Under the pieces are notes generated by a model. The model ran no database searches. It was given only the letters and a program-made list of their open reading frames with translations, and was not told the origin of the DNA. From the NCBI GenBank assembly GCA_964613015.1, contig CAZTFP010000002.1, positions 1,737-65,736 on the forward strand: a DNA stretch of 64,000 nt, read 5' to 3'. This DNA comes from an uncultured Candidatus Peribacteria bacterium. Lineage in GTDB: Bacteria; Patescibacteriota; Gracilibacteria; Absconditabacterales; Absconditicoccaceae. Both the position numbers and the translations under genes were made by a program. This document shows positions 1 to 64,000 of the stretch, one piece after another. Position 1 is the first letter of the stretch. Each line of letters opens with the position of its first letter.

Positions 1-3000
1 ATCATCATTGCCATCCGCAGTGCAATTACTAGCAATGATGCAGGCACACCAAATGCATTATATACAGCACTTACGGAAAAAAATATTTTGAGCCAAGGTA
101 ATGATACCTACAAACTCAATTTTGCGAGAAGCGATTTTGCAGATCTTGTAGATAGTGGATTATTGAAATACGAGCGCAAATGAGGGGTTTTTTGAGGTAT
201 CGATCAGCGCAAGAAAGTTGCAAATGTCCTAAGTAGAGCAAAACGAGCTGATTTAGATACCTTTGCCTCACTTGTCCAATCAAAAGATGACGTTACTATG
301 GCAGTCAAGGAATGGAATAATACCTTGGAAATGACGTGAAATGATAGAGAAAAAATGGAAAAATGAACAACACAGACATCGTTAATCACTACTGATAATG
401 TTTTGGAATTTTTGTGTGACTTCAACAGCGATGGACAAATTTCTGCGGAATATAAAAGAAAAAACAATAAAGAACAAAGAAATCAATGAGATGTGGGAGT
501 GCTTTTTGGACAACAAGTCATGTTTACGCTTGAACAAGCCATCAAAGTAAAAACGGTTGAGCTTGGTGAACCAAAATGAGAACAATTGGTCATCTCTAAT
601 ATCATAAAAAATATGAAAATAGCAGATAGTAGAAATCTAGAAAATACCTCTCTGGTCACTATGCAAAAAGATCCAACAAAATGTACCAAAGAAAATCTTG
701 CAAAACTCATCAATGGTGATATATCGGAAGGTATCTATCCTATGCCAGAAATGAAAATATTCTTTCTCGATGCTATCAAAAAAATCAATGGGTGAAGCAA
801 TGAAGTACAGCCAGATTTATATGATACGCTTGTCGGAAAAGACGCTGATGAAATACTTTCACTCTATGAAAGTGAGTCGACACTCAAAGCTAAACTTGAT
901 GAGATACTTACCCAATCAAAGGATCCACAAACAATCGAAATAATCAGAAAAGAATGACTTGTACGTGTCAGAGAAACAATATTCACTAAAATAATGACTG
1001 CTATCGATCATGTAGAGATTACAACCAACGATGGAGCTACAACACAATTACAAGCAGCATGAGTAGATAAATGACGAGAAACACATGCACTCAAAAAAGA
1101 ACTTCTAGAAAGTACTATCAAGAGTCTCATTCAGACAGGAATCCATTATAGCGAAACTTGAGGATGGAGATTTATGCTAGGATATGGTAAGGAATGAATA
1201 AGCCAGTCGGGAAGAACTAAACGAGCTCGATGAGTAGGATGATGAGTTATCATATGATCCGGCAAAGTAGAACTTGCTATAAATCTTTCATGAGAAGTTG
1301 CTGAACAATATAATCACAAAAACGTTATCAATGCAAATCTTTCCAAGGTAAAAAGTGCAAAATATGTCGGCATCGAATGATGAGCACTTGCAGAAATAAG
1401 TACTAGTGATCGATGAGTAGATGCAGAAGCATATGCAGGAATAGATCGACAAAAAGATCCTGTAGTCGGTATCAATCAAATCGATAAACAATATAGAGCA
1501 GTATCTGAAGAAATTTTTGATATAACCTGAGCTTCGACTACTACGCTCGCTAATAAAGCATCATTCAGATCATATATTTTAAAAAAAATAGTAGATTGAA
1601 AAAATGAAAATGTATATGGAAAATTTATAACAAATAACGAACAACATCTTACCGACAATCTTGATTTTATGGTAAGATATATGGATGCGAATAAGTTTTT
1701 TGGTAAAGATGGTATACTGACTAAATTTCCCAAAGCCAATGTAACGACTTCTATTAATGCATTACTCGATATTATCCAATCAGGAAATATAGAATCACGA
1801 AGATCTGATGTCATAGCATGACTTCACGGTAAGGTAGCACTTACGAAATTATCATTTGGCGTAACTACAAATGCATTGACACTAAAATCATGATCATGAG
1901 GCTGAGTCGGTGCACCTACAGCAACTTCTAATTCTGGTGAAACAATAATAGGATCAGGAAATACCACAACAGGAAATGGAGGAAATGAATCGTGAGAAAA
2001 TCAATCATGAGGGAATCTCGGTGAAAGTAGATTCGGCATTGCATGATTGTATATAGGGCTCAGAATATCTACATGGAAAAATAGTTATGTACCTAATGTA
2101 GCACAATATCTTTTCACTCAATATGAAACAGGACAAGGTATTGGGACTGAATATATCAACAATCCAACAAAAGATTTGGACAAATATGGAAAATATCTTA
2201 TAGCACTTTATAATGATAATAGATTAACATGTAACGTAGATAATTGAAGATTGATACTTACCTTCGAACCACAATGATCTACTCTTACGCTTGCAAAATT
2301 TTTGAATATCCACGCAACGAGCGATGCACAAAAATGATTTTCACTGAGAGGTAATGTACTCACAATAGGAAACATAGGTAATATGGCAGCATATACAGTC
2401 ACCGAAGCAAAAGGTGTTCGCAGAATGCTTTGTCTAGGAAGCAAAAAAATGGATGATGCTACTCGCGTGACAGGAGATATCTGAGCAACAAATATAGATC
2501 CAATGAAAGCTGATCCGGATGGATATATATCTATGACAAAAGAAAAAATAGAAGAAATCGTCAATACCATGACTGGTACATGAAGCAATGGAGAAATAGC
2601 AAAATCAGAGACAAAAATGTTTTTTGACGCTGAAGGCAAACTCATCAAACCTGCGAATGCTAAAGTTACTTTTATCGGTGTCACTGAATGACAACAACTC
2701 ACCACATGAACAGTAAATATCCAAAAAAATACTGACTGAACCTATACGGTCCAACTTACTCATTCGACACCAATCGATCAATTGACGATCACCTACAAAG
2801 ATCAAAAAGAATATGATGCAAAAATAGGAGAAGCTCTAAAAGTTGATGCTAATTGGAAAAAAGAAACTATTCCGAAAGAAGATATAATTAAAGAATTCAC
2901 TATGCCTGATACTATCAGCAAAGTATTTATTGACCTAACTGAAAAAACATTGTCGTTATTTAATATCTATAAAAATACGCTTTATAAAGATTTTATGGAA

Positions 3001-4056
3001 AGTGTTTTGGATGCTTGATCAGATGCTATCATCAATACCAAAGATTACGATACTGCGTTTGCTAAGCTCAAAAACATATTAAAAAACAATTCATGATATG
3101 CCACATTACCTGATGACTTCAAAACACTTATAGAATCTACCTTATCTAAAAACGAAAAAATCCTTATCGTAGATAAATTTAAAACCATATTTTCTTATGT
3201 CGTCGAGCTTACCAATTGAACAAATGATGGAGCAACTCTTGAACGAAAAATCACTCACGAAAGATGATCTCTTTATAAGACCATGAAAGGGCCTGATGGA
3301 AATCCATATCCTCTTACCACAGACTATAGAAAAATGATTGTAAACAACCTTAAAAAGGAAACTCAACTTAATCGTGACCCTGTAAAGAATCTTGTTGGGT
3401 TCACTGCATTTTATAAATTGAACAACAAGGGAAGAAAATATGCGATGACACCTTTGGGAGGAACCAATGTATTGGCATGATCTGACAAGAAACAATCTAT
3501 GATCCCTATCAATGATGGAGATAAACCTAAAGCACAAGAGTGGTTTATCAATAATCTCAAAATCAACGAAGATAATAAAAATGCAGTAATCGACAAAATC
3601 GTGCATCTTCTCGACAAAAATAACATAAAAATCACTTCAGCAGAAATCGAACCACGTCTTGCCGATTTTCTTTTAGGTAATGATATTATCATTCCATTTG
3701 ATGTTGACTCTTTTAAGAAAATAAATATAAGTACTAAACGAATATTCTATCTTTTAGGAGAATGTGGAAATGAATCTCTTGGTATGCAGATTGAGGGTAT
3801 TACTATTAACACCTTCATTCCTAACGAAGTGAAATATACAGCGAGTGGATCACCAGAGAAGAAATATAAAAACTGAATGGATCTTTCTATCAAGAGTCAT
3901 TCTATCGCTAGCAAAGTATTGACAAAAGAAAAGAGAGTCGGTATGAAACATCATGAATGAATGGATAATATTAAAAACATCGTCTCAGCGATAAGCAATG
4001 CCTGAGATGCCACCGATAAATGAAATATCCACACCTGAGATGGTGGTAATGAATAA
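1..4056 (+). CDS. very large hypothetical protein, 5'-truncated by the window edge (>1350 aa)
   Basis: Frame 1 is open from nt 1 to TAA 4054-4056 once TGA is read as sense. I walked nearly all of the frame (all but ~300 nt) codon by codon and saw no TAA/TAG. Track ORFs 586-795, 2047-2247, 2782-3018, 3283-3480 and 3499-3876 are all pieces of this frame. No family recognised. Confidence 0.7.
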
Positions 4057-4091
4057 TCTCTAATAGTTTTTAATCTCTTTAGATCACTATC

Positions 4092-7064
4092 ATGACACCA
4101 AGAAAACATCTTGTAGCAATCATTGCTGTCATAGCTTGTATAGCATTATGAAGTTTTTGATATGCTGACCGGATAAATAATATCCTTCCCATAGAAAGCA
4201 TGTCGAATGTAAACCCATGTTCTGATGTCGGAAAAATGTATCTCAATCAAGATAATGATAATGATGGTAAAGCAGATTATTATCTGTATCTGAATAGTAA
4301 TTTTATATTGAATGGTTCTACCAACGATTTTTCTGCTGGACAGATTTTGATGACTGATCAAGGGATTACCTATAGTAAAGTTAGATATTATAAACCATTG
4401 GCTGATATGCTCTATAAAGTAGATGCCAACAACAATGCTATGGCGCTTGATAATAGCACATTCTATAGAGCAAGCCGAGCATTCCCATATAATACTCCTC
4501 TCAGATGAATAGCTACTACACCGAACAAAGTAGTATTTGAAAGACCTGCAGATAATGACCCCAATAAAAATATTGTCAGTGTCATCTATGATTATAAATA
4601 TAAATATGCAGTAGGATTCTATGATAATTCAAATTCTGCCTATCGATACAATCAAATTCCTGATATGTCGTATATGGGAAACAATCCTACCTATATAACT
4701 ACCCTTCCTGGAACCTATGGAAACAGAAGAAGAAGCTGGTCATCTGAACAATCTAGTTCTACTTGTAAAAACTATGAACTTCATCGATGTGGTAATGGTA
4801 TAGTAGAGACTTCTAATTCTAGCTATATGAATACTTTCACTTCAGAACAATGTGATGGTACTGCATGAGTACCTTCTGGATATACCTGTACATCTACTTG
4901 TACTCTTCAAGCAGTTGTTGTGAAACCAACCTGTACACTTTCAACTTCTCCTGGAGTTATTGTGGTATGAACTTCTGCACAAGCATCGTGGACCATCAGT
5001 GGAAATTACACCAATACTCCACAGATTACCTATACACCAAACACACGAATAATAACAGGATTACCATATACTGTTACTACTGCAAATGGTCAACGTACTA
5101 TAACGCCTACACATACCGGAGCATATACCTTGAGTATGACCGTAAGCAATAGTGCATGATCATCAGTATGTACTGCACCAATTACCGTAAACCCACCACC
5201 ACAAAATCTCAGCTGTACATTGACCTTGAGTCCAAATCCTGTGTATGTCAATCAGACAGCGGCAGTAACATGGAATGTTACAGGCGGTACTTTTGTATGA
5301 ACCTATATCAATGTTAGTCCACTTATTGCATGATGGCCACATTGGGTAAATACTAATCAATATACCTGAACGACATACGCTATCCCTACTACTGTAGGAG
5401 ACTATACTTTTAATATGTTGGTTAATAACTCACAATCCTCTGCACTCTGTACGGGAATTTTACATGTTATCTCAAATACTCCTCCGACTTGTTCACTCAC
5501 TACTAGTACACCTACTATTACTTCAGGAGGAACTGCAATCCTTAATGGCTCATATACCAATGCCACACTAGCCACTATGACTCCGTTTATTTCATGATTG
5601 AATTTTATCTATCCTACACGAAGTAATTCCAGTATTTCTGTACATCCTATTGTTACTACAACATATATACTCACGGTAAATGGCTTATCATGAACGACTC
5701 CTGCAGTGTGTCCTGTTACTGTAACCGTTACCAATCCTATTGCGCCTACGTGTTCACTCACTACGAATACGCCTACTATTACTTCAGGAGGAACTGCAAT
5801 CCTTAGTGGATGATATACTCATGCTACACTAGCAAACATAACTCCAACTATTCCTGGACTTAATTTTATCTATCCTACACGAAGTAATTCCAATATTTCT
5901 GTTCATCCTATTATTACTACAACATATACCATGCTAGTAACCTGACAAGCGGGAACTACTCCTGCAGTATGTCCTGTTACCGTAACGGTACTGGGTAGTG
6001 CTCAACTTTCTCTTACCAAAGCATTGATAAATAATATACCTTATCATTCTGGAGACCTTGTTTCGTTTAGAATCGATTTTGCAAATATAGGAAATATTAC
6101 TACACACAATAATATTCTCAGCGATTATTTGCCTGCTTCACTGACGTATGAAAATAGTCAAATCTATGGAATAACTGCTCCTTATACATTTGGAACAGGT
6201 ATAAATGGAAACAATATTCTGGTAGAATATTCAGGTTTTACCCTCCTTCCTGGACAACAATGATACATGATCATTACAGGAAAATTTAAATGATATCAAC
6301 GATCAAATCAGACATTAAACAATGTATTCTTATCTTCTAATGAAACAAATATACTTTATGCTTCTGCATTATTTTATGCATATGCACCTTCAGCAAATGC
6401 TACTATAACCAAAACAGTAAATAAAGTTTCTTATTATCCTGGTGAAGATGCAAGATTTACTATCGCCGTGACTAATAATGGTCCTGACGCTATCGATAAT
6501 GTACAACTTATCGATACATGGCCAAATAGTTCGTGTATTGTTGCTGATCCTCTTTGGACAGCAAATATGCCTATGACTATGACAAATAGTAGTAATCCCT
6601 ATGCCTGGAATGTAAATACTTCATTGCCCGTTGGCCAAACAGCATACCTCTATCTTACCTGACACATAGCTAATAATCCAAGCTGTATAGGAACATATAT
6701 CAATGTTGTAGATCTCAGATATACTGTCAATGGAGTCCTCAAAACAGGACAAGCATATACAAATATCAATGTTATCATTGTCCCTACTTCTAGCATGACT
6801 ATCGAAAAGAAAATTATAAGTTATGGAAATAATGTTGGTGACAACGTGCAATATGAAATTGTTTATACGAATAATTGAACCGCCACTATTACAAATTATA
6901 ATGTTGTAGACTATTGGCCAGGAACATTAAACTTTGGTTCTGCTAGTCCTATGCCGACAACACAGACTACCACTTCATGATGAATGTTACTCAACCGAAT
7001 ATTTACTACTCCACTTGTTCCTAATGGATCTGGTAAGATTACACTCAATGGAACCATCAGATAA
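4092..7064 (+). CDS. secreted or surface repeat protein (Ig-like modules plus DUF11/TIGR01451-type conserved repeat domains)
   Basis: ATG 4092, TAA 7062-7064. The gaps between the track ORFs were checked codon by codon in frame 3 with TGA=Gly. N-terminal hydrophobic anchor MTPRKHLVAIIAVIACIALG. About four ~90-aa Cys-bounded modules are followed by DUF11-like units (e.g. GEDARFTIAVTNNGPDAIDNVQLIDTWP). One CGNG...CDG Cys-rich motif. Confidence 0.75.
5484..5990 (+). repeat. tandem duplication, 2 x 261 nt (87 aa), inside CDS 4092-7064
   Basis: tgttcactcac at 5490 recurs at 5751. PTCSLTTSTPTITSGGTAILNGSY...PAVCPVTVTV is repeated as PTCSLTTNTPTITSGGTAILSGGY...PAVCPVTVTV with high nucleotide identity by eye. 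Confidence 0.8.
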
Positions 7065-7139
7065 ATAATAACTACCCAATTATATATAACATAAACTACC
7101 AAGTAATAATCATTTATTTTATACCTTATTGTTACGGAA

Positions 7140-10100
7140 ATGATTTATAGTACCACCACTAAAAAAGCATTGTACGTCATCGCCATCAGTCTCTTATGTT
7201 TGGTATGATTTACTATGGCTGATGTAAATAATATAAACCTTGCACCTGCAACACAATCAGCCATTTCTGGTTCATTGGTAACGTTTACCATAACCTGAAT
7301 GAATGGTACTGGTGATGTATATCTCAAATATATCTTGCCAACTTCAGCAACATATAATGTTATGTATCAAAATGCAACGCTTACGCCTATAAATAATGCA
7401 CTATTGAGTCTTGGTAGTGAACATGACCCATTATTTCTTATCCCCGCAAACAGTAATTTTTCCGTAACAATTACTGCTAAAGTAACAACAACTATGCGAA
7501 CACTTCCTACGTTAACTACTACATGAATATTCGCTGCTGATATGCAAATGTCTACGATTCTTACTTCGGCAATAGCACAAATCACCCCTATAGCTGATCT
7601 TATGATAACAAATAGTTTGACATGATCTAACCCAATATATTCTGGAGATATCGTATCCTATTATATAACACTCCAAAACATCTGATCAACGTTTGCCACA
7701 TGAATAACGTTCATTAGCACATTTCCTATTCCTACATTAACTACTCCAACTGCGACGTTCAATGGTATTTCCTATACATACAATTATATAAATTATCCAC
7801 AAGACTTTGTATGGAGCGGAAGTTATTTAAGTAATTTGAATGCAGGAGATACAATTACTATTCTTTTGCATGCTGCTTTGACACAGGCATTTCCTGTAGG
7901 TACTTCATTCAGTCAAATAGCCAAGACAACTACAGTAACTCCTGAATATACAACGGGAAATAATGCTGCTACAGCAACTGGTGTCGTTGTATGACTTCCT
8001 GATCTCCGAATAACAAAAACGTTTCTCCAACCATGGCCATCATTTTCATGAGATCAAGCCATTTTTATTATTACCTATGGAAATAGTGGTTACGCTACCG
8101 CACAAAATGTTGTGCTCAATGACACTGTTTCCTCTAAAATCTCTCGATCATCATTTGGTCCATTATGATCTGGCCAAGGCAATGCATCTATTAATTTATG
8201 AAATATACCAGCAGGAAATAGTGGTAGTATCATTATGACATGATATCTTAATGGATATTATCCATCTGGATGACCATGATCTTCTGGATTGATAATCAAT
8301 ACCGCAAGTATTTTTATGACATGAACAACAACAGAAATATCTACCGGAAATAACTTTGCCACTGTTACTGGGTGGGTTATAGACAACCCTCAGATTGCTA
8401 TCGATCTCTCAGCAAATAATATCACTAGACCTAACCTTGATAATTCTCCGTATGGATCTTGACCCAACATCATGATACAGGCAGTTTCTGGAGATACCGT
8501 AAGATTAACAATAACATATATCAATACCGGTAATTTCGCATGTTGGTATGGGAATCTAACCTTTGCTTGACTGACATGATTCACTTCATATACAAGTCTT
8601 CCAGGTTCGCTCGGAAATATAGCACCACAGAGCTGAGCTACGCTCTTCGTGACATGAATCGTATGACCACAAAATTTTATTTCGTTCACACCAAAAGTCA
8701 CTATAACCTGCTGAGAATGAGGGAATCGCGCAAGAACATGAACCGACCAAGTCAAAATCAACGAACCACTTGTGTGTTGAGATGGACTCATTACGCAAAA
8801 TGAGCAATGTGATACCTTATGAAATCTCGGAGTTCTTTTTAGTGGTCAAGTCTGTGAAAATCAACAATGAGTATGTGTGCTCCGTACGGACAGTATCATA
8901 AACAATGCATGTATCAATTATCAATATATCAATCAACTTGGATGAATAACAACTGGTCAAGCATGCAGTTCAGTTACCCTTCCTCTTTTGAATGCAAGTT
9001 GTACCAGTATGACATGATCAGCCCCTACAATAAATGGAAACTGATACGGTGTAAATTTAACTTGTAAATGAGCAAATACAACTTCTACTACGCCTATTCA
9101 TATAGACTGTGGTAATGGAACAAGCATTTCATGATCAGGCGCAATGTTTAATGGTGTATGTAATTATGCTGCAGGATTTATAGGTAGCGCACAATGTACG
9201 GTTGGGAATAATACCAATCCATCATTATGTAAAGTGCCTGTTTCTATAAACGCAGGAAATTGTTGATCACTTAATGCACTCAATGGAACCGTAGCACTTG
9301 TCGATGAAAATGGCAATGCAGAAAGTACGTTTACCTGTCAAACAGTCAACGGAACGACAGCACAAACCATGACTATTACCTGTGGTAATGGTACTCAACA
9401 TACAGCAAACAATGTCTCTATTTTGCAGGCATGATGTGAATATACCAATGTGATAAATACACCACAGACTTATAATGTTCAATGTGTAGTCGATGGAGTA
9501 AGTGCTCCCGTCTGTCAACAAAATCTCATTGTAGATGAATGAAGATTGTCCTATTGTGGGAATGGTATCCGTGAATGATATGAAAATTGTGATGATGGAA
9601 ATCGTAATTGAACTCCTTGAGATTCTTGTACTCTCTGATGTGATATCAAATGATCAGCTATGGTGTGATGTTTTAATATCTGAAATACGAGCATTTCCAT
9701 AGAGAAATGAGAAATACTTCCGTTCCGATGGACGCTTGATCAAACAAATAATATTAGACAATGAAATACTTGTAATAACTTATCAGATGGTACAATACCA
9801 GAAGATACTATTATGTGTACCTTTGATATCTACAATGGAGATCAGACAGAAGCAGATTGAAATCCCGTATATTCTATCGTCAAAAAATGTAATACGGACA
9901 CTCGACAAAATGCTCCTATCTTCAACTATTTTTTACATCAATGATGGCGATCACTCACCCATGCATTTGGAAAATATGATATGAATTCAAATGATTTTGT
10001 AAGTAATGTCTTTGGTGAGTATAAAATAGTATTGGATAAAGTAGCGTATAAATATTGTTTGTGAAATAACCAAGAAGTCGGTACAGAAATAGATAGAGTA

Positions 10101-10934
10101 TGTAGTGTTGACTTTTCAGTTACTCAACCATACTTAGCACAGAAGAGTTCGTTTGGTCTTACACCAAAAGCTACCACCGTTCCTCTAGATGGATATAAGA
10201 TGATTAACGGTGATGATCTCATTGATAGTACAGATCTCAATACTATTATGGTGCTTAATGAAGCAACGTACAATTGAGGAAATACTATTACGACTATGAT
10301 GGATAGTTTCATAAACAAATATGCTAAACTTGCTATCAAACATGGAACACTTCTTTCTGATGATGGTAATACTATAACTACCTATAAAGTTCCTGGACAA
10401 GATATAGTAGTTTTAAAAGGTGTGGGAACAATTACCTATACGGAGCCAGCAAACACAACCCAACCATTTACGGTTATTGTTGATGGCCCAAGTATAAAAA
10501 TAAACTGATCTATAGAAAATACAAATGCTATGTTCTTAGTCAATAAATGAAATATAACATTTCTCCCATCAGTAGATGCATGTACAAAAACACAGGTCGA
10601 TAAATGAATTTTCGTCACTAGTCAATGATCATTTTTGGCTGGACCAGATCTTACCAATACCAATACGAATAAAGAATGGTGTATGTATGGATGATTAAAA
10701 ATACAATGAATACTCATCGGAAATGGTATACAAGACCTTGTACAATCTAGAAGATCACAACTTAATGGTTGGTTTTATGTATGATGATCATCTGATGCAG
10801 CAATCAAAGCAGAAAGAAGAAACGAAATATTTAATGGTGCTTCTGTATTAATTGAATATAGTCCAAGTTTATGGAGTGCATTACCTCCAGGAGCAAGTGA
10901 ATTTACTAAAGCATTGGATGTATATAAGCAATAA
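7140..10934 (+). CDS. giant secreted protein (1264 aa) with DUF11-like repeats and Cys-rich CGNG..E.CDDGN repeats
   Basis: ATG 7140, TAA 10932-10934. Frame 3 was walked codon by codon for 7500-10934 with no TAA/TAG. Signal-like N-terminus MIYSTTTKKALYVIAISLLCLVGFTMA. Motifs CGDGLITQNEQCD and YCGNGIREGYENCDDGNRNGTPGDSCTLGC resemble the Myxococcus-type cysteine-rich repeat (TIGR02232). Confidence 0.75.
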
Positions 10935-10964
10935 AAAAACACTCTATTATAAAAATAAAAGAGA

Positions 10965-10998
10965 CAGACTTTCCTTTTGTGGGAAGCCTGTTTTTTTT
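10965..10998 (+). terminator. imperfect hairpin plus T8
   Basis: cagactttcc-ttttgtg-ggaagcctg followed by tttttttt, directly after the stop of CDS 7140-10934. Confidence 0.45.
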
Positions 10999-11185
10999 CT
11001 CTCTACCGTTTATCTGTAATCGTTTTTTGATCCATGTAGTTAGCTACATTCACTTGACTTATTTAATAAGATATGTATATACATTAACATGTATCATTGA
11101 GATACGTCTGCACTAGACAGTTATTTCTAGGAAAAATACTGAATAAAAAAAATAAAAAAAATTAAATAAAACATTAAAAAAAATT

Positions 11186-13198
11186 ATGAAGACAAAAATG
11201 TTAAGTTTTGTAATGTGCGCTCTCCTTGTTATGATTATAGGATTGAGCAATGCACACGCGATGGTGAATGACACTATTTGCCAAGGAGACACCATCACTA
11301 TCGGGAATACATTCCCCGGTACTGTTTGGTACTTATGGACTCCTGGATCTTACGGTAATTTTGCCCAGATCTCAGTAGCTCCCACTACTACTACTATGTA
11401 CATTGAAACCGATGAGAATTCGTCGTATGTCATTATCCACAGAGACACCTTCAATGTTGTGGTAAAGCCCAAACCTACCGTTTGGATTACATCACCAGGA
11501 GGTATCACTACGGTTTGTGTCGGAGGAAGTTTGCAATTGACGGCAAATTCCGCCTCAAGTCCTATCTCCTATCTTTGGAGTACAGGAGCAACGACACAAC
11601 AAGTCACGGTCTTTCCGGTTACTAGTCCAACCATCTATTCGGTAACAGGTACTTCTAATGGATGTAGCAATAGCGCAGCATTCACGGTGTATATACAGCC
11701 ATCACCGATAGCGTATACTATCACCGGAGATTCTACGTATTGTGCGTCACAAGCGGGAGTACTTATTGGGCTGAATGCCTCGGAAGCTGACTGCTACTAC
11801 ACCTTGTACAAAAATGGTGTAACCGTACAAACGATTAATGGAACTGGATTCGCTCTTAGTTTCGGAACGCAAGCTTACGGTACGTATATTATCAAAGGAT
11901 TCAAAAACACGCTCGGCTGTGAAGCCCAGATGAATGGATCCCTGCATGTTACAACAGTTCCTTTGCCACAAGCCGCTGGGCCAATTATCGGTCTAACTAC
12001 CGTGTGTCAAAATAGTGTGATGACGTATTCTACTGGTATTATACTCTATGCAACATCATATGACTGGTCACTACCTACCGGAGCTACTATAGTTTCTGGC
12101 CAAGGGACACAGATCATTACCGTTGATTTTAGCAGTGCCATTTCGGGACTCATTAAAGTCCGCGGACATAATACCTGTGGAGACGGTGTGTTTACCGACA
12201 CCCTCGTTACCGTTCATCAAGCACCCAATCTCACCGTAAGTGCAAGTAGTACAACTATTTGTGCTGGAGTGAATATCACCTTGATGGCAACGACTACCGC
12301 TAGTGGATGTACATTTTTGTGGAGCAACAGTCTCGGAACATCGAGTATAGTAACAGCTTCACCTATGAATGATATCACCTACTCAGTAACTGTTACGGAT
12401 AATAATGGATGCACAACCACAGGAACTATTTTTATCACTGTACATCCAGTACCCGTAGTAACCCTTCATTTGGTACAAAACCACTTCTGTCCTGCACAGG
12501 GACCAACCAAGCTTTTGGGTGGTTCACCTACAGGTCTAGGAGGAACGGGAATCTACAGCGGAACTTGTGTCCAACCCGGTGATACGGTCATACCATCATC
12601 TACAGCACCGAGTACCTACGTCATTACGTATACATATACTACACAATATGGCTGTAGTTCTGCTGCTACCGATCTTGCAGTGTTTTATGCTGCCACGCCT
12701 CCTATATTTTTGAGTATCAATGGCCCTATCTATACGGATACGCCACCCTTTGATCTCATGCCGTATGTTTCACCATTTGGTGGTACATTTAGTGGGCCTG
12801 GTACAAACACAAGTAACAGCATGTTTAATCCAGCAGCAGCTGGCGCTGGTACGCATCAGGTGTTTTATACTTATACTCACCCGATCACCGGATGTACTGC
12901 AACGCAAAGCCAATACATCAATATCGGTGCACTAGGAATTGGTGAAATACGTCTAGTAGTAAGCGCTATTGGACTATTCCCTAACCCAGTTAGCAATTAT
13001 GTACAACTTTCTGGTATCAATACTAAAGAGATCGTATCTCTCAATGTACTTGATATAACTGGCAGATTGTTTTATACCAACAATGCCCTGAGTAAAACTA
13101 TGCAAATTGATTTAGCATCATTTGATCCAGGGATCTACATTATTACTTTTACCAGCGTCAACGGCATATCTGCCAGCAAACGTTTCATAAAGAAGTAA
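11186..13198 (+). CDS. T9SS type-A C-terminal sorting-domain protein, Bacteroidota-like (Ig/PKD-like repeats); apparently foreign
   Basis: Uninterrupted 670-aa ORF under the standard code. Signal peptide MKTKMLSFVMCALLVMIIGLSNAHA. Repeated Cys-bounded Ig-like modules. The C-terminus LFPNPVSNYVQLSG...LNVLDITGRLFY...DPGIYIITFTS...KRFIKK fits the Por_Secre_tail (TIGR04183) pattern. No in-frame TGA, CGA or CGG. G+C is visibly higher than in the neighbours. Confidence 0.85.
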   Translation: MKTKMLSFVMCALLVMIIGLSNAHAMVNDTICQGDTITIGNTFPGTVWYLWTPGSYGNFAQISVAPTTTTMYIETDENSSYVIIHRDTFNVVVKPKPTVWITSPGGITTVCVGGSLQLTANSASSPISYLWSTGATTQQVTVFPVTSPTIYSVTGTSNGCSNSAAFTVYIQPSPIAYTITGDSTYCASQAGVLIGLNASEADCYYTLYKNGVTVQTINGTGFALSFGTQAYGTYIIKGFKNTLGCEAQMNGSLHVTTVPLPQAAGPIIGLTTVCQNSVMTYSTGIILYATSYDWSLPTGATIVSGQGTQIITVDFSSAISGLIKVRGHNTCGDGVFTDTLVTVHQAPNLTVSASSTTICAGVNITLMATTTASGCTFLWSNSLGTSSIVTASPMNDITYSVTVTDNNGCTTTGTIFITVHPVPVVTLHLVQNHFCPAQGPTKLLGGSPTGLGGTGIYSGTCVQPGDTVIPSSTAPSTYVITYTYTTQYGCSSAATDLAVFYAATPPIFLSINGPIYTDTPPFDLMPYVSPFGGTFSGPGTNTSNSMFNPAAAGAGTHQVFYTYTHPITGCTATQSQYINIGALGIGEIRLVVSAIGLFPNPVSNYVQLSGINTKEIVSLNVLDITGRLFYTNNALSKTMQIDLASFDPGIYIITFTSVNGISASKRFIKK

Positions 13199-13218
13199 TG
13201 TATTCTACTCACTTAGAT

Positions 13219-13248
13219 GTGGCAAGTATATCTTGCCACATTTTTTTT
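13219..13248 (+). terminator. rho-independent terminator
   Basis: gtggcaag-tatat-cttgccac followed by a(t)8. Confidence 0.6.
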
Positions 13249-13357
13249 ATATAAGAAATTGTCCTTGCATACGCCGATATGTTTTTTATTATGTATGGCA
13301 CGTGAAAAAAAATATGTACCGTTTCAGAAATCTGATTTTTAATATGTATATGTATGT

Positions 13358-14776
13358 ATGGGAAATACTTCTCCTAGTATAGTTGAAAAACCGATTATTA
13401 AATCACTCTTTACCCTTGCTATACCTATCGTATTAGCAAATCTTTTACAAAGCGCCTACCAACTCATTGATGCTTTTCGAGTAGGAAGATTATGATGAGA
13501 TGCTGTTGCTTCTGTGTCTGTGAGTTTTCCTATTATGTTTTTGTTGATCTCTATGTGAACCTGATTTGCTGTGGCCTGATCAACCCTTATAGCTCAGTAT
13601 TTTTGAGCAAAGAAAAAGGCTATGGTGAATCATGTAGCCGCACAGACATTGTTGATGGTACTTATCGTCTCCATATTCTTATCCGTAATATGACTTATTT
13701 CCTCTCCATTTCTACTTCATCTAATGTGAGTTGAACCGACTATTTTCACGAATGCATTGGCATTTTTGAGGATATCTTTCTTCGGTATATTGTTCGTTTT
13801 CTGATATTCTATGTTCCAGTCAATTATGAGATGAATAGGAGAAGTAAAATTACCTATGTATATAGTATTGTGAACGGTATTGTTAAATGCTATTCTAGAT
13901 CCATTCTTTATTTATGGGTTCTGACCGATACCTTCCATGGGCGTTTCCTGAGCTGCTATGGCTACCTTATTTACTCAATGAATAGCAGCAATAATCTGAA
14001 TCATAATACTCTTTAAAGGTAAATATAATATCCATGTTCATTGGTCAGATTTTATCCCTGATTTCTGATATATCAAAAAGGCTTTTTTCTTGTGACTACC
14101 ATCGTCTTTGGAAATGTCTTCTCGTGGATTGGGGATGGTAATATTAACGTTTCTCATCACGAGTTTCGGCACTCAAGCAGTAGCTTCTTATGGTGCTGGG
14201 TCAAATATTTTGCAACTCATAATCATACCTGCATTGGGACTTTCTATGGCAATCTCTATTCTCGTAGGACAGAATATATGAGCAAAAAGAATGGATAGAG
14301 CTGCTAACACAGCAAAAATCTGATCATTGATTTCATTTTGATTGCTTACCGGGATCTGAATCCTTGTATTTTTCAGTGCCTCATTCCTCATAAGATTCTT
14401 TATTCCTCACGATCCGGCAATCGTAGCTTGATGAACGGAATTTCTTCGTACCGTTGCTTTGACGTTTTGATTTATGGGATTACAAATGGCTATCCTCTGA
14501 GTGTTCCGTGCATCTGGAAATATGACTACCGCATTTATGCTTTCCGTCATTTCTCAGTGGGTAATACAATTCCCACTAGCCTATGTATTATCAAAACATA
14601 CATCATTATGAATCCACTGATTGTGGTATACATTTCCCGTTACCAATATTCTTACTGCCATCATATGCTATCTTCGGTTTATGAAGTGAACATGGAAAAA
14701 ATCTATCATTACTAAAGAAGATAGAATAATTGAACATATTAGTGAAGAAACTTTCGTGGAAGAAGGAACCCGTTAA
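13358..14776 (+). CDS. MATE family efflux transporter
   Basis: ATG 13358, TAA 14774-14776, frame 2. LANLLQSAYQLIDAF(W)VGRLGGDAVASVSVSFPIMFLL is the typical MATE N-terminus. About 29 in-frame TGA codons by hand count. CGA at 13478-13480 falls on the usual AFWVG Trp. Confidence 0.85.
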
Positions 14777-15030
14777 ATATTTATGATATATCTTCTCGTA
14801 TCGTTGGTTTTGTACACTCATAATTTGTTTTATTAGAAAATGACTTTCTCAGATATAAAACGTCTATTTTGTCTACCACTCTCTATGAGGATGTATTTTA
14901 TGAATTTTGTATTGATTTTGTATATATTTTCCCTATATTCACGGACACGTAAATTTTTTGTTTATTTTGAATTTTTGTAAAAGCCAATTATTAACTATTA
15001 TATTCACTTTATCATTTATCATCGTTTAGT

Positions 15031-15456
15031 ATGCCTACTATCAATCAACTTATCAAGACCTGAAGAAAACAAAAGACGTATAAATCTAAAGCGCCCGCTT
15101 TGCAGTTTGGTATCAATAAACTCGACAGCAACAAGAGAACCGATAGACCAGCTCCATTCAAAAGATGAGTATGTCTCAAAGTTTCTGTGATGGGTCCAAA
15201 AAAACCAAATTCAGCGCAAAGAAAATTTGCAAAAGTAAGACTATCTAATGGTGCTGAAATACTTGCCTATATCCCAGGAGAATCTCATACCCTTCAAGAA
15301 CACAGTGTAGTACTTGTAAGAGGATGAAGATGTAAAGATCTTCCAGGAGTAAGATATCATATCATCAGAGGAAAATACGACGCAAATCCTGTAGACAAAA
15401 GAAGACAATCTAGATCTCTTTACGGAGCAAAAAGACCAAAAGCAGCAAAAGCATAA
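15031..15456 (+). CDS. rpsL: 30S ribosomal protein S12
   Basis: [10 protein letters not shown](G)RKQK...VLVRG(G)[18 protein letters not shown] 15325-15327 lies at the conserved RGGR glycine. Confidence 0.97.
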
Positions 15457-15520
15457 TCTTAGTATCAAGCTTGGAGCTTAAAGCTTAAGGCTAATGTTTA
15501 TTTATCATTTAGTTTATACT

Positions 15521-15973
15521 ATGTCAAAATTAATTGCCGGTTCATTATCTAACCCAAAAATCGAAAAGATTATCAACTACATTATGAAAAATGGGAAAAA
15601 AAGTGTAGCTAAAAAAATCTATCACGATATGCTTCAAGAGATCAAATCCAATGGTCATATGAATCCAGAAATAGTCTTGGAAACTGCTATAGATAATGCT
15701 TCTCCTAGTTTGATGATCAAATCAAAAAGAATGTGAGGTTCTGTATATCAAGTTCCTGTAGAAGTTAAACAAGATAAAAAACTATTTTTTGCTTTCAAAC
15801 GAATTCTTGCTGGTACTGATTCAAAAACAGGTAAACCTATGTACAAAAAATTAGCTGAAGAAATCATGGCAGCATACGGTAATCAAGGATACGCAGTAAA
15901 GAAAAAAGAAGAAACACATAAAATGGCTGAAGCAAACAAAGCGTTTGCATACATGGCAAAATACGTTAATTAA
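15521..15973 (+). CDS. rpsG: 30S ribosomal protein S7
   Basis: ...SPSLMIKSKRM(G)GSVYQVPVEV...AVKKKEETHKMAEANKAFA. The ATG at 15521 is in frame with track ORF 15494. TAA 15971-15973. Confidence 0.93.
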
Positions 15974-15980
15974 TACACAA

Positions 15981-16020
15981 CGATTAAACGTTTCATCGAT
16001 TAAACGTTTAAACGATTTAT
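15981..16020. repeat. 16-nt-period direct repeat (cgattaaacgttt x2) with AAACGTTT palindromes, 3' of rpsG
   Basis: cgattaaacgttt at 15981-15993 and again at 15997-16009, followed by aaacgattt. Confidence 0.6.
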
Positions 16021-16039
16021 CTTCTATATTAATAATAAA

Positions 16040-16291
16040 ATGGGAAATACTAGTGGAGCAAAATATAAGCATATGATGTATAACGTTTCTCGAGCAAGCC
16101 AAAAATCTGGAAAAAAACTAGAAAAGGCAATTGCACGATATGTTGATCTTATGAAAAAAGAAGAAAAAGCAGGATCAGAAACGAAATGGATATACAAGAC
16201 GAGATTAAAAGCAAATGCTAGACTCAAAAGATATGGGGTAACTCAAGCGATGCTTGATGCTGCTCTAGCAAAAAAATGAGTTAGCAAATAG
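16040..16291 (+). CDS. small basic protein (83 aa), function unassigned
   Basis: Track ORF 16040-16279 continues through one TGA to TAG 16289-16291. Lys/Arg-rich and located in a ribosomal-protein neighbourhood. Confidence 0.4.
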
Positions 16292-16503
16292 ACCTGAACA
16301 CAACATTTTAATTATATTTGTTTAATAGCATGACTAGATTAAAAACCAACGCAAAAAGAAAGCTCAACAAAGCATTATTCAGAGTTGAAAAAGTTGTTAT
16401 CATGGACGTAAGAAGAAACCTTGAACAACAAAAAAAATGGAAAGCTAAGGTTATGAACAAAAAGGCTAAATAGTTTTTTTTAAATTATTGAATAGTATTT
16501 AAA

Positions 16504-16929
16504 ATGAATTTTGACAGACTCAAACATTTCTACGACAACAATGGAAGCAAAATCCTTGATATCAAACCAGGGATGTATATTGAAATCCATGAAAAAGATG
16601 TAGAAACAAATAGAATTTGGAGATTTAAATGTCTTGTTATCAAGACAAAAAAACCTAGTCATGCTGATGGATCATTTACCGTTAGAGGTATGGTCGCTGG
16701 TGTAGAGGTAGAAAAAATCTATCCTCTTTCATTCAACAAATTCGACAAAATTGTTCTTTTGGATGAATATCAAATCAGAAGAGCTAAACTTTACTATATC
16801 AGAGACAAAGTAGGTAAGGATGCTAGATTCAAATCCAAAATCACTGCTGAAAAGAGAGATATAAATATCCTCGATAAAGAAGCTGGTAAAGTAAAAGAAA
16901 ATAAAGGAAAGAAAAAAGGAAAAAAATAA
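16504..16929 (+). CDS. rplS: 50S ribosomal protein L19
   Basis: ...FTVRGMVAGVEVEKIYPLSFNKFDKIVLLDEYQIRRAKLYYIRDKVGK fits the L19 signature. Confidence 0.9.
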   Translation: MNFDRLKHFYDNNGSKILDIKPGMYIEIHEKDVETNRIWRFKCLVIKTKKPSHADGSFTVRGMVAGVEVEKIYPLSFNKFDKIVLLDEYQIRRAKLYYIRDKVGKDARFKSKITAEKRDINILDKEAGKVKENKGKKKGKK

Positions 16930-16962
16930 TCTCACTATTTTATTATCTTCGTTATTATTCTA

Positions 16963-17625
16963 ATGGAACTTATTGTAACCTCTCGCCAAAATAAGAAAGC
17001 TAAAGATCTTAGAAAAGAAGGATTGATTCCTGGTATTGTCTATGGAAAGCATCTTAAAGAGCCTATTGCTGTCGCATGCAAAAGAAATGATCTTATCAAA
17101 AAATATAAGGAAGCTGGATATTCTACTCCACTTACTCTCAGTGGTGATGATATAGATCAACTTGTACTTATCCAAGATATCCAATTGGATCCTGTAAGTG
17201 ATATGCTTATCCATATAGATTTTTTGGCGGTTAATAAAGATGAAAAAGTTACTACAGAAATACCTGTAAAGATGATTGGTGAGTCTATAATTGAAAAATT
17301 ATGAGAAGGAAAAATACAACTTTTGAAAGACTTTATTGAAGTTGAAGCATTTCCACAAGATTTACCTCATGATATTACTATCGATATCTCTGCAATCAAA
17401 AACATCAATGATGTTATCGTTGTGGGAGACTTGAAATTCTCTGATAAAGTAGAAGTTCTTGATGATCCAGAGCAAGCTATCGTTACTGTTCTTATTATGA
17501 CAGAAGAAGTAGAAGAAGCTCCTGTATCTGCTGTTGAAGCAACTCCTGCCGCTGGTACTGCTCCTGCTGCTGGTACAACCTCTGCTGCTCCAGCAAAAGA
17601 CGACAAGAAAGACCAAAAGAAATAA
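16963..17625 (+). CDS. rplY: 50S ribosomal protein L25 / Ctc family, with Ala/Pro/Lys-rich tail
   Basis: Track ORFs 16963-17304 and 17323-17625 are in one frame, joined through TGA 17302-17304. LRKEGLIPGIVYGK...LIHIDFLAV is L25-like. Confidence 0.88.
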
Positions 17626-17701
17626 TAATTAGACCTGAGTATCAAGATCCAATTATCAAGAAAATAACCTATGACTGTTTTAATATATTAATTAGAATAA
17701 A

Positions 17702-17890
17702 ATGGCAAGAGTATGTGATTTTACCTGAAGATGAACATGATCTGGAAATATGAGATCTCATTCTATGAGAGCAACCAAAAGATCTTTTAAGGTAAACCTT
17801 ATTAATAAAAAAGTGAAACTTGAAGATGGTTCTCAGCTCAAGATAAAAGTCAGTTCCAAAATATATAAGAAACTCAAAGGATTTGTATAA
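17702..17890 (+). CDS. rpmB: 50S ribosomal protein L28
   Basis: MARVCDFT(G)R(G)T(G)SGNMRSHSMRATKRSFKVNL matches the L28 N-terminus. Three TGA=Gly codons. Confidence 0.9.
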
Positions 17891-17901
17891 AAAACACTTA
17901 A

Positions 17902-17947
17902 ATGACCAATAGTTTTCCTAGTGAATCCTTTGGTCATCGATTTTTTT
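17902..17947 (+). terminator. hairpin plus T-run after rpmB
   Basis: atgaccaa (17902-17909) pairs with ttggtcat (17930-17937), followed by ttttttt 17941-17947. Confidence 0.5.
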
Positions 17948-17951
17948 GTTA

Positions 17952-18003
17952 GGGGGTCTCAGTCGGTAGAGCAACTCCGCTAAAGGTAGTCTAGGGTTCA
18001 ATA
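17952..18003 (+). pseudogene. decayed tRNA-like fragment (D-arm intact; no foldable acceptor or T-arm)
   Basis: tctcagtcggtagagcaa aligns with the D-arm of the adjacent tRNA-Lys (gctcagtcggtagagcaa). ctagggttcaat resembles the 5' half of a T-arm. The anticodon loop gctaaag lacks U33 and the 3' half is missing. Confidence 0.35.
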
Positions 18004-18033
18004 TAGTAATAATATGATAATGTATAATGGTAT

Positions 18034-18109
18034 GGGGTGGTAGCTCAGTCGGTAGAGCAATGGCCTTTTAAGCCAGTGGTCCAGGGTTCGATCCCCTGCC
18101 ACCCTACCA
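18034..18109 (+). tRNA. tRNA-Lys (anticodon UUU), CCA encoded
   Basis: Hand-folded cloverleaf: acceptor GGGGTGG/CCACCCT, D-arm GCTC-AGTCGGTA-GAGC, anticodon arm ATGGC-CTTTTAA-GCCAG, variable loop TGGTC, T-arm CAGGG-TTCGATC-CCCTG, discriminator A, then CCA. Confidence 0.9.
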
Positions 18110-18128
18110 AAAAGTCATTAGTAATAAA
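18104..18128 (+). repeat. 25-nt direct repeat, copy 1 (tRNA-Lys 3' end plus trailer)
   Basis: ctaccaaaaagtcattagtaataaa recurs at 18265-18289 with one mismatch. Confidence 0.8.
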
Positions 18129-18264
18129 ACACATAGAAAAATATCTAGTAATGGATGTTTTTTTTATTTTATTCTGATTTCACTTCTCTCTGGTCCTAGC
18201 AATGCATCCAGGGGGGTTTATACCGCAAGGCAGGAATCCTCTGCCACCTTTATCCTGTTAAGTG

Positions 18265-18289
18265 CTACCAAGAAGTCATTAGTAATAAA
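18265..18289 (+). repeat. 25-nt direct repeat, copy 2, preceded by a non-foldable tRNA-sized segment
   Basis: ctaccaagaagtcattagtaataaa. The preceding 73 nt (18198-18270) end in ..gctACCA but do not fold as a tRNA. Confidence 0.8.
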
Positions 18290-18298
18290 CATATATAA

Positions 18299-18325
18299 AA
18301 TAACTAAGTGATTAGTTATTTTTTT
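18299..18325 (+). terminator. rho-independent terminator
   Basis: aataactaa-gtga-ttagttatt followed by ttttt. Confidence 0.6.
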
Positions 18326-18390
18326 GTTTACTTAAAATTTTACTCAGTCCCCCGCTAAAGCATTACCTCATTGTCTGTAATTTATATTAT

Positions 18391-18430
18391 AAAAAAGCCC
18401 AATCTTCTGTGAAGGAGTCGGGCTTTTTTT
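18391..18430. terminator. bidirectional hairpin (A6 ... T7), 3' of the cupredoxin gene
   Basis: aaaaaAGCCCaatCTTCtgtGAAGgagtcGGGCTttttttt. Confidence 0.5.
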
Positions 18431-18449
18431 ATTAATTTTTGTGTATGGT

Positions 18450-18899
18450 TTATTCGGTCACAGTTAATGTTCCCCAGTGGCCATTTGCTCTATGTCCAGG
18501 CATAGAACAGTAATAAATAAATTTTCCTACCTTGTCAGCTACAAACTCTACAACGGTTTCTTGATTAATCGGAGTAGCAAAATGTACATTGAATTCGTCG
18601 ATATTGAAATTATGCATACCTTTTGTTACCGTAATTTTTACCTTCACTATATCTCACTTCTTGACAGTCATTTCCTGCAAAGAATATCTTGGAGCAGGTT
18701 TTCCATTGACCATATTACTGTAAGATTGCATAGCAAATTCTTTAATTGTTCCCGTAGCATTTGTTGTAAAATTGGTGGTATTCATACCCGTACTGAGTGG
18801 TGTTGTTTGGTTGGCATCATGCTTGCTACAACCTGCTAATGCAAGGACTGAGAGAGCAGAGACCATTACCACACCCAACATAACATTTTTTCTATTCAT
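18450..18899 (-). CDS. cupredoxin-family copper-binding lipoprotein
   Basis: Track ORFs 18654-18899 and 18450-18647 are in one frame, joined by one TGA (..TVKK(G)DIVKV..). Lipobox LALAGC. YYCSMPGHRANGHWGTLTV is a type-1 copper C..PGH motif. Confidence 0.8.
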
Positions 18900-19199
18900 A
18901 ATTAGTTAGTTACAATATAAAGGATTACTTCTTTAAAGTGAGTATACTTTATACATCAGCTATATATAATCAACTTAATTTACTGCATAGGTGAATTTGA
19001 GCTTTTTTCTTAAAGATTTTAATTACACTATCCACACACATTGTTTTGTTTGATAGTTTCCAGCGACGATTTAGGATAACCTTATTGTATAATAAAAACA
19101 CAGTACACTTTTTTTCAAAAAAACCTTGAAAATTTTAAAAAAATGTATAATATAGCACTTACACCGTATTGGTGCTTTTATCTCTTAACCACTATCACC

Positions 19200-19649
19200 A
19201 TGTTTAAAGGAAAAGTGTATATGTATAGCAACATCAATGGGAAAGAGGAAAAACTAGAGAGAGAGTTTGACAATCCTCAGGACTTCCAGTCATTTGCTGG
19301 TCAAGTACCAGCGTTCCAGATGCTCAATCGTATGCCGATGTTTGGATTGGATGGATGGAACAGTTTACACAATTATCTTGAAGACTTTTTGGATAGAAAG
19401 CTAGGGCTTGACTATCAATCGGAAGACGACCAACAATCACTCATAGACCTCAATAAATATGAACAGGCGTTGGAAGACATAGAATACAATAAGACACACA
19501 AAGATGCACGTGCTAAACAACTCAAAACTACCCTACAAAAACTCAAGGAATACAAAAAGACATTTAAGGAAGAACATAGAGATGATCTCATCGTACAGAT
19601 TGATGAAGATATTAAAAAAATGGAAGAAGAACTCAAAAAACTAGAATAA
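19200..19649 (+). CDS. hypothetical protein (149 aa, acidic coiled-coil C-terminus)
   Basis: Track ORF 19143-19649. I prefer the in-frame ATG at 19200 because 19144-19151 (tgtataat) looks like an extended -10 box. Confidence 0.5.
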   Translation: MFKGKVYMYSNINGKEEKLEREFDNPQDFQSFAGQVPAFQMLNRMPMFGLDGWNSLHNYLEDFLDRKLGLDYQSEDDQQSLIDLNKYEQALEDIEYNKTHKDARAKQLKTTLQKLKEYKKTFKEEHRDDLIVQIDEDIKKMEEELKKLE

Positions 19650-19817
19650 TTCCATGTCTCTCTCCCCTTGCTATACAAAAAGATTCTGGGCTTCATTGCT
19701 CAGAATTTTTTATTACCACCCGGGTGCATTTTTTGGTTGAAATACGGACCAAATAGAGTACATAAGAGTATTGTATTTTTTGCTTTTTTTTTGTATTTAC
19801 CTATTTTGCTTGTACAC

Positions 19818-22268
19818 ATGAAACATTTAGTGATTGTTGAGTCTCCGGCTAAATCTGCGACTATCAAAAAATTTCTCGGTGAAGGATTTGAAGTAAAAGC
19901 CTCGTTTGGACACGTAATAGATCTCCCACAAAAAGAACTCGGTGTAGATGTCAAAAATAATTTTGCACCAAAATATATAGTATCTCCTGATAAAACTAAG
20001 GTGGTGAGTGAGCTAAAGGCGCTAGCTAAAAAGGCTGATAAAGTCTGGATCGCTACCGATGAAGACCGCGAAGGAGAAGCAATATGACGACATGTGGCTA
20101 ATGCACTAGGATTGGATGTTAAAAAAACTGCAAGAATAGTCTTCCATGAAATCACCAAAGAGGCGATTGATGCAGCAGTAAAAAATCCTAGAACGATAGA
20201 TATGAATCTCGTAGATGCACAACAAGCAAGAAGAATCTTAGATAGATTAGTATGATTTGAATTGTCACCTGTCCTCTGGAAAAAAATTAAAATGGGATTG
20301 AGTGCATGAAGAGTGCAATCCGTAGCTGTAAGATTGATCGTCGAAAGAGAAAGAGAAATCCAAAAATTTGAATCTGCATCATTTTTTAAAGTGATTTGAA
20401 GTTTTGTGGGTGATGCGAAAAAAGAATTTAAAGCTGAACTTTCCAAAGATTTGCCTACTGCCGACGAAGCAAAGAAATTCCTTGAATCATGCAAAGATGC
20501 CAAATATACGATAGAAAATGTGGAAGTAAAACCAGGGAAAAAGTCACCTTCTGCTCCCTTTACGACCTCTACCCTTCAACAAGAAGCGAGCAGAAAATTA
20601 GGATTTTCAGTCGCAAGGACAATGCAAGTTGCTCAGAAATTATATGAATGAGGATTTATCACGTACATGAGAACTGATTCCGTAAATATGTCAGATTTTG
20701 CGCTCAAAGCAGCTCAAGACGAGATAACCAAAAGATATGGAAAAGACTATACTAACCCAACACAGTATGTCACCAAAAGCAAATGATCACAAGAAGCACA
20801 TGAATGTATCAGACCAGCACATATGGAAAACAACATGGCAGGCAATGACGCTTCCGAAAAAAGATTGTATGAATTGATTTGGAAAAGAACTATTGCTTCA
20901 CAAATGGCACCAGCTGAAGTAGAAAAAACGAAAGCAACCATAAGTATATCAACGAATAATAAATTTAATTTCATCGCTAGTGGTGAAGTTGTGAAGTTTG
21001 ATGGATTTCTGAAAGTATATTTCGAATCTAAAGATGAGGAAGATGGAGAAGGAGCAAAGGACGAGGAAGAAGGCATGTTACCTAAGTTAACTAAGGGTGA
21101 AATATTGGCAATGCAACAGATTCTTGCTGGAGAAAGATTTAAAAATCACCCACCAAGATACACAGAAGCGTCGTTGGTTAAAAAGCTTGAAGAGCTTGGT
21201 ATCGGACGTCCATCTACCTATGCACCAACGATTTCAACCGTACAAAAAAGAGGATATGTTGTGAAAGAAGATAGAAACGGAACGGAAAGAAAGTATCAGG
21301 AAATGATTTTGAGACTCTGAGTCATCAAATCTGAAACGAAAAAACAAAATACCTGAGCAGAGAAACAAAAGCTCTTCCCTACAGATATCGGTATGGTGGT
21401 AAATGATTTTTTGGTCGCGAACTTCAAAGAGATTTTGGATTATAATTTTACGGCAAGCGTGGAAGAAGAATTCGATGAAGTCGCTGAAGGTAAAATCAAG
21501 TGGCCTGAAATGATGAAAAAATTTTACGGACCATTTCATAAAGAAGTAGCTAAGACGATAGAATTCGCAGAAAAGCAGACGGGAGAGAAAGCGCTCGGTA
21601 TAGATCCTAACACCGGTAAGACCGTCGTCGCAAGGATAGGAAGATTTGGTCCTATGGTACAAGTAGGGACCGCTCAAGATACGGATAAACCAAAATTTGC
21701 TTCGCTCAGACCCGGACAAAATATTGAATCGCTTACCCTGGAAGATGCCTTGGCATTGTTCGCATTACCGAGAATTATCTGACAATATGAGGGTGAATGA
21801 GTCACCGCAGCAGTAGGAAAATTTGGACCGTATTTGAAATATAAAACATTCTTCGTCTCTATCCCCAAGACCTTGGATCCCTACACTATCACGATGGAAG
21901 AAGGTATCCCGCTCATAGAGAAGAAAATCGACACAGAAAAAAACAAGTATATCAATAATTTCGATTATGATGGCAAAAAAATAGAAGTATTGAATGGACT
22001 CTATGGTGCATACATAAAATTTGATGGAAATAATTATAAAATCGCCAAAGGGGGGAAAGATGCTAGCGACTTGAGCAAGGATGAATGTATAGCGATTATT
22101 GCCAGCGGTCCTAAGCCTAAATTCTGAGCTAAAACAGTAACAAAGAAAGAAACGAAAAAGCTAACTAAAGAAGCTCCTTCAACCAAAAAAATAGCAGTAA
22201 AGAAAACCCCAACGAAAAAGTCCATAGTCAAAAAATCCCCAACGAAAACTAAACCATCAAAGAAATAA
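19818..22268 (+). CDS. topA: DNA topoisomerase I
   Basis: [21 protein letters not shown]..., TOPRIM motif [11 protein letters not shown](G)(W)[14 protein letters not shown], Lys-rich tail. Track ORFs 19668, 20406, 20823, 21393 and 21834 all lie in frame 3. TAA 22266-22268. Confidence 0.95.
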
Positions 22269-22491
22269 TTCTGTTTTATTTTTTTACGGAATTATGATGC
22301 GCGAAGACTATATTTCACTATTCTCTGAAAGAGATCCGAATATGTCCTACGCTGCTGAAGAGCTAGAATCATTTTCTTATGAAGAAAATATTGAAACAAT
22401 CAATAATGAGGAAGTAGATAGAGGAGAATAAAAAAATCTAACCGTAATTGTCATACTTCGTCCCTAATTTTTATATAGTAAATTAGCGATT

Positions 22492-23535
22492 TTGTTTTAT
22501 ATACGATACGAACATCTTTCTGAATCGCACCCAAGTTTTCGTGTCTACAAAATCCGCGAACAGGATCAGATTTTACAATATATGCTCCATGAAAATCTCG
22601 TAAAGATAGCTAATGAATCTCGAGAATATCGTAAATATACCCATTATTTTATGCTCGATGAGCATAGATTTTCGTTTTTTAGATTTGATGTATTTCAAAA
22701 CTTTGAAAAGAAATTTACCTTCCAGGATTTAAAAACTATTATCGAAGAAAAGTGTCAGGCGACCAAGAAACATAATGATGTCGATGGAGAAAGAATCATG
22801 GTATACATTGATAGTATCCATGTCGATGGAGAAGAAAAAAAACATGTCATCGGGAAAACCGGAGAAATATTTTTCAGATTATATATTGTCTATTTGAATA
22901 AAAAAACCATGAACACGCTCAATTCTGTCTATGGTAATCTCATGAATATGAAAAATATCAATATCGTTCCTCAGTCATTTCATACGCTCCTCTTTTTGAG
23001 AAACAATTTAAAGAAAGATAATTTTGTTCTACTCTATATCACAGAAAACTCATGCAAAGCTATCAAAATCCAAAACGGATTTTATCATAGTGTAGAGACA
23101 TTAAATCTTGGCATGAGCGCATTGAAACAAATGTATAAAGATAATGGTATTGTCCAATATCGGTACAAGACCTATGATTTCATCGAAGCAAATCCCTTGG
23201 CAAAATGATTGGTCAAAGAAACCTTACAATTTTATTCTGAACTTTTTTGTAAACGATTTAATGAAAAAAAACTCACCTGAACGGATGTCATCGTTATCTC
23301 TCCTATCACCAAAAACGTACATTTCATCGAAACATTCAACGAAGAATATAAAAAAATGACGAACAATTATGTCGTCCCCTTCCATCATTCTACGATGCTC
23401 AATACCTTTGGGAAAATACGAGAACCAGATGATATGGATGCAATCATATTGATGAACCGCGATGAAAAAATAAGAAACACGCTCCTACCAAAAGACGATG
23501 AAACGACGCAATGAGAAAACGACCAAACGATGTAA
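22492..23535 (+). CDS. hypothetical protein (about 347 aa)
   Basis: Track ORF 22492-23208 (TTG start; a later ATG is possible) continues through TGA codons to TAA 23533-23535. The 23161-23535 extension was checked codon by codon. Confidence 0.6.
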
Positions 23536-23632
23536 TGTTACTGTTTCGCTTAAAAAACAATGAAACGAAAAAACGACCAAACGATGTGGTATTCTTTTTT
23601 CGTTTAGTCGTTTATACGTTTAGTCGTTTATA
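23519..23632. repeat. AAACG/CGTTT repeat cluster between convergent genes (probable bidirectional terminator)
   Basis: acgaccaaacgatgt at 23519-23533 and 23573-23587. Tandem cgtttagtcgtttata at 23601-23616 and 23617-23632, near-inverse of the first motif. aaacgaaaaaa / ttttttcgttt stem. Confidence 0.65.
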
Positions 23633-23634
23633 CG

Positions 23635-24417
23635 TTATAGATTTATATTCATCATATTTCCGCTTTCGTACTTACGTAATCATCTATAAAACACGAATGT
23701 TCATAATCATCCAAAAAACAGGGTTGCTCAGAGCAACATACATATTTTTTGAAGCGTAAATTGAGATGAAATCATATCATATGGTAGATATGACACGAAA
23801 AATACTGGTATGACCGTCATAAACATCACTTTAAACACCATTCATTTGAATATCCCTGGTGGATAATGGCTCGGTCCAATGACTGCTTCGAAAATAGCCC
23901 TACTCAATTCTCTAGAACTTCACATCCAAAAAGCCAAAGACTCAAAAATAACCATAAATCAGGTAAAGGTAATTCACGCACAAAAACATACAAAGAGTCG
24001 TTTGATGACAAAGAACAATGTTAAATTTTTGATAAGAAAGAGCAGTCCTATACCATAGATCAAATCACCTATTGCGGTGATACTAAATCCTCACGTCAAT
24101 ATTCTGAATAAGATATTTTTTGGTAAGAGCAAATGGGCGTCTAATGAACCATTCATAATCATCTCACCTATCTTACTTGAACCATAAAAAAAAATAGACA
24201 TCACACAATACCCTCAGAGAATTACTACGAGCAGTTTTATATATCATTGGAAGTCCATTCCTGCTATCGTACCAAATCTACTAAAGAAAAAATAGAACAG
24301 TACTAGCATCACCGCATCGCTTAGCATCATAGACACTACCTGGACCAAAAAAGATATTCTATATGCCAACACAGAAAGAATATTTAATTTTCGCATGTGA
24401 AGTACTAATTTTATCAT
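23635..24417 (-). CDS. ABC-2 type transporter permease (second permease)
   Basis: MIKLVLHM(W)KLNILSVLAYRISFL... ends ...FYRGLRKYESGNMMNINL, stop TAA (complement of 23635-23637). Alternative start at 24504 (track ORF). Confidence 0.75.
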
Positions 24418-24533
24418 TGTTGATGTATACTGATTAAAAATTTTAATGTGAGATGATCTATATATAATAATTCGATAACACTTGTAGTGTGCTTCAAGCT
24501 TCATGCTTTAGGCTTCAAGCTTCCTACTAAATT

Positions 24534-25334
24534 TTATCCTCCATTGATAGTTAGTCTTTTTTTTGCGTAAGCGTAAATACCATAACATAGTGCTATCAAT
24601 GCTACAATCCAAAAGAATTGCATACTAGCATACCACAAAAATGTAGGGAGAGTAAATTTGGTAAATATTAATCATGCTGTATATCCCGCATAAGCAAAGG
24701 GAGATGCAAATGCTATTGTCTGCAAGAAGAGTGGCATAAAAGGAATAGGTAAAATATTTCCTCCAAAAAACATATCCAATTTAGCATAGAGTAATTTAAA
24801 CGAATCAGCGTCTTCCGTATAAAATGCTAATAATCCTACCATGAAGTATCAGAAGAAATTGACCAACATACCTCAGAATAAAAGTAGAAGTCCGCCCAAT
24901 ACTCATCCTACCGAAAATGGTATAGATCACAGAAGAAAGTATCATAATCATAATCCTATTACCATAGAAATAGCCAGATTGTATAGTGATTTGGAAAATG
25001 ATTCAAAGAATTTGTACGAGATATAGCTGATAGGATTGAGCAAATAAATTGCTATCTTTCCTGTTTTGATATCTAGATTTACATCCTCTGTGATTCTATA
25101 TTTTGCTCTCACTACTGCTTGGACAAAAATCAATGCCCACGTCACTTGTTCGAGTGTATAGCCATTGATAGCTGTTCATGGGGTGACTGCATAAATTGCT
25201 TTGTAGAAAAATATTATTACTAAGACCCTAAGGATATAAATCACATTTATCCCTACGAGATCATGGATATATACGGTATAATTTCTGTACGCAATAGAGA
25301 GTACCCCTCGATACTGTCTGCATAATCTTTTCAT
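24534..25334 (-). CDS. ABC-2 type transporter permease (first permease)
   Basis: ATG at 25334, 11 nt after the ATPase stop. Multi-TM protein. In frame with track ORF 24948-25145. Stop is the complement of 24534-24536. Confidence 0.8.
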
Positions 25335-25345
25335 TGGTAGTGCTA

Positions 25346-26317
25346 TTAATAAAACTCTTTGATAATTTCTTCGATAGTGGGATCTTTTATTTCTATATCG
25401 TCGACGTCGTAATTTTTTGTTATCATCTCGAATGTTTTTTGTAAATTTTCTTTGGTATTGGGAATTTCAAATTCTACATAGTCGAGTTCTTTTTTTGTAA
25501 TGTGCATAAAATCTACTGATTTAAATGCTGAACTATTTGCAAGTTTTATCTTGATGATTTTTTTCTTGATATAATTTTTTCTTAAATCTACGATACTTCC
25601 ATCATAATAAATCTTTCCGTGATTGATGATGATTACCCTATTACATACCTGCTCTATATCTCATAAATCGTGTGAGGTCAAAAAAATTGTCGTTCATTCG
25701 AGATCGTGAATTTCATTTATTGTTTCTCTGAGTTTTTGTTTGGCTATCATATCTAAGCCTATAGTCGGTTCATCGAGAAATATAATCTCTGGTGAATGAA
25801 TCAATGACGAAACTATTTCGCATCTCATCCTCTGTCCCAGAGAAAGCTTTCTCACTGGTTTATCAATCATTTCTTTAATTTCGAATTTATCGATAAGATA
25901 GCTCAATCTTTCTTCTAATTGGTATTTGGGAATATCAAATAATTTTCCCATTACCTTGAATGTATCTATTGCTGTCAAATGATATCGTAGTCTTGATGTC
26001 TGACCAAACACTGCACCGATTTTGTACACCAATGCATTTCTTTGTTTTGCAGGATCTAATCCAAGCACATTGATATGCCCAGACGTTGGATGTAAGATAC
26101 CCGTAAGCATTTTGATAGTAGTCGATTTTCCTGCTCCATTTGGTCAAAGAAACGCTATCTTTTCTCACTTATGTACTGAAAAGTTTATGGAAGCCACTGC
26201 TTCAAATTCTTTGTATTCTGGTCTAAAAATCGCTTTACATCTATTCCAAAATCAATGTTTTTTCACTTCAAGCTTAAATATTTTTCTGAGGTCTTTGACC
26301 TCGATGCTATTGTGCAT
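25346..26317 (-). CDS. ABC transporter ATP-binding protein (ABC-2 system)
   Basis: Walker A GPNGAGKSTT, signature LSLGQRMR, Walker B IIFLDEPT. In frame with track ORF 25694-26110. Confidence 0.92.
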
Positions 26318-26340
26318 TGGAGTATTTAATTAGGTAAAAC

Positions 26341-26895
26341 TTAATTTTTTTTGTAGATTCTATATTCTACTCAATGGATTTCACTATTGGGATCTGTGGT
26401 CTTATGATCTACAATTATTTCATTCCCATCGGTATCTTTTTGTACTATTCATCATATTGATTCGGCTATTTTTCTGCTAGGAATATTATCCTTATCTACA
26501 GGATAAAACAAATATTCAAAATCCAGATGTTTCTGAGCTCGATTAGTTAATCCGACAATAGCTTCCCTTCCTATCTTCTTTCCGAATGCTGATTTCTTTA
26601 TTCGGATACCAAGTTCTGGTGTTTGGGGAGTAGCTGAATGAAGTCATGCACAACCCAGAAACTCTCTGGTTTTTTTGTCCAAAATCACTGCTTGATAATT
26701 TGTTCAAGCTTCCATTGTCTGTATTGCATTCTGTATAAACTGTTGTGTTTCTGAAATATCCTTTCATGGTTTGGGTGACATATACGTAGTGATCTCCCGA
26801 GTAAATTCATTAAATATCTCCTCTGCATAGTGCATGGTAATAGGGACTAAGAGCAAACGCTCTGTCTCTATAATGACGCTTTCTATATGTTCCAT
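26341..26895 (-). CDS. GNAT family N-acetyltransferase (RimJ/RimL-like)
   Basis: TERLLLVPIT..., ELGI(W)IKKSAFGKKIGREA with CGA 26602-26604 at the usual Trp. 555 nt from ATG to TAA. The overlapping track ORF 26543-26767 is in the wrong frame. Confidence 0.8.
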
Positions 26896-27011
26896 TTTTC
26901 TATGGTTAGTTATAAATATAGTGTAAGATTGAAAGGTGGAAAGATTAAAAGATGTGTTGTAGTAAGTGTTTTCATATTTCCATTCTCCATATTTCCACCC
27001 TTTTATTTTGT

Positions 27012-28808
27012 TTATTCGTTCTCTGTAATGAAGCCTCCAGACTGGATATTTCGGAGCTTTTTATATACACCATTTTCCTTGGCAAGTAATTCTTTATGAC
27101 TTCATTTTTCAATGATTGCTCACTTGTCCATAACGATTATTCTATCCATCTTCATAATAGTTGAAAGTCTATGTGCGATCACGATAGTAGTTTTGTTGTT
27201 CATAACCTCATCCATCGCTTCCTGGATTAATTGTTCTGATTCTGAATCAAGTGATGACGTTGCTTCGTCGAGCACGAGAATTCTTTTGTTCTCGAGAATC
27301 GCTCTTGCAATAGCCACTCTCTGTCTTTCTCCTCCAGACAATTTTATTCCTCTTTCTCCTACAAGCGTATCATACCCATAACGTAATTTAGAAATAAATT
27401 CGTGACATCTTGCCATCTTAGCAGCAGCGATAATTTCTTCTTCGCTTGCATCAGGATTTCCATACGCGATATTTTCCTTGATAGACCTATGGAAGAGCAC
27501 CGTATCTTGAGGCACCATAGAGACATTTCCTCTCAAACTATCCTGGGTCACTTGTGAGATATCTTGACCATCGACTAAAATATTTCATCACTGAATATCA
27601 TAAAATCTGAATAATAATTTGACTAGGGTTGTTTTCCCTGATCCTGATTGCCCTACTATGGCTACCTTTTCTCCTGGTTTGATGCTCAAATCAAGACTAT
27701 TGAATATTGCTTTACCATCACCATAAGCGAAAGTAATATGTGCAAATTCTACTTTACCTGCAGCCACATGTAATGTTTTGTCAGAATGATCGATAATCTC
27801 ATGCGGTTCATCTAATATTTCCAACATCTCTGCTGATTCACCGATAGCTCTATTCATCTGTTTGAGAATATTTCTGATATTGAAGAGTTGGTCAAACAAT
27901 TTGAAGATATATATTTGAATCAAAATGATTACTCCTGCAGAGATAGTTCAGGCACCTCGTGCTTGTATTGCAAGATAGATGGTTCCTATTTCAAACAAGA
28001 AGATAAGAAATGAACTTCAGAAAAACATCCATTCGGCTCTCAATCGTTTTACTTTGGTGAGATGTTCTCGTTCTCTAATTACCCCACCGAATCTTTGGAT
28101 TTCTCTTGGTACTGAAGCAAACGTTAAAATATTAAAATTATTGGTAATCGTATCAGCAAGTTCTCCTGTGGTTTTGGAATCCTGTATATTTGATTTTACT
28201 TCATAGGGAGTATTCCACTTGAAGAAAAGATATTGAAGGAAGCCAAAGATGAGCATAAATACTAAGAATACAACACCTATTCTTGTATCTTGTCTTCGTA
28301 CTACAACAAGAATGAACGGCAAGAATATAATCATTCTTAAAATATTGAAAAGAAAGTTATCCATAATATTTTCAAATGATCATGCCAATTTATTTATTTT
28401 CTTTACGAGTGCACCAGAAAAATTATTGGTGAAAAAGCTGAATGAGTGTCTGTGGATATAAGCAAAACATTGTTCATAGATTCTTCTCATGACTCTGGGT
28501 TCTAGATTTATAGAACTAAATCCTACTATTCTCCATCAGCTGACAGAGAAAATTTCTATAATACCCATAGCGACCAATATTCACATCAGTTTAGGAACCA
28601 ACGATATTCTACTTACTGTATCCACTTGTACAATATCTATGATCTTTGTATAATAAATCGGTAGCAGCAAATTTGTTAATGAGGTAATAATCATACCCAA
28701 AGATGCCCCAATAAATGCCCGTTTTCTGGTCATTGTCATTTTTCGAAAGTAGGAAATTACTCTTCGTGTCCCTACTGTGGTTGTTTTCTTCTTCTCGTCG
28801 TTTCACAT
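27012..28808 (-). CDS. ABC exporter, fused permease/ATPase (MsbA/BmrCD-like)
   Basis: Track ORFs 28017-28364, 27588-27923 and 27120-27551 share one frame. GQSGSGKTT, LSGGERQRVAIARA, ILVLDEATS. C-terminus GVYKKL(W)NIQ. ATG at 28808. Confidence 0.9.
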
Positions 28809-28901
28809 ACTAGTGAATAAGTGTATAAAATAATTGTGGTTACCATAACTTCAAGGTTATAACAACAGGTAATGTGTTTAGTTTTTTATTGCGTCTCGAA
28901 T

Positions 28902-29008
28902 AAAAAAAAGCCACGGTCCATTTGTTGATTCCGTAGCTTGATATCTTGGGTGAATAACTTTTTACTTTGTCATCGTAAAATTTTTCTCCAGTAGGTATCA
29001 AGCCACGG
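28902..29008 (-). promoter_or_regulatory. candidate transcription attenuator (mutually exclusive antiterminator and terminator) in the ABC-exporter leader
   Basis: On the minus strand, CCGTGGCTTGATA (28996-29008) can pair 13/13 (one G-U) with TATCAAGCTACGG (28931-28943). The latter alternatively pairs with CCGTGGCTT (28908-16), which is followed by U8 (28902-28909). Confidence 0.45.
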
Positions 29009-29051
29009 TGGTAGGGTCAAAGGAAATCATCACATACAATGCTGTTTTCAT
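28962..29051 (-). CDS. 29-codon candidate leader ORF overlapping the antiterminator arm
   Basis: aagga-cc-ATG. Encodes MKTALYVMISFDPTTVA(G)YLLEKNFTMTK and contains one TGA. No homology support. Confidence 0.3.
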
Positions 29052-29058
29052 GGTCCTT

Positions 29059-29089
29059 GGAGAAAAATAAAATAGAGCAATTCTGCTCT
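29059..29089 (-). terminator. hairpin plus T-rich tract 3' of gpmI
   Basis: Minus strand AGAGCA-gaat-TGCTCT followed by attttattttt. Confidence 0.45.
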
Positions 29090-29138
29090 TATATACGAAG
29101 AAGTGTATATTTTGTGACAAGATTTTTAATACAACTAA

Positions 29139-29262
29139 CAACGAAAAACTAAAAATTTAAAACGATAGTATTGTTTACTTATAAACTATCGTAGTATTAC
29201 TATAGTCTATAACATAACAAGTCCAACACTATTCACTTTTCACTATTAGTTTTTCACTAAAG
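29139..29262. repeat. palindromic intergenic repeat element, copy A (TAGTGAAAAACTAA family)
   Basis: Termini gaaaaactaaaaa ... attcacttttcactattagtttttcactaa. Core aactatcgtagtattactatagt. The gpmI stop codon lies inside the terminal motif. Confidence 0.7.
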
Positions 29263-30778
29263 ATTTTCCTGTCATTTCTTTGGGGATTGTAATACCCATA
29301 ATTTTCAAAATAGTTGGTGCTATGTCAGAAAGTCATCATGATTTTTTTAGTGTCTGTACTTTTCCTTTGCTGATATATCGACATGGAACGGGATTCATAC
29401 TATGTGCTGTCATCGGTGCTTCCGGTGTGCCCATTTCATCACTATTTCCATGATCAGCAGTAATGATAAGTTCGTAATTATTTTTGTTGCAGAAAGCAAG
29501 AAGGTCTCAGGTAATAGTATCAAGTTTCTTGATCGCAGTAATGACCTTATCCATTTTGCCGGTATGCCCTACCATATCTCCGTTGGCGAAATTCACTACG
29601 ATGAAATCAAAGTCTTTGGCTTGTGCAACAAACTGATCATAAATCTCTTGCGCAGACATCTCTGGGTCTAAATCATAGGTTGCTACCTTATGGGAAGGGA
29701 CGAGAACATCTTTTTCTCCATCAAATACTATTTGTCTATCACCATTGAAAAATTTTGTGACGTGAGCAAATTTTTCTGTCTCAGCGAGATGGAGTTGACG
29801 AAGTTCATGATGAGAAATTACTTCAGGTAGAGTATTTTTGATATCTTGTTCTTTGATAAATGTTGGTCATTCATATTCTTTGTAATATTTCGTCATAGCT
29901 ACAAAGTAGATATTGCTGAGTCTTTTGATCAAGAAATGTCTAGGTCGCGTAGGATATTCTGCCGCTATTTTTTTGTCCATAGAAACCATAATCGCCTGAG
30001 TCAACTGTCTTGCTCTATCAGATCTGAAATTGAGATGGAAAATAGCATCATCACTTTCTATCTGGTCTCACCGGGTAAAACTTACAGGAAGAATAAATTC
30101 GTCGGTGATACCTTGTTCGTATTGTTTGGCAATATATGCACTTGGAGTATCGCTGGTCTGTAATTGACCAAAGACAATTTCATCATAAGACTTCTGGATT
30201 CTTTCTCGATTATTATCTCTATCCATACCAAAATATCTTCACGCTAAGCTTGAAATTTTGACATTGGGAAATTTGGTGAGAGAATTTTCGAAATCTATCA
30301 TGAGCTCTAGCATACTATTTGGCGCAAGATCTCTTCCGTCTCCGAATAAATGGAGCGATACGTTTATGTCTTTGGGAATAATTTTGAGTATTTTTTTCAA
30401 GTGTGAATCCATCGCATGGACGCCACCAGGTCAAAAAAGCTGGATCAAATGTAAGGTAGAATCGTTGTCTTTGCAATGCGCTATTCCTGCTTTGAATTCT
30501 GGTAATTTTGCAAAACTACCATCATCCAACATATCATCTATTTCCACCAAATTTTGTTTAATAATCCTTCATGAACCGATCGTCATATGTCCGACTTCAG
30601 AATTCCCCATTTGACCGATAGGTAATCCTACAGCTTTTTCACAAGCGTTTAGGGTAGCATATGATTGAGCAAATAATTTTTTGAATACAGGAGAATGTGC
30701 TTGGATGATTCCATTATGTTTGGGTGTCGTTGTGTTTATTCAAAATCCGTCGAGGATAATCAGCGCGAGTTTTTTCAT
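29246..30778 (-). CDS. gpmI: 2,3-bisphosphoglycerate-independent phosphoglycerate mutase
   Basis: [14 protein letters not shown]..., [21 protein letters not shown](W)[23 protein letters not shown]. 1533 nt from ATG to TAA. CGA 30206-30208 is in frame. Confidence 0.93.
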
Positions 30779-30931
30779 GGCAATAGGGTACCAGGTAAAG
30801 TTGTCTGCCGATGAGTATATACTTCTCCTAGTAAAATTCAATGCTAAGCCCAAAGCCCTATTACTCTTGAAGTAGCACCAGGGTGCAAACTAATTTGAAA
30901 TTTACAATTTATAATTTTAAATTTTAAAACA

Positions 30932-31276
30932 TTAATATGTTTTTACTTTCTGGGCTATTTTGTTGAAGATACACATTATTTCTTTTGATTCATCCAAAAG
31001 TTTTTTAAGATTACTTAAAGGATATTGGGATATGCTTAAAAGTAATTCAAGCCAATAAACGGTCTCTTTAGCTTCTTTTTTACAGATATATATCTTGTTT
31101 CTGAAATATTTTTTTGAACTTGCTCAATTTGCTTCATAATAATTTGCTCCAATACTTGTTCATGATCTCAATACTTGATCTATACTATTTCTATTTGTAT
31201 ATCAAACAGATATTCCCCTTATATACATGAGCAAATTTTTACTAAATATCAACAACCTTTCTTCTAAATCATACAT
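30932..31276 (-). CDS. four-helix-bundle protein (23S rRNA-intervening-sequence protein family, TIGR02436-like)
   Basis: ...QVLRS(G)TSIGANYYEAN(G)ASSKKYFRNKIYICKKEAKETVYWLELL... Confidence 0.8.
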
Positions 31277-31356
31277 GTGAGTAACTTAACAAACTAAAAC
31301 ACCACACCAGGTTTTTAAATTCAAAATTTATAATTTAAAATTCAAAATTAATTCAT

Positions 31357-32901
31357 TTATTCACTTTCTACAAACATCGTTTTGCTTCTATACTGCAATG
31401 CTTCCGCTAAATGGGTAATAGTAACAAATTCTTGTCCTTGGATGTCAGCAATTGTTCTAGCTAATTTGATAGTACGATGGACAACTCTGGTGGATAAGAT
31501 TAATTTTCTCGCTGCTTCAGCAAGAAAATTTTTACAATCGTCCGTCAAAGGAATCAGTTCATCGATATGTTTTGAAGTGATTTGGGAATTTGCTGTGATG
31601 GAAAGTCAGAAGAATCTTTGTTGTTGAATTTTCCGTGCATTGATGACCTTATCTCTTATACTTGCTGAATGTTCTTCGGTGATATTGTTGAGAATTTTGT
31701 CGATATCCTCACGAGGAATTTCGAGAATCATATCTATTCTATCGAGTAATGGACCAGATATTTTGCTTTGATAACGCTTAATATCTAGTAATGAACAGGA
31801 ACATGGCTTTGCACTATCTTTGTAATATCCACATTTACATGGATTCATCGCACCGACAAACATAAAATTAGCTGGATACTGAATCGTGCCTGCGACGCGG
31901 GAAATCACGACAGATTTATCTTCTAATGGTTGACGCAACACTTCTAATACTTCACGGGGAAACTCGGTGACTTCATCAAAAAACAAAATTCATTTGTGGG
32001 CTAAACTCACTTCGCCAGGCGTGAGTTGAGATCACCCGCCGACAATAGAAATCTTGGATGCCGTATGGTGGACCTGACGAAATGGCCTCTTGGTAATCAG
32101 CGGAATATCTTTACTCAATTTGCCTACGAGTGAATACACTTGACTGACCTCGAGAATTTCTTCAAACCCTAGTGGAGGCAATATACTCGACATGGCTTTG
32201 CTCAATAAGGTTTTCCCGCTTCCTGGCGCGCCAACCATGAGGACATTGTGCATACCTGCAGCTGCGATTGCTAATGCTCTCTTGGCAATGAGTTGTCCTT
32301 TGATATGTGCGAAATCAACCTCAAAACTACTACTTTGCTGATACAACTCTTCAATATTTTTGGCTTGATCGATACAATACAATTCTTTTCCTTGTAAAAA
32401 ATATTCTATCATCTGATCAAATTTTCCGATTGGATATATGCATATTCCTGGTACATATTCTAATTCATAGACATTTTCTTCCGGCACGAAAAAATGTTTG
32501 TAGCCATGATGCATAGCACTTATTACTGATGGCAGAAGTCAATTTACACGCTTCACAGTTCCATCCAATCACAGTTCGCCGAAGTAAAGAAATTCAGTAT
32601 CTGGTAGTTGTATTTTGTCTTCAAAAACAAGAAACAATATCGCAACAGCCATCGGCAAATCGAAACTCGTTCACACTTTTTTGATATCTGAAGGAGAAAG
32701 ATTGAGTACAATTTTTCTGTTGGGTAATTGGATGCCCGCATTGCGAAATGTTGCTCTCAAGCGTTCTTTGGATTCTTTGATCGCGGCATCCGGTAATCAG
32801 ACAATCTCTATCGTCGGCAATGATTTACTCGAATCTGCTTCGACAATAATTTCATGTCATTCTAGTCAAACATTGGCGTATGTTTTTACTTTCTGGATCA
32901 T
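31357..32901 (-). CDS. comM: YifB/ComM family Mg-chelatase-like AAA+ ATPase
   Basis: Track ORFs 32032-32514, 31606-31986 and 31357-31548 share one frame. The start extends to ATG 32901. GAPGSGKT, ILFFDEVTEF, LDRIDM. Confidence 0.92.
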
Positions 32902-32926
32902 GATACGATAACTAACTATATAAAAT

Positions 32927-33466
32927 TTAACCTGCTTGGATTAACATTTCTCTTCTTTCGTTAATTATTTCAGCTAATTCATCCATCAGTCATTCAATAT
33001 TTTTTTCTATATCTTCGTTTCTAAATCTAACGACACGTATTCACTTTTTTGAGATTTTTGAATCTCTGTATCTATCGTAATCGATTCTATTGTTATGATA
33101 TCAACCATCTAATTCTATTCATAAGAGCAATTCTGAGCAATAGAAATCGAGAATAAATGGTCAGATAACTTTCTGTCTTCTGAATTTGTATCATAGAAAT
33201 TTTCTGGTTTTCACCATTCACCAAAAAATTCTTTCTACTTTCGTAGAATTTTTTCTATTTTCTTTAGCGTAGTCTATATAACCACGATTATATTCTATAA
33301 ATTTTATTTTTTCTTTTTTTAACAACCACACCTTCGTTTCCTCTCCTATTGGAGAAGCCCTCAGTAAAAACATACTCCTCTCTGTTAGGAGAGGTGGGGT
33401 GAGTTTGTTCGCCAAAGAGCTAAACGAAGGTGAGTGATTTTGCTCATGTATAAATTTTGCCATCAT
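32927..33466 (-). CDS. DUF559 endonuclease-domain protein (Vsr-like fold)
   Basis: ...ERIFW(G)MVKTRKFL(G)YKFRRQKVI(G)PFILDFYCSELLL(G)IELDG(G)YH...RFRNEDI. Confidence 0.8.
33331..33430. repeat. GC-rich nested palindrome inside the 5' part of the DUF559 gene
   Basis: ccttcgttt (33331-39) pairs with aaacgaagg (33422-30). cctctcct (33340-47) pairs with aggagagg (33387-94). Confidence 0.5.
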
Positions 33467-33663
33467 ACAAAAAAAAGACACTAAAAGATTAGTATCTCAT
33501 TCCGTATATTTGTTGGCAACGAAATGAATTGTAATTATTTCATGAAAAAATTCAAGAGAGGAAATCTGAATTCAGTCAGAAATATATTTTTATTATCCTT
33601 GATTTTTGGTAGGACATCTCTACATATACCACACCAATTTTTTATTTTTTGTAATAAAATAGT

Positions 33664-34215
33664 ATGCATTTAGGCAGAGATATTGAACCATTTGTTGATC
33701 AGAAAAAGTGAGTCATCAACGTCGTCGTAGATATTCCAAAATGATCCAACAATAAATATGAATACGATGAAGCACGCTGATGTTTTAAACTTGATCGCGT
33801 TATCCACCATAGCATGTACTATCCTTGTGATTATGGATTTATTCCTCAGACCCTATCAAAAGATGGAGATCCTTGTGATGTATTTCTGTTGGTAACTAAC
33901 CCAACATTTCCTGGATGTATCGTCCAAGCCAGACCTATCGGTATCCTCTATACCACCGATAATGCTGGTGAAGATCCTAAAATCATCGCTGTCCCTATCA
34001 GCCAAATAGATCCTAGACGAGATGAAATAAATCATATCGATGATCTCGGACAACATATGAAAAAAGAAATGCTTATGTTCTTCAAGGAAATCAAACTTCT
34101 TGAACATGAAAAATATGATATGGTTGAGGTACATGGCTTTGGAAGTGTTCTTGAAGCACAAGAAGAAGTCATTACTGCAGCACAAAGATTTCAAGACAAC
34201 GAACATCACGCATAA
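33664..34215 (+). CDS. ppa: inorganic pyrophosphatase (family I)
   Basis: ...NKYEYDEA...YPCDYGFIPQTLSKDGDPCDVFLL. Extends track ORF 33814-34215 upstream to ATG 33664. Confidence 0.93.
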
Positions 34216-34222
34216 AAAAAAT

Positions 34223-34246
34223 CCTGCAGTAGTGCAGGTTTTTTTT
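34223..34246. terminator. bidirectional rho-independent terminator
   Basis: aaaaaaaa-CCTGCA-gtag-TGCAGG-tttttttt. Confidence 0.7.
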
Positions 34247-34517
34247 ATTGCTTGGTTGTATATCCTTTTCCGAAAAGCTGTTGGAAAATATCTGATATAT
34301 CTCTAGGGTTTTTCTTGTCGGTAATTTTGTACGTTTGAAAAAGTGAAGGGTTGTAATATCTCGTATATGCGGTATAGAAATCTTTTATATGTATTTTGAT
34401 CCCCTTACTCGTAAAAGTATCCACCTTATGTTTCTTGATGATTTTTCTGACAACCGGTAGGGTGATTCAGAACACGTCTGCAATCTCTTCGGGTGAGCGA
34501 TATGACTTGATCATCAT
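34245..34517 (-). CDS. small HTH-like protein (90 aa), hypothetical
   Basis: MMIKSYRSPEEIADVF(G)ITLPVVRKIIKKHKV.... Open only with TGA=Gly. 273 nt from ATG to TAA. Confidence 0.4.
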
Positions 34518-34634
34518 CAATCATGAAGTACAAATAAATAGCTATGAAGTACTTTATAGAAGCACGATTGTTTTGCAATAAAAAAAATCCCCCGATTATA
34601 CTCGGAGGACAACAATTTCATTGTTCACTATATA

Positions 34635-35030
34635 TTATTTGAAATATCTTTCAGCATCTACAGAGAAACTCATTAAGATGATTTTGATCTCATCAATTTC
34701 ATTTTTCAAAAGTTGTTCTTTTTCAACATCTCTTGGAAAATGTTCTGCTACAATACCTTTCATGTTTCCATTCATGGTTTTGTATACCTCTGTCTTGGAA
34801 AATAAAAATTCAGATTCTGTTATATAACATGCTACGGAACGATCAACATCCGAATCCCATATTAATACAGGTTTTCCTTCGTACGATTTTCCTATACGCA
34901 GAGATTTTTCTGCAGGAAATAGTCGAATTTTTTCTATTAATTTTCTTTCTCTTTCAGATAGTGAACTCTCAAGCACACTGAAATAGTTGAACTTGAAAAA
35001 TGCTACTAAAATTTCTTGTGTAATGGACAT
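34635..35030 (-). CDS. hypothetical protein (131 aa)
   Basis: Track ORF, uninterrupted under the standard code. Confidence 0.6.
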   Translation of the reverse strand: MSITQEILVAFFKFNYFSVLESSLSERERKLIEKIRLFPAEKSLRIGKSYEGKPVLIWDSDVDRSVACYITESEFLFSKTEVYKTMNGNMKGIVAEHFPRDVEKEQLLKNEIDEIKIILMSFSVDAERYFK

Positions 35031-35052
35031 TCTTTTTTACTTTTGTTTTTTA

Positions 35053-35559
35053 CTAACGATACTTTTGTAATAATTCATATAGGTAATGGCCTTTTTTGAA
35101 GATTTGTTTTGGTAATACACCACCATCCTTACGAATCTGTTTGATGATTTTTGCAATCGATATATCGGTGACACCCGATAAAATAATAATACCTACTGTC
35201 ACATCTTCCTCGGCTTTGAGACCGGAAACTGATACATGTATTTCATTATCATCAATATAGATACTTACACAACCCTGATAGTGGAGCGAATCTACGTCTT
35301 CACTATCACCAGATGTTTTATCAGAGTTAGACTCTGTCCTTACTGATTTTTCTACCGCAAAGAAGCGAGCTGCCTCAGATGGTTCCTTGATGGGCACCAT
35401 TACCAAATTTCTACTTCTCAATACTCTACCAAGGATTTGGATACCAGTACGTTCTTTGTCGTCAGGACGGATATCCTTTGGAAGTCCAGTAATGTAATCG
35501 AAAAGCTGGTTGCCGAGAGTTTCGATAAATTTGCGTTGTTCATTAAAATTTACATTCAT
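35053..35559 (-). CDS. hypothetical protein (168 aa)
   Basis: Track ORF, uninterrupted. 12 Gly codons, all GGN. Arg codons are CGT, CGC, AGA or AGG only. TAG stop. Confidence 0.65.
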   Translation of the reverse strand: MNVNFNEQRKFIETLGNQLFDYITGLPKDIRPDDKERTGIQILGRVLRSRNLVMVPIKEPSEAARFFAVEKSVRTESNSDKTSGDSEDVDSLHYQGCVSIYIDDNEIHVSVSGLKAEEDVTVGIIILSGVTDISIAKIIKQIRKDGGVLPKQIFKKGHYLYELLQKYR

Positions 35560-35735
35560 ACAATTGAATTCTTTTTATTATTTTGTTATTATTTTTTTAA
35601 TTGGTTTTTCTTATATATATTTCCTATACAATGTCAATCTTTAGATCTTTCCTTATTATAAAAAAAACGCTTAAATTAGCACGCAGAGTATTTAGTTTGC
35701 TTTCAAACGTTTTTTTCTAGTATACTATTTTATAC

Positions 35736-35948
35736 TTATTTGGATTTTTTCAATGGACACGTAGTGATGCCGAATAGTGTATATGCACCACAAAACCCTA
35801 TGATACTGGTAAGCAATGAAAGTATTCCTATGACGAGCAAGATGATACCCAAAGTTCAGGTCACCATGTGAGTCAGATAGAGTGCCGCTAAAATGAGAAA
35901 CACCACTACTCTAACGATTCTGTCTGTTGTCCCGATGTTTGTTTTCAT
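35736..35948 (-). CDS. DUF2892 (YgaP C-terminal-like) small membrane protein
   Basis: MKTNIGTTDRIVRVVVFLILAAL...FCGAYTLFGITTCPLKK. 71 codons counted. Confidence 0.7.
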
Positions 35949-36040
35949 AATTAAATAAATAAGGGGCTAAAAAATATACCGTATTTTTAACCATATAACA
36001 TACTAATACAAGATAAGCCAAAGAATACTACATTTTCTAT

Positions 36041-36433
36041 TTATGCTTTTATTTCTTCAAATTCTTGCAGCACGCTTCTCATATGTATTTGTAGCTCTTT
36101 TATTTTGTATGCTGGCAACGATATGCCAAGTTTACCGAAACCAGTATATGTTTGTGAAACAAGCCATTGTCTAATTTGGAAACTTTTGATGCCTCTAAAT
36201 TCACTCAAAAAAACCTTATATATTTCTGATCATTTTTTTACGAATCAATATTCTTTGAATACATAATTTCCTGCATCGATAGATTGAACGATAACGTTGA
36301 GCTGTTTTGTTTCTGCGTAATTTAAGGTTACTAATGAAGCGTCTTTTGAAATACAAACACAGCGTTCTCATTTTACTGTTTTGACTTCTATAGCTACATA
36401 ACTACTGCCTACGGTTTGTATTTTATGAATCAT
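36041..36433 (-). CDS. hypothetical protein (130 aa); weak PC4/YdbC-like resemblance
   Basis: 393 nt from ATG to TAA with three TGA codons. ...FRGIKSFQIRQW...GKLGISLPAYKIKEL. Confidence 0.5.
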
Positions 36434-36465
36434 GGGTATAATAAAAAATTGAAAAGTGGATTATT

Positions 36466-36531
36466 GTCATTCTGAATCTAATGAAGAATATGAGTAATAT
36501 TACTAGATTCTTCGACTATGCTCAGAATGAC
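36466..36531. repeat. bipartite palindrome
   Basis: gtcattctga (36466-75) pairs with tcagaatgac (36522-31). gaagaat (36483-89) pairs with attcttc (36507-13). Confidence 0.65.
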
Positions 36532-36591
36532 AGAGGCATTCAAAATTACAGAGGGTGGAGAGTTGAAAAATTGAGAAGTTGAGAGTTTGGA

Positions 36592-38025
36592 TTATTCAAA
36601 ATGGTGGAGGTAGTCAGTTAGTTCTTTGAGGGAAATAGAAGACGTAGTAGGTATGGTCTGAATGAAAATTTTGATGGATGGATGAAAAAAAAGATGTCTT
36701 TTTTCTATTTTATTGAGTAATGTTATACCAGAGAGTGTCTTAGATCTACTCAATGCAGTATATGCTTGACCACCAGTAAATGTATTGCACAAATCTAGAT
36801 TGCAAGCATCAAACGTCATCCCTTGTGATTTGTGAACGGTAATAGCGTAGGCTAATTTGAGAGGAAATTGGTCGTAAGTTCCCAATATATTTTCAGTTAT
36901 TTTTCATTTACTGGAAACCGTAATTTCTTTGTTAGCTCGTGATTCTGAGGTAACCATAATCACCTCACCACCTATCTCTACATCTACATAGTCTTCTCAT
37001 AAATTTTGGATTGTTCCCATGGATCCATTAATCCATTTTCAGAATGCATCATTGGTCACCATCATCACCTTTGCTCCCTTTTTCAGTTTCAAAATATTGT
37101 CCGTCTTCTTCATGGAATCCGGAAAATATCAGTCCGTCAGTCATTCATAAAGATATTCTTGTCCTGGGAGTTCTTGAATTTTTTTATGATTTGTTTCGTC
37201 TACTTTGCCTCTATGGGTAGATAATAAAATCGTATCTTTGGCTGCTTGACCTATCTGCTTGTTGAGCAAAGCGATATGGGATTCAGATATTGTTTCGTTT
37301 CTAATCGCATCGAGAATATCTCAGAAAAATATATCATCCCCTTGTCTATAATTTTTTTTGAGTTCTATCGTAGTATAGTTGAATTTTTTTTTGAATGTTT
37401 TGGAATCAAAAAACCATTCGCTATCATATTCTCCGCTAAATTTTTGTCTCCACTCTTGGGTGCTTACCGGTGGTAACTGAAAGACATCTCATACGAATAT
37501 CACTGGTTTACCTCAAAATGGTTTTTTGATAAGCGCTTCATCTCCTACATCTTTGGCAAGATAATATTTCATCAATAGATTTATACAATCGAGAGTATTT
37601 GAATTGACCATTCCGATTTCATCGATAACAACAAATGGCACATTGATCAGTGTCTGTATTTTGGATTTTTTTAATTTATATTTTTTATTTTTTTTGTCGA
37701 CGAGATATGGTTTGATTTCTTTGGGAAACACATTTTCTATGCCTAAAGAAAAAAATGAGTGCACGGTTTGTCATCAAATATTGAGTGCTGATATCCCTGT
37801 AGATCATAGCACCAACGGTGATTTTCCTATCTCTTTACAAAATTCTATAATATCTTTTATAAGTGTAGATTTTCCTGTCCCCGCTTTGCCCGTCAAAAAA
37901 CAACAATCATCTGTTTCATCAAGCGTTTTCAAAAAATACATAGCGTCTGCGTTATCTTTTCGTTTATCCAAAAGTTCTTTGTACGTATCTTTATATTCAT
38001 CTGCTAAATCTTTTATATGGAGCAT
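36592..38025 (-). CDS. Pif1/RecD-like SF1B DNA helicase
   Basis: Track ORFs 37804-38025, 37513-37764 and 36592-36885 share one frame. GKAGTGKST, VVIDEIGMV, YAITVHKSQGMTFD. Confidence 0.88.
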
Positions 38026-38153
38026 TGTATCAGGCTAAATAAAATTCATGTGCGTACACTATAGGTATCTTTTGATCTATTTCAATAGCTTTGTCAAAAA
38101 TAAATTTGACAATCCATATAGTGAAACATACTGTACACGTATCAATAAAAAAA

Positions 38154-38564
38154 TTAATTTTTTATATGTTGCCCATTGAGTATTTCTAATAGTCTTACTG
38201 AAAAAACTTCTTTGTTTATTGGTCTTATAATAACATCATTAAATACATTTTCTGTATCAATATATCTATCAGCAGCAGTGAATCCAATTATTGGTATTTT
38301 GGATGTTTTAGGATTAGATTTTATTATTTTTGATGCTTCTGATCAGTTTATTCATGGTAAATTTACATCCATAAGAATAAGATCAAAAAGAGCTTGTGTT
38401 GATTTTTCTACCGCGTCTAATCAGTCAATAGCTACAACAATATTTTCTCCCTTGATTCCAGTTCTTTTAAGGTATATTTTCGTTAGTTGTACATTTATTT
38501 CTGTATCATCAACGACTAATATTTTTTTATCACGCATTCAATTGTTCTTTTCTTGCTGGTTCAT
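38154..38564 (-). CDS. stand-alone response-regulator receiver domain (CheY-like)
   Basis: KKILVVDDTEIN...DLILMDVNLP(G)IN(G)SEA...IPIIGFTA. Alternative start at 38537. The plus-strand track ORF 38176-38586 is antisense to it. Confidence 0.8.
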
Positions 38565-38938
38565 GATATTTTCCTCTACTCTATAAAAATAATAGTTTAT
38601 GCAATATAGAGAATGCAATATAAAAAGCAAACAATAATTGACATTTTATATAAAATATTTTTAACTTTTACCGTCTAATTTTTTATTTAAAAAAAATTAT
38701 AAAAAACTCATGAACTTAAAACATACTTATTATAGATCTCTTTATCTTTTTTCTAGTACATTTTTTTGCCTCGCTCAATACCATTTTAGTATCAGTATTT
38801 CATCATCTTCTGCTTCTTCTTCATCATCAAACTCCTTATCATCATCCTCATCATCGTCGTCATTTTCTTTTTCATTATATATGGTGTAGCGTATTTTTTC
38901 GTATTCCTGTGAAAAAATCATGGAGATAAGAATAAATT

Positions 38939-39667
38939 TTAAATATCTTTTTTCATTGCTTGTACTTTTAAATTTTTTGGCATTTTTTCTATTGAATATC
39001 TCAAAGCCGTCCTGGGCATGATTGCTTTATGTTTCATAACATAGGCAAAGACTTCTTGCGGATGTGCTTGGCTGGTGACCTTGAGTAATCGACCATATCC
39101 TTTCTGTACTATATCATCCTCATCTATAAGTAAACTATCTGCGATCTGAAATATATCGGCTAAAAATTTTCCTTTTTTTGCGGGAATGATAAGACTCACT
39201 GCTGCAGCTCTTTTGACTCGTCTATTGGATGACTTCGTCCGCTGTTTCAGCTGAACAATAATGTTTGGATACTGCTCTATAAATTCACCCACGGTGTGAT
39301 TACAAAACGTATCGCACTTGGCTCGATTGTTGATATATTTTTCTATTCGTCCTGTGAATATGATAAAGTCTTCTGGTGTGAATTGTTTTTTAAGTTGGTA
39401 TGTCCAGTTGGATGCGATGAATGATTCCTCACAATAATCGGATTTGAATAATTGGTCGCAGAGTCAGAAGATAGTTTTTTTATCTAAATCCTTGATCTGT
39501 TTCCATTGCTCTTTGGCAAGTGTTTGGACGGTAGCGCTGGGAATACCATATACCTTCACGGGCTCCTTGAAAAAATGCATGGCACTTTCCTGGACTTTAG
39601 AATTGCTGAGTTGGGTAAGTTGATTGCGAAGATTTCTAAGAAATGTTTTGGGAGTAAACATGATCAT
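38939..39667 (-). CDS. DNA alkylation repair protein (AlkD-like HEAT repeat)
   Basis: Track ORFs 39464-39667 and 38939-39292 share one frame. KGYG(W)LLK with CGA 39089-39091. NN(W)AKCDTFC. Confidence 0.85.
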
Positions 39668-39686
39668 ACCAATATAAAAACACTGA

Positions 39687-41000
39687 TTATATATTTTCTA
39701 TCTTTCCTAGATACCTCGCTGCATAATAAATGATCATAGATTGTAATCCTAGATATACCAATACGAGGAAGAAAACTAACTGTCCAGAAAGTTGAGTCCT
39801 CATAAGCAATATCACATTGATAATCATCGCACCGATACTCGCTACTATCCGATACATATAATCTGTCCTAGTAAAAATTTTGGCTAACATAGGCACTCTG
39901 TGTGCGTAAAAAATCATCGACGAACTCACGATATTTCGGATTATTCCTCGGCTAACTACTGAACCCACATCACCATTGAAGTACGAGAATAAACTCACAT
40001 AAATAGCGAAATTGATCACGAGGAAGACAACGAGATTTTGTACAACACTATTGTATCCTACTTTTTTGAGGAGCAATACATTAGTGATAAAGGTAGCTAT
40101 TACTGCTCGATAGAGCAAGTGATTTACTACTGCAAAGTTTCCTACATGCGTGATATAGTAAATAATGAGCACTGCAATCAGAATAACGTTGAAAATTTCA
40201 AGGAGTTGTTTTGTCCAACTTGGCATCGCAACAAAAAAGCCGTGCAAGATTTCCATCGTCTTGGAATTATAATATGGACTCTTGGGCGCAGTCATCCTCT
40301 CACCTGCAAGGACGCGTCTCAAAGAGATATCTTTCTTTTTTTCTGCTGATTGTGGTTTAAACTTGAATACCTTATAGACAAGATAAAATATTCCCGTCAG
40401 AAGCAAACTATTTATCGTCAACGCTAAATATATATTTTTTATCTGATCAAACATGATGAGAAAAATTGTTCACAACGAAAGAACTCCCAATGTATATCGC
40501 ATATATTTTTCTACCTCTTCTTGTAACCCGACAATGAAGATGAAAAAAGCAATAATCCCGAGATGCAATATTCGAAGCATAGAAAACACTTTAAATAAGA
40601 GTATCCATCATCAGAGTGCAAATGCTATGATAAGTAATAAAGTGATACAGAAATAGAAACCGAGCTGGAAGACAGATTTTCCATCTTGATATTTAGCTAG
40701 GTATGATATAACTCGGAGCAAGAGATTGAGAGAAAGTAATCCTACTACGATATTGATCAAATCCATACTGAAGTAATTGAGTACGCCAACAAGACCAGCA
40801 AGAATAATGGTTCGCGCCACGTATAAAGAATATTTTTGGAGTACTTCAGATCATTTCACTTTGATCGTTTTCGTTGCTCCGTAATATCAGAAAAAAAATC
40901 AAAGAAAGATCAATGGTATAAAAGCCAAATATCGTAATCCTATGCCGTAAAAGAAGAGTACGAAACCAAGAATCACTGTGGAGAAAAGAAGTAAAGCCAT
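39687..41000 (-). CDS. polytopic membrane protein (437 aa), hypothetical
   Basis: Track ORFs 40611-40820 and 39687-40454 lie in one frame with ATG 41000. All TGA codons are in the N-terminal 180 aa, so it could be two genes. Confidence 0.55.
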
Positions 41001-41062
41001 GTATACTGAGTTGGTGAGTAAAATGTTTTTTTTGTGGTTATGGAGGGATTTGATTATGTTCA

Positions 41063-42208
41063 CTATAATGCGAAATTAGTAGTCACTAGCCGCATCAACA
41101 GATAATGAAAGAGTATCGCAAATAATAGTATCAAGAGTAATCTGCCGATAGATTTATTTCTTACTTGTCTAGCGACAAAGAGAACAAATCATCGGATTCC
41201 TATACTGATGAGAGAAAACGATAGTCCAAATCTACTAGTAGAGAAGAGATAGCGTTCATTGGCAATCGTATATACACCAAGTAATGTCACCACGATAAGC
41301 AGAATAAATTCCGTAATATCATAAAAACTATAGAGTATTCATCCAAAGTTAGTGAGTTTATAGCGCATATCTTTTTGGAGAAATTTCCAAAATATAGCTG
41401 ATAAACCGAAGATCGCATAATCTTGATGTTTGACAGCTATCGTGGCATGGAGCGATTTGAGAATTTTTATATTTTCCAACCTATCTAACTCTTGATCTAT
41501 ATCTATAGTAGTGATTAATGTATCGGACGCGATCGTAGCTTCAGGATTTTGCATACTCATATACCACACAGCATTGATCTTTTCTATCCAGATAAGAATA
41601 TCTTTGATGGTGCCTCTGATCTTCTCAAAATTGGTCCCCATACGATCTTTTCTGAGCTCTTCCGTAAGCTCCTGAATCTTTTTCATATCTTGGATAGAAA
41701 TTGTACCTGCTGATCTTTTGGTTGTTTCGTCTATTTTTTCAAATATTCTGATAATAATTTTTTTTGCTGACTGTAGATTTGCATCCGCATATACTTTCTT
41801 TTCTTGATCCTCTTTTTTTTGGATTTGCTCTTTGACTTTGGCTTTTTTTTCTTCTGCTGCAGCTCTTGCTGCAGTGATAATTCCAGTCATTTCCTTATTG
41901 GATATAGGTGCACTATAACTATTTATATAGACAATATCAAATCATATAAACGAGAAAAAAAAACATGCTTCTTGGATGCTTTTATATTTGGTGACAATAT
42001 CTATTTCTTGGAAATTGAGTTTAATAGTGAAATAGATATCTCCAAACGTTTTCTTATCCTGAGAAAATTCTTTGAGAGAAAGAATGAGAATTTTTCTTTG
42101 TTCGAGAATTTTTCTAGCAAGTAATGGAGCATCTACGCAGACCAATATCTCGACTGTATGTTTGTCATTTTTCTCTTGTTTGATACCATTTACACTGAAT
42201 GTCATCAC
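41063..42208 (-). CDS. hypothetical protein, coiled-coil N-terminal part plus C-terminal TM segments (381 aa)
   Basis: Track ORFs 41942-42208 and 41339-41890 are in frame and continue to TAG (complement of 41063-41065). Confidence 0.55.
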
Positions 42209-42488
42209 AAAAATATTAGGTAAAAAGCCATAACTTCTGCTGACTTTATGCTTTTATATTGAAATTTCAAAAAAAATCAATATAAGTCCCCTGTTAAAAC
42301 AACCAATTTACTCATAATCATATGTACAATTTCTAAACAAAAAAACTAATTTACCCATAGACACTCAAAGGACGGAAAACTACCCAAGTCCTTTTTTCTT
42401 CTACTACTTTAGAGTAACCATAAACCAATCCTCCATCTGCATCGGCGGATACCTCCTCCTTTATCAAGGATGTCATCCGTTGCTAAAG

Positions 42489-42527
42489 TCCCCCTTGACT
42501 CGTCCACGAATGTGAATAAAAGGGGGA
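42489..42527. repeat. GC-rich hairpin
   Basis: tccccctt (42489-96) pairs with aaggggga (42520-27). 23-nt loop. Confidence 0.5.
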
Positions 42528-42571
42528 TTTAAAAAAGACTAAATAGCTTTATCGCTAATTTACAAAAAACT

Positions 42572-43546
42572 ATGAAAAAGCTCTTCCGAATTCCTATTAT
42601 CATTATCTTATTTTTGGGTGGTGGTTTTCTTTATGTAGTGAAAAATCCTACATTACCAATTGCTCAAAAAATCCTGACAACATTATGAATATCAACGACA
42701 ATATCTAAACAGTGAACAAAAATAGACATAACAAATTGTGCAAGTTACTTTGATGGGTGTAATACGTGTATGGTCTCTGGATGAGTTATCGGTGGATGTA
42801 CGAGAATGTATTGCGAACAAACAACTCAGCCGAAATGTTTGGAATATGTAGCTACTGGAACAGCTGCATCATGAGCAATAGATTTAACGAATTGTGTAAG
42901 TTATTTTGATGGGTGTAATAATTGCAGTGTCAAAGATGGAAAACCTGATGCATGTACCTTGATGTACTGCGAAACTCCAGGGACACCGAAATGTAATCAA
43001 TATAAAACTGGAACTATAGAACAAAGCACGGGGAATGGAAATCAATGAACAAATACCAGTGTTGGTATAGCAAATCCTGCATCTACTAATTGTATAAACA
43101 ACTGATGAACACTAAATATTGTTACCTCATCAGATGGTGGACAAGTGGGCATGTGTACTTTGAAAAATTGAACCCTATGTGAAGAACGAGCATTTATGAG
43201 AGGTGAATGTTGAAATAAAAATACTGGAGCTGGAACGAGTCCAGGTAATCCATGATCAAGTCCAGACAACCAACCGATAGCATGTTCAATGATCGCTAAA
43301 TTATGTCCAGATGGAAGTTCTGTCAGTAGATCATGACCCAACTGTGAATTCGCTCCATGTCCATGAGAATGAACCGTATGTACACAAGAATATGCACCCG
43401 TCTGTGCTAGCGTTATAGTAGATGTAGAATGCATCAAGGCTCCATGTCCTTCTCAAAAAATGGAACAAACATTTGGAAACAAATGTATGATGAACGCAAA
43501 TAAATCAGCGACATTTTTACATAACGGCGAATGCGCTGCTAAATAA
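42572..43546 (+). CDS. secreted Cys-rich protein: two NC.SYFDGCN.C repeats plus DUF333 plus Kazal-like domain
   Basis: Frame 2 was walked for 42602-43546. ANPASTNCINN(G)(G)TL...CEE(W)AFMRGEC is the DUF333 signature. CTQEYAPVCAS...FGNKCMMNANKSATFLHNGEC is Kazal-like. Confidence 0.8.
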
Positions 43547-43548
43547 TT

Positions 43549-43650
43549 AATAGTGAAAAACTAATAACGAATAAATTATTCACATATAAACTACTATAAC
43601 ATACGATAGTTCATAAGAATACACATACCAATACTATTCACTTTTCACTA
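43549..43650. repeat. palindromic intergenic repeat element, copy B
   Basis: atagtgaaaaactaataacg ... aaactactataacatacgatagtt ... actattcacttttcacta. Confidence 0.7.
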
Positions 43651-43674
43651 AAATTTTACCTTTTTATTTGTTTT

Positions 43675-44841
43675 ATGAAAAAATTTCTTCGAATTTCATG
43701 AACCATTATTGTCCTCGCTTGAGCATTTTTGGTAATTCTAAAGACAACAACTCGATTTACTCCAGCACAACCAGCAACAACTTTAGCAAATCCAGCGTCC
43801 GTTTATTGTCAACAGCAAAGTGGAACACTAGAAATTGTTACAGACACAAGTGGCGCACAATCGTGAATATGTCATTTAAGTGGTTGAGTGGATTGTGAAG
43901 AACGAGCATATATGAGAGGTGAATGTCCTAGTACAGGTACTATTGTTGTATCGACAGGCAACCAGTGACAATATCTCTTGGTATTTATGCAAAAAGACAC
44001 TGAAAATGGTCTTACGATATATGGAGATGTCTATGATAAAGATAATCTTAGTAATCCTATTCGTTCCTTCAATTTACCCGATTCAGATACGCTTATTCAG
44101 AATAAGTTTGATAATCACATGATAGGATATTTCAATTCGAAATGAGAGTATTATCTTCTTACAGATGCTCCTGGTGGATATATACAACATCTTTATAAGA
44201 TACCAGTAAGCTGAACGATAGAACAAATATCAGTCACATGACCAGATTCGATATCTGGCTCTGAAATATGAATAGGATCACCAGCTTTTATAGATCAGGA
44301 AAATCTCAAGATAGCATATGTTGTAGATAATTCATATACCACTGGAGAAAACGATAATGTAATATCACAGAAACTAGCAATATATGATATACCAACAAAA
44401 AAAGCCACCATTACCTCCTATGATACACAAAATATAAAAAGAAAAGTAACAGCAACCAAGCAACCTCTTCTTTATCCTGATTATGATATACAGCGATTTG
44501 ATAATTTTAAAGGTTGAATAGTTGAGTTTGATGTAGATCATGATGGTGTCGATACTCAGACTTCGGATTATTTCACTACCTGTTTTGATACTAATAAAAG
44601 TATTGAATTGTCCTATGAAGCTTGTATCCAATTATTTCCTAAAAATAGAATATCTGCCATAAGTAATGACAAAGAAATTTATGATGATACTCCATCAAAT
44701 ATTCTCATAGATGGAAAAGATGTTTGAGTATTTACATGAATAATTTTTACTGATATTGTGTGAGATTCTGTATTGTGATATACTGATTCGGGATATAAAT
44801 TTTATAAATTAGATGATGTTCTGAATCATAATATCAAATAA
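43675..44841 (+). CDS. DUF333 domain-containing secreted protein (388 aa)
   Basis: Frame 1 was walked for 43681-44841. ANPASVYCQQQSGTLEIV...CEE(W)AYMRGEC. CGA 43903-43905. Confidence 0.75.
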
Positions 44842-44877
44842 GTAAATTTTCATACATTTTACTATTAAATTTTCCTC

Positions 44878-46314
44878 ATGGAACAGATTATCTGAAATTC
44901 ATTCCTCGACCAGTACTTCGACGAGACAACGATGTCCCTTCATATCAAAGAAGGCCGCCCTATCTTGAGAAAGAAGTGAACGCCAGGGAATTGGAAACCA
45001 GTCATAGATACCAAGAGTATGTCCAAAGATGAAATGAAAACATTCATCGATAAAATCTATGCAGAGATAGAAAGCAGAGATGATGGATTTATGGAGATTG
45101 ATAGAAAATTATCTAAAGTCTTACAGCTCGGCCCGTTTAGAATAGTGATTGTTTATCCTCCACTTTCTGACGGATTGGAAATGACTATTGTGAAACCTAT
45201 CAAGAAATTAGTTATGGATGATTATAAGCTCGATAAGGATGTCTTTGAATTATTGAGAAATCAAGCTAAAGGAATTTTGATTTCCTGATCACCAGGTAGT
45301 GGAAAAACGACCTTTGCTCAGGCACTTATCGATGTCTATCACCAAGACAATCATATTATCAAAACACTAGAATCGCCTCGTGATTTACTCGTGTCTGATG
45401 ATATCGTACAATATAGTTTCACCTATGGAACCCATGATGAGGTGAGAGATATCTTATTACTTTCTAGACCTGATTATACGGTCTATGATGAAGTGAGAAA
45501 CAAATCTGACTTTGAGTTATATAAAGATCTCAGATTGACAGGAATAGGTTTGGTGGGAGTTATCCATGCTACGAGAGCCGTTGATAGTATTCAGAGATTC
45601 TTGTGAACTATTGAAATGGGAATAATCCCTCAAGTTATTGACACGGTAATTTATATCAACAAATGAGCGATTGAACAAATATATACCTTGCAACTTACGG
45701 TCAAGGTGCCTGAAGGCATGGAGTCAGAAGATCTTGCAAGACCAGTCATAATTATCACAAGTTTCCTCACTAAACAAGTGGAATATGAAATATATACCTT
45801 CGGAGAACAAATAGTAGTTATGCCACTTCTTGGTACAGGAGATGGAGAAGGAAAGGTCCAAAGCAAAGGGAAATCAGCAATCTCTGAGTATGCAAAAAAT
45901 ACCATTACCCAAAAACTTGAACAACTCTTACCTTGTGATTTTCTTTTGAAGATTAAGTGATCATCCAATCTCGATATTTATGTCCCTGAAGAAGCCAAGG
46001 GTCGTGTCATCGGTAAATCTGGAGCTAATATTAATAATCTAGAAAAGAGTATGGGCTTGAAAATAAATTTGAAAAGTTTTGATGAACTTCCGCTCTTGGA
46101 CGTAAGGACAGAAATGAGTGGAGGAAAGAAAAATACTTCTACTGATATTCTCTTTCCGATTGAATTTGCCAATCAAAGTATATGTTTCCTTATCGGAGAT
46201 GAGATCGCTTACTTTACTCCAGATGTTCGTGGTATAGTCACCATAAAAGCTAAAGAACTTATAAAAAACATTACAAGAAAATGATTTGTCATCGTAGATA
46301 GCAGCAAACTTTAA
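44878..46314 (+). CDS. PilT/PhoH-like P-loop ATPase with C-terminal KH domain (COG1855-like architecture)
   Basis: Track ORFs 45019, 45391, 45688 and 46051 all lie in frame 1. (G)SPGSGKTT. KH motif GRVIGKSGANINNLEK. Confidence 0.75.
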
Positions 46315-46325
46315 ATTGAAATGTT

Positions 46326-46444
46326 CCTCCTTTACTGGACCGAAGGGAATCCAGTGGGAAAAGGGGGTGGCGAAGGCGGAGGATTTTTATGACTAAGTAA
46401 AATCTCCCACCGCAAGCGGTCCCCCCTCTTTCAAATAAAGAGGG
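46326..46444 (+). other. GC-rich multi-hairpin island (unclassified; possible structured RNA)
   Basis: cctcc (46326-30) pairs with ggagg (46378-82). ctgga/tccag (46335-54). accgc-aa-gcggt (46409-20). ccctcttt-caaat-aaagaggg (46424-44). Confidence 0.3.
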
Positions 46445-46489
46445 AATAAAAAAAACAAATTAATTCTTTTTAGTTTTTCATTGTGTAGT

Positions 46490-47896
46490 ATGAACAATTT
46501 CCATTTCTCAAAAATCATTGCCGGTGTGGGACCGACATTAGCAAAAGAAACTGTACTTTCCAAAGTCATCAATATGGTGGATATTTTTAGAATTTCCTTA
46601 TCGGGTGGATTCGATGATAACAATAAAAAATATATCGATACCATTATGAAATTGGATAATAGTAAAACTATCATGATGGAAACCAGAGGATCAGATATCA
46701 GAGTAAAAAATGTTTTGGATATAAAGGTCAAAGTCAGACAAACGATAGAGATTGAATATAGTGAATATGCTCAGGAACATGATAAAAGAATATTTGTCGA
46801 TGCATCATTTCTTAGAGAATTGAAAGTTGGACAAGTTATTAAGTTTCAGCAAAGTGGTGTCGTGATAAAAATCAAATCTAATAAAGAACATGCAACCATG
46901 TGTGAGGTGATTGAATGAGGGTGGATTATCCAGTTTGATAGAGTGTTCTTTCATAATTATGATCTCAATCTTCCCTTTCTTGGAGAAAGAGATAAACACG
47001 ATATTTTACGATGATTGGAATATGGTATCCATGTCATGGCTCCTTCATTGGTCAAAACGAGAGACGATATCATAGAACTCAAAGATTTTTTGAAAACCAA
47101 AAATGCAGGGAATATGAAAATTCTTGCAAAAATAGAAACGGAAGAAGCATTGGAAAACATAGATGACTTGCTAGATATTTCAGATGGATTGATTTTTGTC
47201 TTTGAAAAGATTGAAAAAGCCATGAAAGCTTTGAAGCTCAATGAAGAAATTTTGGTAAATAAATGTAAAGTACTGGGTAAACCAGCTATTGTGACCTTTG
47301 TTGGTAAGTTTGAAAAAAACAAATATCAGTTGATCAATGAAACTCAATTGAAAAAATTTTCAAATATGGCAGCAGATGCATATATGCTTGATACCCTACT
47401 TCAGGAAGATGATCCTCTTGCTATGATTACTCAACTTTCTGATACTTTGGATTCACTAGAATTGAAAATTACGCCACAAGAATTGACTTGTTTCTATGCA
47501 AACAATGAATTTATGGTAAGAGATTATATTCTCTACAATGCCCATAGGACTACTCAAGAAGTTGACGTAAGAGCATTGGTATTGTATACAGAAAATGGAT
47601 ATTCAGCAGGAAGATTATCTAGTCTAAAACCAAGAGTACCTATCATAGCCTTTACCAAAAGCGATGAAAATTATAGATATCTCAATATGCTTCGAGGAGT
47701 TAGAGGATATAAAATTTCTCAGTCATTCAGTTATGAAAACTTGAAAAGGATTGGAAAAGAAATGATAAGAATTATCTTTAAAGGTAATATTTCTCTTGAT
47801 GATAAGATTATTATCGTCCAAGCAAATGAAGTAATTGGAGATGAGAAAACAGGTATGATCAATGGTCTGGAATTATATAAATTTAAGAATATTTAA
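46490..47896 (+). CDS. pyk: pyruvate kinase (divergent)
   Basis: Track ORFs 46481-46918 and 47015-47896 share one frame. KIIAGVGP..., MMETRG, ERDKHDIL(W)GLEYGIHVMAPSLV, ILAKIET. Confidence 0.82.
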
Positions 47897-47903
47897 AGAC
47901 TTT

Positions 47904-47930
47904 GTGGAGAATGGAAACGTGGAGAATTGG
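47904..47930 (+). repeat. direct repeat gtggagaatgg / gtggagaattgg
   Basis: 47904-47914 and 47919-47930, just 3' of pyk. The reverse complement atggagaatgg occurs at 26980-26990. Confidence 0.6.
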
Positions 47931-48131
47931 AAAACTAAATACCAAAAGAGTCGATCGAAAGGTCGATTTTTTTAAGATTTCACATGAATCGCCTGAAAAA
48001 ATATCCTAATTAGGATGTTTTCCCAAAACCACTATTTTTTACCTTAAAAAAATACCACCTTAAATTCTGCTTAAGGTAGAGATTTTATTGAGTATTTTTT
48101 TTAATGATTTTTCCATTGCAATACCCCCTTG

Positions 48132-48147
48132 ATACTATATATAGTGT
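48132..48147. promoter_or_regulatory. NrdR-box-like palindrome 1
   Basis: atACTATATATAGTgt versus my recollection of the NrdR-box consensus acaCwAtATaTwGtgt. Confidence 0.55.
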
Positions 48148-48164
48148 TCACAATCAATTGAATA

Positions 48165-48180
48165 CCACAATATATTGTAT
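48165..48180. promoter_or_regulatory. NrdR-box-like palindrome 2
   Basis: ccACAATATATTGTat, with its centre about 33 bp from box 1 and about 95 nt upstream of the nrdD ATG. Confidence 0.55.
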
Positions 48181-48271
48181 ATCTGACATATTTTCTATAA
48201 ATTGTAAATACAAAAATACTCATAAAAAATTCTACTCTATCTTTTTTATCATATAACACGATTTTGTAAGT

Positions 48272-50482
48272 ATGGCTATCTATAAAGTAAGAAAAAGAAA
48301 TGGTGCAATTATTGATTTTGATATCAATAAGATAGAATCGGCAATTAAAAAAGCCATAGAAGCAGTTGGAGGAACAGATTTTAGTGAAGTAGTTAGTCTC
48401 GCAAAAAAAATAAGTAAAGAAGTAGAAAAAAAGGTAGGAAAAGAAATCCCAAATATAGAAGCTATTCAGGATACCGTTGAACAAATTCTCGTAAAAGAGG
48501 GACATGATACCGTTGCTAAAGCATATATTTTGTATCGCCAAAAAAGATTGGAATCGAGAGCACAAGAAAGTGTCGTCGTTGAAGTAGGAAAAACTATGGA
48601 TGAATACCTCGATCAAAGTGATTGGAGAGTAAATGCAAACAGTAACCAATGATATTCACTCGGAGGACTTATTCTCAACATTTCAGGGAAAGTTATTGCC
48701 AATTACTGGTTGAGTCACGTCTACCCTGCAGATATCTGAGCTGCACACAGAACTGGAGACTTTCATATCCATGATCTGGATATGTTTTCTGGATATTGTG
48801 CAGGACGAAGTCTCAGACAATTACTTGAAGAAGGGTTTAATGGATTGACCAATAGAGTACAATCAGCTCCCCCAAAAAACCTTCAAGCTGCGGTAAATCA
48901 AATGATTAATTTTTTCTGAACACTTCAAAACGAATGGGCTTGAGCACAAGCATTTTCTTCTTTTGATACCTATCTCGCTCCATTTATACATAAATATAAA
49001 GTAGAACAAGAACAAGAGATTGATGCTATAGGGATGAAATTTACAAGTCCTGAAGCCAAAAAAGAATTTATAGACAAGAAAACATATAAATACGTCACTC
49101 AGCAGATGCAAAATTTTATCTTTGGATTAAATGTCCCTTCACGCTGGGGAACACAAACGCCATTCACCAATATCACCTTAGATTGGACTTGTCCTGAAGA
49201 TTTGAAGGATAAATCACTTATGCTTTGAGGGATAGAAAAATGATATTATCCAAAGAAATTCAGTGAACTCGAAGAAGAGATGAAACTTATCAATAGAGTC
49301 CTTATCGAAGTATATACCGCTGGAGATTGGACAGGATCAGTATTTACTTTCCCTATCCCGACATACAATGTTACCGAAGATTTTCCACGGGATGATCCAG
49401 ACATCAATTTACTATTTGAAATGACTGCTAAATATGGAATTCCTTATTTTCAAAACTTTGTAGGATCACAATTTAAAGTCATCAAAGATAAGGAGGGAAA
49501 TATAACAAAAGTAGACAATCCTGATGCATATAAACCAGGAGCTGTGAGATCAATGTGTTGTAGATTACAGCTTGACCTTACCCAGCTTGAAAAAAGATGA
49601 TGATGACTTTTCTGATCAGCTGAAATGACGGGTTCTATCTGAGTCGTTACCATCAATATGGCAAGAATCGGATATAACTTTAAGGGAGATAAAGAAGGTT
49701 TTAAAAATCAGGTTCGTTATCTTATGAACTTGGCAAAAATATCGCTTGAACTCAAAAGAAAAGAGATTACAAAATGGTTAGATGCATGATTATATCCATA
49801 TACAAAAAGATACCTTCATTCCTTCAGAAATCACTTCTCTACTATCGGACTCAATGGTATGAATGAAGCCATCCTCAACTTTACGAATGGTAAGGAAGAC
49901 ATCTCTACTGATGCTGGCAAGAAATTTGCTATGGAAATCATGGACTTTATGAGAGAGATATTGAAACAATATCAAGAAGAGACAGAAAACCTCTACAATC
50001 TAGAAGCAACACCAGCAGAAGGAACAACCTACAGATTTGCCAAAGAAGATAGAAAACAGATTCCCGAAATCATACAAGCAGGTACCCATGATGCACCATA
50101 TTATACCAATTCTACTCAGCTTCCTGTTGGTTATACCGATGATCCGTTTGAGGCACTAGAACAACAAAACGAATTACAATGTAAATATACTTGATGAACG
50201 GTTCTTCATCTCTATATGGGAGAAAGAGTATCCAATGCACAAGCATGCAAAAATTTAGTTAGAAAGGTTATATCAAATTATCAACTTCCGTATATCACTA
50301 TATCACCCGTCTTTTCTATCTGTCCGAAACATGGATACGTTATAGGAGAACATGATTATTGTCCAAAATGTGATAAAGAACTTGGATATGCAGGAGATGA
50401 GTTTAATATAGATATTAGACAAAAGCACACTTCAGACCCAGAAAAACTTAGAATCATCAAAGAAAAGAAAATACAAAATTAG
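48272..50482 (+). CDS. nrdD: anaerobic ribonucleoside-triphosphate reductase, large fragment lacking the glycyl-radical domain
   Basis: ATP-cone N-terminus. GYCAG(W)SL. CCRLQLDL..R(G)(G)(G)LF(G)S..GSIGVVTINM. KYT(G)(G)TVLHLY. CPKHGY...CPKC. Track ORFs 48272, 49034, 49280, 49859 and 50216 share frame 2. Ends at TAG 50480-50482. Confidence 0.92.
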
Positions 50483-50521
50483 GTATCCTATTCCCTTTTA
50501 TATTTATAACACCTTGTCGCC

Positions 50522-50749
50522 ATGCAAACATTTTTCAACAAAGACGGTCAGGAGATCTATAGGACTCCATGCCAAGTATTTACTCGTGTAATGGGATATC
50601 TCAGACCGGTAAGTCATTATAATATCGGTAAAAAATCAGAATTTTATAGTAGAAAATACTTCGATGAAGGGAAAACTGCTAACTCAACATTTGTAAGACA
50701 GTTTAGTCAACAAGTATTCGTGGGAGGATGAGCATGTGGATGCAACTAG
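50522..50749 (+). CDS. stand-alone glycyl-radical domain ORF (NrdD C-terminus)
   Basis: ...CQVFTRVMGYLRPVSHYNIGKKSEFYSRKYF carries the RV.GY glycyl-radical motif. Same frame as nrdD but separated from it by TAG and TAA. Confidence 0.75.
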
Positions 50750-50777
50750 AACTAATTTAATTATCAAAGAATAACAC

Positions 50778-51224
50778 ATGACAGAAAATACTAACGTAGG
50801 AGTTGGGTTTGGAGTGATGATTCTCAGAAATGGAAAAATACTTCTCGGTCAAAGACATGTGGATCCAGCCAAAGCCGATTCTGAACTTCATGGTGAATGA
50901 ACACGAACAATGCCTGGTGGCAAGATGCGTTTTCATGAAAGCTTTGAAGAGACCTGTCATCGTGAAACATTAGAAGAGACAGGATTAGAAATCAATACAT
51001 CTACTATAAAGATCATCAGTATAACCAATGATATGGTATCAGACAAACATTTTGTAACTATAGGATTCTTGTCAGAAGATGTAAAAGGTGAACCACAAGT
51101 TTTAGAACCAGATGAAATCACTCAATGGCAACGATTTGATTTGAATGAGCTTCCTACACCACTCTTCTTCCCTAGCGAAAAAGTAATCAAGAATTATTTT
51201 GCAGGAAGTATTTATAATTACTAA
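50778..51224 (+). CDS. NUDIX hydrolase
   Basis: GE(G)T(W)TMPGGKMRFHESFEETCHRETLEETGL is the Nudix box. CGA 50904-50906. Confidence 0.88.
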
Positions 51225-51282
51225 CATTAAGTAAAGTTATAAGATAGATTATATCAATTATATTTCTATCTTAATGAAGCTT

Positions 51283-51341
51283 TATAATTACTACCCAAAT
51301 AATTGGGAACAAAATCACGAATTATTGTGGTAGTAATTATA
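51283..51341. repeat. long hairpin (13-bp perfect outer stem plus 7-bp inner stem)
   Basis: tataattactacc (51283-95) pairs with ggtagtaattata (51329-41). aataatt pairs with aattatt inside. Confidence 0.6.
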
Positions 51342-51411
51342 TATTATTCAATCAAAAGTAAGAAATATATTTTCGAAGGATAATATACTTTTTATTTACC
51401 GGAAAAATATC

Positions 51412-52395
51412 ATGAATTATAATGATACCATCTATGGAAACTACGAGATCCAGGAACCTGTAATTCTTGAGTTAATCAATAGTCCTGCCATGCAAAGATT
51501 GAAAGGTATTGATCAAGCATGATATTTCCATGTATATTTTCCTGGCATACCACGCTCACGCTTCAATCACTCTCTAGGTGTTTATCTCCTATTGAAAAAT
51601 TACTGAGCATCGATTGAAGAACAGATTGCCTGACTTCTTCACGATATTTCTCATGGAACTTTTTCTCATTGTCTGGATTATGTATTCGAATGATGAAATC
51701 AGAAAGAGCAAAGTCATCAAGACAACATATTCGAATCATTCATCAAAAAAACAAATATTCCTGATATCTTGAAAAAACATGGCTTGAATATCGAATATAT
51801 CATCGATGATACTCATTTTCCTCTCAAAGAAACTACATTACCCGATCTCTGTGCTGATAGAATAGATTACATTTTGAGAGATGCTTGGCATCTTGGAGAG
51901 TTTTCTCATGAAGAGGTAACATACATTTTAGAGCATCTTATAATACGCGAGAATAAACGGATTTTTAAAGATCTACCATCAGCCAAAATATTTGCAGAAT
52001 TATTTTATCATATGAATGAAAAATACTATGCTGGTATCGAATCTGCAGCTATGTATAGGACCGTTGGTGATTGTCTTAGATATGCGCGAAAACATGAGTA
52101 TCTGGATAGCGATGACTTTTATACTGTAGATACACAGGTGCTAGACAAAATAACCACTCATATTGAAAATAATCAACAATTGGATATTTATTGGCAACGT
52201 ATGAACAATAAAATTCCTTTTACCAATAATCCTAATGATTTTGACGCCCATGTATTCTGTAAAAGCAGGATTGTTGATCCTCTCTTCGTGGATGATACTA
52301 TTGTAAAAAGAGTATCTGATGTAGATAGTGCATGGAAGATGAGTATACAGAATGCATTATCAGCCAAAGAATACTTCTTAAAATTTGAAAAATAG
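51412..52395 (+). CDS. HD-domain phosphohydrolase (COG1078 / dNTP-triphosphohydrolase-like)
   Basis: RFNHSLGVYLL...IA(G)LLHDISHGTFSH...DRIDYILRD. Extends track ORF 51769-52395 upstream to ATG 51412. Confidence 0.85.
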
Positions 52396-52423
52396 CTATT
52401 GTTTTATTTGTAATGAAATAGCC

Positions 52424-53134
52424 GTGAAGATTGCGTGAATACAACAGTCAACTATGATCGACTATCCAGGCAAAATCGCCTGTGTGGTTTTTACACAATG
52501 ATGCAATTTCCGCTGTCACTTCTGTCATAATCCTGAATGTGTTTTACCCGAAAAGATGATGTTGTTTCAAAATGATTTGATTCCTGAAGAGGTGTTTTTT
52601 AATTTTTTGAAAGCGAGAAAATGATTACTTGATGGAGTAAGTATCTGTGGTGGAGAACCAACTATACGACCTGACTTATATGACTTTGCCAAGAAGATAA
52701 AGGAGATGTGATTTCTAGTCAAGTTGGATACCAACGGAAGAGATTATCAAATCGTCAAAAGAATGATCCAGGATAAAATTTTGGATTATGTAGCAGTTGA
52801 CTTAAAACACTCTATGCATAGCTATGCTGATGCGGTCGGATTGGAACAACCCGCAGAGTTTTATCTCAGCTATCAGAAACTCTTGCAGATATTATTGGAA
52901 AGTAAAATAGATTATGAGTATAGAACTACCGTTGCAAAGGGCCTTCATACCGCTGACGATATTGAAAACATGGCCGTCTATATCAGAGGAGCTAAACATT
53001 ATTATCTTCAGAATTATATCGGCGGAAATACCCTCGATCCAGATTTTGGTGGAACTCCCTTTAGTGATGAAGAACTCGAAGCATTTAAAAAAATAGCTGA
53101 ACCGTATGTCCAGCATTGTGAGATAAGAAAATAG
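52424..53134 (+). CDS. nrdG: anaerobic ribonucleotide reductase activating protein (radical SAM)
   Basis: GTG start. IDYPGKIACVVFTQ(G)CNFRCHFCHNP is the CxxxCxxC cluster. In frame with track ORF 52724-53134. Confidence 0.88.
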
Positions 53135-53236
53135 TGAATAACTAATAACTAATAACTAAAAGTTAAGGAATTGTATACATATGAACTATCGTAATTTACT
53201 ATAGTTAATGTCATCAATACCATCACTGTTCACTAT
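53130..53236. repeat. palindromic intergenic repeat element, copy C
   Basis: atagtgaataactaataactaataac ... gaactatcgtaatttactatagtt ... cactgttcacta. The nrdG TAG stop is part of the terminal tagtgaa. Confidence 0.7.
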
Positions 53237-53239
53237 CCA

Positions 53240-54022
53240 TTATTTTTTAAAGTATTCCATACAGTCTTTATATCCTTCTAGATATGCTCTGTGCATTTTC
53301 TTTTTGCTGATATCTAATACTTTGAGTTGTAAATCTTTGTAAAACAAATGTTTTACTTCTCACATATTTTCTATGGTATGGTGTCTCAGAAGAATCTCGA
53401 ACGAAATAGATAATGTATCGAATATGTTTTTTACTTTTTGATGTTCTTGGAATTTATTGAGTGCAATACCGATAATTTCATCGTTGGGATATTGCTCTTT
53501 CGCCACATCCACAGGAAAATTATTTGTCGCCCCTCCGTCCATCAGAATATATTTCTGATAACGAACAACAGGAAATATACCTGGTATAGAAATACTTCAG
53601 AGAATAATGGGCGTCAGGTAGCCCGTATCAAAGAGACGAAACGTACCCATCTCTACGTCTGTAGTTCAAATATACATTTTTATCTTTAGATCTTTCATCT
53701 GTTGTGGGAGATCTTTGCTGAATTTTTTTTCGAAATAATTGAGTCTCAGTAAACTCTCTTTTGAGAAAATATTTATAGAAGAGATTCCGAATGGATTGAT
53801 TCCAAAAAACATATCGTAGATCTGTTCAGCTGTGTATCATGCTGCTCGATAGCTTCCTACCAATGCTCATGCACTCACACCATAAATCGCCTGGATTTTA
53901 TCTTTGTAACCAAGCTCTTCTAGTCACTTGAGAATCCCTAATGCGTAAAATCACCTCGTCCCTCATCATGAGATAACCAATGTGTATTTCTTTTTTTTGG
54001 GAATAAATGAAAAAAGTTTCAT
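53240..54022 (-). CDS. patatin-like phospholipase
   Basis: VIS(G)(G)GTR(G)FYALG, GVSAGA, LMDGGATNNFP. 783 nt. In frame with track ORF 53360-53542. Confidence 0.88.
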
Positions 54023-54027
54023 AAACT

Positions 54028-54128
54028 TAGTGAAAAACTAAAAACTAAAAATGAACGACTTGTGTTTTTATAGACTATAGTAATTTACAATAATTCATAG
54101 AAGATAAAATCCATCATTATTCACTTTT
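54028..54128. repeat. palindromic intergenic repeat element, copy D
   Basis: ttagtgaaaaactaaaaactaaaaatg ... agactatagtaatttaca ... cattattcactttt. Confidence 0.65.
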
Positions 54129-54130
54129 GG

Positions 54131-54694
54131 TTAAATTATAAGTTCAGCCCAATCACCTGGTTTCATCAATGCTGCATTGGCTTCTTCGATATCAATATGA
54201 AAATCGAGCGCGTAATCGTCTCTTGCTCTGACCGCAACATTTTCAAACATAATTCCTCTGATTCATCCGACGTGGAGTTGAATGATATCACCATTTTTTA
54301 TTCCCATTTCTTGTGCTTCTTGGACTGTGCAATGTAAATGTCTTTGTGCCACCATAGCGAATGTACCGTAAATATCTCCGACCGGTCAGATTATTTTTAT
54401 GTACTCTAAATTGTCTACATCACCAGAAACTTTGATTGGTGCGTTTGTTCATAATACAAAATTATCACCAACCATGATCTCTACTTGCGTAGTTTTTCTT
54501 GTCGGTCCTACTACTCTCACTTTTTCTATCTTGCCTTTGGGTCACTCGATAGTCACTAATTCTTGGGCAGCATATTGTCCAGGCTGAGAAATGTCTTTGA
54601 ATACTTTGAGTTCATATCATTTACCAAAAACCTTCTCCATATCACTAGGAGAAAGATGCACATGTCTATTGGAAATTCATACGGGGATTCTCAT
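54131..54694 (-). CDS. pduL: phosphate propanoyl/acetyl-transferase, PduL family
   Basis: ISNRHVHLSPSD...VVGPTRKTTQVEI...AQRHLHC...DFHIDIEEANAA. 564 nt from ATG to TAA. Confidence 0.88.
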
Positions 54695-54780
54695 GTTTTT
54701 GAATGTAGAATGTAAAATATATAATTCAGAATTAAATGTTTTAAATATTTCAAATTTTTCTGCATTCTGAATTCTAAATT

Positions 54781-55338
54781 CTAAATTTTGAATGCATTTA
54801 ATACGTCTTCAAGTTGCTTATGGAGCTCTTCAAATGTTCCATTATTGGTGAATAGGTAATCGGCCATCTGCATACATTTGGCAATATTCTGTTTGCTTGG
54901 ATCTATATTATTCATTTCTCTTTCTTCGTTGGCGATGAATTCATCGTAAGAAATTTTATCAGTTTCACTTCCTCTGATTACTATCCTCTCATATCTTATT
55001 TTGGGATCTGCATCTATAGCAAACAGCATAAAATTTTCTTTTCATTTTAACGCTTCAGCTTCGCCTACCACTCTAATACTTTCTATGATAGTATTCTTTT
55101 TGCTTGCTTTTGCTTGCTGATACAATTGTTCTACGATGTATGAAGGAGTATGTTTGCCGCGAAGATCATTTGCTACGATAACCATACTATCCCTATTTAC
55201 TATCATTCCCCTCTTTTCTATTTCTTGGATAAGAAAAGCTCTCACAGAAAAATGTTGAAAATCTTTTTCCTTTACGAGATAGTCTACAATGGTTCACTTT
55301 CCTGCTCCAATGGTTCATGTGATTCAAATGATAATCAT
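54781..55338 (-). CDS. P-loop nucleotide kinase (CoaE/dNMP-kinase-like)
   Basis: MIII(G)IT(G)TIGAGKGT. Track ORFs 55042-55245 and 54781-55029 share one frame. Confidence 0.7.
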
Positions 55339-55473
55339 CTCGTTTTTTTTAAGGAATAAATTTTGTTGAGTATAGTTATTTGACGAACAAAATGAAATAT
55401 ATTTTTTGGGTTTGAAAAAGCCTTGAGAATTGTATATAACTGCTGAAATACTTTATGTCTTTACTTTATCACC

Positions 55474-56361
55474 ATGCGAGAACAGATACAAAAATATTGT
55501 GCAGATAAAAAAACCGTCTGAGGGATTGTTATTGTCATTGTATTTATTCTTATTATTATCTTCCAAGTAAGCGGAGAAAAAAGATGAATGAATACTTCAC
55601 TCCACGGTAGTATAGATTTTGCTGGTGAAGTGATGCCAACTGAATGAAAATATCAGTTAAATATTGAAAGGTTTGATAGAGAGGTTGCTTTATTAGAAAT
55701 CAATGAAGCGCAATTTATCATGATCTATAAAAGATGGAATTTAATTATACCAATCATCGAAAAAGAACTTAAAAATGCTGATCTCCCTGATGATTTAAAA
55801 TATATCCCAGTTATCGAAAGTGCATTGAGGGATAATGTTGTTAGCTCTGCTGGTGCCGCTGGATTGCGGCAATTGATGCCATGAACTGCCCAAAGATATG
55901 GATTGATGGTAAATAGCGGTATAGATGAAAGATATGATGTAGTCAAGTCTACAGCGGCGGCTATCAATTATCTTAAGACACTTGGTAGTTTATTCCCTCA
56001 GCGGACTCTTGTGGCCGCCGCTTATAATAGGGGCGAAAATGGCTTACAAAATAGTTTGGAAAGTCAGTATAGTAATAATTATTATGATCTCTGGTTAAAT
56101 ACGGAAACCTCAAGATATGTATTTAGATTGCTTGCTATGAAATATGTCCGAGAACATAAATATATGTTTTTTGCTCGTAACACTTTGTGAGACATGTATC
56201 GCCCGTTTAACACAAAATTTGTAAGTGAAAAAAATATCCCTGACATCGCTGATCGAGCAAGAAAAAATAACTTGAGTTACTATGAGGTAAAAAAACTTAA
56301 TCCATGGATTATCGATAATACGCTCCCTGATGGAAAGTGGAATATAGAAGTATTTAAATAA
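55474..56361 (+). CDS. lytic transglycosylase (SLT domain, MltD-like)
   Basis: ESALRDNVVSSAGAAGL(W)QLMP(G)TAQRYG. (W)TLVAAAYNRGENG. In frame with track ORF 55903-56190. CGG codons at 55867-69 and 56002-04. Confidence 0.85.
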
Positions 56362-56400
56362 AAATAAGAGGTTTGTCTGAATATATGTGTTTTTGTAATA

Positions 56401-56428
56401 AAGAAAAAAGAAACATTTTCATGTTTCT
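56401..56428 (-). terminator. rho-independent terminator of efp
   Basis: Minus strand agaaacat-gaaa-atgtttct followed by a T-run. Confidence 0.6.
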
Positions 56429-56453
56429 AATCTCTTTGTTATTATTCATACGT

Positions 56454-57005
56454 TTAGTTGGTTTCACCGGTTAGTGTGTTGAGTGTTACTATATCACCTT
56501 CGTTTTTGTGTAATGGAATCATAATCTCCATACCTGTTTCTAGTGTAGCTGGTTTTTTCCCTGCTTGTGCTCTATCTCATTTTACTCCTGGAACCGTTGA
56601 TGCTATTTTATATGCAACCGTTGGAGGTAAAATTACACTTATAACATTGCCCTTGTAGACCATTACGAAACAATCCATATTTTCCTTGAGATATCCTAGA
56701 ATATCGTCAACCATAGATTTGTTGAGATCATGCATATCACCGGTATCATTTTCCATGAACGTATACGTATCTCCAGCCTTGTATAGGAAGACAGCGTTTT
56801 TGGTAATTACATCACCCTTTTCAAGAACCGTTCCTGATTTGTAGGTAAATGCTTGTACACCACCGGTTATAAGATTTTTCATCTTATAACTATAACTTCA
56901 TTGTCTTTGTTGCATCTGCATAAATGCAAAATCAACTACTTTATATAACTGACCATCGATCTCGACAATCGTATTTTTTTTGATTTCTGATACATCTAAC
57001 TTCAT
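56454..57005 (-). CDS. efp: elongation factor P
   Basis: MKLDVSEIKKNTIVEIDGQLYKVVDF...KMKNLITGG...YTFMEND...KGD.AQAGKKPATLETG. 552 nt. In frame with track ORF 56577-56882. Confidence 0.9.
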
Positions 57006-57035
57006 TCCCCTATAACTAAAAGATTAAAAGAGTTA

Positions 57036-57090
57036 AAAGAGTAAAAGACTCGTTGGGCTAGTTGCCTAATTGGCGAATCTTTTACTCTTT
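57036..57090 (-). terminator. 13-bp perfect hairpin 3' of the large membrane-protein gene
   Basis: aaagagtaaaaga (57036-48) pairs with tcttttactcttt (57078-90). 29-nt loop. T-rich tract follows on the minus strand. Confidence 0.5.
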
Positions 57091-57111
57091 GGTGTTTCGT
57101 TTACATTTTTT

Positions 57112-60100
57112 TTAATTTAATTCAAATACTATAAGCTGACTTCATCCACCTAAACTTTGACTAAGAATACTGTTTACGAAATCTTGATATTGTGGATTGT
57201 TTGCTTTGAGTAGATTAACCAATCCCATATATTGAGTCAAAATTAAACGTTCATCTTGTGATAATGCATCAATACTCGTTTTCAATGCATCTGGTGCAGC
57301 TCATTGTTGTGCGAGTAATTGTTGTGCTAAGATAAATACTTTGGATGCATCAATCGTTTTTCCATATACATCAGCAATATCACTAATCACTTCCCCATTA
57401 GCAATTCTACTAGCAAATGTTTCTCCAATAAAGTTGAGTAATTGTTGTGCATCTGGAAAGAATCTTGCAATAGAAAGTTTTGCTCTCAAGAATACTAATT
57501 CATCCGCAGACATAGATCAGAATTTTGCTATAAGTGTTGCATCATCCAGACTGAATGCATATTTTGCTCCTAAATTATTCGTTGAGAATAAACTAATATA
57601 TCATGCTCTTCGAAGTTTAACCAAACTACTGATTGCTCCATCTTGTACTATTTGTTTGGTTACAGGATCTTGTTTAGCAAAGAATCTATTGAAGAGTGAT
57701 TCATTTCCTTCACCCATTACTACCGTTCCTATATTTGGATCGATTACAAGATATTTTAAGTTACTATCTCTTAGTCTCTGATAGGATTTACATAAATTAC
57801 CATCACTATTTTGTTCTCGGAACCAATCAAGCATACCATCTCATTTAATATGATATTGATTGTCTAAGAAATATTGCATGTACGTCCCTGCTATGAGAAC
57901 TCCATCAGTATTTTTTCTATTTTTTACGTAATCAATAAATTTGTTATAATGAGGGAATTGGAGATTGAAAACATCTTTTTGTCCGTATCCTGCTTTTATT
58001 ACTTCTGTTTGTTGAAGTGATGTAGTTATTTCTACTGTCTTTCCATTATTCATTCTGTATCGAAGGAAAGGACCACCACCACCCTGTGAAGATATTCTCA
58101 CAAAATTTAGTACAAATTGTATTATTCCTCGAATAACAAAGAGGAAAATAATAATATAAATCATGGTCTTATCTTTTTCTTCTTGAGAATGTTCAAACAT
58201 GTCTTTGAGAATCATGGCAACAGCTATTACGGTCCACACTACAAGTCCCATTCCATACCATACAATACCTCATCCTATTATCCACCAAATGGCTCGTCCA
58301 ATAATAGTAACGCTTGAAAGCACTACTAGATTAGTGTCTTCTTTGAAATGTTTTGCGTTGAAGAGTGTGTATATAAACCCTAGAATCAATAGCATAAATA
58401 TTATTAACCATACAAATCCTATGTCCGTATAATAACTACTAAGATTTTGTAGAGATCGATTGAATACTACATTGAATGGTACAAGATATCTATAAGGAAT
58501 ACTAATTTTACCTACTGCAGTTTTGCTCGCATGATTTTGATAATATTGTCTCAATGCAACTATTTGGTCATTAAATTCAGCAGGATTTATTACTGTTCCA
58601 CTCCCTTTGATTGCATATGCAGCAAGTGCTCCACTTAAAAGAGTATATGCTTGAGTCCCTGGTTGTACTTCAGAGAATAATGTTTTGAGAGTAGTAATAT
58701 TAAAATTATCTATCGCTTGTGCATTGTTACATAAGAGTTTTGCTGATGCATTGGTACCGTAACAAACATTATCTCTTGGGGTAAATAATCTTAACAACCC
58801 ATATCCGAGATTAAGTCCATCTCCCTTAGTAATCTCTTTTCGTCCATATCCGACATATCTTCCTACATCCTCATTAGTCACTATTGCTTTTTTGACCGTA
58901 GCTTGTAAATCTGTTTTGGTAAATGGTGTTTGTTTACATTGGACTAATGAAAGATCACTTGTATTAAGGACTGCTTTATCAATCACAGTCTGTGCAGCTA
59001 ATCCTGTAGTATTTGTCGCCGCTAGTAGTGGTTTTGACGGTGAAGTGTTTTGTACTAATAATACATTTTTGATAAATGTACCTGGATTAAATGTACCTGC
59101 ATTGATTTGATTGACAAGTATATTTGGTCATTTAAACACAAGTACGGTAGCTACTAATGTAGCTCACCAAATACAAATATAGGTAAATAATCTTTTTTTA
59201 TCTGATAATTTTCCTTGGGTTTTATTCTTATTCATCACCATCCTGACAATTCCTATAATGACTACTAATAATCATACCATTACTACATATTTTCCTGCAG
59301 TAGGAGTCATCATATCAGGTGCATTGGCTATTTTGAGGATACCGGTAATCCCTACTGTCATGACACCCAATCCAATAGCGATAACACTATCTATCCATAA
59401 TCCGATAAGTAACAATCCAAATAACGCTACATCAATAAATGCTGTTTGTTTTGACATAAGTGCCCGTGCAAACATTACTCATGAAATAATAATATATTTT
59501 AATGAATCTCGATGAAGTTTAAGTCCATGCTCACGATTATCTAGAATGTATTTAAGAAATATAAATCAAGAGAGCATAGCTAAAATCGTCAATGCCATCA
59601 CCCCAAGATCTGTTTTATTGTCTACAAATACTAAGAAAGCACCCATTCAACTCGTCAACCAAAATAATAACATCATTCGCCCACTATACATACCGATTGT
59701 GGTTGTAATATCATCTTCTTCTGTTTTCTTTGGAGCAAAATACGTTATCGCTTCCTTGATGAGTCCTGTTCCAAAGATAAGTACAAATATTCCACTGAGA
59801 AAATTCATAGCAACTGCTACGGTATCTGGTGCTATCCAAAACCAACTCTTGATAGGTTGGATAAGCGCAAAAAAGAACATAATAAACATATGTCGAAGTC
59901 ATGGTATCATAGTAGCAGATCATCATACATCTCCCCACATCACTCCATGATTTTGCGCAAGTACTTTTGGAACGTACATATATGCATGATTAGCATCCCA
60001 AGCAGTTGAATACGGAATATATGAAAGCTGGAATCCATAGAGATAGTAGATGATGGAAATCGCTAATAAAACAATCCCTATCCGTTTTCGCCAGTTTACC

Positions 60101-60729
60101 TTGAGTTTGCTGCCTTTAAATTCTGAAGCAATAGTTATAATCATGTGATTGTACGGAAGCATATCGTCTTTCATATATCGAATCATATACCCAAGTCCCA
60201 AGAAAAGAATCCAAATTACTACTCCTCGAATGAGATGAACCATAGTAAAAACATAGATAATGAGTAAGAAAATCCCTAATCATATTCAAAAATTAATAAG
60301 CATTTCTTGTCGTCTCGTCTCTTTAAATTTTATATATTTTTTGGATATTCGTGTTCCAAAAGCAAGCAATCCAAGAATAAAATACATTCCTAAAAAATAG
60401 ATAATCAAGGTATTGAGTATCAGAATAATAAGTCCTGCTGATCAGCCTACAATACTATCCTTGATCATAGTAAAGGATATAGTAAACACTACTAACGTTA
60501 TCGGAATGATATAGACAAAAAACTTTTTTACAGAAAATACTTTTGATCTGATAATATACGCGATAGGAATACATACCGCAACGATACCTCAAATCACTAA
60601 TTTCCAATTTGCTCGACTTGCAAGCATTGTTTGATAGTAGGTGTGATTTGTCATAAATTCATTGTAAATGGATACTCCGAAAACACTAAGAAGTAAAATA
60701 GTAATAATTAAAAAGATTTTCTGTTTCAT
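57112..60729 (-). CDS. 1205-aa polytopic membrane protein, hypothetical
   Basis: Seven track ORFs (57301-57513 through 59923-60243) are mutually in frame. ATG at 60729. Stop is the complement of 57112-57114. Many TM segments plus a large soluble loop. Confidence 0.75.
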
Positions 60730-60790
60730 TAATCTAAAGAGTAAAAGATTAAAAAGTTATGAATATGTAAAAACTTAGTTACCTACTCGA

Positions 60791-62491
60791 TTATCACTGT
60801 TTTTTTGTATAAAATGCATGAAGCAATATTTTAGTTAATGGCACATTGAAGAATAATGTAAGCAATATTGTCACGATCATCATTGATCCAAATCCTTTGA
60901 ATACGTTGGTTCCCATAGAAAAGAGAACGAATCCAATCAATCATGTACTAATTTGACCATCTCTGATTGCTGACCAACTTCTGTCTTTTGCATGATCTAT
61001 AGCTCATTTCATACTTTTCCCTTCTTTTAGTTCTTCGTTAAGTCTTTCATATATTAGAATGTTTGCATCTACTCACATTCCTATAGAGAGGACAATAACT
61101 GCTATTCCACTCAGTGAAAGTGCATAATCTGTAAGCTTCATAAATGCCGCCAATACCGTCAAAAACGAAATCAAAACCATAGCAGTAAGAAGCATTCTTT
61201 TATATCCATACATGAAATATAATAATAGCATAATCGCAAAGAATCCTATCAAGCCTGCTCGTAATGCTCCATTTAATGCATTATCACCAAGTGTTGGACT
61301 AATTTTCTCTTCTTGCATAAGAATCAACGGTGCAGGTAATGTTCCCTCGTTTAAGGAATCAGAAAGTTGTTTAGCAGATTCCGTGGTGAATGATCAGTTG
61401 ATTTCTGCTGTTCCTCCACATATTTTACTTTGGATATTTGGAGCGGTAAGTAAATTTCCTCCAACGAAAATAGCCATAGGTTTGCCTATATTTGCAGCAG
61501 TTATAGTACAAAATATATCTTTTCCTTGATCATCTAGATTGATAACTACAACAGGCTCTCCCATTTCTGAAGCACTAGAATTTGCAAATTTGAAATACGC
61601 ACCATTGAGAATTTTTTCTCCATCAGTTGCTGGTACTCGTGTTTCTCTGTCTTGTACAAAAACGTCTTCAAATACATATATAGTTGCTGTAGCTCATGAA
61701 AGATTTTTTCCTTGTTTTCTTTCTAATAAACGAAACATAGTATATCCACTCAATGTTGTCCCTGTACTTTGCGTAAGTACACTGTTGCTTTGTGGATAAA
61801 TAGTTGTGTAATTACCCTCGATAAGACCATAAATTTTGCCTGTGACTGCATCATTAAGAAGTTTTGGATTATTCTTATACATATCAGGTAATTGGTCTAA
61901 TGTATTTCCCGTATACTTGTTATAATAAATATTTTCTGACATTCTTCCCTCAAGTGTTTTCTGGATATTTGTGGGATCTTTTGTTATCTCGGTAAGCACC
62001 TGAGTAGCTAAAACCTTTCTCGCTGCGACACTCTCTTTGGTAGGTTTTTGTGGATTCTGAAGTTTAAATTCAAGTTCAAGTGTTTTCCCGATTAATCCTT
62101 TCGCCTGATCGAGATCGGCTATACCTCCTATCTCTACGACAATATAATTTTGATTGTCAAGTGTCTGAATATATGCCTTATAATCACTTACTCCAAGTTT
62201 AGAAATTCTATTATCGATATTTTTCATAATAATAGTTTCTATTGTCTTTTTTATGGCAGCAAGCTCTGTAGGATCGGTATATACTTTTTCATATTTATCA
62301 TAAGAAATTTTGTAGACCAATTTTGTACCTCCTGATACATCAAGTCCTTTTCTAAAATGAGATAACCCATTTGTTGTAAGGATAAAATTTCTGGTTCCTG
62401 TTTGTGCGTTAAATTCTCTTCCTACGAAGAAAACAAATATCACTGACACAATAAACAGTGCTATAAAAACCATTTGTTTACTAATTTTCAT
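60791..62491 (-). CDS. secD: protein translocase subunit SecD
   Basis: Track ORFs 61694-62491 and 61073-61327 are in frame. ...LGLDVSGG-like GLDVSGGT, PLILMQEEKISPTLG, ANILIYERL. 566 aa. Confidence 0.9.
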
Positions 62492-62650
62492 CTGCTACTA
62501 TAAAGGTAAATAAAATTTCTGAAATAACAAAAAATATTTTGGACGCTATTTTCTACTTTTTTATGAGCGTAATACAAGATGAAATCACATATCTATGGCG
62601 TGCATGCTAATCATTCCCTTTTTCTTGATTCTAGCAATTATAAATAAAAT

Positions 62651-62678
62651 TTGACAAATATTTTTTTCTGGATATAAT
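62651..62678 (+). promoter_or_regulatory. sigma-70-like promoter TTGACA-16-TATAAT
   Basis: ttgaca at 62651-56 and tataat at 62673-78, 37 nt upstream of the ATG at 62715. Confidence 0.45.
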
Positions 62679-62714
62679 ATATTTGTTTACTTTTATTATT
62701 TTTATTTAAACAAA

Positions 62715-64000
62715 ATGAAAAAAAAATTATTGAGGTATCTCAGTGTTATTATTACTGGAATAGTAATAGTAAGTACTATGGTTCCTTCTTCTTTGGTATT
62801 TGCTACAGCTATTGATGGCGATATTGATACTTCATTTACGATTGGAAGTTGATTTGATGGATGAGTTCTTACAACTTTAATCCAAAGTGACCACCACATT
62901 CTTGTGGGATGAGCATTTAGGTATTATGAATGATGACAGTATTCTCCTAAATTAATTCGTCTTATGCCCGATGGAGCACCAGATTGAAATTTTCATGTAT
63001 GAAATGGATTTAATGGGTCTGTGAATGCCTTAGTAATTGATGCTAATGGATATATTATTGTCTGAGGAGATTTTACTGGGTATGACTGATATGCTGTCAA
63101 TCATATAGCTCGTATACAACCTAATTGAAATTTTGATAGTACTTTCAACAATGGATGATCTGGATTTAATGGATCTGTTCACGCACTAGCCATTGATGGT
63201 AGTGGACGTATTCTTATAGGATGAAACTTTAGTTCATATAATTGAAATACCACCAATAATATAGTTCGTATTAAGTCTAATTGAGGTATTGATTGAGATT
63301 TTTATATGTGAAATGGATTTGATGCAATGGTCAATGCTATAGCCATGCAAAGTAATGGAAAAATTATTGTAGGGTGAGCATTTAAACATTATGACTGATG
63401 AACCGCTAATAACATAGCTCGTCTTCGTTATCCTGATTGAGCGCTTGATAGTTTGATGTGAACTGGATTTAATAAAGACGTCAACTCGCTAGCAATTGAT
63501 AGTAATGATACAATTTATGCTGGAGGACAGTTTAATTCATATAATTGACAATCTACACCATATATGGCTCATCTTATGTTTGATTGAAATCTTGATGGTG
63601 GATTTAATAATGCTAATACAGCCTGATGATTTGATGGGCCTGTGCTTGCGATAACACTAAAAACTAATGATGATATCTTTGTTGGATGATGGTTTACTAG
63701 TTACAACTGAATAAGCTTAAATTCAAATCATATACTCCGTATTGATGGCATGTGAAATGTTAATACTAATTTCACTACATGAACTGGTTTTAGTAATGGG
63801 GTAACATCTATATCTCTACAGGACGATGGTAATCCTATTGTAGGATGATGGTTTACTAACTATCAATGAACAACTACAAATTATATAACAAAATTGGTAG
63901 CAAATACGGTATATGGTGGTGGATCTAGCGGTGGTTGAACCCCTAACTGACCTAGCGGTAGTAGTGGTTGAGGTAATATTACGTGAAATCTCCGATTAAG
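62715..64000 (+). CDS. delta-60-repeat (beta-propeller) secreted protein, 3'-truncated by the window edge
   Basis: Signal-like N-terminus. Repeats of the form ..LD.SF..G.GF...V.ALA.Q.DGKI.VGG.F..Y.G...N.I.RL (TIGR02608-like). About 35 in-frame TGA codons by hand count. Confidence 0.8.

Follow-up and report, generated by a model that had tools for sequence, protein, structure and literature searches.

A double reassignment of the genetic code, in which TGA encodes Gly and both CGA and CGG encode Trp, has been published for the Absconditabacterales (PMC8629427). Alternative codes are usually seen as a firewall to gene exchange, with any imported gene expected to shift gradually toward the code of the recipient. 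The closest described counterparts of the genes reported here are the code-11-compatible phages associated with code-25 Gracilibacteria and Absconditabacteria, which have no in-frame TGA, end their genes with non-TGA stops, and yield the same product in either code (Liu et al. 2023, PMC10746230); the same study reports that integrated prophages are TGA-rich. In the literature we searched, no code-25 bacterium has been reported to carry chromosomal genes free of TGA. A different kind of precedent is the T-DNA of Agrobacterium, whose genes are kept in one genome with the expression signals of the organism where they act.

At the protein level, the nearest described systems are found in the Bacteroidota, namely T9SS type A cargo and multi-Ig adhesins. 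A described relative of the Absconditabacterales has a Gram-positive-type wall and no T9SS (PMC8080830), and we found no paper connecting T9SS with Absconditabacteria. Here, we describe a gene with a putative Sec signal peptide that resembles T9SS type A cargo in its tandem Ig-like modules and C-terminal domain scoring above cut-offs. It also belongs to a family that resembles the multi-Ig adhesins in its PKD_6, Ig_7, and SprB domains and in the Gln kept at predicted position +1 by older members. Unlike Bacteroidota T9SS cargo, it comes from an Absconditabacterales genome with a doubly reassigned code. Like the code-11-compatible phages, it has no in-frame TGA, ends in a non-TGA stop, and gives the same product in either code; unlike them, it and its relatives are chromosomal, syntenic, vertically inherited envelope genes in which the constraint also covers CGA and CGG.

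Results

A standard-code gene in a doubly recoded genome

The window (the whole 64-kb stretch of DNA that was analysed) contains ORFs that are long only if TGA is read as sense. CGA or CGG stands at conserved Trp in phosphoglycerate mutase, whose segment MDRDNNxER aligns with MDRDKRWDR of PDB structures, and invariant Trp columns of TopA are filled by TGG, CGA, or CGG. These alignments bear out an earlier note on this DNA, made from the sequence alone, which had described the genome as doubly recoded. In native genes, CGA and CGG align mostly with Trp, Arg is never among the commonest partners, and about half of the Trp codons are CGA or CGG. TGA accounts for 12% of Gly codons in ribosomal-protein genes, compared with 30%.

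One ORF, at 11186..13198 on the plus strand, encodes a predicted secreted protein of 670 aa, ends in TAA, and yields the same protein whether read in the standard code or in that of the resident bacterium. It is the sole standard-code ORF of more than 300 aa in the window, the next being 293 aa long. Its codons include 65 GGN, 6 TGG, and no TGA, CGA, or CGG. At the rate of the other window ORFs, where TGA makes up 31.9% of Gly codons, the probability of finding no TGA among 65 Gly codons is 1.4e-11; given 88 TGG versus 114 CGA/CGG codons in those ORFs, the probability that all six Trp codons are TGG is 0.007. The absence of TGA is specific to the reading frame, as 28 out-of-frame TGA triplets occur inside the ORF. 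In the neighbors, TGA encodes 39%, 26%, and 42% of Gly in the three upstream adhesin genes and 61% in the downstream MATE gene. Our program's recount thus agrees with the hand counts of the earlier note, which had also singled out this ORF as the only long gene readable without recoding and had remarked on heavy TGA use (roughly a third to over half of Gly) in the neighboring genes.

The higher G+C content claimed previously stands for the gene as a whole (0.437 versus 0.305-0.386 in the 29 other window ORFs, with TGA read as sense) but is qualified at third codon positions, where its GC3 of 0.37 lies within the window range of 0.18-0.38. The excess falls mostly on codon positions 1 and 2, a consequence of a protein rich in Thr, Gly, Pro, and Ala and of GGN replacing TGA. 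NCG and NCC codons are indeed frequent, with fractions of 0.054 and 0.069, respectively, versus ~0.02 and ~0.03 in the other window ORFs.

The locus is conserved among related genomes

Both junctions of the gene are reproduced in three independent assemblies, which derive from other samples and other assemblers. Positions 7000-14510 of the window are colinear with L005 (91.6% nucleotide identity), and positions 10828-14954 are colinear with L006 and L007 (96.7%). Contigs of up to 565 kb from NCBI, JGI, ENA, and Logan show the locus arranged in the same way. In about 25 other code-25 Absconditabacterales contigs, adhesin genes are followed by the standard-code gene and then by the rpsL operon, which answers the earlier suggestion to look for the gene at this locus in relatives; elsewhere, in other genomes, standard-code and TGA-rich genes alternate along the contig.

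Immediately upstream in the window lies a native giant adhesin-like gene (7110..10934, plus strand; 55 TGA versus 76 GGN codons, and 6 CGA), which we used as a control. Its orthologues, which belong to the CLIPPER/DUF11 family, are located directly 5' of the standard-code gene in other contigs. Downstream lies a native MATE-type transporter gene (13343..14776, plus strand; 28 TGA versus 18 GGN codons) with 99% identity to the L005 copy. In this lineage, the inserted MATE gene separates the standard-code gene from the rpsL operon; in other genomes, rpsL is directly 3' of the standard-code gene. A tRNA-Lys gene at 18034-18109 matches the conserved end of the ribosomal-protein cluster of other genomes. 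Near the locus, we found no tRNA gene that would read the reassigned codons; only tRNA-Lys and tRNA-Thr were called, apart from one unassignable ARAGORN call that falls within a coding region of L015. There are no mobility genes at the locus, and the borders of the ORF hold only terminators and a promoter.

Full-length homologues, at 38-95% identity, are all in code-25 contigs with the same neighbors, and the family at 38% identity or more is restricted to this Absconditabacterales clade. Every homologue found outside the Absconditabacterales is from the Bacteroidota and is a partial match of at most ~37% identity, in line with the Bacteroidota-type character that the earlier note had assigned to the gene. 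A search of 5.8 billion proteins turned up no close donor, and no close homologue was found in standard-code contigs. IMG/VR yielded one match at 34% and no close viral homologue, and no phage genes lie nearby. The companion genes gave only generic Ig-repeat matches in a local tblastn search against 68 Bacteroidota loci, and the 490-aa companion, searched against the full database, returned no Bacteroidota protein above ~43% partial identity. We considered and rejected a phage origin, given the single IMG/VR match and the adhesin, MATE transporter, and ribosomal-protein genes that surround the locus. A recently acquired genomic island was also rejected, as the gene is syntenic in about 25 related contigs, the best donor-side identity is ~37%, and only terminators and a promoter lie at its borders.

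Relationships within the family follow those of the resident genomes. The nearest pairs in ribosomal proteins are also nearest in the standard-code family (L009-L015, L008-L087, and L010-L012-L001). The adhesin gene tree agrees only moderately with the family (r = 0.46), a mismatch that is probably due to adhesin paralogy, and ribosomal proteins were used as the reference instead. Across 11 genomes, the GC3 of standard-code genes follows native GC3 (r = 0.85), which indicates long residence. Descent from an ancient Bacteroidota source, vertical transmission since then, and selection that preserves readability in the standard code are all well supported.

Substitutions obey standard-code synonymy

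In-frame TGA is absent from all 32 standard-code genes, whose conserved-Gly columns hold 1196 GGN and 0 TGA codons, and 15 further loci contribute ~1230 more Gly codons, also with no TGA. Four TGA codons in metagenomic ORFs, positioned upstream of the true start codons, were set aside. Out-of-frame TGA occurs at normal density in these genes, and GGA constitutes 41% of their Gly codons. Two or more GGN codons are used in 23 of the 24 invariant Gly columns, and identity at 4-fold sites is 0.32; thus, synonymous sites are saturated. The dS values of the family exceed 1.2 for all but one pair. In the controls, both TGA and GGN occur in 22 of the 27 invariant Gly columns of the adjacent adhesin and in 21 of the 48 of TopA; in neighboring genes, the two interchange in 44-81% of such columns.

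A corresponding pattern is seen for CGA and CGG. The conserved-Trp columns of standard-code genes contain 159 TGG codons and no CGA or CGG. At conserved-Arg columns, we observed CGT (17), AGA (10), CGC (7), CGA (4), CGG (3), and AGG (3), with CGA/CGG outnumbering any other one-step neighbor. In a second standard-code family, that of a 194-aa companion, invariant Arg29 is encoded by CGG, CGT, or AGA in three genomes and invariant Arg150 by CGA or AGA. With no TGA at Gly, no CGA/CGG at Trp, and CGA/CGG at Arg, substitutions in these genes obey the synonymy of the standard code rather than that of the resident one. CGA and CGG make up only ~17% of CGN Arg codons in standard-code genes, a scarcity that reflects either partial counter-selection or ordinary codon bias, and the Arg columns in which they occur might simply tolerate Trp. 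The 32 genes end in TAA (28) or TAG (4) and never in TGA. This suggests that termination in the resident code matters as well, and hence that the bacterium probably translates these genes too.

The predicted protein resembles T9SS cargo of Bacteroidota

From its sequence, we propose that the window gene encodes a Sec-exported surface or secreted protein with Ig-like modules and a T9SS-type tail. The putative Sec-type signal peptide, MKTKMLSFVMCALLVMIIGLSNAHA (11186..11260, plus strand), shows n, h, and c regions, with its cleavage site judged by eye, and an AlphaFold model places a low-confidence helix at aa 3-18. It is followed by about six Cys-containing Ig-like beta-sandwich modules (11261..12940, plus strand); Pfam identifies PKD_6 at aa 261-337 (nt 11966-12196; E 1.4e-19) and, weakly, Ig_7. 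The C-terminal T9SS type A sorting domain (Por_Secre_tail; 12974..13195, plus strand) scores above the curated cut-offs of two profiles: PF18962 at aa 597-667 (39.7 bits; cut-off 27) and TIGR04183 (42.8 bits; cut-off 23). The PKD-like modules and Por_Secre_tail-type domain read from the sequence in the earlier note are thus recovered by profile searches. The tails of the standard-code genes likewise score above curated cut-offs. The model of the window protein is all-beta (mean pLDDT, 84), with the tail predicted as a compact Ig-like beta-sandwich of seven strands (aa 596-669; pLDDT, ~80). Comparison with the L005 copy gave a dN/dS of 0.18, and the family alignment contains many invariant columns of Cys, Gly, and aromatic residues.

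GhpA, the grappling-hook protein of Aureispira, a member of the Bacteroidota, is a T9SS cargo protein that is used in predation and forms heptameric hooks. The best structural matches of the window protein are Ig-repeat segments of GhpA (PDB 9flp and 9fly; E 4e-25 to 1e-13; 18-22% identity). These fragments are numbered beyond residue 5000, versus a window protein of 670 aa, and the likeness is one of repeat fold only.

In Bacteroidetes, a Q-rule places Gln just after the signal-peptidase I cleavage site (PMC5837995). We assigned start codons and cleavage sites by eye and, on that basis, Gln occupies predicted position +1 in ~25 of 25 proteins of a three-gene clade. Two other standard-code families also have A, S, or G followed by Gln at the predicted site, versus A|D or A|Y in the native adhesins. 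The window protein reads AHA|MVND, so by the same judgment Gln at +1 has been lost in its own subclade. Neither the 64-kb window nor the fetched flanks showed any T9SS machinery (SprA/Sov, PorV, PorU, or GldKLMN). Given the wall type of the described relative and its lack of T9SS, T9SS secretion or anchoring in the encoding cell is unlikely.

Expression signals of the standard-code genes

A terminator-like hairpin with a T run (10969..10996, plus strand) closes the adhesin gene. A candidate sigma-70-like promoter, TTGACT-16 nt-TATATA (11053..11080, plus strand), can be read from the sequence; a consensus scanner did not list it because its second hexamer ends in A. In other genomes, a TTGAC[AT]-N15-19-TA... 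motif occurs 53-170 nt 5' of the ATG in 10 of 17 standard-code genes, and the native rpsL operon has a conserved TTGATT-N17-TATATT that these promoters resemble. The Bacteroidota promoter motif TAnnTTTG is essentially absent from 17 upstream regions of standard-code genes, and the promoters of these genes appear native.

The leader (11081..11185, plus strand) is long, lacks a Shine-Dalgarno sequence, and is extremely A-rich just 5' of the ATG. Leaders of 25 nt average 63% A and 21% T in 30 standard-code genes, versus 33% A and 45% T in 27 native genes (Mann-Whitney p ~1e-10). Beyond the stop codon lies a strong terminator-like hairpin of 12 pairs with a T run (13215..13253, plus strand), and homologues in other genomes have equivalent 3' hairpins. 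An Rfam search at E up to 1 found no match in or around the standard-code gene.

Discussion

We consider it likely that these genes are Bacteroidota derived and vertically kept in a form readable in the standard code, and that some decoding of them by a standard-code translation system would be relevant to fitness. On this account, an ancestor of a freshwater or groundwater Absconditabacterales clade gained a few genes for envelope proteins that trace back to the Bacteroidota, and these have since descended vertically at a fixed locus, after the adhesin genes and before the rpsL operon. Purifying selection has kept them readable in the ordinary genetic code. A change from GGA to TGA, synonymous for the bacterium and a stop in the standard code, is never seen, nor is a change from TGG to CGG or CGA, which is synonymous for the bacterium and replaces Trp with Arg in the standard code. 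Changes from CGT or CGC to CGA or CGG, which replace Arg with Trp for the bacterium and are synonymous in the standard code, are seen at conserved Arg.

As to where such decoding might take place, the most likely single reading, which we hold only tentatively, is that the message is decoded in an attached standard-code host or prey cell. If the attached cell were a member of the Bacteroidota, the A-rich leader, Q-rule signal peptide, T9SS tail, and a putative companion barrel of the outer-membrane type would be functional there. It is conceivable, if rather doubtful, that an epibiont or predator keeps envelope genes written for a T9SS-bearing host, which would decode them after transfer of DNA or mRNA and build surface structures that the epibiont exploits. 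By analogy with T-DNA, the gene would be "written" for the machinery of another cell in its code, leader, signal peptide, and sorting tail. Unlike T-DNA, the locus has no transfer apparatus, border sequences, or host-type promoter, and its promoters look native. Native promoters would make transfer of mRNA likelier than that of DNA and, together with the lack of TAnnTTTG, argue against DNA transfer followed by transcription in Bacteroidota. We know of no mechanism by which these bacteria export DNA or RNA to a host. A Bacteroidota host is also disfavored by the habits of cultured and described relatives, which prey on Gammaproteobacteria (PMC8080830).

Other explanations concern the origin of the gene. 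Assembly or binning could have joined a Bacteroidota fragment to an Absconditabacterales contig, as the earlier note had allowed, and the compositional step at the gene would fit such a chimera; the probability of one is negligible, given junctions that are colinear in three independent assemblies, an arrangement that recurs across databases, interleaving with TGA-rich genes, and terminators and a promoter that fit normal gene insertion. The same note had proposed recent horizontal acquisition from a standard-code Bacteroidota, too young for TGA or CGA/CGG to have appeared. Bacteroidota-type domains and homologues, raised G+C, and an odd codon profile (CGT/CGC for Arg; more GGC, TGC, and CAG) agree with this proposal, but we judge it highly improbable, as homologues with the same codon profile are common at the same locus in code-25 genomes. 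These syntenic orthologues extend down to 38-40% identity, with saturated synonymous sites and GC3 that follows each resident genome; moreover, the search of 5.8 billion proteins gave no close donor, and the best donor-side identity is ~37%. Nor can the donor gene merely have happened to lack the reassigned codons, as had been suggested, since their absence was maintained through saturating divergence in which adjacent genes turned TGA over. Codons at the locus could instead be reset by ongoing gene flow from an unsampled standard-code reservoir, such as a shuttle element or shared phage. Spacers of these bacteria target code-11-compatible phages, and foreign DNA can be taken up through ComEC and pili (PMC8080830), but continued resetting seems quite improbable given the lack of close homologues in IMG/VR and standard-code contigs, the lack of mobility genes, the tracking of resident GC3, and relationships that follow ribosomal proteins.

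The remaining explanations place the constraint within the bacterium. Under extreme expression, reassigned codons read by scarce or slow special tRNAs could be shunned as poor ones, and the near-consensus promoters, strong terminators, reduced TGA in ribosomal-protein genes, and lack of TGA stops, which fits the bacterium's own termination, are consistent with this idea. We nevertheless find translational selection distinctly unlikely. Codon shifts in standard-code genes depart from the ribosomal-protein direction (r = 0.21): usage for Arg, Ser, and Ile goes the other way, with CGT/CGC in place of AGA and no enrichment of TCT or ATC, and CAG, CTG, and GGC are more frequent. There is no TGA in more than 2800 Gly codons, and at 12% TGA the probability of this outcome is ~1e-89 for the first 1608 alone. 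Any CGA/CGG would also be expected at Trp columns, whereas these codons are found at Arg columns. Alternatively, the genes could be code robust, translated in the bacterium and needed when decoding of TGA and CGA/CGG is unreliable, for example, when release factor 2 and Arg-tRNAs of the host flow in as the bacterium feeds on the cytoplasm of its prey, when phages interfere with the special tRNAs, or under a regulated switch like Streptomyces bldA/TTA. Code robustness would explain why genes with native promoters shun TGA stops and both classes of reassigned codon. The distinct leaders point to a set of genes under control of its own, and the code-11-compatible phages provide a precedent for pressure toward code neutrality (PMC10746230). 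We regard code robustness as rather unlikely, as there is no evidence that an unreliable-decoding state exists, and code robustness alone leaves the conserved Gln at +1, the T9SS tail, and the near-neutral CGA/CGG at Arg unexplained.

Under the reading we prefer, in which standard-code decoding matters for fitness, a doubly recoded bacterium has kept some of its chromosomal genes in the standard code while they diverged to saturation. Such retention can be tested directly and is an evolutionary sign that a second context of decoding is important to these organisms. Candidates for that context are a host cell, imported host factors, phage interference, and a code-linked switch, any of which would be new CPR biology. 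Decoding by the host, if true, would be comparable, among bacteria, to T-DNA or to Tir-type self-supplied receptors, and the genes could offer a handle on the hosts of the clade, pointing to T9SS-bearing bacteria. In practice, code-based binning and contamination filters would wrongly remove such genes. A further lead comes from the 194-aa companion (pLDDT, 69): its fold matches are all weak (E 0.06 or more), and every one is a membrane beta-barrel, which hints that the companion may form an outer-membrane-type beta-barrel.

A single long standard-code gene in a window of a doubly recoded genome

Double recoding of the host, as claimed in the earlier note, is evident from ORFs that are long only with TGA as sense and from CGA/CGG codons (CGR) that align with a conserved Trp of phosphoglycerate mutase and with invariant Trp columns of TopA, three of five of which contain CGA/CGG. 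It agrees with Shulgina and Eddy 2021 (PMC8629427). In native genes of the same genomes, CGA/CGG align mainly with Trp, and Arg is never among the commonest partners. The window gene (11186-13198, + strand; 670 aa) has 65 GGN Gly codons and no TGA, and six TGG but no CGA or CGG, so the hand counts were right. It is indeed the only standard-code ORF longer than 300 aa in 64 kb (the next longest has 293 aa), and no other standard-code gene of at least 200 aa is present in the window. TGA encodes 31.9% of Gly in the other window ORFs (P = 1.4e-11 for 0 of 65), and Trp there is 88 TGG and 114 CGA/CGG (P = 0.007 for six TGG of six). Out of frame, the gene does contain 28 TGA triplets, so TGA is avoided only in the reading frame. 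The higher G+C reported for the gene holds overall (0.437 versus 0.305-0.386 in 29 other ORFs, long only with TGA as sense) but not for GC3, which at 0.37 lies inside the window's range; the excess is mainly at codon positions 1 and 2.

The TGA share of Gly across native window genes ranges from ~8% (46439-47896) to 47-61% (62514-64000; MATE gene, 13343-14776), and is ~12% in ribosomal-protein genes of related loci. TGA use in native genes may be inversely correlated with expression level.

The family shares one locus and has evolved in place

Window positions 7000-14510 align with ENA contig L005 as one colinear segment (91.6% nt), and 10828-14954 align at 96.7% with two more contigs, which come from different samples and assemblers. 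Searching 5.8 billion proteins for relatives recovered a tight family of full-length homologues (41-95% identity), beyond which only Bacteroidota proteins matched, partially and at ~34% or lower; in this sense the gene is of Bacteroidota type, as proposed. The nearest placeable outgroup, protein P0020 (33%), is encoded beside PorP/SprF and OmpA on a genuine Bacteroidota contig. The window gene is no recent arrival, however: every family member with an examined contig lies in a code-25 genome at the same locus (L001, L003, L005, L008-L018, L087, L088, L090 and L091, including contigs of 218, 238 and 565 kb), and 15 more metagenomic loci add to this set. TGA-rich giant CLIPPER-type adhesin genes are followed by the window-gene homologue and then rpsL-rpsG-L19-L25-L28-tRNA-Lys. 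The window has the same order, plus a MATE gene inserted 3' of the window gene. The rpsL block found after the gene in all other genomes is matched in the window, at 14995-18109, by ORFs of 154, 164, 152 and 232 codons and tRNA-Lys(UUU) (18034-18109), with TopA next at 19650-22268; this marks the MATE gene as a lineage-specific insertion, which L005 shares. The window and L005, its closest relative, differ very unevenly at synonymous sites across the three adjacent genes: MATE has a dS of 0.05, the standard-code gene 0.14 and the adhesin 0.48, which suggests recombination or accelerated turnover of the adhesin gene.

In one subclade the homologue is the last of three consecutive standard-code genes, encoding ~260 aa (Ig_7), ~500 aa (SprB/BNR) and ~700-1000 aa (PKD_6 plus tail), sometimes with a fourth paralogue upstream, beyond a TGA-rich beta-helix gene. 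This interleaving excludes misassembly. The closest pairs in the standard-code family are also the closest pairs in ribosomal proteins, which fits vertical descent, and GC3 of standard-code genes tracks that of native neighbours (r = 0.85, 11 genomes), as expected of genes evolving in place. These data show that the window gene is an anciently acquired, Bacteroidota-derived and vertically inherited envelope-protein gene.

Substitutions follow the standard code

Among the loci examined, which were found via the window gene itself so that counts describe gene-selected loci and not genome-wide frequencies, 32 standard-code genes contain no in-frame TGA; conserved-Gly columns hold 1196 GGN and no TGA, and stops are TAA (28) or TAG (4). 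The ~1230 Gly codons at the 15 extra loci likewise include no TGA, four apparent TGAs there lying 5' of the true starts. GGA, one mutation from TGA, makes up 41% of Gly codons in standard-code genes. Time for TGA to arise was not lacking, since at least two different GGN codons occur in 23 of 24 invariant Gly columns, third-position identity at conserved fourfold sites is 0.32, and dS exceeds 1.2 for all pairs but window-L005. Over that same divergence, TGA and GGN are mixed in 22 of the 27 invariant Gly columns of the adjacent adhesin orthologue and in 21 of 48 in slow-evolving TopA. Thus the gene does not merely happen to lack reassigned codons, as had been supposed; their absence is maintained.

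The conserved-Trp columns of standard-code genes hold 159 TGG and no CGA/CGG. The 13 CGA/CGG codons in these genes instead lie at Arg or polar columns, and at conserved-Arg columns (CGT 17, AGA 10, CGC 7, CGA 4, CGG 3, AGG 3) they outnumber any other one-step neighbour of CGT/CGC. In a second standard-code family (194 aa), invariant Arg29 is encoded by CGG, CGT or AGA in three genomes and invariant Arg150 by CGA or AGA. Substitutions therefore follow the standard code, the reverse of the picture in native genes. Neither GGA to TGA (synonymous in the host code, a stop in the standard code) nor TGG to CGR (synonymous in the host code, Trp to Arg in the standard code) is ever seen, whereas CGY to CGR, which is Arg to Trp in the host code and synonymous in the standard code, is seen at conserved Arg columns. 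This pattern is the main result, and with it simple explanations fail. The window gene is one of a set kept standard-code-readable by selection.

Protein, signal peptides and upstream regions

Pfam detects PKD_6 at aa 261-337 (E 1.4e-19) and, at aa 597-667, Por_Secre_tail (39.7 bits against a cut-off of 27), and NCBIfam a C-terminal T9SS type A sorting domain (42.8 bits against 23); these bear out the identification as a Bacteroidota-type protein of the T9SS cargo kind, with a sorting tail. In the AlphaFold model (mean pLDDT 84) a helix at the N terminus precedes about six Ig-like sandwiches, and a sandwich of seven strands forms the C terminus; structurally it is matched best by Ig-repeat segments of the Aureispira (Bacteroidota) grappling-hook protein GhpA, then by generic Ig chains. 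By sequence and fold the protein is thus of the same type as T9SS type A cargo. It is under purifying selection (dN/dS 0.18, window versus L005). Most plausibly it is a fibrous adhesin for host contact, which fits its position directly after the genome's own giant adhesins. That it is a working T9SS substrate in the encoding bacterium is doubtful, since described relatives have a Gram-positive-type wall (PMC8080830).

With cleavage sites and some start codons assigned by eye, Gln follows the predicted cleavage site in about 25 of 25 three-gene-clade proteins (..SAQ|S, ..LSQ|T) and in two further standard-code families, a rule described as Bacteroidetes-specific (PMC5837995); this Gln is lost in the subclade to which the window belongs. 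In native adhesins the site is A|D or A|Y, and TGA and CGA codons occur within the signal peptides. In standard-code genes Arg is mostly CGT/CGC, not AGA, and GGC, TGC, CAG and CTG are used more; the direction of these shifts is not that of ribosomal-protein genes (r = 0.21).

The window gene is predicted to be a separate transcription unit, flanked by terminator-like hairpins (10969-10986 on the 5' side, 13215-13243 on the 3' side), with a promoter candidate TTGACT-N16-TATATA at 11053-11080 and a very A-rich leader of ~100 nt without a Shine-Dalgarno sequence. In 30 standard-code genes the 25 nt 5' of the ATG consist of 63% A and 21% T, versus 33% A and 45% T in 27 native genes (p ~1e-10), where a pyrimidine-rich CATTTTAC-like motif replaces the A-richness. 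Bacteroidota leaders are A-rich. Translation initiation in Bacteroidota also proceeds without Shine-Dalgarno sequences (PMC6847099). The promoters of standard-code genes, judged by their motifs, look native: 10 of 17 upstream regions keep TTGAC[AT]-N15-19-TA... at 53-170 nt from the ATG, the Bacteroidota motif TAnnTTTG is essentially missing from all 17, and the native rpsL operon has a conserved TTGATT-N17-TATATT.

Possible causes of the maintained standard code

We infer that a standard-code decoding context contributes to fitness. The likeliest single cause, though itself rather unlikely, is that an attached host or prey cell with the standard code decodes these genes; code, leader, Gln rule, T9SS tail and barrel-like companion would then all be functional at once. 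This would need a route of transfer, and given the native promoters RNA would be the probable cargo. Unlikely to a similar degree is a code-robust set that the bacterium itself translates while its reading of the reassigned codons is unreliable or switched; it would fit the native promoters and the absent TGA stops. Extreme expression bias is quite improbable, since the codon directions and the CGA/CGG at Arg columns contradict it. Exchange of genes with a standard-code reservoir not yet sampled is very improbable: no close viral or standard-code homologue was found, and GC3 tracks the resident genome.

The earlier note's two readings, recent transfer from Bacteroidota and an assembly or binning chimera, are even jointly extremely improbable, refuted by the colinear assemblies from other samples and assemblers, the standard-code genes interleaved with TGA-rich ones, the locus shared across code-25 contigs, synonymous divergence and GC3 tracking. 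The remaining probability goes to a cause that has yet to be conceived. Among known phenomena, code-11-compatible phages associated with code-25 bacteria come closest (PMC10746230); unlike those, the genes here are chromosomal, cellular in type and syntenic, and their constraint also spans the CGA/CGG reassignment. Our literature search found no report of such chromosomal standard-code genes, or of T9SS, in such bacteria.

Further standard-code genes and regulatory elements

The 194-aa family (L008 8972-9556, - strand; L093 5837-6421; L092 10001-10585) was recovered from just 11 clusters, on contigs labelled SR1/'Gracilibacteria' or unnamed. Its gene adjoins the window-gene homologue divergently in L008 and L093. 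The signal-peptide end, ..PAFSQ|F, does not vary, and none of the 16-18 Gly codons is TGA. Twelve antiparallel strands make up the model (pLDDT 69), whose structural matches are all membrane beta-barrels (KdgM, NanC, OmpG, VDAC) but weak throughout (E 0.06 or more); a barrel of outer-membrane type would be surprising in a bacterium presumed to have a single membrane. In very AT-rich L092 (GCA_021734475.1, 282-kb contig), TGA is the main native Gly codon (TGA:GGN 17:1, 43:8, 20:5), and five small genes in a row at 7821-11154 have 0, 0, 1, 0 and 0 TGA versus 12, 8, 8, 18 and 5 GGN. They encode two lipoprotein-like proteins (LTSC lipobox), two membrane proteins and the 194-aa protein, all with A-rich leaders; the sole TGA lies ~8 codons from the end of a 206-aa membrane protein, in L092 and L008 alike. 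A further standard-code gene, 3' of the ribosomal-protein cluster in L016 (5065-5833) and cut by the contig end, encodes beta-propeller-type repeats (GG.DYW.VKL..G...W) behind a signal peptide (..AFSQ|QQ), with 0 TGA in 37 Gly codons and nine TGG.

Native gene starts (L001, L003, L087, window; e.g., window 7110-7139) likewise show no Shine-Dalgarno sequence; in their pyrimidine-rich leaders a CATTTTAC/ATTTTAT motif recurs, together with TAnnnT hexamers whose ends lie ~9-11 nt 5' of the ATG, and the leaders may be very short or the mRNAs leaderless. Adhesin orthologues have a common ..CGTTACGGAA directly 5' of the ATG. The strongly conserved block 5' of rpsL, GTGTTGATTTTGTATCTATTTTCCCTATATTCA-GGACACGTAAATTTTTTGTTTAC (L001 12349-12376; equivalents in L003, L008, L010, L012, L087 and L091), comprises a sigma-70-like TTGATT-N17-TATATT and then a conserved leader, and is probably the ribosomal-protein operon promoter and regulatory leader. 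Another element lies 5' of the first gene of the three-gene cluster in L001 (~7590-7665) and, in alignment A2, in L003, L010, L012, L014 and L015. It comprises a conserved CTG(T/A)TAA(T/C)CAG-like palindrome and, after ~20 nt, a hairpin with compensatory changes (GGTCG..CGACC, GGTTG..CAACC, GCTTG..CAAGC) and then A7-8 TTC. It may act as a regulatory site or as part of a leader RNA; since the cluster's first two genes are missing from the window, the element is missing there too. The lowest G+C of the window (0.261, 38001-39000) surrounds a short ORF (38154-38645, - strand), with TTGACA-type motifs at 38106 and 38638.

Follow-up and report, generated by a model that had tools for sequence, protein, structure and literature searches.

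The window analysed here is a 64,000-nucleotide stretch of DNA with a GC content of 33-37%. The features under study are collected in Table 1; among them is topA, in whose TOPRIM motif a TGA is followed directly by a CGA. This CGA aligns with the W of 'DREGEAIsWH/aWH' in all three solved structures compared (PDB 6ozw, 6pcm, and 1cy0), and two conserved arginines of the same protein are encoded by CGC (20067-69) and CGT (21207-09), as a sequence-only reading of the window had noted. That reading had claimed that CGA and CGG encode Trp on top of UGA = Gly, and had named 13 codons at Trp positions of well-known families. All 13 proved to be CGA or CGG, correct in coordinate and strand, and Pfam gave the same family assignments for MatE, Acetyltransf_3 (GNAT), DNA_alkylation (AlkD), DUF333 (twice), PK, NUDIX, and SLT. 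The S7 site in Table 1 was absent from its list. Its description of the positions as invariant Trp was too broad: CGA or CGG stands at every one of them, but the columns of Pyk, Nudix, the ABC exporter, and GpmI are not invariant W family-wide.

Table 1. Genes and codons of the window under study, with the residues or codons found opposite them in homologues and relatives.
Feature	Codon and context	Position	Strand	Evidence
MATE transporter	CGA, 'IDAF-x-VGRLG'	13478..13480	+	TGG in single aligned relative
S7	CGA, 'FAFK-x-ILAG', near-invariant Trp of bacterial S7	15800..15802	+	W in 127/152 homologues
topA gene		19818..22268	+	likely start 19818; PDB match E 4e-132
TopA TOPRIM motif (flagged site)	TGA (read as Gly) then CGA (read as Trp), 'DREGEAI-G-W-H'	20085..20090	+	sequence reading
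GNAT (Acetyltransf_3)	CGA, 'ELGI-x-I'	26602..26604	-	Pfam W 6.4 bits above R (three sites in domain)
ABC exporter C-terminus	CGA, 'YKKL-x-NIQ'	27051..27053	-	I or L in solved ABCB homologues; no aligned relative
GpmI	CGA, 'MDRDNN-x-ERI'	30206..30208	-	W 84, Y 25, F 12 among 121 homologues listed
ComM C-terminal domain	CGG, 'VINA-x-KIQQQRF'	31633..31635	-	TGG in relative L204 (84% identical)
AlkD (DNA_alkylation)	five reassigned codons	39089..39349	-	W in 90-106/120 homologues per column
AlkD	CGA (four)	39347-49, 39323-25, 39218-20, 39089-91	-	
AlkD	CGG (codon 143)	39239-41	-	W in 90/120
DUF333, first protein	CGA, 'CEE-x-AFMRGEC'	43187..43189	+	relatives CGA 9, CGG 1, CCG 1, CCT 1
DUF333, second protein	CGA, 'CEE-x-AYMRGEC'	43903..43905	+	relatives CGA 11, CGG 1
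Pyruvate kinase (Pyk)	CGA, 'DIL-x-G'	47009..47011	+	relatives CGA 8, TGG 5, CGG 3
NrdD	CGA, 'GYCAG-x-SL'	48806..48808	+	related loci TGG 60, CGA 16, CGG 3
NrdD	CGG (codon 373)	49388..49390	+	related loci TGG 55, CGA 17, CGG 8 (80 loci)
Nudix	CGA, 'GEGT-x-TMPGG'	50904..50906	+	relatives CGA 4, TGG 3, CGG 2
NrdG	CGA (codon 95)	52667..52669	+	lineage-specific Gln to Trp
SLT	CGG, 'GL-x-QLMP'	55867..55869	+	relatives TGG 7, CGG 1, CGA 1
SLT	CGG, 'x-TLVAAAYN'	56002..56004	+	relatives CGA 4, CGG 3, TGG 1, CCG 1

The NrdD protein is 80-94% identical to those of Absconditabacterales/SR1 genomes, RAAC1_SR1_1 and UBA5124 among them, with gene order conserved. Record titles of the nearest loci name Candidatus Absconditabacterales, candidate division SR1, or Absconditicoccaceae; RAAC1_SR1_1 (CP006913.1) is one of these loci. 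On NrdD identity, gene order, and record titles we place the window within Absconditabacterales. UGA is a sense codon in it: long open reading frames cover 140% of the window (overlaps counted) with TGA read through, versus 43% with TGA as a stop. TGA occurs 419 times in 18,629 window codons and makes up ∼29% of the Gly codons; in codon alignment the relatives have GGN opposite 51% and TGA opposite 41% of window TGA. Judged from these sequences, the genome is very probably that of an uncultured SR1 (Absconditabacterales) bacterium in which CGA and CGG mean Trp, alongside UGG, and UGA means Gly. Four independent lines of comparative evidence agree on this code and support the claim of the sequence-only reading: interchange of CGA, CGG, and TGG in relatives, W in homologues outside the clade, Pfam scores, and outgroup loci.

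The window genes were aligned codon by codon with 80 related loci found via NrdD. At 57 window CGA/CGG sites, giving 727 codon pairs, there was not one pairing with AGA, AGG, CGT, or CGC; at least one relative has TGG at 45 of the 57 sites, and an Arg codon was found at none. Window CGA (574 pairs) stands opposite CGA in 47%, TGG in 30%, and CGG in 12% of cases, together 89%; window CGG (153 pairs) pairs with TGG (56%), CGA (24%), and CGG (19%), and window TGG (896 pairs) with TGG (65%), CGA (16%), and CGG (8%). The trio is thus interchanged as synonyms in the relatives and set apart from AGA/AGG/CGT/CGC. The same holds in the reverse direction, since the CGA/CGG codons of ∼40 ingroup loci fall opposite the window Trp family and never opposite an Arg codon. 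The 14 Gracilibacteria-type outgroup loci never have CGA/CGG opposite the window Trp family; opposite outgroup CGA/CGG the window has mostly Arg or Lys codons (AGA 120, CGC 9, and AAA/AAG 39), and the outgroup has TGG opposite window CGA/CGG. At both NrdD sites all 14 outgroup loci, which use CGA as Arg, have TGG. A further reassignment beyond UGA, CGA, and CGG was sought in the codon pairings with relatives and none was found; all 61 other codons, UGA (Gly) apart, pair with their standard synonyms. By codon comparison we show that Trp positions draw on CGA, CGG, and TGG as a single set of synonyms, and that arginine is encoded only by AGA, AGG, CGU, and CGC.

Homologues from outside the clade gave the same picture. 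The 242-column AlkD alignment has just six W-dominated columns (70% level), and each of the five CGA/CGG codons lies in such a column; the Arg columns of the same protein have R in 114-120 of 120 homologues, and the window codons there are AGA, AGG, or CGC. An 'R' at the AlkD W columns appears only in the closest relatives, whose proteins are mistranslated by public databases, and the sole R in the S7 column (152 homologues) likewise comes from a relative of the same clade. With three deep alignments combined, the window codons at W columns are CGA 5, CGG 1, and TGG 1, and those at the 17 R columns are AGA 10, AGG 2, CGC 1, four non-Arg codons, and no CGA or CGG. Conserved Arg columns thus use AGA, AGG, or CGC, and the coincidence of CGA/CGG with Trp columns is far beyond chance. 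In one homologue query made with combined proteins, all 120 matches listed were GpmI fusion proteins, hence only GpmI could be used from it.

In the Pfam substitution test (12 families, 18 further sites) the summed scores were 1227.9 bits for W, 1185.3 for F, 1180.6 for R, and 1178.4 for L, which puts Trp 47 bits above Arg. Over two sites each, W scored above R by 9.1 bits in DUF333 (and ∼14 above F or L), by 12.8 bits in NUDIX, and by 7.2 bits in SLT, where W also beats F and L. The MatE scores lie closer together (W 209.1, F 208.2, L 207.1, and R 205.2 bits). Arg was mildly preferred by two profiles, Mg_chelatase_C (1.7 bits) and Radical_SAM (0.6 bits), and relatives have TGG at both sites. 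The former is the ComM codon, where PDB 8rxd has H; as an Arg exception it is ruled out by the TGG of the relative.

Some positions call for individual comment. The Pyk column has F in E. coli PykF, and the PK profile scores W about equal to F, with R ∼4 bits lower; solved homologues of the Nudix protein have F or Y; and the GpmI site has TGG in one related locus. Trp is still the best fit at Pyk, Nudix, and GpmI because relatives exchange CGA/CGG with TGG there. Solved homologues of the GNAT and DUF333 proteins were sought among structures and none was found. The ABC exporter site, the weakest of those listed, is shown by its solved homologues to be a hydrophobic position, not a basic one. 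NrdG codon 95 was considered as an exception to the Trp meaning: RAAC1-like SR1 genomes and outgroups have CAA/CAG (Gln) or CAT/CAC (His) there, and the window subclade has CGA, CGG, TGG, or TAT. The subclade has truly replaced Gln by Trp here (CAA to CGA), which resolves the exception.

A technical origin of the signal, through assembly chimerism, contamination, or mis-framed reading frames, might be suggested by one gene with foreign-looking codon usage (11186-13198) and by several spurious antisense reading frames in the first mechanical gene set. The signal is nevertheless spread over ∼40 genes and the whole window, persists after removal of the spurious frames and in the subset of genes whose homologues are verified, and is repeated in dozens of independent assemblies, so that we give an artefact almost no probability. 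That CGA and CGG still mean Arg, either because arginine took the place of many tryptophans or because Arg columns coincide with Trp columns by chance, found no support in our data; public gene calls do translate them as R, merely by annotation convention. Under that reading Arg would need to have taken over the invariant Trp of TopA, that of S7, and those of five AlkD columns, yet exchange of the codons in relatives involves TGG (45 of 57 sites) and no other Arg codon, no conserved Arg column contains them, and R falls 47 bits behind W in Pfam scoring. On present data it is effectively refuted.

C-to-U editing turns CGG into UGG in plant organelles, where CGG had at one time been taken wrongly to encode Trp; plant mitochondria resemble the window in that their DNA has CGG where Trp is conserved, and differ in that the change is post-transcriptional and leaves the code as it is. 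One C/T is all that separates CGG from TGG, and it is the one on which such editing would act in the mRNA. It would nevertheless fail for the main codon of the window, CGA (100 versus 16 CGG), because edited CGA becomes UGA, which is Gly and not Trp. We know of no C-to-U mRNA editing of this kind in bacteria, and the UCG and CCG tRNA genes in published genomes of the order have Trp identity; editing is in our view very improbable. Somewhat less remote, though still improbable, is ambiguous decoding, in which CGA/CGG would yield Trp in some cases and Arg in others, as an intermediate stage of reassignment. Shulgina and Eddy (2021) stress that its exclusion needs experiments, and their table has one Absconditabacterales genome with CGG inferred as Arg and several undetermined. 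Against it, CGA/CGG has gone from all conserved Arg positions examined, and 53% of Trp codons are CGA or CGG, among them those of essential invariant tryptophans, where substantial Arg insertion would be costly. Dual decoding may occur at a low level.

The recoding of CGA and CGG as Trp is thus real and rare, and was already published for the same group in 2021. The sequence-only reading had cited that report correctly and had suspected a rediscovery, which this is, because Shulgina and Eddy (eLife 2021, PMC8629427) described CGA and CGG = Trp in exactly this order; by their own account this was not shown experimentally. The window agrees with the published Absconditabacteria in clade (RAAC1_SR1_1 and UBA5124 are both in their table), in both codons and their Trp meaning, in the UGA = Gly background, in low GC, and in AGA as the main Arg codon; we found no qualitative difference, and CGA/CGG is more frequent in the window. 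The Firmicutes Anaerococcus and the RFN20/Onthovivens Bacilli also moved an Arg CGN codon to Trp in low-GC genomes, with a tRNA(CCG) of Trp identity. They are unrelated, lack UGA recoding, and reassigned CGG only; CGA stays Arg there because tRNA-Arg(ICG) reads it. The sister lineage Gracilibacteria (BD1-5) shares UGA = Gly, and some of its members appear to read CGG as Trp (single CGG-to-Trp alignments were seen in the loci L058, L064, L073, L074, L076, and L079), but CGA is Arg or nearly absent in it.

The only tRNA in the window is tRNA-Lys(UUU). No ingroup tRNA(UCG) or tRNA(CCG) was found in the 80 related loci, and when metagenome contigs were scanned for a pattern of anticodon arm and T loop (GGTCTYCGRAACCN{10,11}GTTCRA), the matches were ordinary tRNA-Arg(UCG/CCG) from many phyla, with no Trp-type SR1 tRNA. 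A search for tRNAs in the AlkD neighbourhoods of three same-clade relatives gave none, and the recJ neighbourhoods of relatives gave one tRNA(GCG) only. Contig L194, which reads TGA as sense and carries tRNA-Arg(GCG) and a tRNA(UCG) in tandem beside recJ, was rejected as a source of a Trp-type tRNA: its tRNA(UCG) is of the Arg type because it has A20 and A73, and the CGA codons in the contig's genes suit Arg, which makes the contig an outgroup. We infer the decoding mechanism from the literature. CGA and CGG would be read by tRNA(UCG) and tRNA(CCG) that have lost A20, the identity element for arginine, and have G73, the discriminator for Trp, so that TrpRS may charge them; CGU and CGC would be read by tRNA-Arg(GCG). 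Since tRNA-Arg(ACG, read as ICG) is described as absent from bacteria of this radiation, no Arg tRNA would compete for CGA. In the eLife 2021 source data CGA is Trp in 10 of 10 Absconditabacterales genomes, in which tRNAs with the anticodons ACG, GCG, UCG, and CCG were found in 0, 9, 9, and 8 of the 10, respectively (PMC8629427).

Sense-codon reassignments are very rare in bacteria, CGA/CGG to Trp being one of five from the 2021 screen (PMC8629427), and the choice of translation table has practical consequences here. Table 11 shatters the window genes. NCBI translation table 25 (SR1 and Gracilibacteria) shares UGA = Gly but, because it keeps CGA/CGG as Arg, mistranslates the window as had been predicted, placing Arg at 116 Trp codons (∼0.6% of window residues), including catalytic-core tryptophans. 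Public protein entries are already wrong, with R at the invariant W columns of AlkD and S7 in close relatives, and such errors spread to alignments, structure predictions, and proteomics searches; W and R differ in mass by ∼30 Da, and predicted tryptic digests would include false cleavage sites.

The Trp codons of the window number 100 CGA, 101 TGG, and 16 CGG, so that TGG is still in use, as the earlier reading had said. Counting TGG only, Trp makes up 0.55% of residues; counting CGA and CGG as well raises this to 1.18%. TGG to CGG to CGA are two successive transitions, both silent under this code, as judged from codon geometry; the fourth corner of the square, TGA, is Gly. At ∼34% GC, CGG would be expected to drain toward both TGG and CGA, and the observed counts fit such a drain. 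The share of CGA and CGG among Trp codons is 53% in the window and lies inside the ∼17-61% of published Absconditabacterales genomes; most of these have ∼17-42% with CGA below 37 per 10,000 in Pfam-aligned regions, and the most advanced, GCA_002791215.1, has ∼61% (PMC8629427). CGA and CGG reach 53.7 and 8.6 per 10,000 codons in the window, a frequency taken over all genes and so not strictly comparable with the published ones. Most close relatives have a share of 40-71%, and L056 and L008, with 46% GC and CGG dominant, reach 83-89%. It is possible, though on balance unlikely, that the window subclade (NrdD at least ∼80% identical, shared gene order) is at a late stage of reassignment with UGG being vacated, because the captured codons now carry most Trp. 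A driver might be selection to move Trp out of the split box of UGA (Gly) and UGG (Trp), in which UGG may be open to misreading by tRNA-Gly(UCA). In that case the order might show the 'rebound' phase of codon capture as a natural series of graded steps.

The site singled out by the sequence-only reading lies in the TOPRIM domain of TopA, where TGA CGA stands in the stretch ...GAT GAA GAC CGC GAA GGA GAA GCA ATA TGA CGA CAT... (D-E-D-R-E-G-E-A-I-[TGA]-[CGA]-H). The reading had claimed that CGA and CGG encode Trp on top of UGA = Gly; four comparative lines agree with it and, at the level of sequence comparison, establish the Trp meaning of both codons. Codon, coordinates and strand were right at all 13 CGA/CGG sites on its list, both arginine controls checked were CGC or CGT as described, and Pfam matched its family labels (MatE, Acetyltransf_3, DNA_alkylation, DUF333 twice, PK/PK_C, NUDIX and SLT). 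The label "invariant Trp" had to be withdrawn for Pyk (F in the wider family), Nudix (F or Y) and the ABC exporter C-terminus (I or L), which are merely aromatic or hydrophobic positions; the Trp inference does not depend on these three sites.

The GC content across the window is 33-37%. Long ORFs cover 140% of its length (overlaps counted) with TGA as a sense codon and 43% with TGA as a stop. A mechanical ORF list was curated by dropping antisense ORFs and putting back Nudix, two minus-strand genes and two genes running off the window ends. The resulting 47 genes (18,629 codons) contain 100 CGA, 16 CGG, 101 TGG, 419 TGA, 367 AGA, 38 AGG, 58 CGT and 33 CGC codons. Trp content is low (0.55%) from TGG alone and reaches 1.18% when CGA and CGG are counted.

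Next, codons were compared with those of relatives. An NrdD scan with one genome per species gave 80 loci (NrdD identity 62% to 94%), with titles including Candidatus Absconditabacterales, Absconditicoccaceae, Gracilibacteria and candidate division SR1, the last represented by, among others, the complete RAAC1_SR1_1 genome. In every locus, TGA-sense ORFs were called and matched to the genes of the window after the reassigned codons had been masked as X; the alignments were then converted back to codons. Window CGA (574 aligned pairs) was found opposite CGA (47%), TGG (30%), CGG (12%) and Gln/His codons (9%, all supplied by one site); window CGG (153 pairs) opposite TGG (56%), CGA (24%) and CGG (19%); and window TGG (896 pairs) opposite TGG (65%), CGA (16%) and CGG (8%). 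Window AGA (3442 pairs) had AGA, AGG, AAA and CGT as partners, TGA paired with Gly codons, and all other codons had their standard synonyms as main partners. Aligned relatives cover 57 of the window's CGA/CGG sites: TGG occurs in at least one relative at 45, CGA, CGG or TGG exclusively at 47, and AGA, AGG, CGT or CGC at none. CGA, CGG and TGG are synonyms in these relatives.

Homologues beyond the clade gave the same picture. The TopA CGA column is W in three solved topoisomerases, and the GpmI "MDRDNN-x-ERI" column holds W 84, Y 25 and F 12 (n = 121); the columns of the remaining three GpmI sites are variable and in no case Arg-rich. At each of the five AlkD CGA/CGG sites, 90-106 of 120 sequences have W, the remainder being "R" from the closest relatives, and the S7 CGA column is W in 127/152; the AlkD Arg columns are R in 114-120/120. 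Pooled over three deep alignments, the window codons are CGA 5, CGG 1 and TGG 1 in W columns, and AGA 10, AGG 2, CGC 1 and four non-Arg codons in the 17 R columns, with no CGA or CGG. Public proteins of this clade (P0121-P0142 for AlkD, P0362 for S7) carry R at invariant Trp columns; this "R" is a mistranslation by public gene callers that keep CGA/CGG as Arg.

In a small Codetta-like test, 14 domain segments were joined, with 18 CGA/CGG sites separate from the preceding evidence. Each such codon was set to W, R, F or L and the Pfam bit scores were compared. Summed over 12 non-overlapping families, the scores were 1227.9 bits for W, 1185.3 for F, 1180.6 for R and 1178.4 for L; W scored highest in 8 of the 12, leading R by 12.8 bits in NUDIX, 9.1 in DUF333, 7.2 in SLT and 6.4 in GNAT. 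R was ahead of W by 1.7 bits in Mg_chelatase_C, where an 84%-identical relative has TGG, and by 0.6 bits in Radical_SAM (NrdG codon 95). At the latter codon, RAAC1-like SR1 genomes and outgroups encode Gln or His, and the window's subclade has CGA, CGG, TGG or TAT. This is a Gln-to-Trp replacement via the single transition CAA to CGA with silent drift after, a one-transition route that the new code opened.

With these results, the reading that CGA and CGG are still Arg is effectively excluded, and an artefact is excluded because dozens of independent assemblies reproduce the signal. Ambiguous decoding of the two codons seems unlikely, given that they are completely purged from Arg columns and heavily used at invariant tryptophans. 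C-to-U editing could produce the appearance of CGG = Trp; acting on the dominant codon CGA, however, it would yield UGA = Gly.

The reassignment to Trp is confined to one clade. Where NrdD is about 79% or more identical to that of the window, and in several more distant loci, CGA/CGG lie opposite the window Trp family and never opposite an Arg codon. Fourteen Gracilibacteria-type loci (L021-L038, L061 and L065) never have CGA/CGG opposite that family; there these codons mostly face window Arg/Lys codons (AGA 120, CGC 9, AAA/AAG 39; CGA or CGG never), and both NrdD sites are TGG in 14/14. In six other Gracilibacteria-type loci (L058, L064, L073, L074, L076 and L079), one CGG per locus, and no CGA, aligns with a Trp codon of the window, which matches the published reading of CGG as Trp in some Gracilibacteria (PMC8629427).

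The only tRNA gene in the window is tRNA-Lys(UUU), and no tRNA(UCG/CCG) of this clade was found in the window, the 80 related loci, a metagenome tRNA pattern scan or the recJ/AlkD neighbourhoods. According to Shulgina and Eddy (PMC8629427), genomes of Absconditabacterales have a tRNA(UCG) and a tRNA(CCG) that are classed as Trp acceptors (G73, no A20); tRNA-Arg(GCG) is present and tRNA-Arg(ACG) is missing. CGA and CGG would change meaning together because tRNA(UCG) reads both. We suggest that TGG, CGG and CGA are connected through silent transitions, the fourth corner being TGA = Gly, and that AT-biased mutation would drain CGG towards both TGG and CGA; the near-equal use of CGA and TGG and the far rarer CGG fit such a drain. 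The tandem tRNA genes of L194, a Ga-type metagenome contig (1945 nt) with sense TGA, adjoin recJ; its tRNA(UCG) has A20 and A73 and is therefore of Arg type. CGA fits Arg in the L194 genes and one CGG lies at an aromatic position of RecJ, resembling the Gracilibacteria state (CGA = Arg, CGG = Trp). In L065, ARAGORN calls a tRNA(UCA) as SeC; it bears G1-C72, C2-G71, G3-C70 and U73, the glycine identity set, as expected for a tRNA reading UGA as Gly.

The code of the window is already known: the screen cited in the sequence-only reading (Shulgina and Eddy, PMC8629427) described it in 2021 for this same order, a 2026 NAR paper restates the reassignment, and the window adds one further genome. CGA and CGG make up 53% of its Trp codons, towards the upper end of the values known so far (about 17-61%, computed here from the PMC8629427 table). 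In two close relatives, L056 (CAYSER010000003.1) and L008 (CAZLLU010000025.1), CGA/CGG account for 83-89% of codons opposite window Trp codons in small samples; in L056 (46% GC) CGG is used more than any other. In both relatives CGA and CGG have moved ahead of UGG, small as the samples are; the verdict on novelty is unchanged.

One gene with a type IX secretion sorting domain has TGA at 0 of its 65 Gly positions (P about 2e-10 against a TGA share of 29% elsewhere), CGA/CGG at 0 of 6 Trp codons, and a GC content of 0.44 vs about 0.34 in the genes around it. It appears to have been imported recently from a standard-code donor, perhaps Bacteroidota-like, and is no assembly chimera because the same gene and neighbours occur on 6 ENA contigs. 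Two of the large predicted surface proteins match the CLIPPER family, the first running past the left window end; a TGA-rich repeat protein (TGA at 35/76 Gly codons) runs past the right one.

Coordinates of the features discussed (window positions unless a locus is named)
Feature	Position	Strand	Observation
Large surface proteins	1-10934 and 62715-64000		several, very large, predicted
Import-like gene	11186-13198	+	670 aa; PKD_6 and Por_Secre_tail (type IX secretion sorting) domains
S12 and S7 genes and the region after them	15031-16962		neither fusA nor tuf comes after the two genes
Part of that region	15974-16962		30% GC; no convincing ORF, no Rfam match
TopA arginine control	20067-69		CGC
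TopA TOPRIM site	20085-20090		TGA CGA
Arginine control	21207-09		CGT
NrdG codon 95	52667-52669		CGA
Two genes put back	54131-55338	-	
L065 tRNA(UCA)	18111-18189	-	
L194 tRNA-Arg(GCG) and tRNA(UCG)	1319-1491		tandem
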